Source: a virus
Strand: one strand, 5' to 3'
IMG/VR virus record: IMGVR_UViG_3300028024_000003
Length of the DNA stretch: 64,000 nt
Part shown: piece by piece, positions 1 through 64,000 of the stretch
Layout of the letters: each line of letters begins with the position of its first letter
Numbering within the stretch: the first letter of the stretch is position 1
Notes under the pieces: model-generated
The model's database searches: none
Told to the model about the DNA's origin: nothing
Seen by the model: the letters and a program-made list of their open reading frames with translations, nothing else
Position numbers and translations under genes: made by a program

Positions 1-127
1 GCACGATGCCGCAGTCGAGGCACACGTGCTTGTCGTAGAGCGAGCTTCGCGGCTGAAAGCCAACGGCCGCGCCCGTGACGAACTTGTGCCCATTTTCGAC
101 GATAGGCGTTTCTTTGACGTCAGCCAT
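1..127 (-). CDS. Hypothetical protein, N-terminal part only (runs off window)
   Basis: Hand translation from ATG at 127: MADVKETPIVENGHKFVTG...HVCLDCGIV; CxxC motif; AT-rich promoter-like region upstream. Confidence 0.55.
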   Translation of the reverse strand, partial: MADVKETPIVENGHKFVTGAAVGFQPRSSLYDKHVCLDCGIV

Positions 128-240
128 GACAGAAAGAGTGGTGATTTATTGATAGTATACTATCAAACACGCAATAAATCAATACAGTTTCGTGAGCAAA
201 AAGAAAAAGGCCGACAAGGAATCCTTGCCAGCCTTTTTGT

Positions 241-813
241 TCAGCTGTGGTATTGGGTACGGCGGTGACGCTTCCAGCCGCGGTCGTCGCGCGCCGCCAC
301 GCAGTAGTCGTCCCAGGCGTTGGGCAGGTGCTTGAGGCTGCGCTTGCCGCGCGGCGCCACTTCGCCCTCCTCCTTCGCCACGTAGGCCGCCTGACGGCGC
401 TCCATCATGCTGTGCGGACGGCGATACCAGTGACGGCCACCGCGTCGGCAGCGCACACCCGGAACCGGACCTTCTCCATTCCAGGTTTCGAGCATGCGGC
501 CCCAGCGATGCCAGCCGCGCCAGCGACGACGCTGGATGAGAGGCTGGAAATCAGCTGCGGTCACGACGCCACCTGCATCGTCGCGCATGATGAATGCGCG
601 TTCGACGTAGATGGGCTCGCGTACCCAAGCGTTACGAACCTGGTCGAAGTGACGCGCGGCGTGGTCGAAAACGCGGAAATGCGCGCCGACGTTGGCGGCA
701 ATCCAGCTCGAACCCAGCGCCTTGAGCGCTTCCTTCAGCGTCCGGTAGACCCAGACTTCGCCGTCACGGTGAAACAGGGTGACGGACGTTTGATACTCGG
801 GGATTTGATGCAA
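241..813 (-). CDS. Hypothetical protein with Arg/Trp-rich C-terminus
   Basis: TTG start with AGGAGG 6 nt upstream; C-terminus RGKRSLKHLPNAWDDY...WKRHRRTQY; TATACT -10 near 886. Confidence 0.7.
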   Translation of the reverse strand: MHQIPEYQTSVTLFHRDGEVWVYRTLKEALKALGSSWIAANVGAHFRVFDHAARHFDQVRNAWVREPIYVERAFIMRDDAGGVVTAADFQPLIQRRRWRGWHRWGRMLETWNGEGPVPGVRCRRGGRHWYRRPHSMMERRQAAYVAKEEGEVAPRGKRSLKHLPNAWDDYCVAARDDRGWKRHRRTQYHS

Positions 814-918
814 TTGAGCCTCCTAGTGAATGGTCACTAGGGAAAGCCCTCCTGCACTGATGAGGTTTTACGTTTCATGAGCAGAGTATAGCATTAAATG
901 CTTTTTATCGCCAGCGAA

Positions 919-1584
919 TCAAAGCTCACCAATCTTCGCGAGATGCGGCCGCGTGTCAAATTCGATGACTTCGCGGATTGACGCGATGGTCTTTGGGCCT
1001 ATGCCCTGCACCTTTTTGAGTTCTTCCGGAGTGGCGCTCAGCACAGCGCCAGCCGAGCCGAAGTGGGCGAGCAGCCGCTTGGCCGCACCCGGCCCGATGC
1101 CCGGCAGGGATTCCACGAGCAACTGAGCCTGCGGGAAACGGTCTTTCGGCTTGGCACCCTGCAGCGCAATCTCATACCCAAGACCGCTCACCGCATGTTT
1201 CTGCATGACCTCCAGCGCATTGGCGGTCTCCTCGACACTCTCGGTTCGAATCACCGAAACCGATTCGAGGACTATCAGCCACGAAAGCGCGCCAGTAATG
1301 GCGGCTGGGGCTATGGCCGACCGGGTCTTATACGGGTTCCCCTCAACGACTACGACGACTTTGGCATAGGTCCGCTTGCAGATTTCAATCTGGCTGAAAA
1401 TCCGCTTGTCGAGAATCGAATTGACGAAGTCCGTTGCGGTTTTGCGCTCGACGACCAGGCCGTCAGCGAGGACGTAATCACCGCATTCGAGCTCTTCGCT
1501 CTGTACCGTGATGCCGCGCGAGCGCAGCAGCTCGCTGAGGCCGCTGCGACTTTCCCGCGAATCGACAATAATTTTCTTTTCCAC
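919..1584 (-). CDS. ERCC4/XPF-family structure-specific nuclease with HhH2 domain
   Basis: IVDSRE, GDY and VERKxxxD catalytic motifs; two HhH motifs LPGIGP and VQGIGP. Confidence 0.9.
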   Translation of the reverse strand: MEKKIIVDSRESRSGLSELLRSRGITVQSEELECGDYVLADGLVVERKTATDFVNSILDKRIFSQIEICKRTYAKVVVVVEGNPYKTRSAIAPAAITGALSWLIVLESVSVIRTESVEETANALEVMQKHAVSGLGYEIALQGAKPKDRFPQAQLLVESLPGIGPGAAKRLLAHFGSAGAVLSATPEELKKVQGIGPKTIASIREVIEFDTRPHLAKIGEL

Positions 1585-1654
1585 GACGCCACTCCGGGAG
1601 GATTACACCTCCGGGATTGTAGCCAGGCGACCTCTTTGCGCCTAGGCGTCTACG

Positions 1655-2626
1655 TCAGGCGCGCATAAACCCTATGCTGCGCGCCTGCTTCGCGTGCGTC
1701 GCCCTGATGTCGTCCGGCCGCAAGCGGGTGCGTTTAGCGTGCACGGCACTCGCCATCGCGTCGGTCAGCTTTTTGCGCATGTCGCGCGGCGCGATTTCCG
1801 AGAACAGGTCGTGAAGCTCGGCCGGCAGGTCAGGCTCGAACGCCCAGTCGAGGTCTGCACGCAGACTGTCGTAGATGCGCTGCGCGATGAAGAACGCCTC
1901 ATCCTCCGTGGGCGCGGGCACTTCGTAGACGGTCATGCGCGAGAGGATGTACTGCGGAATGAGCGACGGGTCGTTGGCCGTCGCCACCCAGACGATGGCC
2001 GATGCGTCCATGGCGACGTCCAGATACTCGTCCTTGAAGTGCTGCGCGGTATCGCGCTCGAGCAACTGCAGCAGTGCACCAAACGGGTCATACCGGCTAT
2101 CGCCGCCCGTCTTGTCCAGTTCGTCGAGCACGTAGAGGGGATTGCCGAATTCACCTTCGATGAGCGATGCGGCAATCTTGCCGTGGCGCGCGCCCTGCCA
2201 GGTTGGCGCGGAACCGCCCAGAACCCAGCCCGCGCTCATGGTGCCCATCGAGAGAAACTGGAACGAGAGCCCCAGCGCGCCGGCGAGCTGCTTCGCGAAA
2301 TGCGTCTTTCCGACTCCCGGGTCTCCGGCGAGGACGATAGGAATCAGCTTGAGCCCGCGCTTGTTCACCGCGGCCAGCTCGATGTGATTGCTGAGGTCGT
2401 CCAGTACGCCGCGGAAGTTCGGACAGGCTTCCATAACCTGCGAGAGCGGCGCGGCGCTGGCCGGCTTGGTGATGAAGCGGTCGGGACCGCGCGTGAGCAT
2501 CTTCTTGTAGACGCGGCGCAGTGAATCGGCAGAGGCCTGCGGGCCGTCACCCAGCTCCGCCATAGCCTTCTCGACTTCTGCGACATTGAAGAGGGTCATC
2601 GACGACCCGATAGCCAGTGAACTCAT
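1655..2626 (-). CDS. Lon-like AAA+ ATPase module without protease domain
   Basis: Walker A GDPGVGKT, Walker B VLDELDK, ALLQLLE, FKDEYLDVAMD, VATAN, ILSRM as in the Lon ATPase module. Confidence 0.85.
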   Translation of the reverse strand: MSSLAIGSSMTLFNVAEVEKAMAELGDGPQASADSLRRVYKKMLTRGPDRFITKPASAAPLSQVMEACPNFRGVLDDLSNHIELAAVNKRGLKLIPIVLAGDPGVGKTHFAKQLAGALGLSFQFLSMGTMSAGWVLGGSAPTWQGARHGKIAASLIEGEFGNPLYVLDELDKTGGDSRYDPFGALLQLLERDTAQHFKDEYLDVAMDASAIVWVATANDPSLIPQYILSRMTVYEVPAPTEDEAFFIAQRIYDSLRADLDWAFEPDLPAELHDLFSEIAPRDMRKKLTDAMASAVHAKRTRLRPDDIRATHAKQARSIGFMRA

Positions 2627-2720
2627 CGCAATTTATCTCACGCTGAAATGCATAAGCGCAGCCGGTTGCTGCGCCTTTAGTATAGCGTTAAAACGAGATT
2701 GGTCTACTGGGTGACAGCAT

Positions 2721-2754
2721 AAGAAAGCCGGTCGCTCTATCGAGGGACCGGCTT
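2721..2754 (-). terminator. Rho-independent terminator
   Basis: gccggtc/gaccggc stem with A-tract on + strand, downstream of the 2775 gene. Confidence 0.7.
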
Positions 2755-2774
2755 GAGACGACGGAGTCGTGCGC

Positions 2775-3062
2775 TTACGTCACCGGCTGCCAGCAGCCGG
2801 TGGATTTGACGCCCAGATACATGCCATGGCTGTGCCAGTGCTCTTCGGCGCCAGCACCATCCTTAACGACACAGAACGGCGTGCCGCTGAGATGCCGAGC
2901 CTGTACCTGGCTGCCCTCCTTGAACACGCTCGTGCCGTCGTCGCGCAGGTCGGCGCTGCGGCCGAGCGGATAAGCGTCGATGGTTTTGACGGGCCGATAG
3001 AGCTTGCCGTCTGTGCGCACGTAGAGTCCATGCGAGTCGCTTTTCACTTTCGTGCTGGGCAT
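2775..3062 (-). CDS. Hypothetical protein
   Basis: ATG at 3062 with GAGGAAAG RBS; own terminator; CTATACC element upstream. Confidence 0.65.
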   Translation of the reverse strand: MPSTKVKSDSHGLYVRTDGKLYRPVKTIDAYPLGRSADLRDDGTSVFKEGSQVQARHLSGTPFCVVKDGAGAEEHWHSHGMYLGVKSTGCWQPVT

Positions 3063-3090
3063 AACTTTCCTCACCTGTGATTGCCTGAAA

Positions 3091-3112
3091 GGTATAGAGC
3101 TCGGGCTATACG
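3091..3112. promoter_or_regulatory. Back-to-back CTATACC (-) and CTATACG (+) elements
   Basis: ggtatag at 3091-3097 and ctatacg at 3106-3112. Confidence 0.5.
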
Positions 3113-3366
3113 AAGTATGCCGATTTCATCCCACGCACATGTCTTCTGCTGACGAAGAAAAACGAAATGCGGATGGCGCTGCCGACCAAAGTTCGCAACC
3201 AACGCCGCAAATCCAGCTCGGTGACGCTCGGCAGGTCAACGAAAATTCAGCTTGCATCCCGTGAAACGCCGGCCGCCGAGCCAGCCAAATCGGAGCGAAC
3301 GATGGAGCGAACCCTCGAGCGACAGCGCTGAGCACTCGGCGCACTTGAGCGTGTGTGACGCGCGCC

Positions 3367-3786
3367 CTACTCGGCGAGGTGGTCCGCGTTGTGCAAGCGC
3401 CGATAGACCAGCCGGTTGTAGATACGCCAGTTCTCCCAGGTCACCCGGACCTGTTCCTTGAAGCACGGCACGCCATACTTTTCGGACAGGTAGAGCGCCA
3501 CCGCGGCAGAACGGCTCTGGCCCAGCGAACAGTGCACAACAAGCTCGGTGCAGCCCTGGTGAAGCTCAACAAAATCGAGCACCTCGCGCGCCTGCGCGTC
3601 GCTGAACACTTCGAGCCCCAGCTGTTCCCCGTCCGTATCGTGAAAGCGTTGCACGAGAACGGCCGCCCACCCATCTTGAGCCGTCAGCGGCTCTTCACTG
3701 CGGTCATGGATGGAAATGAGCACCGCGCCTGGCACTGGCCGGTACGCGGCGGCAACTCTGCGCGGCAGAAAACGGATGTGCTGCAT
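3367..3786 (-). CDS. Protein-tyrosine/dual-specificity phosphatase-like protein
   Basis: HCSLGQSRS (CX5R) active-site motif; LISIHD and RFHD motifs. Confidence 0.8.
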   Translation of the reverse strand: MQHIRFLPRRVAAAYRPVPGAVLISIHDRSEEPLTAQDGWAAVLVQRFHDTDGEQLGLEVFSDAQAREVLDFVELHQGCTELVVHCSLGQSRSAAVALYLSEKYGVPCFKEQVRVTWENWRIYNRLVYRRLHNADHLAE

Positions 3787-3797
3787 GATGTTCGGTG

Positions 3798-4130
3798 CTA
3801 GATGAGCTTGATGGTCAACCAGAGGCGGTCACCGGTCACAACGGACGAGTCCCGCAACGTGTCCGCGGCATACCCCTCGTCGCGCAGGTCACCGACAACA
3901 AGATAGGCGCTGATAACCGCTTCGCGGGGGACCGTCCGTTCGGCAACCAGGAAACGGGTCTCGACGCGAAACGACTCACCCGCCTCGAGCCTCGCGAGCT
4001 CCGCCGTCAGGTGGGCGCGCGTCTTTTCGAGAAGGCCCCGGTAGCAGGCTTCATAGTCGACACCCTGCGCTTTTGCGTGAGCCTCGACAAAGCTGCGCCT
4101 GACGGGGAACCTGGACTCCGGCGGGGTCAT
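3798..4130 (-). CDS. Hypothetical protein
   Basis: ATG at 4130 overlaps the upstream stop (ATGA), suggesting translational coupling. Confidence 0.6.
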   Translation of the reverse strand: MTPPESRFPVRRSFVEAHAKAQGVDYEACYRGLLEKTRAHLTAELARLEAGESFRVETRFLVAERTVPREAVISAYLVVGDLRDEGYAADTLRDSSVVTGDRLWLTIKLI

Positions 4131-4564
4131 GCGGATTTGCCCAGAACGGTGGCGGCCTCGCCCGCTATGGCGTTCGACGCGCGTGTCCAGCCTTCTGCAC
4201 TGCCCGCCCACACGTCGCCTGTCTCCAGGTCGACAGCAACCCACTTCTGCGGGCATCGCGTCGTCAAGGTCAGGGCTTGCGCATCGGCATGCTCGCGAAC
4301 CTGACGGCCGCTCTTGAGCGTGCGCGCAGTCGGCACGACCAGGCGCCAGTGCACGTGGCCTGCCTTCACCAGGCGGCCAGCGCGCTGCAGCTGCTGCATG
4401 AATATGTCGGCGAGCGCCGTCGCGTTGCCCATCGCACGCGGGCGGATGTGCGGATACAGCGTCTCGGCGACGTCCTGCCGGCGAAATGGCTTGTCGCCGC
4501 GCTCTTCGAGGAACCGGTCGACAATGCGCTGATGGGCGACGCTTACCTGCCTGGTGTTTGCCAC
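4127..4564 (-). CDS. Hypothetical protein, possible winged-helix N-terminus
   Basis: Operonic ORF; FRRQDVA...LQRAGRLVKAGHVHW resembles wHTH. Confidence 0.6.
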   Translation of the reverse strand: MANTRQVSVAHQRIVDRFLEERGDKPFRRQDVAETLYPHIRPRAMGNATALADIFMQQLQRAGRLVKAGHVHWRLVVPTARTLKSGRQVREHADAQALTLTTRCPQKWVAVDLETGDVWAGSAEGWTRASNAIAGEAATVLGKSA

Positions 4565-4591
4565 GATAATCCCGTACGAATGCGATTCGGT

Positions 4592-5614
4592 TTAGACACT
4601 CTTGAGCAGGTCCGGATTGCTCTTGAGCAGCTTGAGCACTTTCGGGTCGAGTCGCTTGAGCGCGTCGACCGCGGACGCCTGTGCGGTGGCTTCGGCCTTC
4701 TCGCGCAGTGCGACCTTTTCCGCCTCGATGGCCTTGTTGCGTGCCACGAGACCCTTCACCAGGTCGTTGACGATGCGCTGGGCGACTGCGTCCGGCGTAT
4801 CGTCGGGGCCGACCACGACCGGCGTCGCTGCCTGCTTGAGCAAGTTGGCCAGGCTCGGCTGCGATTCCGTGCTCAGAAACGACGTGCCTGCGAGCGCCGC
4901 GATGTCGGGTTGGCGCAGCAGCGCATCTGCGTTCATTACCACCTGGGTCACGAACATGCCTTCAGCCCTCACCACTGGTGCGCGGGTACGCACAGCGGTC
5001 GACGCCTTGCGGCGGCGCGGTGCCGGCCCCGCGCCTGCCATGTAGGTAGGACACAGCTTGAGCAGCGTCGTCTCCAGCTTTTCGCGCCCTTGCTGGCTGC
5101 CGTTCACGCGGGCGAGGCTCGTGTTTTCAATCGTGGCCGCCCCGATGTCCAGCCCGAGATGCATGAGCGGCGACAGCCAGTTCGTGTTTCGCACAGCACT
5201 GGTGAACGCGTGGAGGACGAGCGCGCGCTGGGTCTGGTCGAGTTTCATTTTCTGCGTGCTTTCGCGCGTCACGGCTTCTGCCGCGTTGAGCACATCGCGC
5301 ACGTCAGACGTGCGGGCCTTCTTCGCTGTCGAGTAGATGCGATGCGGCGAATCCGGAGTCAGCAGCGCCTTGACGTTGAGCAACTGCACCATCGAGTCTC
5401 GCAGTGCAGCGTCGAGCTCGGCGATGACCGCCGGCGCGCGAACTCCCTGCTCCGTTTCGCCAGCAAGCACCGCGAGCACGACCTGCTCATCGAGGCCGGA
5501 GCGCAGCTTGGCCAGGCGCTTGCCAAACGGCTTTGAGGAGTTGCCCAAGGGCGTGAGCAGCTTGATAAGCTGGCCGACCCGGATGGCGGTGTCGAGTGTT
5601 TCTTTTTTCATCAT
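4592..5614 (-). CDS. Hypothetical helical protein (340 aa)
   Basis: Long ORF with typical codon usage and RBS, co-oriented with neighbours. Confidence 0.75.
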   Translation of the reverse strand: MMKKETLDTAIRVGQLIKLLTPLGNSSKPFGKRLAKLRSGLDEQVVLAVLAGETEQGVRAPAVIAELDAALRDSMVQLLNVKALLTPDSPHRIYSTAKKARTSDVRDVLNAAEAVTRESTQKMKLDQTQRALVLHAFTSAVRNTNWLSPLMHLGLDIGAATIENTSLARVNGSQQGREKLETTLLKLCPTYMAGAGPAPRRRKASTAVRTRAPVVRAEGMFVTQVVMNADALLRQPDIAALAGTSFLSTESQPSLANLLKQAATPVVVGPDDTPDAVAQRIVNDLVKGLVARNKAIEAEKVALREKAEATAQASAVDALKRLDPKVLKLLKSNPDLLKSV

Positions 5615-5650
5615 TGTTCCTTCGATACATCCGCAGCCGTCGTTGGCCGC

Positions 5651-5875
5651 TTATCGGGCTGCCAGCACCTTGTTGGCGCTGAAGCACCGTTGTCCGTATG
5701 CTGTGACCGCGTACCGGCGGTCTTCCTTGCGCTCCAGCATGCCCGCCGTCGTCATGCGCTCGGCAAGCCTGAACTCACTGGCGACAAACCGGTACCGCGG
5801 GGTCTGCCTGATGACGCTAATAATCGCCCAATAGCTGGGCGGCAAAGGCCGGTCCTGTTGCTTGCTCTGGCGCAT
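5651..5875 (-). CDS. Small hypothetical protein
   Basis: GGAG RBS; fills the gap between nrtR and the 340-aa ORF. Confidence 0.55.
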   Translation of the reverse strand: MRQSKQQDRPLPPSYWAIISVIRQTPRYRFVASEFRLAERMTTAGMLERKEDRRYAVTAYGQRCFSANKVLAAR

Positions 5876-5902
5876 TTCAAATCTCCTACGCAGGCGCGCG
5901 GC

Positions 5903-6577
5903 TCAGTAAAGCTCGCGGGCGAAGTAGGCAATGTCCTGCTTGAGCCGGAAGGCTGACGCGGGTCGACCGCCGCTGAACAGCGTACTGTCCAGCTCATCCA
6001 GCACATTTTCCTTCATGATTTTCGTGCGGAAGTTCGCCGCGTTACACGCCTTCTGGCGAACGGCTTCATAGACCAGCCGCAGGTCGTTCAACGGAAATTC
6101 TTCCGGCAGGAAGTGCGCGACAATCGTCGAATATGCTGCCTTGTTGCGCAGACGCTCGACCGCCATCATGGTGAGCTTCCGGTGGTCCAGCGCCATGTCC
6201 GCGGGCAGGTGCGCACCGTCATCCTCGACGTCAAAGAGTTTCATGCCCCGACTCTCCACCAGCTCCGCCAGAACCTCGGGCGAATTCAGCGCGAGATGCA
6301 CAACGGTGGCCGACCAGCGGCGCGGGTCTCGCGTCGCACCGCCTTCCGTCGCAACCTGCTCGATGTAGCGAGGCTCGAAGTCGAGCTTGGTACGAAGCGT
6401 GCGCAACGCGGCCGCGGTGATGTCGGCATCCTCGTTGGTGTGGATTTGACCGCCCACCAGACACCATTTGCCTGCATCGGGCTCTTTCTCGCGCGGATAC
6501 AGCGCCACCTGAAGGCGGCCGTCAATCATCGTCATCAAGACGATGTCAACAAACAAATCTGGGCGTTCGTATTGCAT
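5903..6577 (-). CDS. nrtR: NrtR-family NUDIX-wHTH regulator of NAD metabolism
   Basis: VDIVLMT...WCLVGG degenerate NUDIX fold; C-terminal ANFRTKI...GGRPASAF wHTH; next to NAD genes. Confidence 0.85.
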   Translation of the reverse strand: MQYERPDLFVDIVLMTMIDGRLQVALYPREKEPDAGKWCLVGGQIHTNEDADITAAALRTLRTKLDFEPRYIEQVATEGGATRDPRRWSATVVHLALNSPEVLAELVESRGMKLFDVEDDGAHLPADMALDHRKLTMMAVERLRNKAAYSTIVAHFLPEEFPLNDLRLVYEAVRQKACNAANFRTKIMKENVLDELDSTLFSGGRPASAFRLKQDIAYFARELY

Positions 6578-6589
6578 GGAAACCTCTCG

Positions 6590-6632
6590 TACACTGTTTC
6601 AACAGTATATCAAACTTCGTCGTAATTTGCAA
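6590..6632 (-). promoter_or_regulatory. Sigma70 promoter of nrtR with overlapping palindrome
   Basis: TTGCAA-17 nt-TATACT; inverted repeat ACTGTT-TC-AACAGT at 6593-6606 overlaps the -10. Confidence 0.7.
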
Positions 6633-6665
6633 TTAACAACTGAGATGGCAAGTGCAGCTCTGCGC

Positions 6666-6692
6666 AAAGAAAACCCCCGCTCAGCGGGGGTT
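6666..6692 (-). terminator. Rho-independent terminator after NAMPT-like gene
   Basis: cccccgc/gcggggg stem plus U-tract on - strand. Confidence 0.8.
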
Positions 6693-6712
6693 CCATTGGT
6701 GCAGCTTGACGG

Positions 6713-8434
6713 TTAGACCGCGAATTCGATGGTGCCCGGTTCCGGGCAAACCCACGACGACAGGAGACGTTCGCGGATGACGGCCCACTTTTCATCGACG
6801 AGCAGCTGGCTGTTGCGGAACACCGGCTTCAGTTCGCCCTGGTCGAACTGTTCGCGCGATTGACGGTCGTAGAGCACGAAGTCATCGCCTTCCTTCTCGA
6901 CGCGCAGCAGACCGACCGCCGACTTCTTGGTGCCATCGTCCGTTGCCGGGTCCTTGTAGATTTCGACAACTTCGTCGCCGACTTCTGCGTATTGCGCCTT
7001 CATCGCCCAGGCGAACGAGTCGCGGGTGATGCACTGGTACGTAAATGAACCGATACCGAACACGACGTTGCCCGATGCGAAACCCTTTGCAGCCAGGCGG
7101 GACAGGATGGCGATGGCGCGGTCCAGCGTAATCGAGTCGCCGTAGATGAGGCCAATGTGCGGGTCGAGCAGCTTGTGGCCCGTGCTCGTAACCGAGCCGC
7201 CGAACGAATCCCACAGGCATGCGACCGAGCCCTTGCGCTCAGCTTCCGTGATGCGCGTGCCGTCCAGCGCCGTGTAGCGGCCGTCGCTGAACATCGGCTG
7301 GCCTTCGGCGTCGCACACCAGTTCCTTGTCGAAGTAACCCGTCAGAATCTTGATGGGGTCACCGCTGTCCGGGCGGGCCACGACCTTCGCGTTGCCCAGC
7401 TCATCCGGCTTGCGGGACATGATGACGTCCTTCAGGCTCGGCAGGATGTCCGTGATGACATTCCAGTAGTCGAAGCTGTCCGCGACGATGCTGATGATGC
7501 CGGACGGCACCAGCTCGGCGATAAGTTCGCGAATGACTTCGAATTCAGCCATCTTGCGCAGTGCCTTCTCGTCCTTGCCAGCGTTGGCCGGGTCGCGGCG
7601 CAGACGTTGCGTGACGAGCAGGATGCGAAGTGTCATGACGCTGTGTTCGGTCGCCGGAACCGAGCCGCCGATGAGTTCTTCGTCCGAGTTCGCGCCGTAG
7701 TAGTCTTCGACGTAGTCGATGGCCGGAATGGTATCCGTACCCCAGAACGAGAGCAGGTGGCCGCTGCCGCTACGCGCCGCGTCGTGCACGCCACTCATGC
7801 CGCGCATCGAGAAGTCGTGACCTTGCCAGTTGACGAAGTCAATAGGCGAACCCGTCAGCTTCGCGAAGTACGTGAGCACCTTGCGGAATTCGAACGCGAT
7901 GGTCGCAACCGTCGACGGCTTCCACATTTCCGTGCTGAAGAGCGTCTCGAAGTAGGTCGACACCCACGCGAATGCATCATTCGTGTTGATAAAGACGACC
8001 GGCGGAACTTTGATATTCACGCGGCTGCCCTCAGGCACCGAGCGGATTTCGAGCGGCAGGTAGCCCAGGTCGTGCAGCTTTTCAACCTGCGTCATGGCGA
8101 CCTTGCCTGCGCCTAGCGCCGAGTCCACGCGACGCTTGAACTTGCGCACCGCCTGCTCCTTCGACATCGCGAAAAAGTCGGCGTTGAACTTGTCAATGAG
8201 AAATTCCTTGATGAAGCCCTTCAGGCCGTGCCACACGACCTTCTTGTCGTAGAACGGCGAGTGGCGCACCGGCGCATACTTGTCGCCGCGCGGCGTGAAC
8301 GTAGCAGCGATGGTCTTCGTTTCCGCCGGATACATGCCCGGATGGCCCGTCTTGTAGAAGTCAGCGAGGTTCATCGGAATCGTGCCGTTCTTGAGGACGG
8401 CGGGGATAGCGGCATTTGCGTACGGTGCGTTCAT
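6713..8434 (-). CDS. nadV: Nicotinamide phosphoribosyltransferase family (NadV, or phage Namat-like)
   Basis: DFYKTGH, HDFSMRG, SVPATEHS, RPDSGDP, LIYGDSIT, FGIGS, KDPATDDGTKKS motifs. Confidence 0.92.
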   Translation of the reverse strand: MNAPYANAAIPAVLKNGTIPMNLADFYKTGHPGMYPAETKTIAATFTPRGDKYAPVRHSPFYDKKVVWHGLKGFIKEFLIDKFNADFFAMSKEQAVRKFKRRVDSALGAGKVAMTQVEKLHDLGYLPLEIRSVPEGSRVNIKVPPVVFINTNDAFAWVSTYFETLFSTEMWKPSTVATIAFEFRKVLTYFAKLTGSPIDFVNWQGHDFSMRGMSGVHDAARSGSGHLLSFWGTDTIPAIDYVEDYYGANSDEELIGGSVPATEHSVMTLRILLVTQRLRRDPANAGKDEKALRKMAEFEVIRELIAELVPSGIISIVADSFDYWNVITDILPSLKDVIMSRKPDELGNAKVVARPDSGDPIKILTGYFDKELVCDAEGQPMFSDGRYTALDGTRITEAERKGSVACLWDSFGGSVTSTGHKLLDPHIGLIYGDSITLDRAIAILSRLAAKGFASGNVVFGIGSFTYQCITRDSFAWAMKAQYAEVGDEVVEIYKDPATDDGTKKSAVGLLRVEKEGDDFVLYDRQSREQFDQGELKPVFRNSQLLVDEKWAVIRERLLSSWVCPEPGTIEFAV

Positions 8435-8474
8435 GGTCTACTCTTCTTGAAGTGGTTATTGGCGGCGTTTGGTG

Positions 8475-8523
8475 TTAGTCGCGATTTACGACAAAGTATA
8501 GCACTAAATCGCGCGATGACCAA
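8475..8523 (-). promoter_or_regulatory. Promoter of NAMPT-like gene with shared 15-bp motif
   Basis: TTGGTC-17 nt-TATACT followed by GTAAATCGCGACTAA (8475-8489, - strand). Confidence 0.6.
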
Positions 8524-8531
8524 GCGTTTTC

Positions 8532-9410
8532 TTAAGCAGCGGTGTCGGTGGCCTCGCTAAGCTCGAAAACACCCAGTTCAGCGGCCAGTTCTGCGTTGCG
8601 CACGTTCGCCGAGAACACGCCAGCGTAGGCGGCCTTGAGCGGCTCCAGGCCTTTCGTGAACAGGCCGTGCGTGACATAGAGGTACAGCGGCTGGTCCGTC
8701 TTTTCGCGCAGCACGCGGGCCAGTTCGATGAAGGTGCCGCCGCCGTCGCAGATGTCGTCGACCACGAGCAGCGGCTTCGCTGGCACATCGCCCTGCACTT
8801 GGGCGCCCGAGAGCTTGCCCGTCACCGGGTCGCGCTTCTTGTCGGCAAACACCACTTCCGTGCCGAACATCTTGGCGAGCGCCGAGACGCGCTTGCGGGC
8901 GCCTGCGTCGGGCGCGACGAACGCGCATTCGCGCAGCAGGCTTGCCCCGCCCTTCATGCCGAACGCAGCAAACATCAGGTCGCGCGTCGGACGGATGCGC
9001 ACATTCTTGATGAGCGCGGGCGTAACGTCGCTGTGCGGGTCCCAGATTTCGACCTGGTCGAAGGCCAGGGCATTGATGAGGTTGCAGAAGACCGCAATCG
9101 AGAGCGGCTCGCCGTCCACGGCAACACGGTCCTGGCGGGCGTACGGCACGTAGGGCATCACGAGCTTCAGGATGCTGCCTGCGGGAATCACCCGGCGCAG
9201 TGCGTCCGTGACGAGCATCAGGTCCATGATGTCAGCAGGTGTGTAGACGCGCGCTTCAATGCTCCAGAAAGACACCGGGCCTGCGAGCAGTATGTCGTCG
9301 ACCGGCAGACGTGCGTGGCGCTCGCCACCCGGGAACGACATGAACTGGATGTCGGGGAAGCTGGTCATGTCGCCTTCGGCGGTGAACGAGTGCAGTGCAA
9401 TGTGGTTCAT
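8532..9410 (-). CDS. prs: Ribose-phosphate pyrophosphokinase family (Prs, or phage Adps-like)
   Basis: FPGGE, MPYVPYARQDR, DPHS, VAPDAGA, VVDDICDGGGTF, LYVTHG motifs; likely ATG at 9410. Confidence 0.9.
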   Translation of the reverse strand: MNHIALHSFTAEGDMTSFPDIQFMSFPGGERHARLPVDDILLAGPVSFWSIEARVYTPADIMDLMLVTDALRRVIPAGSILKLVMPYVPYARQDRVAVDGEPLSIAVFCNLINALAFDQVEIWDPHSDVTPALIKNVRIRPTRDLMFAAFGMKGGASLLRECAFVAPDAGARKRVSALAKMFGTEVVFADKKRDPVTGKLSGAQVQGDVPAKPLLVVDDICDGGGTFIELARVLREKTDQPLYLYVTHGLFTKGLEPLKAAYAGVFSANVRNAELAAELGVFELSEATDTAA

Positions 9411-9585
9411 GGTGATGGTTTTTGTTGGTTGATTGTTAATCGTTAATCGCATTTTACATCTAAGTATAGTCGCAGGTCAAGGGGATGATGCGAACACTTT
9501 CGCCGGGTGCCCTGGGCTCGCGCCTGGCGAAACCTATACTGCGTGAGTACCCTGTAAAATTCGTGGACAAAACTGGAGAATTTCA

Positions 9586-9852
9586 ATGGCTGTGGTCATC
9601 TATAGCAAAGAAGACGGCGTGTATCTGGGTTCCTTTCTTGGGCTGGGCTTCTGGACGAACCTCGACACGGCCGGTCAGTCCTCGGCGGTAACCTTCCCTT
9701 CCGAGCAGGCCGCCCGCGACTATATGGCGACCTGGGATACGCCTCCGCCGGCCGATGTGCAGGTGGTGGACGTTGTGCCTGATGACGGCCCGAACGGCGC
9801 GTCGGTAGCCGCCTGTGTTAAAGCGGGCCTTCCGGCCTGGGTAGCTAACTGA
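9586..9852 (+). CDS. Hypothetical protein
   Basis: GGAG RBS, CTATACT upstream, terminator downstream. Confidence 0.65.
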   Translation: MAVVIYSKEDGVYLGSFLGLGFWTNLDTAGQSSAVTFPSEQAARDYMATWDTPPPADVQVVDVVPDDGPNGASVAACVKAGLPAWVAN

Positions 9853-9872
9853 GCAGGCCTTGCATCATCCCT

Positions 9873-9937
9873 CAAGCCGCAGATTCGTCTGCGGCTTTTT
9901 TCATGGACGAAAAAAAGCCCGGCACTATGGCCGGGCT
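9873..9937. terminator. Pair of convergent terminators
   Basis: agccgcagattcgtctgcggct-T6 on + strand; A6-gcccggcactatggccgggct on - strand. Confidence 0.75.
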
Positions 9938-9995
9938 CAAAATAGCCAGAGGGACGCCCTGGCTGCCGATAGAGGGGTGTTGAGAGAGCCGCCGC

Positions 9996-11294
9996 TTAAC
10001 GGCAGACGTGCAGGTGAGCCGGTGCGTTGTCGGCGTTCAGCTGCGCCTTGAAGTCCATCACCAGCGCCAATTCCGGCTTGGCGAGGCTTTCCATGAGCGA
10101 CCAGCCGCCGTCAGCCACGAAGTCAGCATGCGGAACGGCGAGAATCACCGCGTCGGCCGGATTCGCCTGTGCATCTTCCAGCGAAACCATCGTGAGGCCC
10201 AGCTCGTGCTCGACTTCTGCCTGGTCAGCCAGCGGGTCGACGACTTGCACCTTCACGCCGTACTTGCCGAGCTCTTCGCAGATGTCAGCGACCTTCGAAT
10301 TGCGCACGTCCGGCACATTCTCCTTGAACGTCGCGCCGAGAACGGTCACGACCGTATCGCGGTTCACGCCAACCGTCTTGACCATCTTCTTCACCAGCTG
10401 GTCGACGATGAAGGCCGGCATCGAGTCGTTCGTGGCACGCGAGGCCATGATGAGCTTGGCGTTGAAGCCTTCTGCTGCGGCCTTGTGGCTCAGGTAGTAC
10501 GGGTCCACCGAAATGCAGTGACCGCCGACCAGACCCGGCTGGAACTTCAGGAAGTTCCATTTGGTGCCCGCCGCTTCCAGCACGTCGTGCGTGTCGACGC
10601 CGCAGTGCGTGAAAACCTGATAGACCTCGTTCATCAGCGCGATGTTGACGTCACGCTGCACGTTTTCGAGGACTTTCGCGCTTTCCGCGACCTTGATGGC
10701 GGGAGCACGGTGGATGTTCGTAATCGAACCGTACAGGGCCGCCAGGGTTTCGAGCACTTCAGGCCGGTCGCCTGAGACAATCTTGGTCGTGTTCGTCAGG
10801 CGGTGCACCTGGTCACCCGGGTTGATACGTTCCGGCGAGTAGCCGATGGCAAACTCTTCCGGATAGCTGTAGCCCGAAACCTTTTGCAGCACGGGCAGGC
10901 ATTCTTCTTCCGTCGCGCCGGGATAGACCGTGCTTTCGTAGACGACGATGGCGCCCTTCTTCATCACCTGGGCCACCGTACGGGTAGCGGCCAGCACGCA
11001 GCCCATGTCGGGCACGTTTGCTTCGCTTACCGGCGTCGGCACGGTCACGATGAAAATGTCAGCTTCGCGCAGGTTCTCGACGTCCGCCGTCAGCATCAGG
11101 CGCTTGTCGGCGAGCAGGCCGCTTAGCTCGTCGCTCTCCATTTCACGCGTGCGGTCGAAGCCCTGGCTCAGTTCGGTGACGCGCTCGACGTTGATGTCGA
11201 AACCGATAACGTTATTGTGCTTGGCCAGCTCCAGCGCGAGCGGTGCGCCGACATAACCGAGGCCGATGATTGCGATTTGCGAAGTCTTATTCAT
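9996..11294 (-). CDS. UDP-glucose/UDP-HexNAc 6-dehydrogenase (TviB/WbpO-like)
   Basis: GLGYVG Rossmann motif, VPTP, YESTVYPG, SPERINPG, AKVLEN, GGHCI catalytic Cys, LGATFKENV. Confidence 0.92.
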   Translation of the reverse strand: MNKTSQIAIIGLGYVGAPLALELAKHNNVIGFDINVERVTELSQGFDRTREMESDELSGLLADKRLMLTADVENLREADIFIVTVPTPVSEANVPDMGCVLAATRTVAQVMKKGAIVVYESTVYPGATEEECLPVLQKVSGYSYPEEFAIGYSPERINPGDQVHRLTNTTKIVSGDRPEVLETLAALYGSITNIHRAPAIKVAESAKVLENVQRDVNIALMNEVYQVFTHCGVDTHDVLEAAGTKWNFLKFQPGLVGGHCISVDPYYLSHKAAAEGFNAKLIMASRATNDSMPAFIVDQLVKKMVKTVGVNRDTVVTVLGATFKENVPDVRNSKVADICEELGKYGVKVQVVDPLADQAEVEHELGLTMVSLEDAQANPADAVILAVPHADFVADGGWSLMESLAKPELALVMDFKAQLNADNAPAHLHVCR

Positions 11295-11510
11295 TTTCAA
11301 ACGTCCCGTATTAATTTGACCAGTTCAGACTGGCATTAGCGTGGTTAACAGCACTGCTACCGGCAAGTAGAACTATCTCAGTGCATGGTTCCCATTATAG
11401 CACAGAATGCAGTCAACGGGAACGAAAAGATGCCCTAATTACTATGGTATATCATTAATTGCGATTTACATCTTTTGCTTGGCTGCCAGCCTTTGCCGAC
11501 CGGCATAGCC

Positions 11511-12584
11511 TCAGTTGCGAGGGTCTGCGTTACGTGCAATCCAGCTGCGCAGGTAGTCCAGTCGAGCTTCCGAACCCGTGATTTGAGCCTGGGTGCCCAT
11601 CTGTTCGAGCGTCGCCTGGCGCATCGCGCGCTGTGCGTCGTCGGACTGGATGCCCTTCAACCGCTCGACCGTGTTGTCGGCCAGTGCCTTGCGTTCGTAG
11701 AGGCCTTGCAGAATGCCTTCTTCGGCCGTAATCAGGCCATGCGCCGTTTCCTTGGCGCGCAGAAACTGCTGCACCGGGCCATCGCGTTGCTCGCTCTGGT
11801 ACTTCTCGGCCAGTCCGCCAACCGACTTGGCTGCGCGATTCGCCGCGCCAGCCCCGAAGCTGTAGCTGACCGTCAGGCCGATGAAGGGCTTGGTAGCGCC
11901 GCCTGAGCGCGGGTCCGTCTGTGCGCCGGCCGCAATAGATACGTCCCATGCCGATTGCGCCGCCAGCTCGCTCGTTTCGCTTGCTACGGCCGCGTGCGCC
12001 GCGATGGCTTCGTGCACCAGACCGCCCAGCGGAACGTCCGCCTCGGGGAGTTGGTTGGCGATACGGGCGCGAGCTTGTTGCAGCGCCGTAAGTAGACTGC
12101 GCACCACGTCGCGCGCGTCGTAGGCTGCCTTCACGTCGGAGAGCGACGAAGTATGGACGCCCAGCATCGCTTCTTCCTTTTTCACGTTCGCATTGGCAAT
12201 GTCGAGCGCCTGACGCAGCACCGGCTCCATTGCTTCGAAGGCGTGCAGGTTGCCGCGCTGTTCGACGTTCTGAGCCTGCTCTGCGAGCTTGCGGTCGGCG
12301 CGATAGGCGTCGCACGTAGCATCCGCCAGTTCGCCCGTCGTGCGGGCTTGCAGCTGCTTCGACAGGGACTTGCTGAAGCCTACCGTGATGGTGCTGCTGT
12401 TACCCGTTGCCGGGTTACCAGTCGTGGCGAACATCTGCGCCGAACCGAGCAGTTGCTTCTGCACTTCAGCCTGAGCCTGCGTCAGCTGGCAGAACGAGTC
12501 GGATTCATCGGCAAAACTGGAGGTCGAGATGGCCGCGAGTGCCACGGCGACGGCGAGCGTCTTGTACTTGGGATGCATGTTCAC
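11511..12584 (-). CDS. Secreted protein, probable TolC/outer-membrane-factor-like
   Basis: Sec signal peptide ending SSFA; long amphipathic helices with two beta-strand segments (ITVGFSKSL; WDVSIAAG...FIGLTVSYSF); fold assignment is inference. Confidence 0.55.
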   Translation of the reverse strand: MNMHPKYKTLAVAVALAAISTSSFADESDSFCQLTQAQAEVQKQLLGSAQMFATTGNPATGNSSTITVGFSKSLSKQLQARTTGELADATCDAYRADRKLAEQAQNVEQRGNLHAFEAMEPVLRQALDIANANVKKEEAMLGVHTSSLSDVKAAYDARDVVRSLLTALQQARARIANQLPEADVPLGGLVHEAIAAHAAVASETSELAAQSAWDVSIAAGAQTDPRSGGATKPFIGLTVSYSFGAGAANRAAKSVGGLAEKYQSEQRDGPVQQFLRAKETAHGLITAEEGILQGLYERKALADNTVERLKGIQSDDAQRAMRQATLEQMGTQAQITGSEARLDYLRSWIARNADPRN

Positions 12585-12759
12585 TACCTCTATCGGCTTT
12601 TAATGTTATATACGAATAACAACTAATGCAGTCATTATATCAAAAAACAGCTACCGGAGCAATGTGTGTTTGATGTTTTGTGATATACGCCTGAGGAACC
12701 GCCAGGCAAGACTGGAGAAACAAACGGCCGGAGCATTGCGCCCCGGCCGGGTTGGAACA

Positions 12760-13872
12760 TCAGAGGATGTAGAAGGGGCTGTGGCCGACGAACAGAACCT
12801 GGTCCTTGGCTGCCTTGTTGTCGTCGAGGTCCAGTTCGACCAGGACGCCGCGCAGTTGCGTGCTGAACAGCGGATGCTGAGCGTGTTCTTCGTCCTTGGT
12901 AATCGACTTCACCCGACCGACCTTGAAGCACAGCACGATTTCAGCCTTGCACGAGTACACCGGAGCGCCGACGTGCGCAGAATCTTCGTTGTCGTACGGC
13001 ACGAAAGCGAAACGACGCGTGTCCTTGTCGCCATACGCGGCCATGTAGTACGGGCTTGCCTTGAGGCCGTTGAGCATCGTTTCGAGTTCCGCGGCTTCCT
13101 TGGCCTTGACGCTTACATCGGCATTCAGTTGCACCAGCTTGAGGTTGGTTTCGCTCAGGCTCTGCTTGAGCATGCTGACCTGCGCCAGGCTTTGCATCGC
13201 TTCCGGCGAGCTATTGCCGCCACCGAGCGACGCCACGCCACGCGTCAGCTGCGAAATCTGGTTGTCAATCGTCGCTGCCGCCACCTTGCTGTCCGCGAGA
13301 GCCGATTCAGCCGTCACCAGCCCTGCCCGTGCCTGCGTCGCCGACACGTTCGTCATGAGGCCTGCCTTGAGCGCCTGGTCGATGTTGGCCGACACCTGAC
13401 GGTTCGCTGCCACGACCTGCGCTGCTCTTGCATTGATAGCCTTGCGCTCGGCAACCAGCTTTTGCAACTGACCGTTGAAGGCTGCGTTGGCGTCCTTCTC
13501 GTCGCCCAGCGAGTGCTCGTAGCGGCCGATGATGCCCGTGAGCCAGTCACGTTGCGTTTGCAGCAGGTTACGCGCCTGTTCTGCGCTGTCGAGCTCGCCC
13601 TTCATCTGGTCATAGTTCTGCTTGGCCGTAAACACCTGGGCGGCAAGCTGCGCAACGTGCGGGTCCGACTTGCTCAGGATGACCGGCGCGACCCAGCTCG
13701 AATTGAGCACGAACGTCAGCATGGTAATGCCGTAACCCGACGCGCACAGCAGGATTGCTGTCAGCAGGAAAACGGCCAGGTAGCGGTAGCTCTTCAGCAG
13801 GGCGCCCTGGTATTTCGACATCTGGAAGCGGGCGAAGAAGTTGCCGCTCGTTGCATTTGCGGGAGTGCTCAT
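12760..13872 (-). CDS. Membrane-fusion/periplasmic adaptor-like protein
   Basis: One N-terminal TM helix, long coiled coil, beta-rich C-terminus (FAFVPY...VGAPVY...GVLVELDL). Confidence 0.65.
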   Translation of the reverse strand: MSTPANATSGNFFARFQMSKYQGALLKSYRYLAVFLLTAILLCASGYGITMLTFVLNSSWVAPVILSKSDPHVAQLAAQVFTAKQNYDQMKGELDSAEQARNLLQTQRDWLTGIIGRYEHSLGDEKDANAAFNGQLQKLVAERKAINARAAQVVAANRQVSANIDQALKAGLMTNVSATQARAGLVTAESALADSKVAAATIDNQISQLTRGVASLGGGNSSPEAMQSLAQVSMLKQSLSETNLKLVQLNADVSVKAKEAAELETMLNGLKASPYYMAAYGDKDTRRFAFVPYDNEDSAHVGAPVYSCKAEIVLCFKVGRVKSITKDEEHAQHPLFSTQLRGVLVELDLDDNKAAKDQVLFVGHSPFYIL

Positions 13873-13987
13873 GGATTTTCTCGGCTAATAAGTGTTATGG
13901 CTAAACAGGTGAATCTCTAACTGATGATTAGCATTATAGCACAGAATGTATGTTAAGTGCAAATAACGACTAAGTTAAGTTGCAGTT

Positions 13988-15250
13988 TTAGTTCGCGGGA
14001 GTCGCATCCTGCGGTTGCTCGGCGGTGGCAACCTTTTCTCGCGTACCCCACGCGTCCTGGTCGAACGAGAACAGCGCCATGAAGTGCAGCATCAGCGAAA
14101 TGAGGCCCCATGCCTGGAACAGTCCCACGAGCAGCACCGAGTTGATTTTCTTCGAGCCCGGCATCAGACGCGGGGCATAGATGTTGTAGGCCATCGCCGC
14201 GATAATCGAGCTCAGTGCGCCGTACACCACGCCGTAGCAGGCACCCTTCCAGAACACACCCGGGCCGTAGACTTTCACGCAACTCAGCGCGAAGAAAGTC
14301 ACGAGAATGGCGAGCAGATACGGCATCAGCCAGGTCAGCGTGCGATTCACGCCGACGATGCGGAAGTTCTTGCGCAGCGTAACGAGTGTCCAGACCGCAT
14401 CACGCAGCGCCGAGCGCGACCAGCGAAGCTGCTGCTTGAACAGCACGTCGAACTTGTTGGGAACCGACGTCCAGCAGATAGCGTGTGGGTTGATGAGGGT
14501 ACGCCAGCCGCGCAGCATGACCGTGTGCGTCATGTAGCGGTCCTCGCCCGCGCGAACCTTCACGCCCAGGAAGTTCAGATTCTTGATGTCGTCCTCGATG
14601 TCGCGGTAGACCGACGCGCGGATGGAGAACAGGCAACCGCTGATGCAGCTGACGCCACCTTGGAGAATCTGCGTGAGCTTGCCCAGCTGGAAGCTGCGGA
14701 AGTACGTAATGGCCTGCGCCATCGTGTAGACGTTGTCGTTCACGTTGGTAATGCCGACCGAGCCGCCGACCGCGCCGACACGCGAGTCTCCGCCGAAGCA
14801 CGCCACGAGTTCCTTGATGACGTCCTTGTGAAAGATGCAGTCGCTGTCGATGACGATGAAAATCTCGCCCGTCGCGTGTTTTGAGGCGTTCAGCACGGTC
14901 AGGTGCTTGCCCGAGTTCACCGGGTTGCGGCCGACCCGCACGAGGCCCGGATTCGCGTCAGCAATCTGCTGCACGTACATCATCGAGTCGTCCTTGCTGA
15001 AGTCGTCGTAAGCGATGATTTCCAGCTTGTCGCGCGGCCAGTCCGCATTGATGATGCTGTTCAGCGTGTTCAGGATGTTTTCGCCCTCGTTGTAGACGGG
15101 CACGAGAACGCTGACCTTGGGCTGGTAGGTGTAATCGCGTCGCGGCTCCGCGGCCTTCGTGAGCAGACGCAACAGGAAGTTGACCGCCGTGCAGATGATG
15201 AGCAGCACCGGCAGCAGTTCGAAGATTTCCAGCATGACGTGGAAAAACAT
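13988..15250 (-). CDS. Processive GT2 synthase, NodC/hyaluronan-synthase-like
   Basis: VLVPVYNE, DDFSKD, GK, IDSD, CISG, GEDRYMT, QQLRWSR (QxxRW); N-terminal TM and about three C-terminal TMs. Confidence 0.9.
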   Translation of the reverse strand: MFFHVMLEIFELLPVLLIICTAVNFLLRLLTKAAEPRRDYTYQPKVSVLVPVYNEGENILNTLNSIINADWPRDKLEIIAYDDFSKDDSMMYVQQIADANPGLVRVGRNPVNSGKHLTVLNASKHATGEIFIVIDSDCIFHKDVIKELVACFGGDSRVGAVGGSVGITNVNDNVYTMAQAITYFRSFQLGKLTQILQGGVSCISGCLFSIRASVYRDIEDDIKNLNFLGVKVRAGEDRYMTHTVMLRGWRTLINPHAICWTSVPNKFDVLFKQQLRWSRSALRDAVWTLVTLRKNFRIVGVNRTLTWLMPYLLAILVTFFALSCVKVYGPGVFWKGACYGVVYGALSSIIAAMAYNIYAPRLMPGSKKINSVLLVGLFQAWGLISLMLHFMALFSFDQDAWGTREKVATAEQPQDATPAN

Positions 15251-15486
15251 GGCATTTCCTCAGAGGCAGAGATTGACTAACTAACTGCCATTATACCACG
15301 TTATGCGTAAATTACAACTAACACTAAAGCGGATTTGTTAACTATTTGCAGGGCTTTTCAACGCGGCCCGCTGACTCAAGACGCGACAAGCAAGCCTCCC
15401 GTCTCCTTCCCTGGCTGCCAGGTCTCGGGGCACACTTGCGCACGGCTCTTTTCTCGCTATACTGCTTATTGTCGAATCCGAGCAAA

Positions 15487-15687
15487 ATGAGCAATCTGGA
15501 ATACCCCGAATCCTCCGCATCGTCGGCCGACTGGCGCGCTTGGCTGGAGGAACTGCAAGACTTGCGGCAAACCGCAGAAGTTAAATCCGCCATCCGGCAG
15601 GCCGAGCAGGTGCTGAAGTCCCGGCGAAGCACGGACAAACGAGCCGCGCGAAAGCATCGCGACTGTTATGAGCTGGATGCAGCCTGA
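15487..15687 (+). CDS. Small helical hypothetical protein
   Basis: ATG 15487 downstream of TTGCGC...TATACT promoter. Confidence 0.55.
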   Translation: MSNLEYPESSASSADWRAWLEELQDLRQTAEVKSAIRQAEQVLKSRRSTDKRAARKHRDCYELDAA

Positions 15688-15728
15688 AACCCGCGTCGCC
15701 TTGCTGGACGCATGAACTCTCAACCCGC

Positions 15729-15959
15729 ATGAACAACCGGTCCGCCCACAAGTTCACCGACATCTCGAGTGAAGAGTTTCGCGAGTACACGTTTCCCACA
15801 GGTCTGAAGGTCCGCATCGACGCGCCGACCGACCTCGCTGTCAGCGCGAGTGGTGGCCATCGCATCCTCGATGCGGCCGGCATGAGCCACTATGTGCCAC
15901 CGCAATGGGTCCATCTGACGTGGAAGGCGAAGCCGGGTCAACCGAACTTCGTAGCCTGA
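15729..15959 (+). CDS. Small hypothetical protein
   Basis: Compact beta-rich ORF DISSEEFREY...GGHR...SHYVP..W. Confidence 0.7.
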   Translation: MNNRSAHKFTDISSEEFREYTFPTGLKVRIDAPTDLAVSASGGHRILDAAGMSHYVPPQWVHLTWKAKPGQPNFVA

Positions 15960-16060
15960 CGGGCGAATTGCCAAGCGGCAGATGCTGCCCAGGCCAAGCT
16001 TCCCGGCAGCTTGCGTCGTTCGATAGAATAGCGACACTTTCTCAAATCCCCTGATGCCTC

Positions 16061-16552
16061 GTGTCGAAGAAATCATCCCGTAGGAAGCCCGTCCGAAGAG
16101 GTATCTCACCGCTCCTTGGCGCTCTCGTGCGCGAGGCTACGCCCACCGCGCAGCATCCTGCTTTGCTGCAGGCTTTCGTGGCCCTCGATGCATTCAAGGC
16201 GGGGCGCGGGGGCGGGGGCCTGTTCGTCGAGCTGGCGCAGCTCTATGTAGTGTCAGAGAAGCTGTGCGAACGCGGCTACTACCCGGAGCGGCTGAGCGTA
16301 TGCAAAACGGCACAGGATGCCATTTGCGCGATGGAAAGCCGCTATCCCTCGGAGAACGACGACTGGGCCGCCAGTCCGGATGAGTATGCCCGGATGCGAG
16401 CCGGGGTCGAGCTGCTTGACGAGCAGCTGATGATTGCGTCGATAGACGATTACCGGATGGCAGAAAAACTGATGGCCATCTACGTGCTTACGTCCAACGA
16501 CGGGGCCGAAGGCGAAGCAACCGAACCGAGCACCGAGCTAAAAGACGCATGA
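16061..16552 (+). CDS. Hypothetical helical protein
   Basis: ORF with normal codon usage; stop overlaps next ATG. Confidence 0.65.
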   Translation: MSKKSSRRKPVRRGISPLLGALVREATPTAQHPALLQAFVALDAFKAGRGGGGLFVELAQLYVVSEKLCERGYYPERLSVCKTAQDAICAMESRYPSENDDWAASPDEYARMRAGVELLDEQLMIASIDDYRMAEKLMAIYVLTSNDGAEGEATEPSTELKDA

Positions 16553-16704
16553 CTGAGCGCAAAACGCCATATTTCATCCCGCGCACCGCGCCGCCGACCA
16601 AAGAAGGGGTCGACAGGCTGCGCAGAGAGTTCTATGCAGCCGTGTCGGCGGCGCGGTGCGCAAGGAACCAGGAACCTGGCGACAAGGGCGCCACGGGCCG
16701 ATAA
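16549..16704 (+). CDS. Small ORF (51 aa) missed by the ORF track
   Basis: ATGA overlap with upstream stop; MTERKTPYFIPRTAPPTKEGVDRLRREFY... Confidence 0.45.
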   Translation: MTERKTPYFIPRTAPPTKEGVDRLRREFYAAVSAARCARNQEPGDKGATGR

Positions 16705-16764
16705 AAGGCCGCAAAAAAGCCACGGACGAGCCGTGGCGAGTGAGTGGTCCAGTTTCCTGTCAGT

Positions 16765-16998
16765 TCAATGTCCGACCAGGCGTTCAGCGTCGAGGGCGAA
16801 GTCGCCCTCCCGTTCGGCTTCAGCCTCAGCTGCGATGGCTGCGGTCGTGAACGTCGTGACTTCGAGCTTTTCGCCCACGTTATCCCGTCCGAGCTTAGCG
16901 GCAATCCACGTTGCGGCGTCCGACAGCCCCTGGATGTCGTCACCGTTGTCTTCGAACGTGATGACCGCGATGACCTGCTTTAGCTTTTTTTGGCTCAT
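16765..16998 (-). CDS. Small acidic hypothetical protein
   Basis: ATG 16998 with GAGGAAAG RBS; terminator hairpin at 16714-16740. Confidence 0.65.
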   Translation of the reverse strand: MSQKKLKQVIAVITFEDNGDDIQGLSDAATWIAAKLGRDNVGEKLEVTTFTTAAIAAEAEAEREGDFALDAERLVGH

Positions 16999-17063
16999 TG
17001 GCTCTTTCCTCGATGGTTGTGACAGCACATGCTGCAACAAGGTATAGCCGCCGCAGACAGCGC

Positions 17064-18173
17064 TCAGGCCGTCTCTTCTTCCTCTACCAGGCGAACATTT
17101 TTTGCCACTGGACCGCGGTCGCCCGCTACCTGCACGAAACTTACTGGCGTGCCCGGCTGGATATGGTCGAAGCCTCGCTTCGCGACTTCGGAATAGTGAA
17201 AGAACGGCGTCAAATCCGAGACATCTGACTGGATGAAACCATAGCCATCGAGAACGCGAATGACGCGACCGGTTATCCGCTGTTCGGAGGGAGGCTCCTC
17301 CGCGCCGCCGGCGCCGTTGGCGAACCCTTTCTTGGCTAATCTTTCGAGCGCATCGCGCGAGGCCGGGGGGCCCGCATCGACCACGGTAGTCGTTTTCGAG
17401 CGTCGCGCGCGCGGAGGCCCCGTCTCGACGCTCACGGGCGCGGGGGATGGCGCTCGCTCTACGGCGGGCGCCAAGGCAGGAGCCGATGTCGGCGCCGGCG
17501 CAGCTTCTTCTGGTTCGTTGCGGCGAGGCTTCAGGAACAGTGCATCAATCAAGTCCCGCTCTGCCTCTGGCAAATCAGGATAGCGACTGATTTGCTCATC
17601 CAGCTGCACGGGGTAGGTCGCCTCGGCAAGCAGCGAGCGCGAAACCGTGGTCTCACGCTCGCGTCCGGAATTGTCGATGAACGCATAACTGGCCCCGATA
17701 ACCATTACGCGGACCCCGCGAGTATTGAGCTTTCTCACCAGCGGAACGAAGTCGCTGTCGCCCGTCACGAGCACGACAACATCGAGTCCCTTGAGTGTCA
17801 CAGCCTCATAGCACTCGAGTGCGAGCGCCACATCAATGCCCTTCTCGCCACGCGGGCCCATGGGCAGGTAGTGCGCCGTCACATCCTCTTTCTGGAGGAT
17901 TTCATCCCACTGTCGTTCCCGGAAAAGCACGTCGTCGTCACGTTCGCGCGCGTCAAATGCGCTGATGCGGCCTGCAAAGAGATGGGATTCGACGATACGG
18001 CAATGCCGCGGGGATACCCCCTCCTCGAGCGCGATATGGTGCGTGACGTAGTTGCGAATGCCGTTGATGCCGATGCGCGCGCGGCGGTCATGGTGATGCA
18101 GGTAGTAAGACGAAACGCCCGAGAAATAGCTACCGTCAAAGAAGATTCCGACCTTTGTAAGATTTACTGACAT
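17064..18173 (-). CDS. NYN (PIN-like) nuclease fused to a cold-shock domain
   Basis: IFFDGSY, EKGIDV, LVTGDSDF NYN motifs; C-terminal GYGFI and FFHYS RNP motifs after a Pro/Ala linker. Confidence 0.88.
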   Translation of the reverse strand: MSVNLTKVGIFFDGSYFSGVSSYYLHHHDRRARIGINGIRNYVTHHIALEEGVSPRHCRIVESHLFAGRISAFDARERDDDVLFRERQWDEILQKEDVTAHYLPMGPRGEKGIDVALALECYEAVTLKGLDVVVLVTGDSDFVPLVRKLNTRGVRVMVIGASYAFIDNSGRERETTVSRSLLAEATYPVQLDEQISRYPDLPEAERDLIDALFLKPRRNEPEEAAPAPTSAPALAPAVERAPSPAPVSVETGPPRARRSKTTTVVDAGPPASRDALERLAKKGFANGAGGAEEPPSEQRITGRVIRVLDGYGFIQSDVSDLTPFFHYSEVAKRGFDHIQPGTPVSFVQVAGDRGPVAKNVRLVEEEETA

Positions 18174-18374
18174 AGTCCTATTGCATTGATTTCGCGACGC
18201 AGTGTACCGGTCTCAGCGACACAGTAACACGTTTGCGCAGCCCTAAAGCGGTGAAAAACCCGTCATAACGACCGCTTTTTGGCAGAAAGAAACTTTGGCG
18301 ATGCGGACGAATCCAGTGCCGGAAATGAAAAACGCCATGCAAAGCATGGCGTTGAGGCGGTACCGTTTGAAGGC

Positions 18375-18614
18375 TCAGAACTCGATGACGCCTTCCTTGA
18401 CCAGCACCTGATGCAGCGCATTGAAAACTGCCTGGCCCTGCGCATCGGGCGTGCTTGCATTCGATGCGGCCTCGACGACAGGAGCCAGGTCGAGCTGGTC
18501 GACCAGCTCGGCGGCCATCGTTTCGAACGATTTGCCTTGCGTGTCGGTGACCCGCAGCGAGTATTGCTTCAGGACGTTCTCGATGTCGTCAGCGGTTACG
18601 ACGTAGGGTGCCAT
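18375..18614 (-). CDS. Small hypothetical protein
   Basis: ATG 18614 with GGAGG RBS; CTATACG upstream. Confidence 0.7.
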   Translation of the reverse strand: MAPYVVTADDIENVLKQYSLRVTDTQGKSFETMAAELVDQLDLAPVVEAASNASTPDAQGQAVFNALHQVLVKEGVIEF

Positions 18615-18665
18615 TGAATATTCCTCCAGTAATGATTTGATGGTAGCGAGGTTTGCCCTCGAAGT

Positions 18666-18715
18666 CGTATAGCGCGCAAAGAAAACGCCACGGAACCTGA
18701 GTTCCGCGGCGTGTG
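18666..18715 (-). promoter_or_regulatory. Terminator immediately followed by CTATACG element
   Basis: - strand: acgccgcggaac-tcag-gttccgtggcgt-tttcttt, then gcgcgCTATACG (18666-18672). Confidence 0.65.
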
Positions 18716-18717
18716 AG

Positions 18718-20928
18718 TTACGCTGCAAAGAGCATGAGTTGCATGCCCTTGCGACGGCTTGCACTGCGATGCTGCTTCACCTGCTCTGCGACGTCAGGAT
18801 TGTCCTTAAGGAACCGCGTCAGCTCGCCCAGTCGCACGAAGTGATGGCGAGCCCATCCCTTGAACGTCTGTGCACCATACTGCCTGTTCCCCTTCTGGAG
18901 ACAATGCGCGAGCAGCTTGCGCATCGGCAATCCCCTATGACCCATCGTGCGCCACGAGACGTCAGGCGCCCACTCCGCATACAGCACGCTGAGCGGGATG
19001 CGTCGGTCGCGTACATCACTGCGACGATACTTCCGCTCAGCCGCTGCTACGACTTCCAGAGCCGGCCGCGCGGGACGCTTGCGCTCCTCGAGCGGAACCG
19101 GGGCTTCCAGCGACATCGCAAAGGCGTGGTCGCGGTCGTAGTTGTAGCCAGACAGCCTGTTCTGCTCACGCCAGCTCGAGCGACGCAGAATGCTGTCCAC
19201 TTCTCCGACCTGCGACTTCGCCAACGTGATGGCGCCGTACTGCACATAGAACTTGTAGCCCTCGCCCACCAGACTTACGCCGACCGTGTTCAACCGGCGC
19301 GCCGCCTCGTAATGCCGCTTCACCAACCGCTCGAGCTCGAAGTCCAAGAGGTATCCGACCGACTCCTCGTGCACATCGAACATGCGCGCGGTGTCCATCT
19401 CCATCACCTGGCGAGACTCGCCCTTCACCTGGATTTCACGCAAGGCCGTACACGGACCTTCCGTTGCTTCCAGAATCGGGTTGCGTAGACCCGTAAAGGC
19501 GTCTGGCGCGTCCTCATCCCAGTTGTGAACCGGGATGTAGCGAGGCTTCGGCACCGGACCCGCTGGTGCTTTCTCAACGCTCGGGACATCGAACCGCATG
19601 CCCTTCACGTAGACGTCGTAGTAAATGGCCCAGGCTGAAAACGGCAGCGTGTATGCCTGGAGGCTCCATACTGCGTCGATGGCAACCAGGGCGCGAGGGC
19701 TCACGATTTGGAATCGCGGTTCCTTGAGTCCCAACGCCTCCGCAGCGAGCTTCTCGTCCCGGTCAATCGTCAACGCATAGCGCAGCAGGTCTTGTACGTA
19801 TTCCGGAGAATACGCATCAGGCCCGTACACAATGTGTTCGTCGATGATGGTCCGGCCAATCCACGTCCGTTTGCTCAGGTCGTATACCGTGTTATTGACG
19901 TACTCCCTGAAGCGCGTGAGCGGTTCCATGTAGGCATACTGCTCTTGCACGAGAAACGCGTCCATGCTCTTGTCGGAGCCGACCATCGTGCACACGTAAC
20001 AACCGTGACGCGCACCACAGCCCTTCGACGGCTTGTCGCCACGACCGACTGTGCATTCGCCTTCGGCATCCTTGTAGATGCGCCAGACGTCAACAAAGTC
20101 GCTGTAGATGGCAACAGGCAGCCGCTCCTCTTCCGGAAGAACATCCCGGTTGACGGCCAGGCCGATGTACTCCATCACTTCATCGGTCGTCCAGTTTGCG
20201 ATGGGCGCCAGGAACACGTCCTGATTCTCATGCGTCTGGACCAACTGAATCGGCGACTCGGCACGCTTGGTCATGTTGCCCGCGCGTTCCGCGCTTTCGT
20301 CGAAACGAACGCCCGTCACCCCGACCGTGAACTTGCCTTCCGCCACACGGTTGAGCCCGAAGAACTGAGTGCGCACCCGGCCGAGCGGTGTCGACTTGAG
20401 GTCCGTGGTGCAGTTGCGGTTCGTCAGCGGCGTGCTGATGAGGGTTTTGCCACCGATGATGGTGACGGCCCACTGGCTGAGAATGTACGGCTCCGTGACC
20501 GCAATGTGTCCCGGAAGGCCATGCTCCTCAATCCATTCCCGCACGCGCTCGAGCTCCCCACGAACTACGCCTAGAACTTCAGGGTTTTCTACCTGGGTGT
20601 CCGAATTAAGCACCAGAAACCGCTTAACCTGCTTGCCCTCGGCCTTCAGTTGCGCCGCCGCCGCCATTGCCAACGACAGGACTGTGCTGCTGTCCTTCCC
20701 GCCAGAATAGCTATAGCAGATTTCATACTGCTGCATCACCCATTTAAGAATTGCCACCGCTTTCAGCACCTTCTCGTGGAGGTTGCTTTCCTGCATGGCC
20801 ACAACTTCGTCGGGGGCGGTGCGCAAGACGACGGGCTGAAACTCCGCCGCCTTTTTCCTGGGCTTAAACAACACCGGGTGAACTTGCGCGAACGTCTCAC
20901 TGCTGAGCAGGTCTGCTTGCATATCCAT
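18718..20928 (-). CDS. DndC-like PAPS-reductase-family protein with C-terminal extension
   Basis: SGGKDS PP-loop, RNCTTDLK, GVRFDES, PIANW, RHGCYVCT motifs. Confidence 0.82.
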   Translation of the reverse strand: MDMQADLLSSETFAQVHPVLFKPRKKAAEFQPVVLRTAPDEVVAMQESNLHEKVLKAVAILKWVMQQYEICYSYSGGKDSSTVLSLAMAAAAQLKAEGKQVKRFLVLNSDTQVENPEVLGVVRGELERVREWIEEHGLPGHIAVTEPYILSQWAVTIIGGKTLISTPLTNRNCTTDLKSTPLGRVRTQFFGLNRVAEGKFTVGVTGVRFDESAERAGNMTKRAESPIQLVQTHENQDVFLAPIANWTTDEVMEYIGLAVNRDVLPEEERLPVAIYSDFVDVWRIYKDAEGECTVGRGDKPSKGCGARHGCYVCTMVGSDKSMDAFLVQEQYAYMEPLTRFREYVNNTVYDLSKRTWIGRTIIDEHIVYGPDAYSPEYVQDLLRYALTIDRDEKLAAEALGLKEPRFQIVSPRALVAIDAVWSLQAYTLPFSAWAIYYDVYVKGMRFDVPSVEKAPAGPVPKPRYIPVHNWDEDAPDAFTGLRNPILEATEGPCTALREIQVKGESRQVMEMDTARMFDVHEESVGYLLDFELERLVKRHYEAARRLNTVGVSLVGEGYKFYVQYGAITLAKSQVGEVDSILRRSSWREQNRLSGYNYDRDHAFAMSLEAPVPLEERKRPARPALEVVAAAERKYRRSDVRDRRIPLSVLYAEWAPDVSWRTMGHRGLPMRKLLAHCLQKGNRQYGAQTFKGWARHHFVRLGELTRFLKDNPDVAEQVKQHRSASRRKGMQLMLFAA

Positions 20929-20962
20929 GTCTGTCCTCTACTTGAAATGAATGAACTCATCT

Positions 20963-20969
20963 CGTATAG
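20963..20969 (-). promoter_or_regulatory. CTATACG element
   Basis: About 35 nt upstream of dndC-like ATG; terminator hairpin gcggagc/gctccgc at 21010-21028. Confidence 0.6.
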
Positions 20970-21073
20970 GAAGACCAGCGACTGCACGAAGAGACGCCCA
21001 AATGTAAAAGCGGAGCATGAAGCTCCGCAATTTTCATAGCCACCAGGGTGCGAGCTTGCTCGCGTGCTTTTGC

Positions 21074-21265
21074 TCAGCGACCCGTGTCGCGGGACTCAGA
21101 CTTGCCGAAAATCGGCGCGAGCGCATCCGCGATACCTTTCGCCAGGCCGGTCGTCAGGGCTTCGGTCATGACCTGCCGGCGCTCCTGCGCGCCCATCTTC
21201 GGTGGCTTGGGCTCCGCCGCAGCCACGCGCTCCTCGCGAGTGCCGCGGCGCTTGGCTTCACCCAT
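21074..21265 (-). CDS. Small hypothetical protein (MGEAKRR N-terminus)
   Basis: Start overlaps the upstream stop. Confidence 0.6.
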   Translation of the reverse strand: MGEAKRRGTREERVAAAEPKPPKMGAQERRQVMTEALTTGLAKGIADALAPIFGKSESRDTGR

Positions 21266-21800
21266 GCGCAATCTCCGTAGGCATGGCTGGATAGCTGGCG
21301 TTCAGCTCTTTGAGAATCGCTTCCCGCGCGGTCCGCCGGCGCGACAAGGCCGCCAGCTCCTCTGTCATCACGTGAATGGTGCGGGTAAGGCCGCGGATGT
21401 CTTCTTCCGCCGCGCGTTTGGCTAGGAGGATGGCCTCTTCACGGTTGGTCGAGAACCGGGCTTCCGTCATCAACTCGCCATCGTGAGTCACAGTCGACCA
21501 GCCAAACTCTTCGCATTGCTTCTCGACAATAGCTGCCCCGTCAAACGTAAACACCGGAACTGAGCGCCGGAACTGGTCTGGAGTTTCGATAAGACGGCGC
21601 AACGTCACCGGGTCAGCTTCCATCTCGGAACGGTAACGCCGCATCGCGGGCTCTCTCTCATCGACTTTAAGCAGCTCTCCCGTTCGCGAAATGACCATCT
21701 GGCTCAAGGAATAACCGGAACCAATGCAGATTCCTTCGTTCGTCACGTGAACCAGATGGAGCCCAATCCGGTAGTGTTCTTTTACGTTTTTCCAACCCAT
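21258..21800 (-). CDS. Hypothetical protein
   Basis: Operonic ORF MGWKNVKEHYRI... Confidence 0.7.
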   Translation of the reverse strand: MGWKNVKEHYRIGLHLVHVTNEGICIGSGYSLSQMVISRTGELLKVDEREPAMRRYRSEMEADPVTLRRLIETPDQFRRSVPVFTFDGAAIVEKQCEEFGWSTVTHDGELMTEARFSTNREEAILLAKRAAEEDIRGLTRTIHVMTEELAALSRRRTAREAILKELNASYPAMPTEIAHG

Positions 21801-21827
21801 TTTCGGTCTCGTGTTTCGCGTGCGAGG

Positions 21828-22589
21828 TCAGCCTGCTGCCGTGGCCGCAGGCTTCTTGAGCGAGCGTCCGTGCTGGAGGTTCAGCTCGGTGGTCAGCTTG
21901 AAATCGGGAAGCAGTTTGCCGCAGTTGTCCGCAACCTTCTGGCGATATTCAGCGAAGCCTTCCGCATCACTGTCTCGATAACCCGGCACCGCGCGCTTCA
22001 CAACGTGATACGAGACGGCCATGCCCGCCTTCGCTCGTTCGGCGATGAAGCGTTCGGCGTCGTCCTCCGTCAGGTGGACGCTGGCGGGTTCGTACTTGCG
22101 ATGCTCGCCCGCATCCCACTCTGGAGTTGCCGTGTAGCGCACATAATGCACCTCGAATGCGGCCCTTTTCCGCTTGTCTCGCGAGTGGACATCCGCCATC
22201 TCGACGTGCACGCGCTTGAGCTCTTCAGCGCACGAGGCCTGCACCGAAGAAATCGTGCTGATATTTCGGATGAATCGCTCCAGCCGAGCATCCGCTGTCT
22301 CGCTCGACTCGTCTCGCGGACCATTGTCGATGAATGCCCAGTCGCAGACCATGCGAACCTGACCACGGTGCCACATGCGCACGCGCACGGGGGAATCGTC
22401 GTCCACATCCCGGCCCCACTTGATGTCGACCACCTCGCGCACAAGCTCCGCCGCGTTATCCAATTCCTCACGCGGAATATCGGGCCAGCCGCCGTCGCCG
22501 TGGTCCGGCGCCATCAGAAAGGCCTTAAGCTTCGCGAGGACTGCATCAACAGCGGCCTCATGCTGTTTGCCAGGGTTTTTTTGGGTCAT
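21828..22589 (-). CDS. Hypothetical protein
   Basis: GGAG RBS, directly downstream of ligA. Confidence 0.7.
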   Translation of the reverse strand: MTQKNPGKQHEAAVDAVLAKLKAFLMAPDHGDGGWPDIPREELDNAAELVREVVDIKWGRDVDDDSPVRVRMWHRGQVRMVCDWAFIDNGPRDESSETADARLERFIRNISTISSVQASCAEELKRVHVEMADVHSRDKRKRAAFEVHYVRYTATPEWDAGEHRKYEPASVHLTEDDAERFIAERAKAGMAVSYHVVKRAVPGYRDSDAEGFAEYRQKVADNCGKLLPDFKLTTELNLQHGRSLKKPAATAAG

Positions 22590-22627
22590 GTTTGGGCTCC
22601 AGGCGTTTTGTTCAGGTACGGCGCGTA

Positions 22628-24664
22628 TCAGATGTCGTCCGCAGTCGCGGCCAGCGAGAGCAGCCAGCTTTCGTCATAGACGGGAACACCGGCTTCCTTG
22701 GCTTTGGTCATTTTGGAGCCTGCGCCTTCGCCCGCGACAAGTGCGTAAGTCTTCTTGCTAACCGAGTCGGACGGCTTGCCACCGAGCTTTTCGACCAACG
22801 CCTTCGCTTGGTCACGCGAGAGCGTCGGCAGCGTGCCCGTGACGACAACCGTCTTGCCCGTCAGCGCGCCGCCTTCGGCGCGCTTGGCTTCGTTGGTCGG
22901 CTTGGCCAGGGTGGCGAGAAGGTCCATTTCTGCGCCGAAGTGTTCGTCCTCGAACGCGGCGATGATGGAGCGGGCCGTGATAGGGCCGATGTCTTCGACC
23001 GAAAGCAGCTCCGACTCTTTCGCCGTGCAGAAGTCTTCCCAGCTACCAAAGTGCAGCGCCAAGCGCTTTGCGGTGCCTTCGCCTACGGATTCGATGCCGA
23101 GCGCGAAGATGAAGCGGCGCAGCGGCCGGCCGATGGATGCCGCAATGCCTGCGGCCAGCTTCGCGGCAGATGTCGCGCCCCATCCGTCGAGCTTGGCCAC
23201 CGCGGCCGTATCCAGCGAGTAGAGGTCCGATGCCTTGTTGATGAGGCCGGCGGCGAGCAGGTCCTTGACACTACCTTCGCCCAACCCTTCGATGTCGAGA
23301 CCGCCACGCGAGCCAAAGTGCGTGAGACGGAACAGGCGCTGGTCGGGGCAGCTCGTACCACCCGTGCAGTAGTGCTCGCCCATGCCCGCTTCCGAGCCTT
23401 CGATGAACTTCACGGCCGAGCCGCACGTCGGGCAGTGCTCCGGCATCTTGAATTCGACGGCGCTTGCCGGACGCAGTTCAAGCAGCGGACGCACAAGTTC
23501 GGGAATCACGTCACCCGCGCGGCGGATAACCACCGTGTCGCCGACGCGAACGCCCTTGATGTTATTGACCTGGTGCTCGTTGTGAAGCGTCACATTCGTG
23601 ACCGTCACGCCGCCGACATGCACCGGGTTCAGGCGTCCCACCGGGGTGAGCTTGCCCGTGCGGCCGACCTGCACGTCGATGGCATCGAGGGTCGTCGGAC
23701 GCTCTTCAGCCGGGAATTTGTAAGCGGTGGCCCAGCGTGGCGTGCGGTTGTTCCAGCCCAGCACTTCCTGCTGGCGATACGACTTGAGCTTGTAGACCAC
23801 GCCGTCGATGTCGAACGGCAGGTCCGCGCGAACAGTTGCGACTTCCTGGAACGAATCGAGCACCCCTTGCACGCCCGTCACAACGCTGAACAGCGTGCTG
23901 ACCTTGAAGCCGAGACCAACCAGGCCGATGAGCGTCGCGTCGTGCGTGTCGTAGCCCTGGCCACGCGCATCGACGATGCCGTATGCGTAGAAGCTTAGGC
24001 GGCGCGCCGCCGTGACTTTCGGGTCGAGCGTGCGCAGGCTGCCTGCGGCGGCATTGCGCGGGTTTGCGTATTCGTCCTCGCCGACTGCTCGCTGCTGCTC
24101 GTTCAGACGTTCGAAGTCCGCCTTGGCCATCAGCACTTCACCGCGCACTTCCGCCGTAATAGGTCGCGCGAGACGCAGCGGCACGCTCTTGATGGTGCGC
24201 ACCTGCGCCGTGACATCTTCGCCCTCTTCGCCATCGCCGCGCGTCACGGCCTGAACAAACAGACCGTCCACGTAGCGCAGGCCACACGACAGGCCGTCGT
24301 ACTTGGGTTCGCGGGTGAATTCCAGCGAGTCCGGCGAGACGCCGAGTTCGGCTGCGATGCCGCGCACGAACTCTTCAGCCGCCGCCGCATCCATCGAATT
24401 GTCGATGGAAAGCATCGGAACCTGATGGCGAACAGTCGGCAGCGACTTGAGCGTTTCGCCGCCCACACGCTGCGTCGGGGAATCGGGGGTGACCAGATGG
24501 GGATGGTCCGCTTCGAGCTCCTGGAGCGCGCGGAACAGCCCGTCATACACGGCGTCGCTTTCGAGCGGTGCGTCGTCCACGTGATAGGCGTGGGAAAGTT
24601 CAGCGACACGCTGCTTCAGGCTCGCATAGCGAGTATCCAGCGATTCGTCCACCGTGATGGTCAT
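22628..24664 (-). CDS. ligA: NAD-dependent DNA ligase
   Basis: KYDG adenylation motif, EVRGE, NPRNAAAGSLR, DGVVYK, VGRTGKLTP, Zn-finger CPTC, HhH repeats, BRCT domain. Confidence 0.97.
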   Translation of the reverse strand: MTITVDESLDTRYASLKQRVAELSHAYHVDDAPLESDAVYDGLFRALQELEADHPHLVTPDSPTQRVGGETLKSLPTVRHQVPMLSIDNSMDAAAAEEFVRGIAAELGVSPDSLEFTREPKYDGLSCGLRYVDGLFVQAVTRGDGEEGEDVTAQVRTIKSVPLRLARPITAEVRGEVLMAKADFERLNEQQRAVGEDEYANPRNAAAGSLRTLDPKVTAARRLSFYAYGIVDARGQGYDTHDATLIGLVGLGFKVSTLFSVVTGVQGVLDSFQEVATVRADLPFDIDGVVYKLKSYRQQEVLGWNNRTPRWATAYKFPAEERPTTLDAIDVQVGRTGKLTPVGRLNPVHVGGVTVTNVTLHNEHQVNNIKGVRVGDTVVIRRAGDVIPELVRPLLELRPASAVEFKMPEHCPTCGSAVKFIEGSEAGMGEHYCTGGTSCPDQRLFRLTHFGSRGGLDIEGLGEGSVKDLLAAGLINKASDLYSLDTAAVAKLDGWGATSAAKLAAGIAASIGRPLRRFIFALGIESVGEGTAKRLALHFGSWEDFCTAKESELLSVEDIGPITARSIIAAFEDEHFGAEMDLLATLAKPTNEAKRAEGGALTGKTVVVTGTLPTLSRDQAKALVEKLGGKPSDSVSKKTYALVAGEGAGSKMTKAKEAGVPVYDESWLLSLAATADDI

Positions 24665-24760
24665 TTTTAGTTAACTCGTTGATTGGATGGTGACATTATA
24701 CCACACAAAACGCAAAACGCCCAGCATAGCTGGGCGCTTCGATGAGGGAGCGATGCCGGG

Positions 24761-26524
24761 TCAGTTGTTGACCGGCGAACCGATTGTCACGGATAGCCGG
24801 ACACCTTCGCCGTGTTCCGCCTGACCGATGAGCAACTCGCCGCCGTGTTCGGTCACCATACGACGAACGGTGGCCAGTTCGAGGTCGCTCGTGAGCGTCC
24901 AGTCAAGCGGCTGGGTGTCAGCCGGAATCTCCAAAAACAGCGACGTAAGCGTCAGGCCCGTCGCCTCTACGCATATCCCGGTGGTGAGAAACCCGCCGAC
25001 ACCTTCGATGGTAATCCTGGCTGCGCCGCCATGCGGCTGTCCCGCCAACGTCACCAGGATGCGCTCGATGATGCTAGTGAGTACCTCAGGGCTGGCAACG
25101 ACCGCGGGCAGCTTACGCACAAAAAACTTCACATCAGGGTATCGGTTTTCGAGCTTCTCCAGGACCCGCGTGACAATTTCCGTCGGATGTACTAGCGCAG
25201 TTGCCCGGTACGGCAGTCCGAGCGCATTGTGGTACCGATGAAACTGACTGCTTACCCGGTAGAGCTCTGTGGTGGCCTGGGAAATCTCCTCCGCCCAAGG
25301 TGGCTCGATATTCGTCACAGCCTTCAGAATCCGGTCCAGTTGTGCCTCCGAGAGGTCGGCCACGGCCATATGAAAGTGGTCAATATCGTCGAGCAGGCTT
25401 GCCAGGTACGTGCTTTGGTGCGACAGGTTGCGCTGCATGCGGTCGTTCAACGCCAGAACCTGCTGTTCGTGGCTGCGAACATCCGTCTGGTCGTTAAAGA
25501 TGAGCAGGAACCGGCCCGCTGTCAGCGCCGCCAGTATCACGTCAAAATGCTTGCCCAGCTCAGGCAGAAATATCTGACACCGGTAAGTCTGCTCGCCAGA
25601 GGTGACGCGGCCGATGCCCTGACGCAACTTGTCGTGACTGGAAAAGCTCGGCCAGGCGACGGAACAGGGTTCCGTGTAGGGCAGCGGAAGCCCATCCATC
25701 ATGCGCTTGAAAGACTGGTTCGCCTCGACAATGTATGCGTCGGGGCCGCCGTCGCCGCTCACGGCAAGCCGGCAGACGGCGACGCCGCAATTCAGGTTGT
25801 CGAACATCACCTGATAATTGTGCTGGTGCAGGATTGCCGACTCTTCCGCGAGCCGGAGCTCACTGGAGCTTCGAAAACCAATGGTATGGCCGACGTACTG
25901 CCCATCGCGAAAAGAAGGCATCGCGATGAGAATGACCGGCCCGAGCGCCTGGTTGCAATACGCCGCCCAATCGGCAATTTCTACGGCAACGGGCTGCCGC
26001 GTCGTGCGCGACTTCTCAAGCAGCCCTTCCAGTAGCCGGATGAATTTGTCCAGAAAGATGTCGTCATACCGTTTGCCAATCATGTCTGCAGGGCTCGAAA
26101 CCTGCGCGACGCGCATCGGCAACTGCGTAGTCGTCAGAATTTTTCCGTTGGCGTCGATAAAAAACAGCCCAGTGTCTGGGCTAAATTCGGTAAAAGTGAT
26201 GACGTCATTGAGTGCATCGAACGCACCGAAGCCACTCTTGAACCCCTGCTTGACGGCTTTAATCTGGGATATTGCAAAAAGGGAGAGAATCAGGGCAACG
26301 AGACTTAGAATACTTTCGATGACATACGGTCTTTCGTCATGCACCCGTCGGATAGATGGAAATTCGCTATGTAGATACGGTATCGCCTCGGAGTACGAAA
26401 ACGTCAAACTTCCCGTAATAGCGGCCACAACGGCCAGGAAGACGGCCAGTTGCACGGTCACTGAGTTTTTAAACATGCCTGCACGAGGAAATACGTCGAA
26501 ATATTTGTAAACTAACATACCCAC
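24761..26524 (-). CDS. Membrane PAS sensor histidine-kinase-like protein with degenerate catalytic boxes
   Basis: Two N-terminal TMs, two PAS-like regions, DHp-like helix, HATPase-like end (LATVRRMVTEHGGEL); H, N, G1 and G2 boxes not recognisable. Confidence 0.7.
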   Translation of the reverse strand: MGMLVYKYFDVFPRAGMFKNSVTVQLAVFLAVVAAITGSLTFSYSEAIPYLHSEFPSIRRVHDERPYVIESILSLVALILSLFAISQIKAVKQGFKSGFGAFDALNDVITFTEFSPDTGLFFIDANGKILTTTQLPMRVAQVSSPADMIGKRYDDIFLDKFIRLLEGLLEKSRTTRQPVAVEIADWAAYCNQALGPVILIAMPSFRDGQYVGHTIGFRSSSELRLAEESAILHQHNYQVMFDNLNCGVAVCRLAVSGDGGPDAYIVEANQSFKRMMDGLPLPYTEPCSVAWPSFSSHDKLRQGIGRVTSGEQTYRCQIFLPELGKHFDVILAALTAGRFLLIFNDQTDVRSHEQQVLALNDRMQRNLSHQSTYLASLLDDIDHFHMAVADLSEAQLDRILKAVTNIEPPWAEEISQATTELYRVSSQFHRYHNALGLPYRATALVHPTEIVTRVLEKLENRYPDVKFFVRKLPAVVASPEVLTSIIERILVTLAGQPHGGAARITIEGVGGFLTTGICVEATGLTLTSLFLEIPADTQPLDWTLTSDLELATVRRMVTEHGGELLIGQAEHGEGVRLSVTIGSPVNN

Positions 26525-26533
26525 GATTGCCCG

Positions 26534-27487
26534 TCACGAAGACAAAAGCTCAATTGCCGCCATATGCTTTGCCGTCGGACGCAGCTCTTCGTGGCCCAGA
26601 AACTCCTGGACTTCGGCCAGAGTGTATCGCCCGCTCAAAAGCGCCTGCCGAGCGAACGTGTTGCGTAACAGATTGGGGCCGCTTTGAGGTAGGGTCTCAC
26701 CTAATGGCCGAAGCCATGCGCTCACCCGGCGAAAGAGCCCCGATGGAGAATAGGGGGTTCCTCCGCGCGTGGCCGGGCATACAAGGTCTCCAGGCATGGA
26801 CAGGGTCTGGCGCAAAGTGCGCCAGGACTCGACCCACTCTCGCCAGGGACCGTCCGGCAAAATCAGCGTGGTATGTTCGCGATGTACGGTATGTGGCTTT
26901 ACCCGTATCGCATGCGTTTCGGACACGTCTTCGTCCCGCAAGTTAATCAGCTCGTTAGACCTCAATCCTGCCCCCAGGAGAAGCGCCGCGGCACACCGGT
27001 CGCGGGCGCCCTTCCACCCCACTATATCGGTCAGGATTTCGATAACTTGAGCGAGGGAATCCTCGGAAAGGCCCGGTGGCAAAGCGATTTCGAGCTCCCG
27101 CTCCTTTTTGAGTTCGACAATGAGCGGATTGTCCCCGTCCCACCCCACTTCCTTCGAGCGAAGGTGCCCATAGACCTTGCTCAGCAGCAGGAGATAGCGC
27201 CGGCGCGTGAGCGGCTCGAATTCGCTCGCCGTGAAGAACTCCGTCGCGTCCTGAGGGGTCACCTCCAGCAGCCCCAACCCCTTGGCAGCCAGGGATGAGA
27301 GCCACCAGGCAAACATGGACGTGTAGGTGTCGCGCGATGACTCCCGGAACTGACGCGATTCGACTACGCGGTACTGCGCCAGCCACGCCTGGAAGGTTGC
27401 CTTCGGGTCTGTGGTCCAGGCCGACAGACTGTTGGCTGGAAACAGTTCGCCGTTCTGTGCGCGTTGTGCTGCTTCTGCTCGGGCCAA
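26534..27487 (-). CDS. Tyrosine recombinase-family protein lacking the catalytic Tyr
   Basis: AGLRSNE, NLLRNTF, FLGH; TAKH where TxxY is expected. Confidence 0.8.
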   Translation of the reverse strand: MARAEAAQRAQNGELFPANSLSAWTTDPKATFQAWLAQYRVVESRQFRESSRDTYTSMFAWWLSSLAAKGLGLLEVTPQDATEFFTASEFEPLTRRRYLLLLSKVYGHLRSKEVGWDGDNPLIVELKKERELEIALPPGLSEDSLAQVIEILTDIVGWKGARDRCAAALLLGAGLRSNELINLRDEDVSETHAIRVKPHTVHREHTTLILPDGPWREWVESWRTLRQTLSMPGDLVCPATRGGTPYSPSGLFRRVSAWLRPLGETLPQSGPNLLRNTFARQALLSGRYTLAEVQEFLGHEELRPTAKHMAAIELLSS

Positions 27488-27612
27488 CTCAAATCTCCCT
27501 TTCTATAGGCGACACTATTTTGCCCGAACGCTTTTTGCGGTCAAGTATGCTACTGCGCCAAAATGCAAATTCATGGTATACTAAACGCAATTCCTTCCGG
27601 AAATTTGCGTCT

Positions 27613-28362
27613 ATGCACCCTAGTATTTACCGAGAATTCCACGTCGGCCTGGCTCCGGACGTCGAAACTAAAGAGATTGCCCAAGGCGTCTCACACGAAG
27701 AAGCCGTGCTTTTCGTCATGCTACGCCACGTCAAAACGGGCGAAGAAGCCGTGTTCAAGCTGCTCGGTGCGGCGGGCACGCCCGAGCGCTGGATTGAAGA
27801 GCAGGTCATGCGACGCTTCCCGGCGTCGGAGGCCGCGGGCGAGTTGCGTCAGCTCTACGGCCGCAACCGCCACCGCCTCAAGGAAGGCTGGGAGCATGCT
27901 TTCGGTGAGCGGGTCTACCAGAACCTGAAGCAGGCCGGTTACTCCAAAGGCGCGCAATACTGGGCGGAGCTCATCCCGACCCTGCCGTCCGTTCTCTACC
28001 GGACGATGAACAACCGCGCGGTGACCAACCTGGGCGAGCTGGGTGATGACGCCGAGTTCAGGGACATCATCAAGGCGGTCCATGACGGCTGGCTGGCGGT
28101 CCTCAAGGAAGCACGCGCCATCGGCATGACGATAAACGGGATGCAGCGTCTGGCGCTGGACCTTGCCGGCTGGCCGACCGACCACCTGCGTGGCCTGTCA
28201 ATGCTGGAGTACGCGCAGTTCAAAGAAAAAGCGCTCTTTGGCCGTCTGTCGCTCGGCTATCTATCTGAGGAAGACTGGTCAGCCGCGCTCCTGCCTCTGG
28301 TGGAAGATGCGACGCCCTCGAGCGACACACGCCCCGCCACAACGATTGCCGAACTGAAATGA
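27613..28362 (+). CDS. Hypothetical protein
   Basis: ATG 27613, divergent from the recombinase; stop overlaps the NUDIX start. Confidence 0.7.
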   Translation: MHPSIYREFHVGLAPDVETKEIAQGVSHEEAVLFVMLRHVKTGEEAVFKLLGAAGTPERWIEEQVMRRFPASEAAGELRQLYGRNRHRLKEGWEHAFGERVYQNLKQAGYSKGAQYWAELIPTLPSVLYRTMNNRAVTNLGELGDDAEFRDIIKAVHDGWLAVLKEARAIGMTINGMQRLALDLAGWPTDHLRGLSMLEYAQFKEKALFGRLSLGYLSEEDWSAALLPLVEDATPSSDTRPATTIAELK

Positions 28363-28961
28363 GCCACAGCCTGAATGCAGTAACGCGCGCGGCGCGAGAA
28401 GTCCTCTCGGCCTACCTCGAGCTGTATCCCGGGGAGGCACAGCGGTTCGACCTGCTTCGCGCCCAGCTCGAGCAGGGCAACCCATCCGTGCTCGTACGCT
28501 CGAACATGACAGGTCACATCACGACCAGCATGGTGGTTTTCGACCCGGCCACACGCAAGGTTCTGGTCATCTTCCATGGCATCTATCGGGACTGGATGCC
28601 GTCGGGTGGCCACTTCGAGATGGACCTCTCACTCTGGCTGTCGGCCGCACGCGAGGTGCTTGAGGAAACTGGCGTCGTCGTCGCGGAGCTGGCGTGGTCC
28701 GGACGCGACAGCGCGTATCTGCCCATCGACATCGACACGCACCCGATTCCGGAGAATCCGAAAAAAGGCGAAGGCGCGCACTTCCACCACGATTTCACGT
28801 TCGTCGCGACTGCATCGTCGCACGTGCCGCTCGTACCTCAGATGGAAGAAGTCGATGCCGCAGTCTGGGTCGACCTGGCGGAGATGCACAAGAGCCAGCT
28901 TGAGCGCGTGCGCCGGCTGGCGGCCAAGCTGGAAAAGGCGTTCCCGGCGTCGCGCCTCTGA
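28359..28961 (+). CDS. NUDIX hydrolase
   Basis: GHITTS; Nudix box GGHFE...AAREVLEETG; HFHHDF. Confidence 0.88.
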   Translation: MSHSLNAVTRAAREVLSAYLELYPGEAQRFDLLRAQLEQGNPSVLVRSNMTGHITTSMVVFDPATRKVLVIFHGIYRDWMPSGGHFEMDLSLWLSAAREVLEETGVVVAELAWSGRDSAYLPIDIDTHPIPENPKKGEGAHFHHDFTFVATASSHVPLVPQMEEVDAAVWVDLAEMHKSQLERVRRLAAKLEKAFPASRL

Positions 28962-29006
28962 CTGTATCACCCCCAACCATCCCGATTTCTGCACCAGGAG
29001 ACCACC

Positions 29007-29105
29007 ATGGACAACACGAACACGCAAACCACCATTTCGACGGATGTCGCAGCACTGCGCTTTTCCCACATCGTCGAACAGCTGGTCAAAGCCAGCCATG
29101 CTTGA
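29007..29105 (+). CDS. 32-aa ORF with strong RBS
   Basis: AGGAG RBS; stop overlaps the ATG at 29098. Confidence 0.4.
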   Translation: MDNTNTQTTISTDVAALRFSHIVEQLVKASHA

Positions 29106-29580
29106 ACTCAAGGACCTGAAGTACGCCGAGAACCGCGTCACGGTGACGTACAACGTCGTGCATAGCGACGGGCGCATCGGCACGATTCTCGAACAGGACT
29201 TCAAGCTCACCGTCGACACGCAAACAGGCAAAGTCGAGGGTGAACTGCATCTGACCGAGATGAAGGTCGACAGCATCGAGGCTGCCCGGGAAAAGATGGC
29301 GGTGTGGTGCGAGCGCATGGCGATTGCCCTGCGCCGCGTCGAGCGCAAATCGGGCGACCTGCCGCTGTATCAGCGCACGAGCTTCGAACCCGAAGAGCTG
29401 CCTCTGTGGATGCAACGGGAGTACGAACGCCTCGTGCAGGCCTACGTCAACGCCAAAACCGACGAAGACCATGAAGCCATCCGGACGTGGCTCAAGGACC
29501 ATCCGATGAGCCTCGTTGGCGACCTGGTCGAAGTAGCGAAGTGCCAGGCCGAGCGGCGCCAGGAAGACAGCGAGCAATAG
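29098..29580 (+). CDS. Hypothetical protein
   Basis: MLELKDLKYAENRV...; high-GC3 codon usage. Confidence 0.7.
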   Translation: MLELKDLKYAENRVTVTYNVVHSDGRIGTILEQDFKLTVDTQTGKVEGELHLTEMKVDSIEAAREKMAVWCERMAIALRRVERKSGDLPLYQRTSFEPEELPLWMQREYERLVQAYVNAKTDEDHEAIRTWLKDHPMSLVGDLVEVAKCQAERRQEDSEQ

Positions 29581-29682
29581 TTAACAGCCTAAAAAACAGT
29601 GCGCAGATGTGCAGTCATATTGACGATGTAGTGTTTTGTGGTATACTGCATAAACACTGTCACTCCCTAACCACCGCACAAA

Positions 29683-30672
29683 ATGAAAAAGCACTTCCTG
29701 CTGGCGGCGCTCACGGCCGCCCTGCTGGTTTCGCCCTATGCCGACGCCGCATCCGGGTTCAGCCGAGGTTCCTCAAGCTCCAGCACGAGTTCGAGCAAAA
29801 CCAGCGCCAGCGCCAAGTCCGAATCGAAGTCGAACTACGGTAGCTATTCGGGCTTCGCTTCGTCGAGCAGCAAGAAAGCTGATACTCCGCGCGTCCAGAC
29901 GTACGTACCCACAACCCTGCCCCGCCAGGCCGCCACCCCGCCTGCAGCGGACCCTTCGCCGGCCCGTTCGGGTTTCGGTGCGACCGCCAAGTCGGGCACA
30001 GGCAAGACGGTGGCCGCTGTCGCAACGGCGAGCGTGCTGGGCGGCGCGATGTATTCGGCTTCGGCGAATCACGATGCGGTGACCGCGTACGAAGCGAAGA
30101 AAAAGGCTGACGCCGCACAGGCTGCGCCGCAGCCGGCACCCACAACGTCGATGGCGAGCACACAGGATTCGCGCGGTCAGGCGAGCGTGTCGCAGAGCGA
30201 TTCGCACTATCAGCCGCGCCAGCAGACTCAGGTCGTTGTTGTCCAGCAGAGCCCGCAATACCATGGCGGCTCGATGCTAAACGACGCCTACTGGTACGAA
30301 CGGGGTCGAGACGCCGCGCGCCGTGACGAACGGGAGCGTGAGTATCAGCGCGACCGCGACTATCAGTACGCACAGGCTCAGGCTGCACAAGCTCAGGCAC
30401 AAGCTCAAGCAGCACAGGCGCCGGCCGCGCCGGCTCAGGGTGGCTACGCCCCGAGTGTGCCGCCCGTTGCTCCCAGCGTCGCGCCGGCCACAGTTGCCCA
30501 GGCTGCCCCGAGGCTCAAGGCTGCTCCCGTCGAACAGCCGCACCACTCCTCGCACATCGGCCTGATTCTGTTCCTCGTGTTCCTGGCTGCGGCCATTGGC
30601 GGCATCGCGTACTTCGTCCTGCGTGGAAGCAAGCCGGGCAAGCCCGCGAAGAAAGCGAACTACACCCTCTAA
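29683..30672 (+). CDS. Exported low-complexity protein with C-terminal TM anchor
   Basis: Signal peptide, Ser-rich and QA-repeat regions, C-terminal TM helix plus basic tail; TTGACG-16 nt-TATACT promoter. Confidence 0.8.
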   Translation: MKKHFLLAALTAALLVSPYADAASGFSRGSSSSSTSSSKTSASAKSESKSNYGSYSGFASSSSKKADTPRVQTYVPTTLPRQAATPPAADPSPARSGFGATAKSGTGKTVAAVATASVLGGAMYSASANHDAVTAYEAKKKADAAQAAPQPAPTTSMASTQDSRGQASVSQSDSHYQPRQQTQVVVVQQSPQYHGGSMLNDAYWYERGRDAARRDEREREYQRDRDYQYAQAQAAQAQAQAQAAQAPAAPAQGGYAPSVPPVAPSVAPATVAQAAPRLKAAPVEQPHHSSHIGLILFLVFLAAAIGGIAYFVLRGSKPGKPAKKANYTL

Positions 30673-30683
30673 GGATTCAAGCG

Positions 30684-31472
30684 ATGTCCATTCTTCAACT
30701 CGGCAAGCGCATCATCGAAAAGCGCGTGACGCAGGCTCAGGACGACCATAACTCGCTTCCACGCGTCGACGTCGGGCTGCCGTATGGCGCCCAGATTGGC
30801 AGTCTGCTGGAAGTGCCGCGTGCGTCCTTCGCCATTCTCGATGGGTCGCTCGTGAAGGTTCCGGCCTCGGCGCAGATGCAGATTCAGGCTGTAGGCCGCG
30901 TGCGTCTCGACGCGGACCCGTCGCTCGAGATTTTCCGCCTGTATACGGACGCGGGCGACCGCCAGACCGACGCGGGCCAGTCATTCCTGCAGGTCCTCAC
31001 GAAGAACGGCCAGCCCGTCGAGGCGACGTATTACCAGCAACTGTTCCGCCTCGTGCCGACCACGGCTGAAGAGCAGGAGCCGTATCAGGGCGCGGGTTAC
31101 GGCTTGGGCGAACTCTGGTACAACCTCGGTGACGACCAGCTCGCGCTCGCGGGGCTCACTGCGGAGAAGATTGCCAAGCTCCTCGCGGGCGCCGAGACGC
31201 TCGATTATCAGCGCGACACGCCGGTGACCAGCGATTACATCCATCCGTACAAGGCCGTCGAGAACCGTCTGGACGACCCGACGGGCACGAAAGGCATGCG
31301 TCAGCAGATGCAGTTCATGCCCTACGTGCGCGTGCTGCCGGATGGCAACCGCGAAAACCTGCTCATTTCGTTCGAGGTCGTGGAATCGGTCGACGGCAGC
31401 CGCGAGCCGGCCGTACACGTCGATTTTCTTGTCGGGCTCACGCTGGGACCGCTCAAGCTGAAAGTCCTCTAA
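30684..31472 (+). CDS. DUF2491 (YjfK-like) protein
   Basis: Matches recalled YjfK segments: IFRLYT, FLQV, MPYVR, ENLLI, VGLTL. Confidence 0.65.
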   Translation: MSILQLGKRIIEKRVTQAQDDHNSLPRVDVGLPYGAQIGSLLEVPRASFAILDGSLVKVPASAQMQIQAVGRVRLDADPSLEIFRLYTDAGDRQTDAGQSFLQVLTKNGQPVEATYYQQLFRLVPTTAEEQEPYQGAGYGLGELWYNLGDDQLALAGLTAEKIAKLLAGAETLDYQRDTPVTSDYIHPYKAVENRLDDPTGTKGMRQQMQFMPYVRVLPDGNRENLLISFEVVESVDGSREPAVHVDFLVGLTLGPLKLKVL

Positions 31473-31569
31473 CCAACTTAAGTGTTTTGTGTTATACTAG
31501 ACACTTTGCTGCACCATTAAACCAAGCCGGCGCCGCGCCGGCAACCGAACCACCTCGAAAGGAATCCAC

Positions 31570-32322
31570 ATGTCCGGCTGGAAGCTCTCCGCTGCACTCA
31601 TCGTGAAACAAGTCAGCGCCTTCGGTGACACCGTCGCGCAAGCACTGGTCTCGTTCGACCCCGAGACGGCCACCGAAGTCGACCGCGAGAACCTGCAGAA
31701 GCATCTGCGCGAAGCGGCGACCAAACTGGCGTCGGCGCGGCACGAGTATGACGGCGTGAAGAAGACCGCGGATGCGCTCGAAGCTCAAATCGCGCAAGAC
31801 ACGAAGGCTGCCGCAGTCCTGATTTCGAAGCTGGAAGCGAAGGAAATCGACGAATCGACGCTCACCGAATTCGCCGACAACCTCGAAGACATGAAGGCTC
31901 GCCTGCCCGTCGCGCAGCAAGACGTGAAGGATGCGCAGGAACTGGTCGACACGGTGCAAGGCATCGTCAACACCATCGAGAAGAAGCTCGCCGACTTCGA
32001 CGCGGCCGCCAAAAAGGCGCTGCGCGGCATCGCCCAGGCTCAAGCGAACCAGGAGCGCGAAAACCTGCGCCTGCAGAACCAGCAGGAACTGCGCGACCTG
32101 CAAAGCGGTGTCGGTGGCCCCTCGACGGCGCTGGGCGCACTGACCCGCAAAGCTGAAAAGCTGCAAGTGCAAGCGGATGCGACAGCAATCCAGGCGGACA
32201 TCGGCCAGAAGCCGCTGGACCGCGCGAACGCCATCGACGAAGCCCGCCGCATCGCTGCGGGCACGGCAACGCCGGTGGCCGAATCGGCTGCGGACCGTCT
32301 GCGTCGCTTGACTGGCCAGTAA
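31570..32322 (+). CDS. PspA/IM30 (YjfJ-like) coiled-coil protein
   Basis: All-helical 250 aa, C-terminal SAADRLRRL, next to DUF2491. Confidence 0.7.
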   Translation: MSGWKLSAALIVKQVSAFGDTVAQALVSFDPETATEVDRENLQKHLREAATKLASARHEYDGVKKTADALEAQIAQDTKAAAVLISKLEAKEIDESTLTEFADNLEDMKARLPVAQQDVKDAQELVDTVQGIVNTIEKKLADFDAAAKKALRGIAQAQANQERENLRLQNQQELRDLQSGVGGPSTALGALTRKAEKLQVQADATAIQADIGQKPLDRANAIDEARRIAAGTATPVAESAADRLRRLTGQ

Positions 32323-32344
32323 TCTCCCCGCAATAGAAGTATCG

Positions 32345-32380
32345 AAGGCGCAAGGCTCACAAGGCCTTGCGCCTTTTTCA
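32345..32380 (+). terminator. Rho-independent terminator
   Basis: aaggcgcaagg/ccttgcgcctt stem plus T-tract. Confidence 0.8.
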
Positions 32381-32394
32381 TTGCGGACACCAAA

Positions 32395-32423
32395 TTGCGT
32401 TATGCGGCATTAAATGCTATAAT
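32395..32423 (+). promoter_or_regulatory. Sigma70 promoter with extended -10
   Basis: TTGCGT-17 nt-TATAAT, with TGc before the -10. Confidence 0.75.
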
Positions 32424-32448
32424 GTCGTTAATTCAAGGAGCTTTCCGT

Positions 32449-32820
32449 ATGTCAATCAAATTGTTCGTGCCGCCGCTCGGCACTCGCCTCGTGCTGACCG
32501 AACCGTGGGAATTCAAGCTCTATAACGAGAGCCGTAACGGAACATTGATGACCCTGCTGGGCGACGTGCGCGAAATCAGCTACGACCCCCAACCGACGCA
32601 TGCCACCCTGCCGCCGGGCACCGAACTCATCATCGACCGGTACTACATCAAGCATGCCCTGTCGGACTTCGATAGCGTGAGTTTCCGCATGAAGGGCGTG
32701 AGCGCCGTGGCAAAGAAGCGCTATGCCTCCGAGGTGCCGTCGAAGCGTCAGGTTCGCTTCTGGGCAAAGCTCGATGACGTGAACACGATGCAGGTCGAAA
32801 TCGTGCGCGAGGACGCCTGA
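32449..32820 (+). CDS. Hypothetical protein
   Basis: AAGGAG RBS, ATG 32449. Confidence 0.75.
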   Translation: MSIKLFVPPLGTRLVLTEPWEFKLYNESRNGTLMTLLGDVREISYDPQPTHATLPPGTELIIDRYYIKHALSDFDSVSFRMKGVSAVAKKRYASEVPSKRQVRFWAKLDDVNTMQVEIVREDA

Positions 32821-32821
32821 T

Positions 32822-33049
32822 ATGACTTTCCTGGCGGTGGTCGGCTGGCTCGTCATTACCGGCGGCATGGTGTTCGCATCCTTTACATGGACGGCGGTGG
32901 CCAGCCTGACGCTCGGCTATTACACCATCGGCGGCGCGCGCAACCCGCTGCACCGGAAGGTGGTCGTGATTCTGCTCGGCATCGTGCTCCTGTGCGGCTG
33001 GTGGTTCCTCGTCATCGAGCACGCGCCCTTCACTATCACATTCAAATAA
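32822..33049 (+). CDS. Small membrane protein
   Basis: Two hydrophobic helices; operonic. Confidence 0.65.
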   Translation: MTFLAVVGWLVITGGMVFASFTWTAVASLTLGYYTIGGARNPLHRKVVVILLGIVLLCGWWFLVIEHAPFTITFK

Positions 33050-33061
33050 GGCGATGCCCGC

Positions 33062-33499
33062 ATGAAAACCATTGACGACGCCCGCCATCACATCGGTGCG
33101 TTCCTGGGTGCCTGCAAAGACTCAGGGATGCAGTCTGAGCACGTTCGCGCTGTGTTGCTCGAGTATCTGGGCTTGCCTGAAGAAGACGGGATAGCCGAGA
33201 CGCCTGTTGGCACGCAGGGCCTGCGTTGGGCGGCTGACGGTCAGCCGGACCCGCATGGCGCCATGTACGACTGCGAACGCGCAGCACTCACGCTTGGCCA
33301 GCTGAGCGATGACGAACTGGCAAACGAAGCCTTTATGAACTACGACCGGCGCCCGCCGGTGGAGAGGCTCATCGCGGGCACCGCGTTCATGCCCATCGTC
33401 TATATGACGGCGGTGAAAGAGCGCATTCGATGGCTCTCGCGCTGTCTCGCTGCGGCGACGCAGCACGCATCGACAGCGCGCACAGACCAACCGTGCTGA
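33062..33499 (+). CDS. Hypothetical protein
   Basis: Operonic ORF. Confidence 0.65.
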   Translation: MKTIDDARHHIGAFLGACKDSGMQSEHVRAVLLEYLGLPEEDGIAETPVGTQGLRWAADGQPDPHGAMYDCERAALTLGQLSDDELANEAFMNYDRRPPVERLIAGTAFMPIVYMTAVKERIRWLSRCLAAATQHASTARTDQPC

Positions 33500-33526
33500 C
33501 GGCAACCAGGGAACGGCCGGCTCACG

Positions 33527-34411
33527 ATGACGCTCGTTGAGGCGACGTCCACTGCATTCATGAACAGAACGGGGAAACGCATGCTGCAAACCTGGAGCAA
33601 ACCATTAATCGCGGCGCCGGCGGTTGTCTACCTGGGGCAAGGAAAGGGTCGCGACTTCATCATCGGTGACCGCCACGGCGTGAAGCGCCCTATCGTGCGC
33701 GCACTTGAAGCGGTGAATTTCGACCCGGCTGTGGACCGACTGTTTTCCGTCGGCGACCTGGTCGACCGCGGCGACTTTTCTGCGGAAGCGCTCGAGCTGC
33801 TCAACCAGCCCTGGTTCTTCGCCACACTCGGAAATCACGAGCAGATGGTGCTCGACCTGTATGCCGACGGTTCGCTGGATTTGGACGCGCTTCGTCACCA
33901 TGTCGCTCGAAACGGCATGGCCTGGTGGCTCTCGACCCCGCCGGAGCAGCAAGCTGCCCTGCTGGATGCGTTTGCGCGCCTGCCACTCGTTATGGAACTG
34001 AACACCGTGCGTGGCTCGGTCGGCATTCTCCACGCTGAAGTGCCCGTTGGTATGGACTGGCCGACCTTCATCGCACAGGTGGAGGCAGGCGACCGCCACA
34101 CGATTAAGAGCGCCTTGTGGGGCCGTGTGCGCGCCACGAACAACGACACATCGGGTGTCGCGGGTATCGACCGGGTGTTCGCTGGCCACACGCCGCAGTT
34201 CGACGGCGCGATGCGTCTGGGCAACTGCTATTTCATCGACACGGGCGCCGTATTCGGTGAAAAGGGAATCGCGCCCGGCAAACTGACCATGGCCAACGTG
34301 CTGTGCCAGACGATGGTGATTGATGCCCGGGAGCCGACCGTCTTGCCGCTCGTTGACCTCTTCGACGACGAAGGCCAGGGTCGCTTCGGGCAATATGCGC
34401 GGCGCTGGTAA
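33527..34411 (+). CDS. Metallophosphoesterase (PphA/lambda NinI-like); start may be 33581
   Basis: GDRHG, GDLVDRG, GNHE, HAE, GHTP, IDTG motifs. Confidence 0.9.
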   Translation: MTLVEATSTAFMNRTGKRMLQTWSKPLIAAPAVVYLGQGKGRDFIIGDRHGVKRPIVRALEAVNFDPAVDRLFSVGDLVDRGDFSAEALELLNQPWFFATLGNHEQMVLDLYADGSLDLDALRHHVARNGMAWWLSTPPEQQAALLDAFARLPLVMELNTVRGSVGILHAEVPVGMDWPTFIAQVEAGDRHTIKSALWGRVRATNNDTSGVAGIDRVFAGHTPQFDGAMRLGNCYFIDTGAVFGEKGIAPGKLTMANVLCQTMVIDAREPTVLPLVDLFDDEGQGRFGQYARRW

Positions 34412-34413
34412 CC

Positions 34414-34749
34414 TTGGCCGTCTACGTTGATGACATGGAAGCGCCCTATGGGCGCATGAAGATGTGCCACATGGTCGCGGACTCCGACGAGGAGCTGCAC
34501 GCCATGGCAAAACACATCGGCGTGTCGCGCAAATGGCATCAGAAGCCAGGCACGCCGCGCAGCCACTACGACATCTGCCTGTCCAAGAAAGCACTGGCGC
34601 TGGCTGCTGGCGCAGTGGCTATCACATGGAAACAAGCTGGCGCCATGTCTGCCCGTCGCCGGGAAACGGGTGAGCTGGGCAAGCCGGACGAAGCCATTGC
34701 CTGGCTGCACGCGTTCAACGCGGAGAAGCGCGCAAAGGTCCCGGCCTGA
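34414..34749 (+). CDS. DUF4031-family protein
   Basis: VYVDD, CHMVADS.EELH.MA..IG, SHYDI pattern. Confidence 0.8.
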   Translation: MAVYVDDMEAPYGRMKMCHMVADSDEELHAMAKHIGVSRKWHQKPGTPRSHYDICLSKKALALAAGAVAITWKQAGAMSARRRETGELGKPDEAIAWLHAFNAEKRAKVPA

Positions 34750-34784
34750 CCCGTATTGCGTCGTCAGCGGGCCGCCTGCCGTGT

Positions 34785-34791
34785 CTATACC
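34785..34791 (+). promoter_or_regulatory. CTATACC element
   Basis: 34 nt upstream of ATG 34826. Confidence 0.5.
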
Positions 34792-34825
34792 GAAATGTTG
34801 GACATTCATTTCAAAGGACACAGCC

Positions 34826-35668
34826 ATGACCACTGCAGCACACACGCAAGCAACCTCGAAATCAGCAACGATGCCTATCGGCGTCATGTCGGATGCTTCA
34901 GATTTTTGCGGGGAATACGAGGTTTTCATTTCCCGCAATGCGCAGGTCGTTGCGTTCGACGTCTGCGACCTTGAAGGCACTGGCATGAGCGCGCAAGCGC
35001 TAGTGGATTGCTTTCGGGAAGACCAGAAGCACAAACCCCGCAGCAAGCTGAAACTGCGATTCAAGCACGACCCGCTTGCATCGTTCGTACCGGATTTCGA
35101 CCATACGCTAAACCTGAACCGTCTTGAGCAGCACGGTCAGTTTAACGATGGCGTCCCGGCTCCGTTTGAACAGTCGTATCTCGTGTTTGCGAAGGACGAT
35201 GCGGGGCGCGTAATCTCGTACAGCGCTGCGAGCCTGTGTGTGAGCTTCCAGAACGAAGCCTTCGACGAGGTCCCGGCCGACCCAGAGTCCGTTGCGGACT
35301 GGCTGGCGACAGCCAAGGAGCGAAAACTCCAGGCCTGGCTCACGCTCACGCTGGACGAAGCCTACACGTTGACGGAATTTCGCGGAACTGGCGCAAACGC
35401 CGCCACCAAGCAATATCTCGCGGATGTGGTCGAAGCCGAAGTCACGAAGCTCATTGAGACGCTCAAGGCACCGTTGAAGGCGCACAGGAAGTCTCTCGAC
35501 TTCGTCTTCTATGTCCAAGCCGACTTGACGAGCAAAAGCGGTTATCTTTCGGCGTCAAAGACGCTTGAATTGCTCGAAGAACATCGTCAAGCGTTCAGGC
35601 AGCGGTTCAAAGGCAAGCGCATCCCGGTCGCGTTCCCTGAGAACGTAATTTTCGACGTAGGTTTCTGA
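34826..35668 (+). CDS. Hypothetical protein, possible divergent GNAT fold
   Basis: AAAGGA RBS; LDEAYTLTEFRGTGA resembles GNAT motif A. Confidence 0.65.
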   Translation: MTTAAHTQATSKSATMPIGVMSDASDFCGEYEVFISRNAQVVAFDVCDLEGTGMSAQALVDCFREDQKHKPRSKLKLRFKHDPLASFVPDFDHTLNLNRLEQHGQFNDGVPAPFEQSYLVFAKDDAGRVISYSAASLCVSFQNEAFDEVPADPESVADWLATAKERKLQAWLTLTLDEAYTLTEFRGTGANAATKQYLADVVEAEVTKLIETLKAPLKAHRKSLDFVFYVQADLTSKSGYLSASKTLELLEEHRQAFRQRFKGKRIPVAFPENVIFDVGF

Positions 35669-35757
35669 CCAACCCCTCAGCCCGCTCCCGCGGGCTTTTT
35701 TCATTGGAATTGTTTCTTGATTCGTGCGCCCGCCCGGCGCTGTGACGCGCTCGCGAG

Positions 35758-35764
35758 CTATACG
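35758..35764 (+). promoter_or_regulatory. CTATACG element
   Basis: After terminator 35678-35702; 33 nt upstream of ATG 35798. Confidence 0.6.
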
Positions 35765-35797
35765 GAACAGGCTAATCAACCAGAGAGGAAACAAGCC

Positions 35798-36241
35798 ATG
35801 AAGAACGTAGTCAGCATCGCCCTGAACGACATCACGCCAATGTCGGACCGCATGGAAGTGAAGCTGGATGGTGTGACGCTAGGTGCTGTTGACCTGGCCG
35901 TTGTCGAAGACCAGGATAGCCCGGTTCTGCCGGCACTCATCCTGCTCGGGTTCAGCACGGTCCGGCTCGTGAGCGAAGCAGGTATCGAAACGCGCTACAC
36001 AATGACCGATTTGCTGAAGAGCAAGCCGGTGACGTATGCGGTGCCGGTGCCGACGCTCGGCGACATCTCGCTTTCGCGTCGTTGGAGCGAGCCGCTCGAA
36101 GCCTATCGCCTGGACGTGGCCTTCAACGGCAAGCAAGTCCAGAGTGTCGATGCGGGCATGGGCATGAAGACGCTGCGCGAAGTGCTTGTGCAGTTGGGCT
36201 TCACCGTCGGCCATTTCGAAGAGTTCGCGCAAGCCGCGTAA
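35798..36241 (+). CDS. Hypothetical protein with internal two-fold repeat
   Basis: GAGAGG RBS; RMEVKLDG...ILLGFS resembles RLDVAFNG...VQLGFT. Confidence 0.75.
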   Translation: MKNVVSIALNDITPMSDRMEVKLDGVTLGAVDLAVVEDQDSPVLPALILLGFSTVRLVSEAGIETRYTMTDLLKSKPVTYAVPVPTLGDISLSRRWSEPLEAYRLDVAFNGKQVQSVDAGMGMKTLREVLVQLGFTVGHFEEFAQAA

Positions 36242-36296
36242 CGCCAGTTCTGCCCTTTCGGACTCCCATTTGGGAGTCCTTTCTCATTCTGCAACG

Positions 36297-36842
36297 TTAT
36301 GCCGCTTGCTTGATGAGGAACCGCGTACGGTCTTCCGCGTCGCGAATCCAGACGGGAGCCATGCCGCGACCTGTCCACGTTACGCCACTTTCCGGGTCGC
36401 GATATTTCGGCGCGACCGTTACTTTTTTGCGCGCTTTACCGCTCGATGCGCCAGTCGGAACGACTTTCAGGTGGCGCTTCGTTGCCGGCGCGGCGGCCGC
36501 TTCGTCCTGGTTGATGAGAAACTTCGAGCGGTCCTTGACGTCCTTAATCCATGCCGGTGGTCGGGCGTGGCCGCTCCAAGTTTCGCCCGTCTTGGGGTTC
36601 ATATACTTCGCGGGCAATTTGCCTTTGGCTGTGGTGGCCACCGAAGCCTTCTTGGCCTTTACTGCCTTTGTGACTTTCGATGTGCGCGCGGTGGGGTTGC
36701 CAATGTCTTCCAGCGTCAGCTCATTCTTCAACATCAGGTCGTGAATCTTTGCGATGACCGATTGCATAGATTTCTTGCGCAAAGAATCAGCTTGGACCTG
36801 CAGCTTTTGAATGCGTGCCTGGATGGCTTCCAAAGTCGCCAT
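36297..36842 (-). CDS. H-NS-family protein with two DNA-binding domains
   Basis: N-terminal coiled coil; KYMNPKTGETWSGHARPPAW and KYRDPESGVTWTGRGMAPVW. Confidence 0.88.
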   Translation of the reverse strand: MATLEAIQARIQKLQVQADSLRKKSMQSVIAKIHDLMLKNELTLEDIGNPTARTSKVTKAVKAKKASVATTAKGKLPAKYMNPKTGETWSGHARPPAWIKDVKDRSKFLINQDEAAAAPATKRHLKVVPTGASSGKARKKVTVAPKYRDPESGVTWTGRGMAPVWIRDAEDRTRFLIKQAA

Positions 36843-37022
36843 TTAATCTCCTTGGGTAGTGCGAGTTGAGGACATATCGAGATGATACCCATTCATCTAA
36901 CTTTTTAAAGTTTCGAACATAGGTCGAAATTTGGCTTAATTCAAGCAATGATTTGGGCAAAATTTGGGCCAGAGCCTCGGTTAATGACTCATTGTGCATA
37001 ATCCCCAAAGAGTGGGTTTTGC

Positions 37023-38177
37023 TTAACGACCTTGAGACGCAAAACCTGAACTCCTTCCACGGCCGCGGAACCCAGCTGCGCGACCTGCTTTTGACCCGTG
37101 CCTTAGCGTCAGGACAGGACGCCGAACAAGCAATGAACTATTTGCAGGTTTTAATGCATCTCGATGATGAATCGCGTGTCGCACCGCGAGCGTTATCGCA
37201 GAAAGTGCCACCGTTAGCTGGCCAGCTTGTGTCGCGGTGGCCGAATCAACGGGAAGGCCGTCCGGGGGCGCGTCGAGCATATGACTTGCAACACGCGCAA
37301 TAACCTCTGCTCGAACTGCGGCAGAGAACCCTGTGCTCATCTGTTTCGGTGGACGTGATGCGGATTGAGAACCCAGCACCTTCTTGAGTGCGGCATCGAA
37401 TTCTTGCCAGGTTGCATCAACGCAATACGAATCCGGCAAGGTCCACCTGAACCTTGGCGCCCCGACCAAAGTTGATGTCACTGGCTCCTCTTCGAGCAAG
37501 CGAATGCTTATTCGGCAACTTTTCCGGCGCAAGTTAGAAAGCGACTCGTGATGGTGATTGCCATCTGATGTCCGCCATGCATATTTGCTTGCGCTCCCGT
37601 ACCATTTCTCCGAAATAAGGGTGTATCCCGGGTCAACGTCGGAGCCCATCTGTGCCATCTCGTGCAATTGCGCTTGCTCGGCCTTCTGGAGCTGTGCCAC
37701 AGTCATCCTGACGGAATTGCCCGCTGAGTCGACGAATTCATACGGCCACTGTGGGCCATGCCATTCGGCATTCAGCAATGTGTAACCCTGTCGCGCTGCC
37801 TGGCGAGCCAATCGCGCACGACCGCCCTGCATGACCGGTCCAGGTCGCGATGCGTGCGTCGGGACCTCGGCTACGTAACGAATCTTGCCGGTACCGACGA
37901 CGAGTCCCGCGCGGTCGATAAGCGGGTAATCGGATTGAATACCTGTCCAGGCGGCCGGACCAAATCTTAATCCTTGCGCGTGGACGCGAGTTGCCGCTTC
38001 AGAAACCGCCTTAATCATCCCGTTTTTCAGCTCAAGCCACATCCGTGCAGGCGCCGCTTCGTAGTAAAGCCCGTCGGGCAACTCGAGTCTGAATATTTCC
38101 TCGCTATCAAGCGTTTCGCATACGGCCACCGGCCAAGGACTGGCCATTTTGCGCACAATCTTCAGTAGATGTTCCAT
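37023..38177 (-). CDS. Hypothetical protein with atypical composition and a repeated module
   Basis: GYTLLNAEWHG...YEF and GYTLISEKWYG...YAW repeats; lower GC3. Confidence 0.6.
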   Translation of the reverse strand: MEHLLKIVRKMASPWPVAVCETLDSEEIFRLELPDGLYYEAAPARMWLELKNGMIKAVSEAATRVHAQGLRFGPAAWTGIQSDYPLIDRAGLVVGTGKIRYVAEVPTHASRPGPVMQGGRARLARQAARQGYTLLNAEWHGPQWPYEFVDSAGNSVRMTVAQLQKAEQAQLHEMAQMGSDVDPGYTLISEKWYGSASKYAWRTSDGNHHHESLSNLRRKSCRISIRLLEEEPVTSTLVGAPRFRWTLPDSYCVDATWQEFDAALKKVLGSQSASRPPKQMSTGFSAAVRAEVIARVASHMLDAPPDGLPVDSATATQAGQLTVALSAITLAVRHAIHHRDALKPANSSLLVRRPVLTLRHGSKAGRAAGFRGRGRSSGFASQGR

Positions 38178-38192
38178 CTGAATGCTCCCACG

Positions 38193-39143
38193 TCAGGTCA
38201 GAAGTCCCGCATGAACGAGCTCAAACTCGAGTCGAATCATCGTGTTTTCGGGCCAGGCGCCCATATAAAGATTTGCGGCGCTACGGAGCTTTGATGCTTT
38301 ACGCGGATGCCTTGCAATCCATGAGGCCAGTCCTAGAGCTGCGCGACTTCCGTAGAAGCCGGCATGCCCAAGGTAGCCACCCAACCCTCCGGGAGCGGCG
38401 AAGCCGAACGCCTGTGCGACTTCTAACGCAGATTGCTCGGTGAGGCCCGAAAGTCTTGCACGCACCTGTGTCGAGTATTTCGCCAACATGTACCCACCGC
38501 GCTCGTCCGGTTCAATACTCCCAGGGCCAAACGCGACGTAGCCCAGATAATCGCCGGTTCTTACCCGGTCTACCCGAAGGTAAAGCTCATTGTCGGCCAT
38601 ACCGTGAAAGGCCAGGCCATCCCGCACGATTGAGAAGAACGCGTCCGCCCGTTGTTTGACAGGTTCATCATCCTGCGCGGCCGCCAGGGCCGGACAGTCT
38701 GCGGCTAGCTTAAGAAGTTCCTTTGTGGAGGGTGTTCGGTTAAGCCATGATGCGGGGAAAGACGCGTCTGCCGCTAACGCCTTGATGTCCTCGACAAACG
38801 AGAACAGCACCTCGGAAGAACGCCGTTGCGCAGTCGGCTGCCAGAACGTAGCGAGTTTGGTTGCCGTACCGGATGGAATACTGAGACGTTGCGCCAGTAG
38901 TTCCGCCTGCTCGCGGATTCGCCTGGTCCGTCCAGGATTGCCGACGTCGCTCAGACTGTCGTCCGGGACGAAAACATCGAGGGTCAAAAGATTCTGCCAG
39001 CTAGTCGCCGACAGCATGGATGCGGTGAGCTCCTGGGCTCGAGAAGTCTTTAGCCCTGTCCACTTTGCGAGGAGGCTGGCATTTTTCTTGACGCGGGAAA
39101 GGTCTATCGGTACTGCAATCGGCTCAGTCATCGTCTTCTCCAT
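38193..39143 (-). CDS. Hypothetical protein with atypical composition
   Basis: Long ORF with lower GC3; start uncertain (39131-39170). Confidence 0.6.
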   Translation of the reverse strand: MEKTMTEPIAVPIDLSRVKKNASLLAKWTGLKTSRAQELTASMLSATSWQNLLTLDVFVPDDSLSDVGNPGRTRRIREQAELLAQRLSIPSGTATKLATFWQPTAQRRSSEVLFSFVEDIKALAADASFPASWLNRTPSTKELLKLAADCPALAAAQDDEPVKQRADAFFSIVRDGLAFHGMADNELYLRVDRVRTGDYLGYVAFGPGSIEPDERGGYMLAKYSTQVRARLSGLTEQSALEVAQAFGFAAPGGLGGYLGHAGFYGSRAALGLASWIARHPRKASKLRSAANLYMGAWPENTMIRLEFELVHAGLLT

Positions 39144-39308
39144 TGCGTACGTCCCACCGTCCGTACGCAAGAGAAAAGACCGCCTGAGGCGGATTGCGTA
39201 CGACGAATACTCGCTTGGTGCAGTGTCCGTCGCTTGGCGACGTTTGCCGGTGGGGGCACGGATGACGACCGTTCAGAAAAAGATAGCACAATCCCGCGGG
39301 CCAAGGCC

Positions 39309-39346
39309 AAAAAAGAAAAACCCTCCAAGCCGAAGCAAGGAGGGTT
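39309..39346 (-). terminator. Terminator after the RNR gene
   Basis: aaccctcc/ggagggtt stem with long A-tract on + strand. Confidence 0.7.
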
Positions 39347-39407
39347 GTTGAGGAGTTTTGCTTACCTGTCAGCACGGACCTGCGCCCGCACTATCAGAAC
39401 ACCCGCG

Positions 39408-41639
39408 CTAGAACGTGATTTCGCATGCACCGCCTGCACAACCCTGCGACGCCAGCGTATCGGCATCGACATAGTCACGCTTGGCCAGCGCTTCCGAGAA
39501 GTCGATTTCCTTCATGGTCTTCTGGATGCTCACCCACTTATGCAGGTTGTAGCAGTCCTTCAGGCAGAAGGTCGTCTTCAGCTCGTCACCGTTGAAGAAG
39601 CTTTCGGCGAACTTGGCAAAACGACGCACCCAGTCACGCTTGAGCAGGTCGCCCGCTTCGTCCGTCAGCTTCAGCCCCATCCCCGTCGCCGTATTGCACG
39701 CCATCCACAGGTCGTCATTGAAGGCATGCAGCCCGTCGACAATCAGACCCGAAGCGAACATGCTCGCGTCGCCGTACGTGTGCAGAATGTCTTCCGCGGT
39801 GAGCACTTCCGTGAACGGTGCCTGGGCATACGCCTTGTCACCCATGGCCGACAGCAGTGAAATGCCGGCGAACCACTCACGGTTATCGAAGATGTACTGC
39901 TCCACTTCGTCCCAATCGTCCACCGAGATGGTGTTGGAGATGTTGTGGCGCAACTTCGGATGCACACACAGCTCGACGTTCGTGCCGTTTTCAACCCAGA
40001 ACTGCTGGGCCTTCTTCACGTACTCCAACTGCTTCACGCCCATCAGGTCCGCCTTGCAAATCGAACCTTCCTTCGTGAAGACCGGGAAGCTCACGACGAT
40101 GTCGGTGCCGTTGCTGCTCCAGACGCTCTTCTCAACCATTTTCGGGTTGACTGCCTGAATCAGCTTGGCCACTTCATCTTCGACGTTCATCTGCACGTTT
40201 CGGAAGTACAGCGCCGAGTGCGCGCCGTGGATACCCGACTCGGTCTGCAGCAGAACCGACGCGTTGCCCGAAGGCTTGGCGCAGGTCGTACGTGCCGCCG
40301 CACGGATACCAATCAGCTTGGCAACTTCACGGTTAACCCGCTTGACGATTTCAGCCCCTTGTTTCAGGATTTCCTCGTCGAACAGGATATGCGGATTGTT
40401 CATCCAGCCCGTGATGGATACACCGATGAGTGCCTCGCGTTCCGTGATGCGGCGCGTAGCGTCGCTCAGGTACTTGAAGTTGGTGTAACCAGCCTGCAGC
40501 GTGCCGAGAATCGCGCTCGCCTCGCACATCGCGAAGAAGATTTCCTTCGTGGTGCACTTGGCGCCGTTACCTTCGGTCAGATTGCAGAACTGGAAACCCG
40601 ACTCGCCGGTTTCGACGCAAATCGGACGCATGCCGATTTCCACGCACGGGTTGTACGCGAAATCGAAGTCGTCCACGAAGATAAAGCCGGGTTCGCCGAA
40701 ATCACGCACACTGCGCATGATGGCGGCCCATTCCTCGCGGGTGAGCTCGTCCTTCTTGAGCACGACAGAGTTGTTGCTGCGGCCGCGTTGCGGGTTGTGG
40801 ACGAACCAGTCACCCGTCTTGGCCTTGAGCATCTCCTCGTCGAACTTGTCGAACAGACAGATGGTGGCCGAACGGCGCACACCACCCGACAGCACGGCAT
40901 CCGACATGTGCATCACGAAGTCGTAGACCACGATGGCACGCATGTCGTCGCGACCTTCCGCAAGCGTACGCTCGAGCAGCGCTTCACACTTCAGCAGCGC
41001 GTTACGCAGACCTTCTGCGCCCGGCGCCTTGAAGCCACCCGAAATAAGTGCGCCCTTCGGACGAATCTTCGAGAAATCGAAGAGCACCGGCGAGCCCTTG
41101 AATGCGGGGAACGTACCTCCATCCACGAAATATGAGGACAGCAGCACGCCGAACGCGTCAGCCCAGCCTTCGATACTGTCGGGCACCTGGAACACCTTCG
41201 CGCTGTCGGCCGAACGCGCCTGAATGCGCGGCAGCTTCGAGACGTGGCGTTCCTGAACGGAGAAGCCGACACCGCAGCCACACAGCAGGAGGTACATGGC
41301 TTCCTGGAAGAAAGCCGCGCGGTCCGCATGCGAAACCGAGCAGTTGTACATCTTTGCTTCGTGGCGCAGCAGCTGCTCACCGCCGAACTGCAGCGCGCGT
41401 TGCGCGCCCAGCACGAGTTGCGAGCTGTAAGCCGCCTGAGCCTTGTCCATAAAGGCCTTGAGCTCGGGCGACATGCGGTCGGCATACTTGCCGCGGTGCA
41501 TCGCCATCACACGTTCCACGGATTCATCCCAGGTTTCGTAGGCACCTTTGCCTTCGACCCAGCGGGAGTAGCCCATGAAGAACTTGGATTGGGACAGCAT
41601 TTGCTTGCCCAGCGACGTATTTTGGGTAGTGTTGGTCAT
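39408..41639 (-). CDS. nrdJ: Ribonucleotide reductase, probably class II (B12-dependent, monomeric NrdJ type)
   Basis: YNC, GCGVGFS, GGVRRSA, GEPG, NPCVEI, CNLTE, TTCAKPSG; no nrdB next to it. Confidence 0.82.
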   Translation of the reverse strand: MTNTTQNTSLGKQMLSQSKFFMGYSRWVEGKGAYETWDESVERVMAMHRGKYADRMSPELKAFMDKAQAAYSSQLVLGAQRALQFGGEQLLRHEAKMYNCSVSHADRAAFFQEAMYLLLCGCGVGFSVQERHVSKLPRIQARSADSAKVFQVPDSIEGWADAFGVLLSSYFVDGGTFPAFKGSPVLFDFSKIRPKGALISGGFKAPGAEGLRNALLKCEALLERTLAEGRDDMRAIVVYDFVMHMSDAVLSGGVRRSATICLFDKFDEEMLKAKTGDWFVHNPQRGRSNNSVVLKKDELTREEWAAIMRSVRDFGEPGFIFVDDFDFAYNPCVEIGMRPICVETGESGFQFCNLTEGNGAKCTTKEIFFAMCEASAILGTLQAGYTNFKYLSDATRRITEREALIGVSITGWMNNPHILFDEEILKQGAEIVKRVNREVAKLIGIRAAARTTCAKPSGNASVLLQTESGIHGAHSALYFRNVQMNVEDEVAKLIQAVNPKMVEKSVWSSNGTDIVVSFPVFTKEGSICKADLMGVKQLEYVKKAQQFWVENGTNVELCVHPKLRHNISNTISVDDWDEVEQYIFDNREWFAGISLLSAMGDKAYAQAPFTEVLTAEDILHTYGDASMFASGLIVDGLHAFNDDLWMACNTATGMGLKLTDEAGDLLKRDWVRRFAKFAESFFNGDELKTTFCLKDCYNLHKWVSIQKTMKEIDFSEALAKRDYVDADTLASQGCAGGACEITF

Positions 41640-41836
41640 GATGTATGTTTCCTCTATAAATTAACAGCGAAATTGCTGCAAATCAGTATAGAGGCGGATG
41701 TTGACAGACTGCGCTTTAAAAGGTATGTGTTACTCAAAACACCTACCGGATGCGGCGCGTTATTGAGGCAAACTTGCGTTTATGCGTGTTTTATAGTATA
41801 GTCCAAAACATCCATCGAACGCTACAAGGACTTCGC

Positions 41837-42934
41837 ATGACCCGCGTCTACCGCCGTGACGGCAACGACTTCTTCCCCACCAGCACCGAAGCACTCGCCA
41901 TCGAGGAAACCCTGCCGCCGGGGACGTACGCGGTCCGGCATGGCGCACTGGTTGGCTACTACCTGGAGCGCATCGACACTTTCGAGCTGCCGGCGAAGCT
42001 CTACGGCGACGTCAACAGCCGTGCGCGACGCATCCTGAACACGTTCCAGAGTCGACCGAACGGCACTGGCGTGCTGCTCTCGGGCCACAAGGGCGCGGGC
42101 AAGACGATGCTGACGAAGCAGATTGCGACGCTGGCGTTGTCCGAGGGCATCCCGACGCTGGTAATCAATGAGGCGTTCTGTGGCGACGAGTTCAACGCAT
42201 TCATCGGCGGCATGCCGCAGGCAGCGGTCATCCTGTTCGACGAATTCGAAAAGGTGTACGACCAGGACAAGCAGCCGCAGCTGCTGACGCTGCTCGACGG
42301 CCTGTATCCGACGAAGAAGCTGTACCTGCTGACGGTCAATGACCGCCATCGCATCGACAAGCATATGATTAACCGGCCGGGCCGTCTGTTCTACTCGTTG
42401 GACTTCGCGGGACTCACCCGCGCGTTCGTCGAGGAATACTGTGTCGACAAGCTGGAAAACCAGGCAAACCTGCGCGGCGTGTTGAACGTCGCAGCGTTTT
42501 TTACCGAATTCACGTTCGACATGCTGCAGGCGCTCGTCGAGGAAATGAACCGGTACAACGAGAACGCAAGCGATGCGATGCAGATGCTGAACATGCGGCC
42601 GCAGAACGACGAAGGCAGCACCTACACCGTCAAGGGCCTGCGCAACGGGACTCCTATCCTGTGCGAATACCAGAATCACGACTCGGTGCATCGCAGCCCG
42701 CTGACGCTGAACGGGCTGGAAGTTACGTTCGTCGCGTTCGACGAGGATGACCGTCCGGAAGGCGGTCTGGAGGAAACGGTCACGTACACGCTGGACATCA
42801 ACCTGCTGCGGGAAGTGAACATCGACGAAGGCCGATTTGTCTTCGGCACGAATGACCCGGAGGTTGTGGTGGTGTTCACTCGCCCGCGCCTGCGTAGCTC
42901 CACCGTCAATTACGACCTGCCTGCAGCAGCGTAA
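41837..42934 (+). CDS. AAA+ ATPase
   Basis: GHKGAGKT Walker A, ILFDEFEK Walker B, LLTLLDG, NRPGR arginine finger; TTGCGT-17 nt-TATAGT promoter. Confidence 0.88.
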   Translation: MTRVYRRDGNDFFPTSTEALAIEETLPPGTYAVRHGALVGYYLERIDTFELPAKLYGDVNSRARRILNTFQSRPNGTGVLLSGHKGAGKTMLTKQIATLALSEGIPTLVINEAFCGDEFNAFIGGMPQAAVILFDEFEKVYDQDKQPQLLTLLDGLYPTKKLYLLTVNDRHRIDKHMINRPGRLFYSLDFAGLTRAFVEEYCVDKLENQANLRGVLNVAAFFTEFTFDMLQALVEEMNRYNENASDAMQMLNMRPQNDEGSTYTVKGLRNGTPILCEYQNHDSVHRSPLTLNGLEVTFVAFDEDDRPEGGLEETVTYTLDINLLREVNIDEGRFVFGTNDPEVVVVFTRPRLRSSTVNYDLPAAA

Positions 42935-42942
42935 ACGCGACG

Positions 42943-43476
42943 ATGAAACGAAGCGCCGAATTCTCCCCTTGCCGCCTATACCGCTACACGCTGTGGCGCT
43001 GGTGGGGTCCGGCGCCTGGTGACGTCGACCGCGGCTACGTCGTGTTTGTCGGGCTCAACCCGAGCACGGCAGACGAAGTCAACGACGACCCGACCATTCG
43101 GCGGTGCATCGCTTTCGCGCGGGCTTGGGGCTTCAGCGGCCTTTGCATGGTCAATCTCTTCGCGTTTCGCTCGAAAGAACCAGCGGACATGCTCGCCGCC
43201 GCGGACCCGGTTGGCCCGGAAAACGATGTGTGGCTCAAGCGACTCGCGAGCAAAGCAGGCCTCGTCGTGGCTGCCTGGGGCGTACATGGCACGCACATGG
43301 CGCGCGATACGCAGGTAAAGCAGCTCATCCCGGAGATGCACTACCTGCGTCTCACGAAAGACGGGCATCCAGGGCATCCGCTGTACCTGCCGAAGACGCT
43401 GTTGCCGCAGCCGTTCGCGCCATTGAAGCACTCACAACATGAACAGACTGAAGCACTTTTTCTCGCCCGCGCGTGA
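42943..43476 (+). CDS. DUF1643-family protein
   Basis: YRYTLWR, GLNPSTAD...DDPTIRRC, VNLFA, AAWG, PGHPLY. Confidence 0.85.
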   Translation: MKRSAEFSPCRLYRYTLWRWWGPAPGDVDRGYVVFVGLNPSTADEVNDDPTIRRCIAFARAWGFSGLCMVNLFAFRSKEPADMLAAADPVGPENDVWLKRLASKAGLVVAAWGVHGTHMARDTQVKQLIPEMHYLRLTKDGHPGHPLYLPKTLLPQPFAPLKHSQHEQTEALFLARA

Positions 43477-43732
43477 TGCGCGGAATGCATATCTCGAAGG
43501 GCTACAACGAGGCGCGAAGCGTCCGCCCGCCTTCGACCTCGTCGTGATGACCAGCACGCTTGTCTGCGCCTGGCTATGTATCGCGGGCATTGTGTACTGG
43601 ATGCGCGCGACGCTGGTGGAAGACAAGGCGTTCATCGCTTTCGTCGCGATTGTGCTCATTTTTTGCATCCGGAAGGCAATCTACGTCACGGTGCTGATGG
43701 CGCATGTGGTGCGCACACCACCGTCTGCCTGA
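43439..43732 (+). CDS. Small membrane protein
   Basis: Two TM helices; operonic. Confidence 0.55.
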   Translation: MNRLKHFFSPARDARNAYLEGLQRGAKRPPAFDLVVMTSTLVCAWLCIAGIVYWMRATLVEDKAFIAFVAIVLIFCIRKAIYVTVLMAHVVRTPPSA

Positions 43733-43748
43733 GACACACGGGATACTC

Positions 43749-44264
43749 ATGAAGAAACTATTCAAGACACTGGCGCTCACTGGCGCGCTCGCCGTGGCGC
43801 TCGCGGGCTGTGGGCAGACGCAGGAACAGATGGCGCGCAGCGTCAGCGCGGCAATGGAAACAGCATTCCCGAAGGACTTCAGCAAGCTCGTATTCGACGA
43901 GCAGCCGCCCTTCGACAACGCGCCAGCTCCGACCCTCGTGTTCAAGGGCGCGGACTCGACCATTATCTCCGTGAGCAAACCCGCCCATCGAGAGCACTGG
44001 CGCGAGTGGATGAGCATGTCGGGCCTGGCGGTCACCAAAAACGGCCGTTGGTTCGAGTTCGTCTACGAATCCGATTTGACGCATGACGAAGGCTTACTGT
44101 CGTCAAAGGCCTGTGTCGAGGACGGCTGCAGGCGCTTTTCGAGCGTCCATTCTGTCGGACTGGAGACGGCCAAGCGTTGGTACTTCGACAGCGACCAGTT
44201 CACGCCTGAGCGCTACCACGCGCTCTTCAATGAAGTCGCGCCGGCCAAGCGCGAGTCTGCCTAA
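43749..44264 (+). CDS. Lipoprotein
   Basis: MKKL signal peptide with LAGC lipobox. Confidence 0.8.
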   Translation: MKKLFKTLALTGALAVALAGCGQTQEQMARSVSAAMETAFPKDFSKLVFDEQPPFDNAPAPTLVFKGADSTIISVSKPAHREHWREWMSMSGLAVTKNGRWFEFVYESDLTHDEGLLSSKACVEDGCRRFSSVHSVGLETAKRWYFDSDQFTPERYHALFNEVAPAKRESA

Positions 44265-44272
44265 GGATTCTA

Positions 44273-44749
44273 GTGCTGAACATTGACCTGGCAGGCGCAC
44301 CGCCTACTCGAACCGACCTGGCCGCGGCGCAAGCAGACCTTGCAGCTCGCAGACGCCTCTACGCGCTACTCCTGATTCCCTGTTTCATCGCTCTCGTGCC
44401 GGCGGCATGGCTCACGCGGGATTCGGCTTTCGGGGGCGGCCTCGTAGGGCTTGTCTTCTCGGTCGTGACAGGAGTGCTCTGCATCCTGCTGATGAACTCG
44501 GCGCTCGCGCGAGGTCTGCTGGCTCCGGTGACGCCCGCGCTATGTCCCGACCTCGAGACCGCAATGCGGGACCCCGTTGTCGCTCGTTATGTTGAGGCGA
44601 TTCAACGCCAAGGCCGCGCGGTCACGCATCGGGAAGCGAGCGAAATTAGGGCGCACGCGAGCGAGACCATCAAGCACGCCGAATCCCGGCGCGCCGCCGC
44701 AGCCTGGCAGCGTGTGCACGGCAAGCCATTCGAGAATGCCGGCCAATAA
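44273..44749 (+). CDS. Two-TM membrane protein (paralog of 60560-61063)
   Basis: TM pair followed by C..L....P.V..Y...R..T..E pattern. Confidence 0.65.
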   Translation: MLNIDLAGAPPTRTDLAAAQADLAARRRLYALLLIPCFIALVPAAWLTRDSAFGGGLVGLVFSVVTGVLCILLMNSALARGLLAPVTPALCPDLETAMRDPVVARYVEAIQRQGRAVTHREASEIRAHASETIKHAESRRAAAAWQRVHGKPFENAGQ

Positions 44750-44765
44750 CAAGGAGCTTCAACCT

Positions 44766-45062
44766 ATGACAACACATGCACCTGCGAACGTGGTCGCTGT
44801 GGCCAAGCCGGGGTATCACCTGGTCACCATTCCGCGCGGCGAACTCGGCGAAATCTCCAAGATTCAGGAGGAGCTGGACGAACTGCGCGATGCCATGGCG
44901 CAGGGTTCCCGCGTGATGGCTGCGGTCGAGCTCTCCGACATGATGGGCGCCATCCACGCTTTCATGGCGCGGCACCTCCCGGGCCTGACGATTCAGGACC
45001 TGCTCACGTTTTCTGACATCACCAAGCGAGCATTCGTCAATGGCCAGCGTACTTCGCGGTGA
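44766..45062 (+). CDS. MazG-like all-alpha NTP pyrophosphatase-like protein
   Basis: KIQEELDELRDA...VELSD acidic helix pattern (EExxE...ExxD). Confidence 0.55.
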   Translation: MTTHAPANVVAVAKPGYHLVTIPRGELGEISKIQEELDELRDAMAQGSRVMAAVELSDMMGAIHAFMARHLPGLTIQDLLTFSDITKRAFVNGQRTSR

Positions 45063-45696
45063 GCCGAGGGCGGCCGCGGTGACCGGCCCGTTTCCCCAAA
45101 ACAGCCTGCTGCTTCTGCACCTCGCGCTTCAGTGGTGGCAGACGCAAGGGCTCCAGTACGTCGACCTGCCGTGGATGGTGCCCTCGCGCTATGTCGATGC
45201 GCACCGGCCATCGTTCTGCCGCGACGTGCCTACGCTGCATGGTTCGTTTGTTGGCTCCGGCGAACAGAGCTTCCTGATGCTGCGCGAACAGGGGCTTCTC
45301 GCTTGCGGCGCGCCGGGTTATATCGGCTGGACGCCCTGCCTGCGTGATGAGGCCGTGCTCGATGAGACGCACCAGCACGGCTTCATGAAGGCTGAATGGT
45401 ACGTGCCTCTCTCGCGCGCGGATGTCTCCAGCTGGCGCGAACGCCTCGACGAAATGCTCGCTGCGCAGGAAATGATGTTCCGGACTGTTGCGCTTTATGC
45501 AGAAGGTCCTATTGGGCTTCGTATCGACCGCGAAGAGGCCGGTGCGGCACAGCACGACCTGGTGGTCGGCGGCCTGGAAATCGGCTCCTACGGCCTGCGT
45601 CACTTCGAAGGGCAATCGTATCTCTACGGTACTGCGTTGGCGCTGCCTAGATTCGCGCAGGCGCTCGAGCGCGTGCCACCTGCAAAACGAGATTGA
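45040..45696 (+). CDS. Stand-alone class II aminoacyl-tRNA-synthetase-like catalytic core; start may be GTG 45079
   Basis: Motif 2-like TPCLRDE, GFMKAE, LEIGSYG, motif 3-like GTALALPRF; no anticodon-binding domain. Confidence 0.65.
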   Translation: MASVLRGEPRAAAVTGPFPQNSLLLLHLALQWWQTQGLQYVDLPWMVPSRYVDAHRPSFCRDVPTLHGSFVGSGEQSFLMLREQGLLACGAPGYIGWTPCLRDEAVLDETHQHGFMKAEWYVPLSRADVSSWRERLDEMLAAQEMMFRTVALYAEGPIGLRIDREEAGAAQHDLVVGGLEIGSYGLRHFEGQSYLYGTALALPRFAQALERVPPAKRD

Positions 45697-46298
45697 AATT
45701 GAACGAGAAAGTGTACAAATACGACGTTATCGTCTACATCGGCCGCTTCGAGCCGTACCACACCGGGCATGACGCGCTGGTCCGGCTGGGCCTTTTGCTG
45801 GGCAAGATTGTCGTCATCGTGCTGGGGTCGGCGGACGAGCCGCGCACCCGAAAGAACCCCCTCGCCGCTCTCGAGCGTGAGATGCTGATGTCGGGCTGCT
45901 TCACCGGCGCGGACCGCGCGCGCCTGCGGTTCGCTGCCGTCGCGGACACGGGAGACAACGAAAGCTGGGTTGCCGACGTTCAAGCCGCTGTCGCTCAGAA
46001 AGCGCCCGGCGCCGCGCGCATCGCACTTCTGGGTCACTTCAAGGACGCATCGAGCTATTACCTCAACCACTTCCCAACCTGGCACCTCGAGAGCGTCTCG
46101 CGCGCAAATGAGCTCGATGCCACGACCGTTCGCAAGGTGATGTTCGACCAGACCCGCACGCTCGAGGCGCGCATCGAGCAGTTGCGCGGCATGGTGCCGG
46201 CTGGCGCCCTTGCCTTCCTCGAGCAGTGGATGTCGACGGATGACTTCCGCGCACTTGCCGAGAAGGAAGTCGCAGTGCCGACGAGTGCGCAAGTATGA
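45693..46298 (+). CDS. NMN adenylyltransferase (NadM-type, no NUDIX domain)
   Basis: IGRFEPYHTGH, LGSAD, KNPL..ERE, DSSSYYL-like and ATTVR segments. Confidence 0.85.
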   Translation: MKLNEKVYKYDVIVYIGRFEPYHTGHDALVRLGLLLGKIVVIVLGSADEPRTRKNPLAALEREMLMSGCFTGADRARLRFAAVADTGDNESWVADVQAAVAQKAPGAARIALLGHFKDASSYYLNHFPTWHLESVSRANELDATTVRKVMFDQTRTLEARIEQLRGMVPAGALAFLEQWMSTDDFRALAEKEVAVPTSAQV

Positions 46299-46429
46299 GC
46301 TGGCTCAAGCGTCTTTTCTGTGAACACCTCTGGCAGCGTTACGGTAGCGGCTATGACAGCCTGGTCCGGTGCCCCCGCTGCGACACCGTCAAGGATGAAG
46401 AGCCGGGCGATGTCTCATCGCTGGATTGA
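46295..46429 (+). CDS. 44-aa Zn-finger-like protein missed by the ORF track
   Basis: MSWLKRLFCEHLW...CPRC; ATGA overlap. Confidence 0.55.
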   Translation: MSWLKRLFCEHLWQRYGSGYDSLVRCPRCDTVKDEEPGDVSSLD

Positions 46430-46442
46430 AAGAGGCTCCGCT

Positions 46443-46449
46443 CTATACC
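46443..46449 (+). promoter_or_regulatory. CTATACC element
   Basis: 38 nt upstream of ATG 46488. Confidence 0.5.
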
Positions 46450-46487
46450 GATTGCAGTAGTTCAATCCACATAGAGAGGAAAAAATC

Positions 46488-46841
46488 ATGTCCAGCACGA
46501 CGAACGCAGTGAACGCAGCACGTAACGAATCTCTCGATAAAGAAGTCGCTTTTCGCGCAAAGCTCGGCCAGACGCAGGTGACGTTCGCGCGACTCAAGGA
46601 GATGATTCGTGAACTCGGCTATGCCTTCGACCTGAGCATGTCGTGCAAGAGCATTGCGCGCTACATGACGGGCGACCGCGCGGGCGAGTCCTACCCGGCC
46701 AATTCGCTCTATCCGCGCCAAATCGACGACGGCAGGTCGTACGCCCACATCGAAGCCCGCCGCGACGCCAACTTCGACCGGCTGAAGGAAATCCGCAACA
46801 CGTATTTCGCGGTGCACGGCGGATATATCTACGAGTGGTGA
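46488..46841 (+). CDS. Hypothetical protein
   Basis: GAGAGG RBS; terminator at 46863-46895. Confidence 0.75.
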   Translation: MSSTTNAVNAARNESLDKEVAFRAKLGQTQVTFARLKEMIRELGYAFDLSMSCKSIARYMTGDRAGESYPANSLYPRQIDDGRSYAHIEARRDANFDRLKEIRNTYFAVHGGYIYEW

Positions 46842-46922
46842 TTGCTGTAACTCGCATGTCTCAAAGCCTCCCGCCTTGCGCAGGAGGCTTTCCTTTTGCG
46901 GACTCAAGAGTGTGCCGTCGCT

Positions 46923-46929
46923 CTATACG
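46923..46929 (+). promoter_or_regulatory. CTATACG element
   Basis: After terminator; 35 nt upstream of ATG 46965. Confidence 0.6.
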
Positions 46930-46964
46930 CAAAGGCAGCGTCTGCTGTTTTCTGAGGACATACC

Positions 46965-47249
46965 ATGACTACACGATTGACCCACGAGCAGGTTACCGCA
47001 CTACTCAAAGACGCACCCGTCCATCGCTTTGGCTCGCCGGCCCTGACGGACATCCACCGCAAACGCGATGAACGCAACCGTTACACGCACTATCAGGCCT
47101 ACGTGGTGTTTCACCCCGGAGTCCGCGGCGGTCCGAGTCATCACACGCTGAACGTTACATACGTAGGCCAGCTCGTGCCGGACATGTACGACATCGAGAA
47201 GGACTGGTTGCTGGCCGCCCAGCCTCATCTGAACACGGGTGCGAGCTAA
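46965..47249 (+). CDS. Hypothetical protein
   Basis: GAGGA RBS; terminator at 47283-47308. Confidence 0.7.
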   Translation: MTTRLTHEQVTALLKDAPVHRFGSPALTDIHRKRDERNRYTHYQAYVVFHPGVRGGPSHHTLNVTYVGQLVPDMYDIEKDWLLAAQPHLNTGAS

Positions 47250-47328
47250 CCACGTTACTCAAAAGGAAAACACCCTCTCAATGCAGCCCCTATTCGGGCT
47301 GCTTTTTCATGTGCATTAGAGGGCCGAG

Positions 47329-47335
47329 CTATACG
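47329..47335 (+). promoter_or_regulatory. CTATACG element
   Basis: 20 nt after terminator; 40 nt upstream of ATG 47376. Confidence 0.6.
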
Positions 47336-47375
47336 AAAGAGCAGCAATTCGCTGTTCTATTCGAGGAAACACACG

Positions 47376-48044
47376 ATGTCATATCAGACCAACCTCTTCA
47401 CGCTCATCGACACGGCCGACGACCGGGGCAGGGTTCACTTCACCGCGCGCGAGCCAATGCGCACCAAGGAGCAGGCGCGGGACTTTCTTGGAAGCATGTT
47501 CATGGATTTCCCGCTACTTACCGTTCGGCTTGACTCTGTGAAGAAAGCCATCACTGAAGTCGACTTGGAATTGAGCCCCATCGAGGGCGCCACGGTGCTC
47601 AGCGTGAATCTCGCTAAGGTTCTTTTGCTGCCTTCGGTATCGCCGGCCGCTGAGCTGACGGAGTTCCGCGAAATGCTTCTCGCCATGAAGGCGTTTTTCG
47701 AAGCCCACGAGACCGAGCGCGTCGACGTCCAGATTGTGAACAACCGCGACCGCAACAAGCGCGTGTTCGGAGACATCTCCTGCCGCGTGCCGACCGACGA
47801 GCACAAGATGACGAGCGATGAAGCGGCGACCGCGGCCCTCAACGCCCGAATCGAAGCAAGCCCCGCACTCAGCCACTGGCTGCGGCAGGTCGCACTTTCG
47901 CTAGGAAGAATCGGCCCGTGGTCGTGGACTGTCATTCGCGGCGACGAGCTGTTTGGCTACGGGGAAAGCCCGTATTTCAAGTGGCGGGAGAAGCAGCCCC
48001 GCGTGCCGAGCGAACCGGAAAAGCTCCGCGTGCTCGACGTCTAG
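47376..48044 (+). CDS. Hypothetical protein
   Basis: GAGGA RBS; own terminator. Confidence 0.75.
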   Translation: MSYQTNLFTLIDTADDRGRVHFTAREPMRTKEQARDFLGSMFMDFPLLTVRLDSVKKAITEVDLELSPIEGATVLSVNLAKVLLLPSVSPAAELTEFREMLLAMKAFFEAHETERVDVQIVNNRDRNKRVFGDISCRVPTDEHKMTSDEAATAALNARIEASPALSHWLRQVALSLGRIGPWSWTVIRGDELFGYGESPYFKWREKQPRVPSEPEKLRVLDV

Positions 48045-48069
48045 GCAAACCGGACGAGCCTCTACCCTC

Positions 48070-48102
48070 ACCTCCACGGACAGCGATGTCGTGGAGGTTT
48101 TT
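48070..48102 (+). terminator. Terminator, repeated family T1
   Basis: acctccacg...cgtggaggt-tttt; similar to 50140 and 54957. Confidence 0.75.
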
Positions 48103-48358
48103 GCCTCGTCGTCAGGCGGCGGTATCCGGCGTCACCGCAATGGCCGCACTGAGTTGTGCCTTGTAGGCCGCGTCCATGACATAAAGGTTTCCGACAAGCT
48201 CTCGGAAGAAGGTTGTGATATAGCGCATGAATTTTGGTCCTGAGAAGCGGCAGAGTAAGTTCTTACACAGCAGCTGGTTAATATACCGTAAATCAATCGT
48301 AAGTCAATTATACTGAGCAATACAATTACGCGCTAAGCGCGCCGATTTGCAGCCAATC

Positions 48359-50116
48359 ATGACAAGAACAACGCTCAAACATTCCTTGCTGGCCCTGGCG
48401 CTGGCGCTCACCTCCGTTGGTGCATCTGCCGCCAACTATTTCGTTGTTGTCCCCGTGCCCGGTCACACGACGGCGACCGATTCCATCGGCGTAACGCTCA
48501 ATGCGGCCACGTTGCCTCAGGGTGTCGTGGGCGAGCCGTATCCGGGCGCGGACCTACGGAGCCTGCTGTCGGTCACCGGCGACCCGGCTTTCTCCGGCTA
48601 TGGCCTGAAGTGGAGTCTTGCGTCGGGCGACCTGCCGGCCGGGCTGACGCTCCAGAGCAATGGGACCATCAGCGGCACACCGACAGCTAGTGGCTCTGCG
48701 CCGTTTTCGGTGAGGGTCACCTACAAGACGAAAAGTGGCGCGCAAACCTATCGCATTGTCGTGGTCGAAATCACGGTGAGCCTCGACAGCGCCACCCTTC
48801 CCTCCGCGCGGCTGCGCAGAGCGTACGCGCCGTATGACTTCAAGACCAAGCTGCACGTCGACAACGACCCCGCGTATGACGCGAGCAAGGTGAGCTTCGA
48901 TGCCACGGGACTGCCGGATGGCTTGAGCCTGTCCCCGGATGGCCTGTTGAGCGGCACGCCGACCACCGAGACCGACGCTGGAGCCTCGTTCCAGGTCGTC
49001 GCCAGCTACAAGGACAAGACGGGTCAGCAGGTGTACACGCTGACCGTGAATGGCGTATCCGTCAATGCGGTGCAGATTGCGCCCGGCGGACACCACACCT
49101 GCATTGTGACGCCCAGCGGTGGCGTGCAGTGCTGGGGCTATAACGGCTTTGGCCAGCTCGGCAATGGCGGCACAGCCGACAGCCTGGTGCCCGTCGACGT
49201 AGTGGGTCTGCCAGCGGGTAGCATCACGAACCTCTCCGCCGGTTACTTCCATACGTGCGCGGCAATCAATGGCGCCGCAGTTTGCTGGGGCGCGAATAAT
49301 TACGGCCAGCTCGGCAACAACTCCGCGTCGAACAGCAGCTTTCCGGTTCAGGTAAGTGGATTGGCCTCCGGCGTCTCGAACATCGCGTCGGGCTACTATC
49401 ACACCTGCGCAACCGTCAATGGCGCGGCGAAATGCTGGGGGCTCAACGGAAACTATCAATTGGGCAACAACAGCACGACGAACAGCGCTGTGCCAGTCCA
49501 GGTGAGCGGACTGACCTCCGGAGTCAGCATCGTTGCGGGCACCTGGTACCACACCTGCGCGACCGTAGCCGGCGCGCTCAAGTGCTGGGGCGCGGGAAAT
49601 AGTGGTCAACTGGGTAACGGCTCGACGAACCAGAGCGGCGTGCCGGTTCAGGTAAGCGGACTGACATCCGGCGTCACCAGCTTCGCGCTCGGAGCAAACT
49701 TCACGTGCGCGGTGGTCAACGGTGCCGCCAGCTGCTGGGGCCTCAACAACGCTGGGCAGCTCGGCAATGGCACTACGACAAACAGCAACGTCCCCGTCCC
49801 CGTGAGCGGACTGGGCGCGGGCGTCACAAACATCACGGCCGGCAACATTCATGCTTGCGCGGCTGCGTCCGGCGCGGCTAAGTGCTGGGGGTACAGCAAC
49901 CATGGCCAGGTCGGCAACAACAGCACGGCCAATACGCTTCTGCCCACGACCGTCATCGGGCTTGCGACAGGCGTCTCACGTGTGTTGGCCGGCTACTACT
50001 TCAACTGCGCGCAGGTCGGCACCGGTGTGAAGTGCTGGGGTGACAACACAAACGGGCAGCTCGGCGACACGACACTCGACGACCGATGGGTGCCGGTGAG
50101 CGCGCTGGCCCCCTGA
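48359..50116 (+). CDS. Secreted protein: two putative Ig (He_PIG-like) repeats plus RCC1/BLIP-II beta-propeller
   Basis: Signal peptide; LPxGLxL...GxxSGTPT repeats; about seven HTC...GxxxCWGxNxxGQLG repeats. Confidence 0.88.
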   Translation: MTRTTLKHSLLALALALTSVGASAANYFVVVPVPGHTTATDSIGVTLNAATLPQGVVGEPYPGADLRSLLSVTGDPAFSGYGLKWSLASGDLPAGLTLQSNGTISGTPTASGSAPFSVRVTYKTKSGAQTYRIVVVEITVSLDSATLPSARLRRAYAPYDFKTKLHVDNDPAYDASKVSFDATGLPDGLSLSPDGLLSGTPTTETDAGASFQVVASYKDKTGQQVYTLTVNGVSVNAVQIAPGGHHTCIVTPSGGVQCWGYNGFGQLGNGGTADSLVPVDVVGLPAGSITNLSAGYFHTCAAINGAAVCWGANNYGQLGNNSASNSSFPVQVSGLASGVSNIASGYYHTCATVNGAAKCWGLNGNYQLGNNSTTNSAVPVQVSGLTSGVSIVAGTWYHTCATVAGALKCWGAGNSGQLGNGSTNQSGVPVQVSGLTSGVTSFALGANFTCAVVNGAASCWGLNNAGQLGNGTTTNSNVPVPVSGLGAGVTNITAGNIHACAAASGAAKCWGYSNHGQVGNNSTANTLLPTTVIGLATGVSRVLAGYYFNCAQVGTGVKCWGDNTNGQLGDTTLDDRWVPVSALAP

Positions 50117-50139
50117 GAATGCATCAATGCTTTGCCTGG

Positions 50140-50173
50140 ACCTCCGCGTGCTGACTGACGCGGAGGTTTTCTT
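50140..50173 (+). terminator. Terminator, repeated family T1
   Basis: acctccgcgt/acgcggaggt-tttctt; compensatory G-C pair relative to the other copies. Confidence 0.75.
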
Positions 50174-50258
50174 GCGACGAAGGCCGGCGAAGTCCCGTAA
50201 ACTTTCACCCATCAACGCGCAGGCGACCGACATCACAAGGAAAGACTTGACCCCTTAC

Positions 50259-50720
50259 ATGCCCGATAGCGCTCGAGCCGCGATGCCGGCGAGTGCAATT
50301 CAACCGCTCCCACCCTACCTTCGCTCCGACTTTGCTCAAAGCCTTGAGCGTAGCCGGCCGCACGAACTCGTTGACCGATTTGCTGGCGGCAAGCTTACCT
50401 CCCCGAACCGGTGCTCAACGCTGCAATACCGGTATCTCGACACGGGCGAAACGGTCACCGTACCGAACATCTGGTACAACCAGACCCTTGGTATGCGAGT
50501 CGATTACTGGGCCTGGCACTTAGACAACGTGCGCGAGCAGCTCGAGCGCGCGCGGCGGCAACTCGACTGGGTGCAGGACTGTGCCGATGACCGATTCCTC
50601 GGGCGGCCGAAAGACCAGGCGCACCGCGCAGCACAAGCCCAGGTGACCGCGATGGCAGAGCAGCTCGATAAGGCTACGGCCCTGCTCGATGATGTCCGGT
50701 CTGGCCGGCGCTTCGCTTGA
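50259..50720 (+). CDS. Hypothetical protein
   Basis: ORF after terminator; start uncertain. Confidence 0.6.
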   Translation: MPDSARAAMPASAIQPLPPYLRSDFAQSLERSRPHELVDRFAGGKLTSPNRCSTLQYRYLDTGETVTVPNIWYNQTLGMRVDYWAWHLDNVREQLERARRQLDWVQDCADDRFLGRPKDQAHRAAQAQVTAMAEQLDKATALLDDVRSGRRFA

Positions 50721-50758
50721 CCGCATCGCGGCACGCTCCACGAACTTGCCTCCTCGAG

Positions 50759-50765
50759 CTATACG
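50759..50765 (+). promoter_or_regulatory. CTATACG element
   Basis: 33 nt upstream of ATG 50799. Confidence 0.6.
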
Positions 50766-50798
50766 GCTGAAGGAACCGTTCAATCACTGGAGGAAAAT

Positions 50799-51866
50799 AT
50801 GTCGACCAACTGGGAAGAGATTCGCAAACGCCACAAGAACTATTCGATGCCCGCGCCGGATGAAACCGGACCAGCCCGAATTCTCGATAAGCTCGCGGGC
50901 CTAGGCCTCACAGGCATCGAAAAGGAAGGGCTGGTGCGTCTCGTGCAGCCGGATACAGCAAACACCGGGTTCATTTTCCTGGTCACTGCGACCGAGCTGT
51001 TCGGCGAAGACCCGATGCAGCGCGATGAGCTGGAATTCGCTGAGCGTCGTGGCACGTCCGAGTCGTGGCAGACCATCGCTCTTGACCACTTCAGCCGGAA
51101 GGTTGCGATGTGGCAGGAAGTCGACAACGACTTTTTTGGACTTCACGCCTATCTGCTTGTCGTGGACCTGGATGGCTGGCTTCACAAGCCGGGCAACCAG
51201 GAAGTCGCTGTCCGGCTGTTTCATGACGTGCGTGGTGTTCGAAAAATCGCGTGCTCGCCGAAGGACGTGGCTTCGATTCTGGTCAATCCGTTCGGCGCGC
51301 CGCGCGTGTCGGATAAGCTGGCCCGATTCGATATTCAGCGAATGGACCCGCACAGCTTCGAGCCGCCCGTTCGTGATTTCGTCACTACGGTCACTCATCC
51401 GTTTGTCCAGGTGCCCAATACGGAGGTCTGGCTTCAGAAGCTCGTGGACCATCCGGAAGCTGAGCGCGTCGCTGCGCTTGCCAACACGCTCGTGCGCCGC
51501 GTAATGGGTGCAGAGTACGAGCTGTATGCGAGTCGTCTGGAGGTGATACTCGACCGCAATGGCCGGCGCACGCCGATGCCTTGGTTCATGCTGGGCATGG
51601 GCGAGCAGTACGCGCTCTCGTTCTGCGTGTATCTAGCACTCGCGTTCGAGGATACGTCCATGCCCGCTTCGCAGATGTGGCTGGGTATGACCGATGCCAT
51701 GAACTATCTGGACTTGTCGCACTACATACTCGCGCTCGATGTGCTGCGCGACTTCGTGATAGCCACGGGAGCGAATGCATATGTGCGGACCAACAAGGAG
51801 AACTATCGCGAGTTTGCCAAAAAGAAGCTGGAAAAAGCCGTCGCATGCCGGCTGGCGATGACCTGA
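50799..51866 (+). CDS. Hypothetical protein with degenerate SbcC/Rad50-like C-terminus
   Basis: GGAGG RBS; LGMGEQYALSF...LALA and MTDAMNYLD echo the ABC signature and Walker B/D-loop. Confidence 0.7.
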   Translation: MSTNWEEIRKRHKNYSMPAPDETGPARILDKLAGLGLTGIEKEGLVRLVQPDTANTGFIFLVTATELFGEDPMQRDELEFAERRGTSESWQTIALDHFSRKVAMWQEVDNDFFGLHAYLLVVDLDGWLHKPGNQEVAVRLFHDVRGVRKIACSPKDVASILVNPFGAPRVSDKLARFDIQRMDPHSFEPPVRDFVTTVTHPFVQVPNTEVWLQKLVDHPEAERVAALANTLVRRVMGAEYELYASRLEVILDRNGRRTPMPWFMLGMGEQYALSFCVYLALAFEDTSMPASQMWLGMTDAMNYLDLSHYILALDVLRDFVIATGANAYVRTNKENYREFAKKKLEKAVACRLAMT

Positions 51867-51998
51867 TTCGACGTTCATTTGACTCTACCGCGGCCTTCAT
51901 GGTCGCGGTTTCTTCGTCTGCAGCCGGGACTGATTGGCCAGCGGCGCGCATGAAAATGCCCCACATCTTGAACAGATGCGGGGCGAAGAGATTCGAGT

Positions 51999-52292
51999 TC
52001 ACATCCCTGCGGATGCCAACGCGCTAGTCACTTTCAGAATTTCACCGTGAGAGACCGTCCGCAGCATTTCGGAGCGGCCACGCTTGATGTACTCGTTCAC
52101 CGACATTTCTCGCCAGTCGGGATGCGGTTTATCGTTGGTGAGCGACCATTGGTGATTGGGGCTTTCGCGCCGGAGCACGTAGACGCCTATCGAGCAATGC
52201 AGCCCAAGCCCATAAAACTTCTCGGCGACGATTTTGACTTCGGAGCCATCGTCTCGTTGAATAATTTGCGTGATTTTTCCCGGTGTGTCCAT
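51999..52292 (-). CDS. Hypothetical protein
   Basis: ATG 52292; TTATACG variant at 52339-52345 upstream. Confidence 0.65.
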   Translation of the reverse strand: MDTPGKITQIIQRDDGSEVKIVAEKFYGLGLHCSIGVYVLRRESPNHQWSLTNDKPHPDWREMSVNEYIKRGRSEMLRTVSHGEILKVTSALASAGM

Positions 52293-52480
52293 TGTCTGAT
52301 TCTCAGGTTGCCTTGCAGATGGATTTGACCTACCTACCCGTATAAGCACACCGCCCGAGGTAGCCCAACTAGGCCGCCCAATGTGATGTTTAAATGATAT
52401 ACTAATACCGTTTATTGTATATTTTGCCAATCTGGCCCGCGAGTGTACCGGTCGGCGGTGCCGGACTGCATCAAATTTCC

Positions 52481-52487
52481 CTATACG
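52481..52487 (+). promoter_or_regulatory. CTATACG element
   Basis: 30 nt upstream of ATG 52518. Confidence 0.6.
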
Positions 52488-52517
52488 CCTCCAGGACACA
52501 TCACATCTGGAGAAAGT

Positions 52518-53153
52518 ATGGAAACCATTGGCTATCACGGCACGAAAGTCGATTTCGACGCCTTCGAGTCGGGCACTTTTTCAATCGACCGCATGGTCGG
52601 GCCGCACTTCTCGAAGACGCCGGCGCTCGCCAACAAATTCGCCCTGAGAAATCCCGGGCGAAAGGGTCACGGTAAGCGCACGGGCGGCCGGGTTATTCCG
52701 GTGCGGCTCGCGGGCGAAATCTACAAACTTAACCAGCATTTCGTCGATTTTCCCGGTGCGACCTGCATGTTGTCGCATCCGGAAACGGGCGGACATGTCG
52801 CGTTTGTGGGTGCGGACTATCACGCGTTGGCACATGACATCGGCAAGATTGCATTGACCGAGCGTCCTGACCTGCTCGCGCGGTATGCCGCCATCCGGGG
52901 GCATGACAGCCCGCAAGCCTGCCTCGAGATGATGACGTCGGCGAAGGACTGGCCGCGCGTGAGCATGCTCAAGGCCGAAGGTGCTGAGCTGCAGCTTATG
53001 ACGGACATCGCGCAGGCATACCGCGACATCCTGGTGGCCCGCGGTTATGGGGTCATCGAGTACGTGAATACGGCGAAGAAGGAACAGGTAGGCGACCTCG
53101 CCGACCAGACCTGCTACATCGCGCTGATGCAGCCACGCTTTTTCTATGAATGA
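52518..53153 (+). CDS. ADP-ribosyltransferase-like protein (ART-PolyVal type)
   Basis: YHGT..F..F, GPHFS...A..FA, GRVIPVRL, late EY strand. Confidence 0.6.
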   Translation: METIGYHGTKVDFDAFESGTFSIDRMVGPHFSKTPALANKFALRNPGRKGHGKRTGGRVIPVRLAGEIYKLNQHFVDFPGATCMLSHPETGGHVAFVGADYHALAHDIGKIALTERPDLLARYAAIRGHDSPQACLEMMTSAKDWPRVSMLKAEGAELQLMTDIAQAYRDILVARGYGVIEYVNTAKKEQVGDLADQTCYIALMQPRFFYE

Positions 53154-53177
53154 CACTATTTTTTGGAGGATAACCCG

Positions 53178-53714
53178 ATGAACACGAAACAGACCGAGAA
53201 GGCAATTCTGCTGAGCACGCGTCTTGGCGCACTCAACGCGGCGCAGCTCGCGCATCACTACGTGTTGCGTGTGGCGGTGCATAGCTGCCTCGCGGCGCGC
53301 GATTCGCTCACTGAACCGGAACTGGGTCTCGTGAAGTCGTGCCGCGGCCGGCTCAAGGAAGTCGAAACCCTGACCTCCTCGCAGGAAAAGTGGCTGCTCG
53401 ACATCGCCGCGCGCTCGACGGACGAAATCTCCGAAGAAATCGACCGGCTCATCCAGCGCTGGGCAAGTGGCAACTGGGACGGCGAGCATCCGACCTATCC
53501 GCGTTCGGACTGGCCGCTGCGCGACGCCAAGGGCCTCAAGCCCACGGCGTACTGGCACTGGGCGCTCTCGCAAATCGAGGCGCACGGTGGCAGCGACGAA
53601 CACTGTGACGAATGCGGCGCGCAGCTGGACGGAGAAGGCTGGGATGGCCTGTGTGGCAGTTGCGCGGACCGCGTCGAAAGCGGCGAAGTCACGCGCGAAG
53701 AACTGCACATGTAA
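53178..53714 (+). CDS. Hypothetical protein, paralog A, with C-terminal Zn ribbon
   Basis: GGAGG RBS; QEKWLLDIA, GEHPTYPRSDWP; CxxC...CxxC. Confidence 0.75.
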   Translation: MNTKQTEKAILLSTRLGALNAAQLAHHYVLRVAVHSCLAARDSLTEPELGLVKSCRGRLKEVETLTSSQEKWLLDIAARSTDEISEEIDRLIQRWASGNWDGEHPTYPRSDWPLRDAKGLKPTAYWHWALSQIEAHGGSDEHCDECGAQLDGEGWDGLCGSCADRVESGEVTREELHM

Positions 53715-53746
53715 GCCCGGACAACGAGATAAAACGGAGGAAGAAA

Positions 53747-54190
53747 ATGGGAATTGACTTCACGAAGCTGAACGACCCGGTGTGGCGCGAGAAGATGCGT
53801 CAGGAGCGCGAAGCAGAGGAGGCGAAAGCTGCTGTGCACGAGAAGATGTTGCGCCGTGAGCTCAACATCTGTCTCGAAGCCTGTGAAACGCTCGAATCCA
53901 ATAAGCGTAGCCTGGTGCGCAACTGCCAGACCCGACTGAACACGTATCTGCCGCTCTCAGAGAAGCAGGAATCGTGGCTGCTCGACATCGCGAAGAAGGT
54001 CCGCAAGGACCTTGACTTGAAGGTCAAGGCGCTCGTCGAGAAACACGCCAACGGCGATGAATCCGGCGAGCACCGCAGCTACCCGCGCAGCGACTGGCCG
54101 CTGGCTCAGGAATGCGTTGACAGCCCGCGCGACTACTGGTTCTGGGTCCTGCGCCTGGTGACGGTCTACGGTGATGAGGTGTCGGCATGA
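53747..54190 (+). CDS. Hypothetical protein, paralog B
   Basis: GGAGG RBS; QESWLLDIA, GEHRSYPRSDWP. Confidence 0.75.
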   Translation: MGIDFTKLNDPVWREKMRQEREAEEAKAAVHEKMLRRELNICLEACETLESNKRSLVRNCQTRLNTYLPLSEKQESWLLDIAKKVRKDLDLKVKALVEKHANGDESGEHRSYPRSDWPLAQECVDSPRDYWFWVLRLVTVYGDEVSA

Positions 54191-54552
54191 ACTTTGTCGC
54201 TGAAGTCTGGCTGGAGTGGCCTATCTGCCGCGGCGCAACGATGTTTCGCGCCACGGCGCGCAGTCAGGCTCGTGCTCTCGTGAAAGCGAAGCTGCGTGCG
54301 AAGCTGCTCGACCTGCTTTTGCCCAAGTCGTATCCGGGTGAAGACTGGAGCGGCCGCCCCGTGCGCTACTCGTACGACTTCGGCATTCTGTACGGCGTGC
54401 GCAAGCCCACCGCGCAGGAAGCGGAGGTTGGCGTGGTGCCTATCTGGACCACGATTCTGCCTGGGTATCAGGGTCACGCTGGTGAGAACGCCAGGTCGCA
54501 TCCGGTGGTTGGCGATTTGGCGCTGCTCGCCGGCGAAGGGCTCAAGATTTAA
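54187..54552 (+). CDS. Hypothetical protein
   Basis: ATGA overlap with upstream gene. Confidence 0.65.
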   Translation: MNFVAEVWLEWPICRGATMFRATARSQARALVKAKLRAKLLDLLLPKSYPGEDWSGRPVRYSYDFGILYGVRKPTAQEAEVGVVPIWTTILPGYQGHAGENARSHPVVGDLALLAGEGLKI

Positions 54553-54566
54553 TCAGGGAGAATCGC

Positions 54567-54938
54567 ATGTCGAAGTTATCGGGTTATCCCGCGGAACAGC
54601 AGCCTCGTATCAAGTCTTTGTTCACCCGGCTTCTCGAGCTCAAGGTGAACAAAGGCAAGGTTGGAGAATCTGATGCCGCCATCAAGGCAGCGATGCCCTC
54701 GACGTTCATGGAGGCTTGCCAGGTGGTCGTCACCGTGGACGCGTGTATGTCGCGGCTGTCGCACTATCCGGAAGCCGACCAGCGCCGTATCCGCACACTC
54801 GCCGAGCAGCTCATCGAAGGTCAAATCATCAGCGGCCAGGTTGCCGCCACCGAGGACGCAGTCCAGACTGCAACGCGAGTGGCAGTCAACGACGCACGCC
54901 AGGTTGTGGTCGCCGTCGACGAATACCTCTGCGGCTGA
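54567..54938 (+). CDS. Hypothetical protein made of two ~60-aa repeats
   Basis: LSGYP..Q.RI...QVVVTVD and LSHYP..Q.RI...QVVVAVD. Confidence 0.75.
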   Translation: MSKLSGYPAEQQPRIKSLFTRLLELKVNKGKVGESDAAIKAAMPSTFMEACQVVVTVDACMSRLSHYPEADQRRIRTLAEQLIEGQIISGQVAATEDAVQTATRVAVNDARQVVVAVDEYLCG

Positions 54939-54956
54939 CCCAAGCAACATCTCAAC

Positions 54957-54992
54957 ACCTCCACGCGCAGCGATGCCGTGGAGGTTTTCTTT
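54957..54992 (+). terminator. Terminator, repeated family T1
   Basis: acctccacg...gcgatg...cgtggaggt-tttctt. Confidence 0.75.
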
Positions 54993-55018
54993 GTGTCGCG
55001 TCAAACGGCTCGCTCCGG

Positions 55019-55025
55019 CTATACG
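55019..55025 (+). promoter_or_regulatory. CTATACG element
   Basis: 34 nt upstream of ATG 55060. Confidence 0.6.
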
Positions 55026-55059
55026 AATCTGTAACAATCACAATCAAGAGGACATCATC

Positions 55060-55395
55060 ATGACGACAGCGAAGGACAGCACATCGGAACGACGATTGCA
55101 GCGCATCGAGCAGCTCAAAACTGAGCTGGCGGAACTGCGTCAGAAAGCGGCCGGCCTCGAAGAAGAGCTCGATGCACTTCGGAGCGCGGAAACCCCTGAA
55201 GACCGAGCGCACCTTGCGCGGAAATGGTGGGACGCTTTGCGTGTGGGCGGCATCATCACGCTCGAAGAATTCGAGCAGCTTCTCGACGAATGTCGTGAGG
55301 CGAAAACAAAGAGCCCCTCCTCGGCATGCATCACCTTCCGCAACAGGCTCGAAATCACGATGGCTGATGCGGTGAAATACGTCCGTATGCTCTAG
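55060..55395 (+). CDS. Coiled-coil hypothetical protein
   Basis: GAGGA RBS; terminator at 55411-55438. Confidence 0.7.
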   Translation: MTTAKDSTSERRLQRIEQLKTELAELRQKAAGLEEELDALRSAETPEDRAHLARKWWDALRVGGIITLEEFEQLLDECREAKTKSPSSACITFRNRLEITMADAVKYVRML

Positions 55396-55505
55396 GCATA
55401 CATCTCTCTCAAACGGCCTTCGTGGCCGTTTTTCTTTTGAGCGGCCAAAATGGAAAGCGCCTGCTCCGAAGAACAGGCGCTCACATCACGCAGTCAGCTG
55501 CAAGG

Positions 55506-57446
55506 TCAGTAGGCGACAACCACGACGCCGCTACCGCCAGCACCTCGACCTGCACCCGTGCCACCCGCGCCACCACCACCCGTGTTGGGCGTGCCGCCTA
55601 CGCCACCGGTTCCTGCGGAAAGCACACCCCCTGCGCCGCCCCCGCCGAGGCCGCCGGCACCCGCCGTGCCGCCTGATGAGGCCGCGGTACCGCCTGCGCC
55701 GCCACCGCCGTAACACTTCTGGGTTCCGGTAAAGGTGTAGCAGAGTCCTGGGCCGCCATCGCCCGCCTTCATCGTTGTGCCGGTCCCGCCGGCGCCACCT
55801 GCACCACCACCGCCGCCGCCCTGAAGCGTCGCCGTAGAATACCCGCCGCTCGCATAACCCGAACCGGATGCGCCGCCCTCATAGCCCGAATACCCGCCCA
55901 AGGCCTTGAGCGACCCGAACGACGAAGGCTGGCCATTTTCGAGCGAATCCTGGCCGACGCTGCCGCCATCACCCACGACCACGGCGACGCTCGCATTGGG
56001 CGTGACCGTGTAACTGGCGCTGTACAGCACCTGGCCGCCACCACCACCCAGACCACCGGTAGTGGCCGAGACCGTCTGGGCTGCCTGCGCGCCTCCGCCG
56101 CCCGCCACCACCAGCGCCTTCACGCTGGTGAGTTTGGCCGGGACCGTCCAGTTCGTGCTCGCCGTAAACGTCTGGACGTTCAGGACCGCTGAGCCCGTGA
56201 GCTGTACTGTGAGCGCACCGCTCGTCGCGCCCGTAATGCTCAGCTTGCCTGCGTAGCTGGTGACGCCCGTCGGATAAAAGGCAACCGTCGCGGTACACGA
56301 GCCTTTCGCGGGAATTGTCGAGCAGCCGCTGACCGTGAAGTTCGTCGAGTCGGAAGCGAGCGACAACGTGCCGGCCGCGTCGCCGGCGTTCGTCAACGTG
56401 ACCGTCTGGCTGGACGTCGTGTAATCGCTGACCGATGAAAAGTCGAGCGACGGCACGGATGCCGTGACGAGCGAGCTGGGCGTGCTCGTGAACGTGTAGG
56501 TCTGCTGCCCCGTCGCTCCCTTGTAGCTCGCCTTGAGCGTGAAGGTTTGCGGACCGGACGCTGTCGGCGTTCCGCTGAGCACACCATTGCCATCGAGCGC
56601 GAGGCCTGCGGGCAGCGCGTCGACCACCGACCACGTCGTGCCCGACACCTGGTATGCCGGGTCATTGCTGCTGATGAGCGAACGGAAGTCGTAGCTCGCG
56701 TAGGGGAGACCTTGAGAGCCTGCGGGCAGCGTCGTGGTGCCAAGCGATACGGAGATGGCCTGCGTGACAACCTGATAGCTCTGCTGCCCGTTGACGCCCT
56801 TGTACGTCGCCCGCGCGGTGACGCTGCCGGTGCCGCTCGCCGTTGGCGTGCCGCCGATGAAGCCGTCGTTCGTGAGGTACAGGCCCGCAGGCAGTGTGCT
56901 CGAGACAACCGTCCACGTAACACCAGCGCCGGTGTATGCCGCGTCGCCTGATACGCGCAGCAGCGCGCGCAGGTCGTAGCTATAGGGCTGACCGATAAGG
57001 CCCTGCGGAGGTGTGCCGCTTGCGAGACCGACCGCAATGTCCGCCGAATAAATCTGGTAAGTCTGCTGGCCGGCCTTGCTCTTGTAGCTGGCTATGACCT
57101 GGAAAGTCGACGAACCGCCTGCGGTAGGCGTGCCGGAAATCGTGCCGTTGCTGTTGAGCGTCAGGCCGGCAGGCAAGCTGCCCGAGGCAATGCTCCAGCG
57201 CACGCCGTAGCCGTTGTACGCCGCATCGCCCGTTACCGACAGCAACGGTTTGAAGTCAAAACCGGCATACGCCTGTCCGACCTGCGCTGCAGGCAGGCTG
57301 AACCCCGCAAGCGCAACGGTGATATTGCCAGCTGCGGAGTGATTCGGCACGGGCACCACGACGTAGTAGTCGGAGGCGAGCGCGGGGAAGCTGGCAGCAA
57401 GCGCTGCGGTCAGCAAGGAGGCTTTAAAGAAATTCGGAAGTGACAT
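55506..57446 (-). CDS. Secreted protein: three putative Ig repeats, an additional Ig-like domain and a glycine-rich C-terminal domain
   Basis: Signal peptide; YYVVVPVP; LPAGL...GTPT x3; TFTASTNWTVP...VVAGGGG glycine-rich domain. Confidence 0.85.
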   Translation of the reverse strand: MSLPNFFKASLLTAALAASFPALASDYYVVVPVPNHSAAGNITVALAGFSLPAAQVGQAYAGFDFKPLLSVTGDAAYNGYGVRWSIASGSLPAGLTLNSNGTISGTPTAGGSSTFQVIASYKSKAGQQTYQIYSADIAVGLASGTPPQGLIGQPYSYDLRALLRVSGDAAYTGAGVTWTVVSSTLPAGLYLTNDGFIGGTPTASGTGSVTARATYKGVNGQQSYQVVTQAISVSLGTTTLPAGSQGLPYASYDFRSLISSNDPAYQVSGTTWSVVDALPAGLALDGNGVLSGTPTASGPQTFTLKASYKGATGQQTYTFTSTPSSLVTASVPSLDFSSVSDYTTSSQTVTLTNAGDAAGTLSLASDSTNFTVSGCSTIPAKGSCTATVAFYPTGVTSYAGKLSITGATSGALTVQLTGSAVLNVQTFTASTNWTVPAKLTSVKALVVAGGGGAQAAQTVSATTGGLGGGGGQVLYSASYTVTPNASVAVVVGDGGSVGQDSLENGQPSSFGSLKALGGYSGYEGGASGSGYASGGYSTATLQGGGGGGAGGAGGTGTTMKAGDGGPGLCYTFTGTQKCYGGGGAGGTAASSGGTAGAGGLGGGGAGGVLSAGTGGVGGTPNTGGGGAGGTGAGRGAGGSGVVVVAY

Positions 57447-57472
57447 GGCTGGAGCTGAAAATAGGCATCCGT

Positions 57473-57479
57473 CGTATAG
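57473..57479 (-). promoter_or_regulatory. CTATACG element
   Basis: 26 nt upstream of ATG 57446; terminator at 57511-57536. Confidence 0.6.
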
Positions 57480-57560
57480 CTCAAAAATCCTTTCACTAAT
57501 CCGACAACGCAAAGAAAAACCCCGCCGGAGCGGGGTCTGAGAGGTGAGTGGAGCAAGGCC

Positions 57561-58052
57561 TCAACAGGGGTCGACGCGAACCCACCGGTCCCGCGAACCA
57601 TACATGTGCGACGCTTCCTTGGCTTCACGCGGGTCGAGCAGGTCATAGACCATCGGGACATGGTCCATGCCGCACACGAGGCGCATCCACGGGTCGACGA
57701 GATAGCGATTGTCGACGAGCGCGAAATCGTGCCCTTCAGCCAGGTCCATACGCGTGAACGTGCAGTCCTGGTTATCCTCGCACATGAAGCCCACGACTTC
57801 GACCTTCTGCTGCGTCAGCGTTCGCTTGATGTGCTTCGCGTAGTTCGTGCAGACGACCGAGCTCGAGCCATCGGGCATCGAGACGCGCCAATCGCCTGCG
57901 AAACCCGGATTCTGCTTCTTGAAGTCTTCAAACTCGGCCATCGTCAGCGTCGGGTGACGCTCTTCAATGATGACACGCATGCCGATTGCGTCATCCGAGC
58001 CGAAAAGTTGCTCCAGTTCCGCGTGAACTGCACTGCTCATTGCTGCATTCAT
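57561..58052 (-). CDS. Hypothetical protein
   Basis: GAGG RBS; CTNYA...GHDFAL...DPW conserved-looking motifs. Confidence 0.75.
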   Translation of the reverse strand: MNAAMSSAVHAELEQLFGSDDAIGMRVIIEERHPTLTMAEFEDFKKQNPGFAGDWRVSMPDGSSSVVCTNYAKHIKRTLTQQKVEVVGFMCEDNQDCTFTRMDLAEGHDFALVDNRYLVDPWMRLVCGMDHVPMVYDLLDPREAKEASHMYGSRDRWVRVDPC

Positions 58053-58084
58053 AGATACCTCACAGGTTGGTTATGGCCATGTCC

Positions 58085-58156
58085 CGTATAGGACGCAGCT
58101 CGCAACACCAACCATTCCTCCAGAGCGGCGATTTTAGCCGTATTTCGCGCTATACG
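58085..58156. promoter_or_regulatory. Divergent pair of CTATACG elements
   Basis: cgtatag at 58085-58091 (- strand gene) and ctatacg at 58150-58156 (+ strand gene). Confidence 0.65.
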
Positions 58157-58191
58157 GTTTGTGGAAATAGCTGCCTACTGGAGGCAACATC

Positions 58192-58572
58192 ATGAAATTC
58201 GTCGTTGTTACTGGCATGGTTTATCCGAATGACCCGACTGGCAAGACGCGTCCTGCTGTCGTTTTGGGACTTGTGAACGGTCGCGTCGCTATCGCTCCCT
58301 GCTCGACCAACTTCGAGCGTACTGGCGAAGTGAAGCCGGGTAGCGTACTCATCACCCGCAAGAGCCCCGCTTTTGCCGGTACGAGCTTTCACGCGAATCA
58401 GGTCATCATCCGCATCCGCGATGCTGGTCTGTACTCGATTGATTCGGACTTCGTGAAGGGATGCCGTCAGATTGGCATTCTCGACACGGACCTGGACAAG
58501 CGCGTGGGTGCCCAGATGCAGGATATGATGAGTCGTTATGACCTGCTTCACTGCAATCGCAAGTACGGGTAA
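58192..58572 (+). CDS. PemK/MazF-like protein with no adjacent antitoxin
   Basis: KTRPAVVL...AIAPCST pattern; GGAGG RBS; terminator at 58587-58620. Confidence 0.55.
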   Translation: MKFVVVTGMVYPNDPTGKTRPAVVLGLVNGRVAIAPCSTNFERTGEVKPGSVLITRKSPAFAGTSFHANQVIIRIRDAGLYSIDSDFVKGCRQIGILDTDLDKRVGAQMQDMMSRYDLLHCNRKYG

Positions 58573-58628
58573 TCCATCACTCTCAAAAAACGCTCCTGGC
58601 AAAGGAGCGTTTTTCTTTTGCGCGGCGT

Positions 58629-58877
58629 TTAGCGGTGCAGGCCGGCCCAGAGGAAGAAGCCCGCGAAGATGAGCACCCCAAGTGCGCGCAGGATGCGCCC
58701 GTTGCGGTGCATCTGCCCGAACTCAGACTTCTTGATTTGCTGGCGAAACGACAGGTAATCGAGTTTCTTTGTGAGGGTGGCCTGGAACTTGACCGCTGCG
58801 CGAACCTCGAAAAAGGCGCCCGCGAGCATGAACAGGACGCCGCCGGTCAGACTGGCGCACGCGATGATGAGAAGCAT
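58629..58877 (-). CDS. Small two-TM membrane protein
   Basis: Hydrophobic N- and C-termini; CTATACG at 58936-58942. Confidence 0.65.
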   Translation of the reverse strand: MLLIIACASLTGGVLFMLAGAFFEVRAAVKFQATLTKKLDYLSFRQQIKKSEFGQMHRNGRILRALGVLIFAGFFLWAGLHR

Positions 58878-58991
58878 GAAACATTAACTCCGGATTGGAT
58901 TACACAGAACGCGCTTTGCAGCGCTCACGTATTTCCGTATAGAGCGTGCTGCCGCGCCGCGCTCAGCAAGGCGCTACGCGGGCCGGAAAAG

Positions 58992-59024
58992 AAAAAAGCC
59001 CAGAGGAAATGCTGGGCTTGTGAG
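58992..59024 (-). terminator. Terminator, repeated family T2
   Basis: gaaaaaagcccagaggaaatgctgggcttgtgag, near-identical to 59648. Confidence 0.8.
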
Positions 59025-59040
59025 ATTGATTCAGGATTCG

Positions 59041-59541
59041 TCAGGCCGCCATGAGCAGGCGCGCCGCATACGTCTCGGAAATACGCTGCGATACGTCTTC
59101 AGCAAAGCGGTCGACGAGCCCGTAGACGACGTCATCGGCAGCATCCTGGTGGATGATGGCCATGGCACCGACCAGCGCGTTGTTGCCTTCGCTGATGTAC
59201 TCGCCGACGAGCCACAGTTGACCTCTGCCGTTGTCGGGCACAACCGGTCGAACGACTGCTTGGCGCGGACCGACTGCGGTCGGATAGTCTTTCGTGGTGA
59301 AAAACGGCCGCTCGCGGTACGACGTCCATGGGTGATTCTCGTACGACGTCCAGCCATGCGCGGAGACGAGGCGGTCGATTGCCAGCTTTTCGAGGTCACT
59401 GCGCACCGCGTCACGTACAGTGAGCTGATGCGCGCCTGCCGTAGCTTCAGCAACGGCGTCTGCCCAGCTGCTCGCTTCGATGAGGATTTCAACAAGCTTG
59501 ATGGAATCGGATTTTCTGCCACGTACTCGCCATTCTTTCAT
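59041..59541 (-). CDS. Hypothetical protein
   Basis: AAAGGA RBS; CTATACG at 59588-59594. Confidence 0.75.
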   Translation of the reverse strand: MKEWRVRGRKSDSIKLVEILIEASSWADAVAEATAGAHQLTVRDAVRSDLEKLAIDRLVSAHGWTSYENHPWTSYRERPFFTTKDYPTAVGPRQAVVRPVVPDNGRGQLWLVGEYISEGNNALVGAMAIIHQDAADDVVYGLVDRFAEDVSQRISETYAARLLMAA

Positions 59542-59647
59542 GATGTGTCCTTTGGGCTATGCACTCAAGTTAAATGTCCTACCTGGGCGTATAGCAAACT
59601 TCCAGGATTGCCTGGCACGGGCGTAGCGAGAGAACTGGCGTAGAAAT

Positions 59648-59681
59648 GAAAAAAGCCCAGCAGAAACGCTGGGCTTGTGAG
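59648..59681 (-). terminator. Terminator, repeated family T2
   Basis: gaaaaaagcccagcagaaacgctgggcttgtgag. Confidence 0.8.
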
Positions 59682-59695
59682 GTGAAATCCAAACT

Positions 59696-60166
59696 TCAAG
59701 CGGACGCTGTTGCTGCGCTCGCGAGTACAAACGTGTCTGCCTCGACGACGAATGCGTCCACGAACGATTCGATTTCTTCTTTCGACGCGGTTTCCGGAAT
59801 AGTCGTAAGCTTCGACTGGTCACCGTGGCCGTCTTCCTGCGTGTACGAACAGCTCATGACGAAATGCGCAGTCTTCGAGTCGTAGCGAATACTCGCCAGT
59901 GCCTCAGTGAATCCCGCCGCACCTTCATAGTCCTTCATCACGACGTTGTCGAGCACGCTCTCTGCCCGCCAACCATATTGGCGGCAAAGGCGACTCGTAG
60001 CAATATGCCACACGTCCTCTTCGGTTCGGAGCTCGGCGCTCCTCACAACCAGTAGCTGGTACGGCGCCTTACCGGCGATTTCTATGGCCGCCGTGCGGCT
60101 CTGCGCCTGAATGAAAACGGCTACGGCTCCTTCAGGTGTCGAGCCACATACTTTCCAGTTCTGCAT
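59696..60166 (-). CDS. Hypothetical acidic protein
   Basis: GGAG RBS, ATG 60166; CTATACG at 60209-60215. Confidence 0.7.
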   Translation of the reverse strand: MQNWKVCGSTPEGAVAVFIQAQSRTAAIEIAGKAPYQLLVVRSAELRTEEDVWHIATSRLCRQYGWRAESVLDNVVMKDYEGAAGFTEALASIRYDSKTAHFVMSCSYTQEDGHGDQSKLTTIPETASKEEIESFVDAFVVEADTFVLASAATASA

Positions 60167-60246
60167 GGTGTTCTCCGTCTTTCCTTGATTGATTGGGTCC
60201 TGCTCTACCGTATAGCCGACCCACCTCAAATCTGAACAGAACCCTG

Positions 60247-60552
60247 CTATGAGCTAGCTTGCGCCTTGGCGCGGCCAGCACCCGGGGCAGGCGCGGCCAG
60301 CGTCCGTGCAAGGAGCGCGGCGCCGATAATTGAGAGCGGCACGACCCCAGCCCAAACCGCAAATTCGTGTGCTTGCGGGTAGCACTGGTCCACCCAGGCA
60401 AACGCCGGCACAATCCAGTAGCGGCCAGTGGCCAGCACCGCGCCGTAGTACGCGAAAACAACTGCCAGGCGCTCCCAAAACACGAGGTCACATCCCTGCA
60501 CCATTTGCTTGGGCCTGGTCATCATGGGTCCGCACTGAAAGGGCGACTTCAT
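60247..60552 (-). CDS. Probable small membrane protein; start uncertain
   Basis: Two hydrophobic segments; fills the gap after the 60560 gene. Confidence 0.45.
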   Translation of the reverse strand: MKSPFQCGPMMTRPKQMVQGCDLVFWERLAVVFAYYGAVLATGRYWIVPAFAWVDQCYPQAHEFAVWAGVVPLSIIGAALLARTLAAPAPGAGRAKAQASS

Positions 60553-60559
60553 CGCGAGC

Positions 60560-61063
60560 TCAGGCTTCGCTGGCAATGCCATAGAGCCGCTGGCAGCCTG
60601 CGCGCTCCTTAGCCGTTTGCTCGGCTTCATACTCACCTGCACGCTGTTCGCTGACCCAGCTGCGCATCGACCAATATTCTTCCATCGTGAAGCGCCGGGC
60701 AGCGTCTCGGACCTTGTCTCGATAGGCCTGTACACCGGGATTCTCTTCGCAGAATTCCGCAAAGGCTTCGCACTTGTGCGCAGGCAACCAGTCAAACATC
60801 CTCGGGTCCAGCCGGGTTTCTTCGAGATAGCTGGCGAACAACATCGAAATCACCAGGGTGGTGAGCGCGCCCATGAACAATCCGAAAACAACTCTCCCGC
60901 CTAAATCGCCGTGACCGAAGGCTACGAAGAGCCACTGCATCGCTCCGAAGCCGACGATGGCGGAGACCGCGTGAAACGTATTGTGAATCCGCACGAGACG
61001 GGTACGTCGCTGTTCAATGTCCGCTTCCGCCCTCAGCAGCATGGAAAATTCTGCAATGCTCAT
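60560..61063 (-). CDS. Two-TM membrane protein (paralog of 44273-44749)
   Basis: AAAGGA RBS; TM pair followed by C.......P.V..Y...R.FT.EE. Confidence 0.7.
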   Translation of the reverse strand: MSIAEFSMLLRAEADIEQRRTRLVRIHNTFHAVSAIVGFGAMQWLFVAFGHGDLGGRVVFGLFMGALTTLVISMLFASYLEETRLDPRMFDWLPAHKCEAFAEFCEENPGVQAYRDKVRDAARRFTMEEYWSMRSWVSEQRAGEYEAEQTAKERAGCQRLYGIASEA

Positions 61064-61091
61064 GGATATTTCCTTTCGAGATTTGTTCGAC

Positions 61092-62255
61092 TCAGCGCAC
61101 GTCCGGCAGATACTCACCTGTCGTCGGGTGCTTCATAACGCGCATGCCCGCCGCGTCCCGCTGCAGCACAGGGCTGCGTGAGGCCTGCACAGGTGGCTGG
61201 CCAGGACAAACGCCGAGATGCTCGCGTCCCAGTTCGGTGATGACTCGCCCGCGTGGCGTGCGCTGGAGCAGCCCTTGCTGGATGAGGAACGGCTCGACCG
61301 CATCCTCAATCGTGTCTTCTGCCTCGCTGATAGCTGCGCACAGCGTATTGAGCCCCACCGGGCCGCCGCCATAGAAGTCGACCATCGCCAGAAGCAGACG
61401 ACGGTCAATCGAATCTAGCCCGCGCGAGTCCACTCCGAGCATGGCGAGCGCCGCCTGTGCATCCGCCCCGCTGACCTCGTTCGGGTTCGCGCCGTTGACC
61501 GTCGCATAGTCCCGCACGCGCCGAAGCAGCCGGTTGGCTATACGCGGCGTGCCACGCGAGCGCATGGCAACCTCGAGCGCGGCGCCTGGCGCCATGTCGA
61601 CGCCAAGCAACCCGGCCGAACGGCTCACGATGGCCTCGAGCTCGTCGTCGGTGTAAAACTCCATGCGTCCGGTAATGCCGAAGCGGTCGCGCAGCGGCGC
61701 TGAGAGACTGCCTGCGCGCGTGGTAGCGCCGACCAGCGTGAAGGGCGACAGCGGCACGGTTACCGTGCGGGCTTCCTGCCCTTCTCCGACCATGATGTCG
61801 AGCTTGTAGTCTTCCATCGCCGGATACAGTACCTCTTCAACGACGGGCGGCAGCCGGTGAATCTCGTCGATGAAAAGCACGTCGTTGGGGTTCAGTCCAG
61901 TGAGCAGCGCGGCAATGTCACCCGGCTTCTCAAGCACCGGCCCAGTCGTTACCTTGAGGCCGACGCCGAGCTCCGCGGCGATGATTTGCGCGAGCGTTGT
62001 CTTGCCCAGCCCCGGCGGCCCGAAAAGCAGCACGTGGTCGAGCGCCTCGGCGCGGTGCTTGGCCGCCGCGAGGAAGATGGAAAGCTGGCCTCGCAGCGCC
62101 TTTTGGCCGATGTAGTCGGCAAGGCGCTTCGGGCGCAGCGCGCGGTCCTCCACCGGCTCTCCGGCTTGCGCAACCGGCGACACGATGGGCGCGGGGGCGG
62201 CCGTCGGCTCAGCAGCGGCACCGCGCGCGTTGCGCTTACGAGGCGTGGCAGTCAT
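61092..62255 (-). CDS. ruvB: Holliday junction branch-migration ATPase RuvB
   Basis: LRP...[49 protein letters not shown]. Confidence 0.96.
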
Positions 62256-62641
62256 TAATGGCCCGCCAGGATGGCCGTTTCTGCCTGTTGGCCGGACCAG
62301 CCCGCGTAATACAGGGATGCCGTGATGGCCATCGAATCCTTCTGGATTTCGTGATACACCTTCAGCGCCTTCATCGGGTCCTTGAAGACCAAATACGGCA
62401 CTTCTTCGTGCAGCATCCGCGCCGATTCGGTGAAGCCGTGGCCCGACAGTTGCGACACCAGCGATTCCAGGCTCTTGTGGTTGCGGCTATCGACGCTCGG
62501 ATACGAAATGTGCACCAGCGCCATGCCTTCAGCGGACATCGCATCCGACAGCGCACAGCGCATCTGGTCTGCGGTCAGGGCGGTGACGACTTTGTCGTCC
62601 TCGAACGGAATGGCACAGCCTTGATAAAGGGTCTTGTTCAT
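62255..62641 (-). CDS. Hypothetical protein coupled to ruvB
   Basis: TAATG stop/start overlap with ruvB; TTGACA-17 nt-TATATT promoter at 62674-62702. Confidence 0.7.
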
Positions 62642-62710
62642 GCTTCGAAACATATTCGGTTGCCGGAATTAATAATATACTGTTTTAAAGGTATTTTGTC
62701 AACAAAGCGG

Positions 62711-62962
62711 TTACGCGCGCACGCGTCGAAGCAGTTCCCGCGCACTGCTCAGTGCGACCGATAGTCCTGTGCGCCGGAAAAACGACGTCCAGCTGCCGGC
62801 CTTCTCATGCGCATCGACCGCCTTGACGAGCGCTTCGAGCGCATCCTTCAGTTCCGCGTACGTGGGCTGGTCGCTCTGCGTCCGCTCTCGCATGCGGCCG
62901 TCCGACATCCGGTACGCCGCGACACGGCCATCAGCGCCGCACACCACATCTTCTATTGCCAT
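62711..62962 (-). CDS. Small hypothetical protein
   Basis: AGAGG RBS, ATG 62962. Confidence 0.6.
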   Translation of the reverse strand: MAIEDVVCGADGRVAAYRMSDGRMRERTQSDQPTYAELKDALEALVKAVDAHEKAGSWTSFFRRTGLSVALSSARELLRRVRA

Positions 62963-62993
62963 AGTTGCCTCTAAATGGTTGGTTGGCGTCGCG

Positions 62994-63617
62994 TCAGTGC
63001 ATGAGCGCCCGTTGCTCGAGCAGCGGAATCGCAAACACGCGGAATGCGACGAACGCCATGAAGAGAGTGAAGGCCATGTTGAACGCGGCCCCCATGACAT
63101 CCGGCTTGAGCTTGCGCGCAACGTCTACAGACAGTTTTTCGAGGTCAGGGCCCAGCCATTCCACCGCCTTGCGCTGAATGAACTCCCCTTCCGTTAGCTC
63201 CTTTTCAATTGCTCCGCGCACCTCGAGCGCCAGCGTCTGGGTGATGCTGCGTGTCTTGCACAGGCGCCCGATGACACCGCGATATTCGTAGGCCGAAAAC
63301 AGCGTGTATCCGAACACGCACGCGTACGCCAGATAAAACGGCCAAGGCGCGCGCAGAAAATAGACCGGCACCATCGAGAGCATGAGCAGAGCGTTTTGCC
63401 ACACGATGGAAAACATGACCTTGCGGTGAGCCTGAGCAATGAGCACCTGCGCCTGCGCGCTTGCCGCATCGCGGATTTTCTGCGCAACAGCTTCTGAGAT
63501 GAATTCCCTGGCTGCATCGACCGCGCCAAGAGTCGGAAATATCGAAGTCAGGGTCGATTTTGCGGCGCCAAACAGACGTGACGACCACGAAGTGGACCCG
63601 TTTGAGTCAGTGCTCAT
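62994..63617 (-). CDS. Membrane protein (about 3 TM)
   Basis: GGAG RBS; hydrophobic segments; TGgTATACT extended -10 near 63650. Confidence 0.7.
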   Translation of the reverse strand: MSTDSNGSTSWSSRLFGAAKSTLTSIFPTLGAVDAAREFISEAVAQKIRDAASAQAQVLIAQAHRKVMFSIVWQNALLMLSMVPVYFLRAPWPFYLAYACVFGYTLFSAYEYRGVIGRLCKTRSITQTLALEVRGAIEKELTEGEFIQRKAVEWLGPDLEKLSVDVARKLKPDVMGAAFNMAFTLFMAFVAFRVFAIPLLEQRALMH

Positions 63618-63731
63618 GTACAACAACTCCAGTCTGGTTTTGACGAATTAGTATACCATGCAATATATCATTATCACTCGCTGGCGCTCGGCTATACAAA
63701 ATCAGGTCAACTCACACATGAAAGGAACATC

Positions 63732-64000
63732 ATGACTCTTGAAATCACCATTCCTCCGGAAGACGACGACAGCATCATCGCGCTGAACGCCGACCAGACA
63801 GCCGTCGCTACAAAGCTCATTCTCGAATTGCAGCAAGCTATGGGTACCATTGCGAGCGTGCTCAAGGGACCGGATGCGAGCGTGTTCAAGGATGGTTTGC
63901 CGCGCGGGCTCGCGACGAATTGCCTGTCGGTTGCAGAACATCGCATGGCTGACCTGGGCAAGCTGCTCGGCGTCGCAACCGATTCGGCTGCCGAGATGGA
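63732..64000 (+). CDS. Hypothetical protein, N-terminal part only (runs off window)
   Basis: AAAGGA RBS; CTATACA at 63692-63698; open frame to the window end. Confidence 0.65.
   Translation, partial: MTLEITIPPEDDDSIIALNADQTAVATKLILELQQAMGTIASVLKGPDASVFKDGLPRGLATNCLSVAEHRMADLGKLLGVATDSAAEM

Follow-up and report, generated by a model that had tools for sequence, protein, structure and literature searches.

A stand-alone SerRS-type core paired with a MazG/HisE-type protein in large phages, and its NadM-type neighbour in one viral locus

What do genes as dissimilar as those for a MazG-like protein, a class II synthetase core, an NMN adenylyltransferase (NMNAT) and a cysteine-containing peptide do in one place, packed so closely that each overlaps the next? 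The question is raised by a 64-kb stretch of viral DNA (the window), for which a first-pass annotation proposed that the four genes form one small pathway in which a modified nucleotide or NAD derivative is made or removed, for DNA/RNA modification, for instance, or as a counter to signalling-based defence. The four overlapping or abutting reading frames of that annotation are exact in position and overlap (Table 1). They close a nine-gene plus-strand run that starts at 41750, with a divergent class II RNR gene opposite. The additional claim that they end a long operon holds in so far as they are the last genes of this run; a convincing terminator is lacking directly after 46429, and the nearest good one downstream on the plus strand is at 47283-47302, so that the end of an operon is not established. 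No tRNA gene is found within the 64-kb window. Among sequencing runs, a single soil metagenome contains the stretch in full and is its probable source, and no RNA run is listed as containing it.

Table 1. Genes of the window considered here, in order of position.
Feature	Position	Strand	Remarks
NrtR	5903-6577	-	Pfam NrtR_WHD
NadV/NAMPT-family PRTase	6713-8434	-	Pfam NAPRTase
Prs-like	8532-9452	-	Pfam Pribosyltran_N/Pribosyl_synth
AAA ATPase	41750-42934	+	Pfam/PHROG matches
DUF1643	42943-43476	+	Pfam/PHROG matches
Small membrane protein	43439-43732	+	Same run, upstream of the pair
Lipoprotein-like protein	43704-44264	+	Same run, upstream of the pair
158-aa protein	44273-44749	+	Same run, directly before the 98-aa gene
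MazG/HisE-type 98-aa gene	44766-45062	+	AAGGAG 8 nt before ATG
Mini-SerRS 218-aa gene	45040-45696	+	23-nt overlap with the 98-aa gene
NadM-type 201-aa gene	45693-46298	+	4-nt overlap with the core gene; alternative start GTG 45708
44-aa peptide gene	46295-46429	+	4-nt overlap with the NadM gene

The 218-residue core and its active site

The 218-aa protein is a stand-alone class IIa SerRS-type catalytic core, referred to here as mini-SerRS. It matches phrog_4806 at 1.8e-27, and its profile retrieves SerRS chains only from the PDB (best 2e-5); as a single sequence it retrieved nothing meaningful from the PDB sequences. The AF2 model of the core (pLDDT 91.5) was placed by Foldseek with SerRS and PylRS at 5e-9, with at least 500 matches at E <= 0.001, and nearly all of the 50 matches listed are SerRS or PylRS chains. 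Comparison by VIA gave Z 17.5-19.0 against SerRS over ~200 of the 218 residues, and the best 50 of the 69 chains at Z >= 8 are all class II synthetases or known paralogues of these. The residues typical of the class II catalytic fold are conserved, namely the motif 1 proline (P44), R102/E104, F115 and R204. The earlier description of a protein with class II motifs and without an anticodon-binding domain is thus borne out by model, Foldseek, VIA and alignments alike, and structure search returned the class II fold that it anticipated.

Alignment to bacterial SerRS places S73-x-E75 on the TxE motif, R102/E104 on motif 2, F115-x-K117-x-E119 on FxKxE and E180-x-x-S183 on EISS, with T198 situated six residues before the motif 3 arginine, R204. 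The TxE motif, the FxKxE glutamate, the EISS glutamate and serine, and the Ser/Thr before the motif 3 arginine are what we take to be the serine and ATP binders of SerRS (T. thermophilus numbering). In 105 relatives, S73, E75, R102, F115, K117, E119, E180, S183, T198 and R204 are either invariant or kept in 104, as are all mappable ATP-, Mg- and serine-binding positions. Only one cysteine is invariant, C100, which is the TPC cysteine common to bacterial SerRS. Retained, in terms of SerRS, are the dimer motif 1, the ATP-binding arginines of motifs 2 and 3, the Mg-binding Glu/Ser and the three serine-holding positions. ATP and L-serine (or a close analogue of serine) are the most likely substrates of the core, with seryl-adenylate as the predicted product, a specificity deduced from the equivalence of its motifs with those of SerRS.

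The likeness to SerRS of the bacterial/eukaryal type (1ser/1ses, 2dq0, 7u2a) covers the core fold, the motif 1 proline, TPC-x-R-x-E, F-x-K-x-E, E-I-x-S and G-T-x-L-A-x-P-R. The differences lie in what surrounds these elements. SerRS proteins have 420-470 aa, whereas the core has ~200 (180-220 aa across the family). It starts ~20 residues before motif 1 and has no N-terminal coiled-coil arm, with which SerRS binds the long variable arm of tRNA-Ser; its motif 2 loop is ~9 residues shorter, a stretch of ~30 residues is deleted between EISS and motif 3, the C-terminal tail and an anticodon-binding domain are absent, and model residues 8-218 align to residues 149-400 of 1ser only. Also unlike SerRS, the core is almost confined to large phages and CPR/DPANN genomes, and has a MazG/HisE-like protein as its partner, encoded nearby or fused to it. 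To our knowledge, mini-SerRS is the smallest SerRS-type core.

The 98-residue partner and the coupling of the pair

The 98-aa protein can be assigned, at the level of its signature, as a putative all-alpha NTP pyrophosphohydrolase of the HisE/MazG type. It matches phrog_6408 at 1.7e-33, and Y17, H18, K32, E35, E36, E39, E55, D58 and R95 are invariant in 40 relatives, among them the five residues (E35, E36, E39, E55, D58) of an EExxE...ExxD signature. The Pfam PRA-PH match (E 0.0017) is below cutoff, and a profile search against the PDB sequences gave nothing meaningful. The AF2 model (pLDDT 89.7) consists of three helices, and its top Foldseek matches are HisE/HISN2, iMazG, DCTPP1 and MazG, at a probability of 0.96-0.99 with an E-value of only ~0.5 and superpositions of 1.4-1.9 A rmsd over ~58 residues. 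In a wide VIA search, HisE and MazG reached Z 6.3, no higher than the helical background. The MazG-like label consequently stands at the level of family and signature; structure search agrees with it in the identity of the top Foldseek rows and leaves it weak in the fold statistics.

The linkage between the two genes, which the first-pass annotation presumed to be conserved, is among the tightest couplings of two genes that can be observed. Of 105 core loci, 101 have the partner, as do 80 of the 84 groups that remain after dereplication at 80% identity. Among the first 88 loci, 59 have it immediately upstream of the core and 12 immediately downstream, with a distance of one gene in 16, so that either gene order occurs. 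Fusions are likewise found both ways round, as core-MazG (L073, L096, L097, P0156, P0195, P0196) and as MazG-core (P0142); a search for fusions of more than 435 aa yielded none, which is weak evidence, and a predicted 1:1 complex of core and partner, made with alignments, scored 0.00 and counts neither way. In the phage database, the two genes are carried by the same phage groups (263 versus 270 records in all), in nearly equal numbers per host genus. The mini-SerRS and the MazG/HisE protein are the real unit of the locus, a widespread two-part enzyme of phages.

The core family comprises 1,613 clusters at 50% identity, carried mostly by large phages, including phages of Escherichia, Acinetobacter, Caulobacter and Pectobacterium, and by some CPR/DPANN genomes. 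Only 14 of 185,579 species genomes have it, mostly CPR, DPANN or MAG contigs. The presence of the pair in chromosomes of Saccharibacteria and of DPANN-type archaea argues against a role in countering signalling-based defence, which is accordingly not favoured. A search of the literature on MazG together with seryl or class II synthetases and phages found no function for the pair; it gave mentions in genome annotation only (PMC8953757) and a survey of jumbo phages in which the pair is not described (PMC7824862).

Clustering of the neighbours at 102 loci gave no third gene family present in more than 12 loci. Some neighbours provide a nucleotide context: of the 84 groups, 12 have RNR in the flank and 5 have a second MazG paralogue, and an AAA_28 kinase and a Nudix protein are encoded next to the pair in CPR MAGs. 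The gene order of the window, from the minus-strand RNR through AAA and DUF1643 to MazG and mini-SerRS, recurs in the relatives L004, L103, L104 and L105. Part of the context points toward RNA and not toward free nucleotides. Of 60 loci, 14 have tRNA genes no more than 4 kb from the pair, and in six (L011, L020, L023, L042, L050, L061) the pair is embedded in a tRNA array or borders on one. The core of one phage lineage carries an N-terminal RNA_pol_A_CTD domain of the helix-hairpin-helix kind (L027, L031, P0141, P0187), exactly in the position at which SerRS has its tRNA-binding arm, and RlaP is encoded in L006.

Two known types of truncated synthetase bear comparison with the pair. Amino acid:[carrier protein] ligases (Bll0957, 3mey) are also class II cores without a tRNA-binding domain, with a VIA Z of 16.0 to mini-SerRS and a non-tRNA acceptor encoded next door. 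These ligases, unlike mini-SerRS, have ~300 aa and are descended from the zinc-dependent SerRS of the methanogen type, and their acceptor is a phosphopantetheinylated carrier protein; the core is nearer to bacterial-type SerRS than to mSerRS (VIA Z 14.9) or 3mey. This assignment of the core was rejected, as was that of its partner as a carrier protein: the neighbour has a MazG signature, the serine of its ELSD sequence is replaced in relatives (ELAD, ELCD, ELTD) while the E/D metal signature is invariant, and no carrier-protein or PPTase gene is linked to the pair.

The second comparison is with HisZ, a HisRS paralogue that works with nucleotide enzymes of histidine biosynthesis, HisG and HisE. 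By analogy, the core might be a non-catalytic, amino-acid- or ATP-sensing regulatory subunit of a HisE/MazG-type pyrophosphatase, much as HisZ regulates HisG. The best fold and Pfam matches of the partner are indeed HisE (PRA-PH), its presence is near-universal and fusions are known, and HisZ chains reach VIA Z 16.8-17.4, compared with the somewhat higher range for SerRS. This reading is nevertheless highly improbable. The core has ~8% identity to HisZ and up to 21% to SerRS, its profile search retrieves neither HisRS nor HisZ, and the motif 2 and 3 arginines and Mg-binding Glu/Ser, which HisZ is not known to keep, are invariant in the core family. No HisG family is among the recurrent neighbour clusters; by sequence the core is SerRS-like, with catalytic residues retained.

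The NadM gene, NAD salvage and the small peptide

The 201-aa protein, earlier labelled NMNAT, is by its sequence matches an NMN adenylyltransferase of the NadM type that has no Nudix domain. It matches NCBIfam models of bifunctional NadM/Nudix proteins at up to 6.9e-39, in the N-terminal NadM half only, covering positions 1-199 of models of 340-354 positions with scores far below the equivalog cutoffs. Its match to PRK13793 (116 bits) is below cutoff, PF01467 is matched at 4.6e-5, and the closest PDB entries are 2qjo (7.6e-23) and 2qjt (7.7e-18), the NadM-Nudix enzymes of Synechocystis (slr0787) and Francisella. With these it shares the NadM half and motifs of the GRFxPxHxGH and SxTxxR types, here GRFEPYHTGH and LDATTVR.

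The same element encodes NrtR, NadV and a Prs-like protein 36 kb upstream of the NadM gene. A NAMPT-family gene on the same element as NadM recalls the NARP2 route of phages (bioRxiv 10.1101/2024.02.11.579819; PMC13464706). Operator-like sites for NrtR were found at 6616, 8475, 9443, 11455, 13953 and 15301, and the operator search gave none near the NadM operon, at 41-47 kb. The absence of a Nudix domain, the distance to nadV/prs/nrtR and the lack of a nearby operator thus set this gene apart from NadM-Nudix and NARP2 arrangements. The NadM gene most likely completes an NAD salvage set of NadV, with Prs and NrtR, by a NARP2-type route, in which it would convert NMN and ATP to NAD. NARP3 consists of PnuC and a NadR-like protein and is unrelated to the pair (PMC13464706).

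If all four genes did serve the single pathway first proposed, the core might, for example, adenylate and amidate a carboxylate such as NaMN or serylate an NAD-related nucleotide, with MazG trimming a triphosphate and NadM adenylylating the product. The tight overlaps are in keeping with this, as is the MazG/core/NadM/peptide order of a Burkholderia relative with 74% identity (L103). L105, L024 and L081 likewise have a NadM or NadM-Nudix gene no further than 2 kb from the pair, NADAR adjoins it in L006, and in CPR MAGs it is adjoined by an AAA_28 kinase, in one case with CYTH, or by a Nudix protein; the AAA_28 family includes the ribosylnicotinamide kinase domain of NadR. However, NadM is found in the flank in only 4 of the 84 groups, far fewer than MazG, and is directly adjacent in L103 only; in L105 it lies 2 kb from the pair, and L004 and L104 lack it. 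The phages that carry NadM (of Klebsiella, Vibrio, Enterobacter and Stenotrophomonas) are largely a different set from those that carry the pair, and relatives with 58-62% identity keep RNR, AAA, MazG and the core and have different genes after it. The invariant TxE-type glutamate and the positions that bind the serine hydroxyl suit an alpha-amino acid and not a pyridine carboxylate, and the CxxC of the peptide is not kept. A four-gene pathway is thus improbable: the linkage of MazG and core survives from that proposal, and NadM and the peptide stand outside the conserved pair. NadM is only a local neighbour, and its coupling to the pair arose recently and is lineage-specific.

The short overlap of the NadM and core genes, and the occurrence of the trio in close relatives, may reflect a local functional tie.

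The 44-aa reading frame encodes a translationally coupled, lineage-specific small peptide. Its C9, H11, C26 and C29 (CxH...CxxC) had led to its description as a zinc-finger gene, a label that conservation does not support: its matches to zinc-ribbon families of Pfam are sub-threshold, and the single orthologue found (L103, 40 aa) keeps both ends and lacks the CPRC knuckle.

Candidate acceptors of the activated serine

SerRS holds its tRNA with the very parts that the core has lost: the coiled-coil arm, the greater part of the motif 2 loop and the stretch ahead of motif 3. The serine or adenylyl group that the core is predicted to activate, from ATP and L-serine or a close analogue, therefore probably goes to an acceptor other than tRNA-Ser recognised in the normal way. 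The partner, with its predicted metal and triphosphate site intact, would act in the same pathway by cutting the alpha-beta bond of an NTP, whether to supply an NMP-type acceptor or to process or clear a nucleotide product. The reading preferred here, at a probability of about 0.6, is that of a ligase that forms seryl-adenylate, has a non-standard acceptor and is coupled to NTP pyrophosphohydrolysis, accompanied in this window by a separate NadM for NAD salvage and a lineage-specific peptide.

As to what the acceptor may be, a nucleotide or other small molecule comes foremost, at somewhat less than even odds. A similar logic would be found in the Z-genome phages, in which a MazG-type dGTP pyrophosphatase, MazZ, feeds an amino-acid-ligating nucleotide enzyme, PurZ. 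In both cases, a phage MazG-type protein would turn an NTP into an NMP, followed by an ATP-dependent ligase that uses an amino acid. PurZ differs from the core in being a homologue of adenylosuccinate synthetase, and no PurZ, DatZ or base-modification genes are linked to the pair. We know of no truncated synthetase paralogue with a free nucleotide as its acceptor, which counts against this choice.

The end of an RNA (tRNA included) or of a DNA is a rather less likely acceptor. In its RNA-directed form, which is doubtful, the core would serylate tRNA-Ser or another RNA 3' end, such as that of phage tRNAs or of damaged or repaired CCA ends, through helpers supplied in trans or by fusion, with MazG as an accessory. 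The fully retained SerRS active site, the tRNA genes and arrays near the pair, the domain fused where the tRNA arm would be and the RlaP gene of L006 are all consistent with such a role. Yet the arm and the tRNA-facing segments are gone, and deletion of the arm in E. coli SerRS reportedly leaves activation intact and nearly abolishes tRNA charging. Nor is it obvious what the near-universal MazG partner would do in tRNA charging; the helper domains are confined to particular lineages, and this window itself is devoid of tRNA genes.

ATP itself, giving an Ap4A-type product, has a slim chance of being the acceptor. SerRS is a documented producer of Ap4A, and a structure of T. thermophilus SerRS with Ap4A has reportedly been obtained. 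Seryl-adenylate and ATP or another NTP would then yield Ap4A or Ap4N, and the partner would hydrolyse or shape the pool. A core devoid of any acceptor-binding part, next to a member of a class of enzymes that cleave alpha-beta phosphoanhydride bonds, fits such a dinucleoside-polyphosphate pair, which is improbable all the same. A synthase and a hydrolase of the same compound form a futile cycle unless regulated, and no ApaH, Nudix Ap4A hydrolase or cap-related genes are linked to the pair, except for the one Nudix protein of a CPR MAG. The chance that nothing is transferred, and that the core is a sensor, is similarly small.

A more specific version of the preferred ligase reading is that the pair acts as a "seryl-nucleotide synthase" of large phages, CPR and DPANN, which would attach serine to a nucleotide or to the end of a nucleic acid with no recognition of the tRNA type. 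Although unlikely in this form, such an activity, if true, would constitute a new class of amino-acid-nucleotide conjugate metabolism. The truncated synthetase paralogues AsnA, HisZ, EpmA and the amino acid:carrier-protein ligases each revealed new chemistry. Here, a conserved active site is combined with a nucleotide-pyrophosphatase partner in ~1,600 clusters, carried by large phages and ultra-small cellular parasites, for which no paper was found. This window adds one further member to the family, with an NMNAT gene accounted for by ordinary NAD salvage. The carriers of the pair include Phapecoctavirus, rV5/phi92-like phages, T4-like phages of Acinetobacter and phiCbK-like phages, and the identity of the acceptor would give a function to the pair in common model and therapeutic phages.

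Gene layout around the 218-aa core

Nine plus-strand ORFs, consecutive ones overlapping or separated by no more than 16 nt, span 41750-46429 and face a divergently transcribed gene for a class II (B12-type) ribonucleotide reductase (RNR). The tight packing of the four ORFs at 44766-46429, seen in the first-pass annotation, is confirmed by their coordinates and by overlaps of 23, 4 and 4 nt. A search for terminators found no good one directly after this four-gene set, the first lying at 47283. The 58-nt spacer that follows the 44-aa ORF (46430-46487) contains CTATACC and then a strong RBS, GAGAGGAAAAAATC-ATG. The window probably derives from a soil metagenome. Close relatives are found on contigs of 130-700 kb, Burkholderia ubonensis assemblies among them.

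Features of the four-gene set, and variants in collected loci holding core relatives (L-numbers; P-numbers are family protein sequences)
Feature	Location	Strand	Remark
98-aa HisE/MazG-type partner	44766-45062	+	AAGGAG precedes ATG
218-aa core (mini-SerRS)	45040-45696	+	23-nt overlap
201-aa NadM	45693-46298	+	4-nt overlap
44-aa ORF	46295-46429	+	4-nt overlap
Second MazG paralogue upstream of the pair	L013-L018, L033, L076-L079, L095:4653-5234, L098		
RNA-polymerase-alpha-CTD/core fusion	L027:3755-4633, L031:3758-4636		P0141, P0187

The last of the four, the 44-aa ORF, carries C9, H11, C26 and C29 and may be a real small protein. Its earlier label of Zn finger is not established, as all zinc-ribbon matches are sub-threshold and the only orthologue found, in a 74%-identical Burkholderia relative (L103), shares both ends but not the CPRC knuckle; it is a lineage-specific peptide.

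A SerRS-type core and its HisE/MazG-type partner

Pfam and NCBIfam searches with the 218-aa core returned no match, and in PHROGs it falls in phrog_4806, annotated as histidyl tRNA synthetase. The PDB matches of a 45-sequence core profile are seryl-tRNA synthetases (SerRS) only (best E 2e-5). The confident AF2 model (pLDDT 91.5) finds SerRS catalytic domains as its best Foldseek matches (5e-9), and VIA aligns about 200 of the 218 residues with SerRS at Z 17.5-19.0 and at most 21% identity; HisZ/HisRS, PylRS, the amino acid:carrier-protein ligase Bll0957 (Z 16.0), AsnA and GenX come next. Alignment with a bacterial SerRS and within the family places the motif 1 Pro at P44, TxE at S73-G-E75, the Arg of TPCxRxE (motif 2) at R102, FxKxE at F115, K117 and E119, EIxS at E180 and S183, and GTxLAxPR at T198 and R204, all invariant or kept in 104 of the 105 family members. 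We take these positions to be those that hold the serine alpha-amino and hydroxyl groups, Mg and ATP in T. thermophilus SerRS structures. Compared with SerRS, the core has no N-terminal coiled coil or C-terminal tail, its motif 2 loop is shorter by about nine residues, and a stretch of about 30 residues is missing ahead of motif 3. With its active-site positions conserved and these parts lost, the core resembles a functional site for forming seryl-adenylate from which all parts that hold tRNA have been removed. The proposal of a class II synthetase core without an anticodon-binding domain stands, the fold now being placed with SerRS.

The MazG-like label of the 98-aa partner is likewise supported, by membership of phrog_6408 (1.7e-33), by the top Foldseek matches of its three-helix AF2 model (pLDDT 89.7) to HisE/HISN2, iMazG, DCTPP1 and MazG, and by an EExxE...ExxD metal signature that is invariant, with K32, R95 and an N-terminal G-Y-H, in 40 relatives. 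The Foldseek matches reach probabilities of up to 0.99 at 1.4-1.9 A rmsd, with poor E-values that reflect the small size of the domain; the Pfam match to PRA-PH (HisE) is sub-threshold, and VIA did not separate HisE/MazG matches from other helical hairpins. A carrier-protein identity was rejected, since the Ser of the ELSD motif varies among relatives. In L006 (4788-5014), L007 and L008 the partner is split into two short ORFs, with a frameshift or internal deletion separating its SKIQ and ELSELRDA segments; the adjoining core gene is intact, and immediately upstream are genes for NADAR and RlaP.

The two-gene unit and the NadM gene

The interpretation of all four genes as one modified-nucleotide or NAD pathway is only partly supported: the linkage of core and MazG-type partner is conserved, whereas NadM is near the pair in only 4 of 84 groups and the peptide is lineage-specific. 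The unit within the set is the gene pair of core and partner. In the phage database, 263 records have the core and 270 the partner, with near-identical counts per host genus and adjacent coordinates. A same-strand partner gene flanks the core in 101 of 105 core loci (80 from IMG/VR, 14 from GTDB species genomes, the rest phage records and close relatives), and in 80 of the 84 groups that remain once the loci are dereplicated at 80% identity. Of the four groups without it, one (L037) is truncated by the end of its contig. Both gene orders occur: of the first 88 loci, 59 have the partner immediately upstream, 12 immediately downstream and 16 at a distance of one gene. Both orders of fusion occur as well, core-MazG (L073, L096, L097, P0156, P0195, P0196) and MazG-core (P0142). 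Neighbour clustering over 102 loci linked no third gene family to the pair in more than 12 of them.

The 201-aa protein is, as judged from sequence, a NadM-type NMN adenylyltransferase without the usual Nudix half (NCBIfam NadM/Nudix models up to 7e-39; PDB 2qjo, 7.6e-23; HxGH and SxTxxR-type motifs), which makes the earlier NMNAT label more specific. Its gene directly adjoins the pair only in L103. In the relative L105 it lies 2 kb downstream beyond inserted genes, and in L004 and L104 no NadM gene follows the pair, though these keep the RNR/AAA/.../MazG/core order. L004 (6454-7233) and L105 (7933-8700) carry an insertion downstream of the pair that encodes a GmrSD_N-domain protein, in L105 between pair and NadM. 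Beyond close relatives, a NadM-Nudix gene lies within 2 kb of the pair in only two unrelated phages, and in the phage database NadM and the pair are for the most part carried by different phages.

The NadM gene most likely serves ordinary NAD salvage. NrtR, a NAMPT-family enzyme and a Prs-like enzyme are encoded at 5.9-9.5 kb, and NadM would supply the missing NMN to NAD step of a NadV-NadM route, which is of NARP2 type (bioRxiv 10.1101/2024.02.11.579819; PMC13464706). A search for NrtR-operator-like 21-mers gave 10 matches where 0.4 were expected. The sites (6616, 8475, 9443, 11455, 13953 and 15301) all fall within 6.6-15.3 kb, and none lies in 41500-47500 around the NadM operon, which makes it probable that NadM expression follows the RNR-side operon and not NrtR. 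The element encodes a NAD-dependent DNA ligase (22628-24664) and thus has its own need for NAD. Also encoded are an NYN-CSD protein (17064-18173), a large PAPS-reductase-domain protein (18718-20928) and RuvB (61092-62255).

Clues to the function of the pair

The genomic context of the pair is mixed, with nucleotide metabolism as its commonest theme. RNR is in the flank in 12 of 84 groups and helicases recur. In 12 loci, which reduce to 5 groups on dereplication, there is also a second MazG-family paralogue, longer than the partner (about 190-230 aa), 1-2 kb upstream of the pair. In CPR-type MAGs the pair's operon is nucleotide-centred: an AAA_28 P-loop kinase directly adjoins the pair (L100:4268-6495, L099:5091-5711, L093:4749-6451), fused in L093 to a CYTH triphosphatase domain, and in L100 a divergent Nudix protein adjoins it as well. 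A further theme is RNA: 14 of 60 loci have tRNA genes no more than 4 kb away, several pairs sitting within tRNA arrays, and L006 has an RlaP gene. In the Caulobacter phage CcrColossus-type lineage, an RNA-polymerase-alpha-CTD helix-hairpin-helix domain (about 80 aa) is fused to the core N-terminus, the same place as the tRNA-binding arm in SerRS, a lineage-specific hint that nucleic acid, or its vicinity, may be where the core acts.

The core family forms 1,613 clusters at 50% identity. Among 185,579 species genomes only 14 carry a member; most of these are Saccharibacteria, DPANN-type archaea or MAG contigs of possible phage origin. Because the pair also resides in the chromosomes of CPR and DPANN cells, a metabolic or maintenance function is more likely than a dedicated anti-defence one, which speaks against the counter-defence role suggested for the gene set. 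It is this widespread pair, for which a literature search found no published account, that is the point of interest. The core is predicted to be a ligase that forms seryl-adenylate and uses a non-standard acceptor, coupled to the partner as an NTP pyrophosphohydrolase. A nucleotide or small molecule would be the most likely acceptor, with the end of an RNA or DNA next; Ap4A-type chemistry ranks third and a HisZ-like sensor role last.
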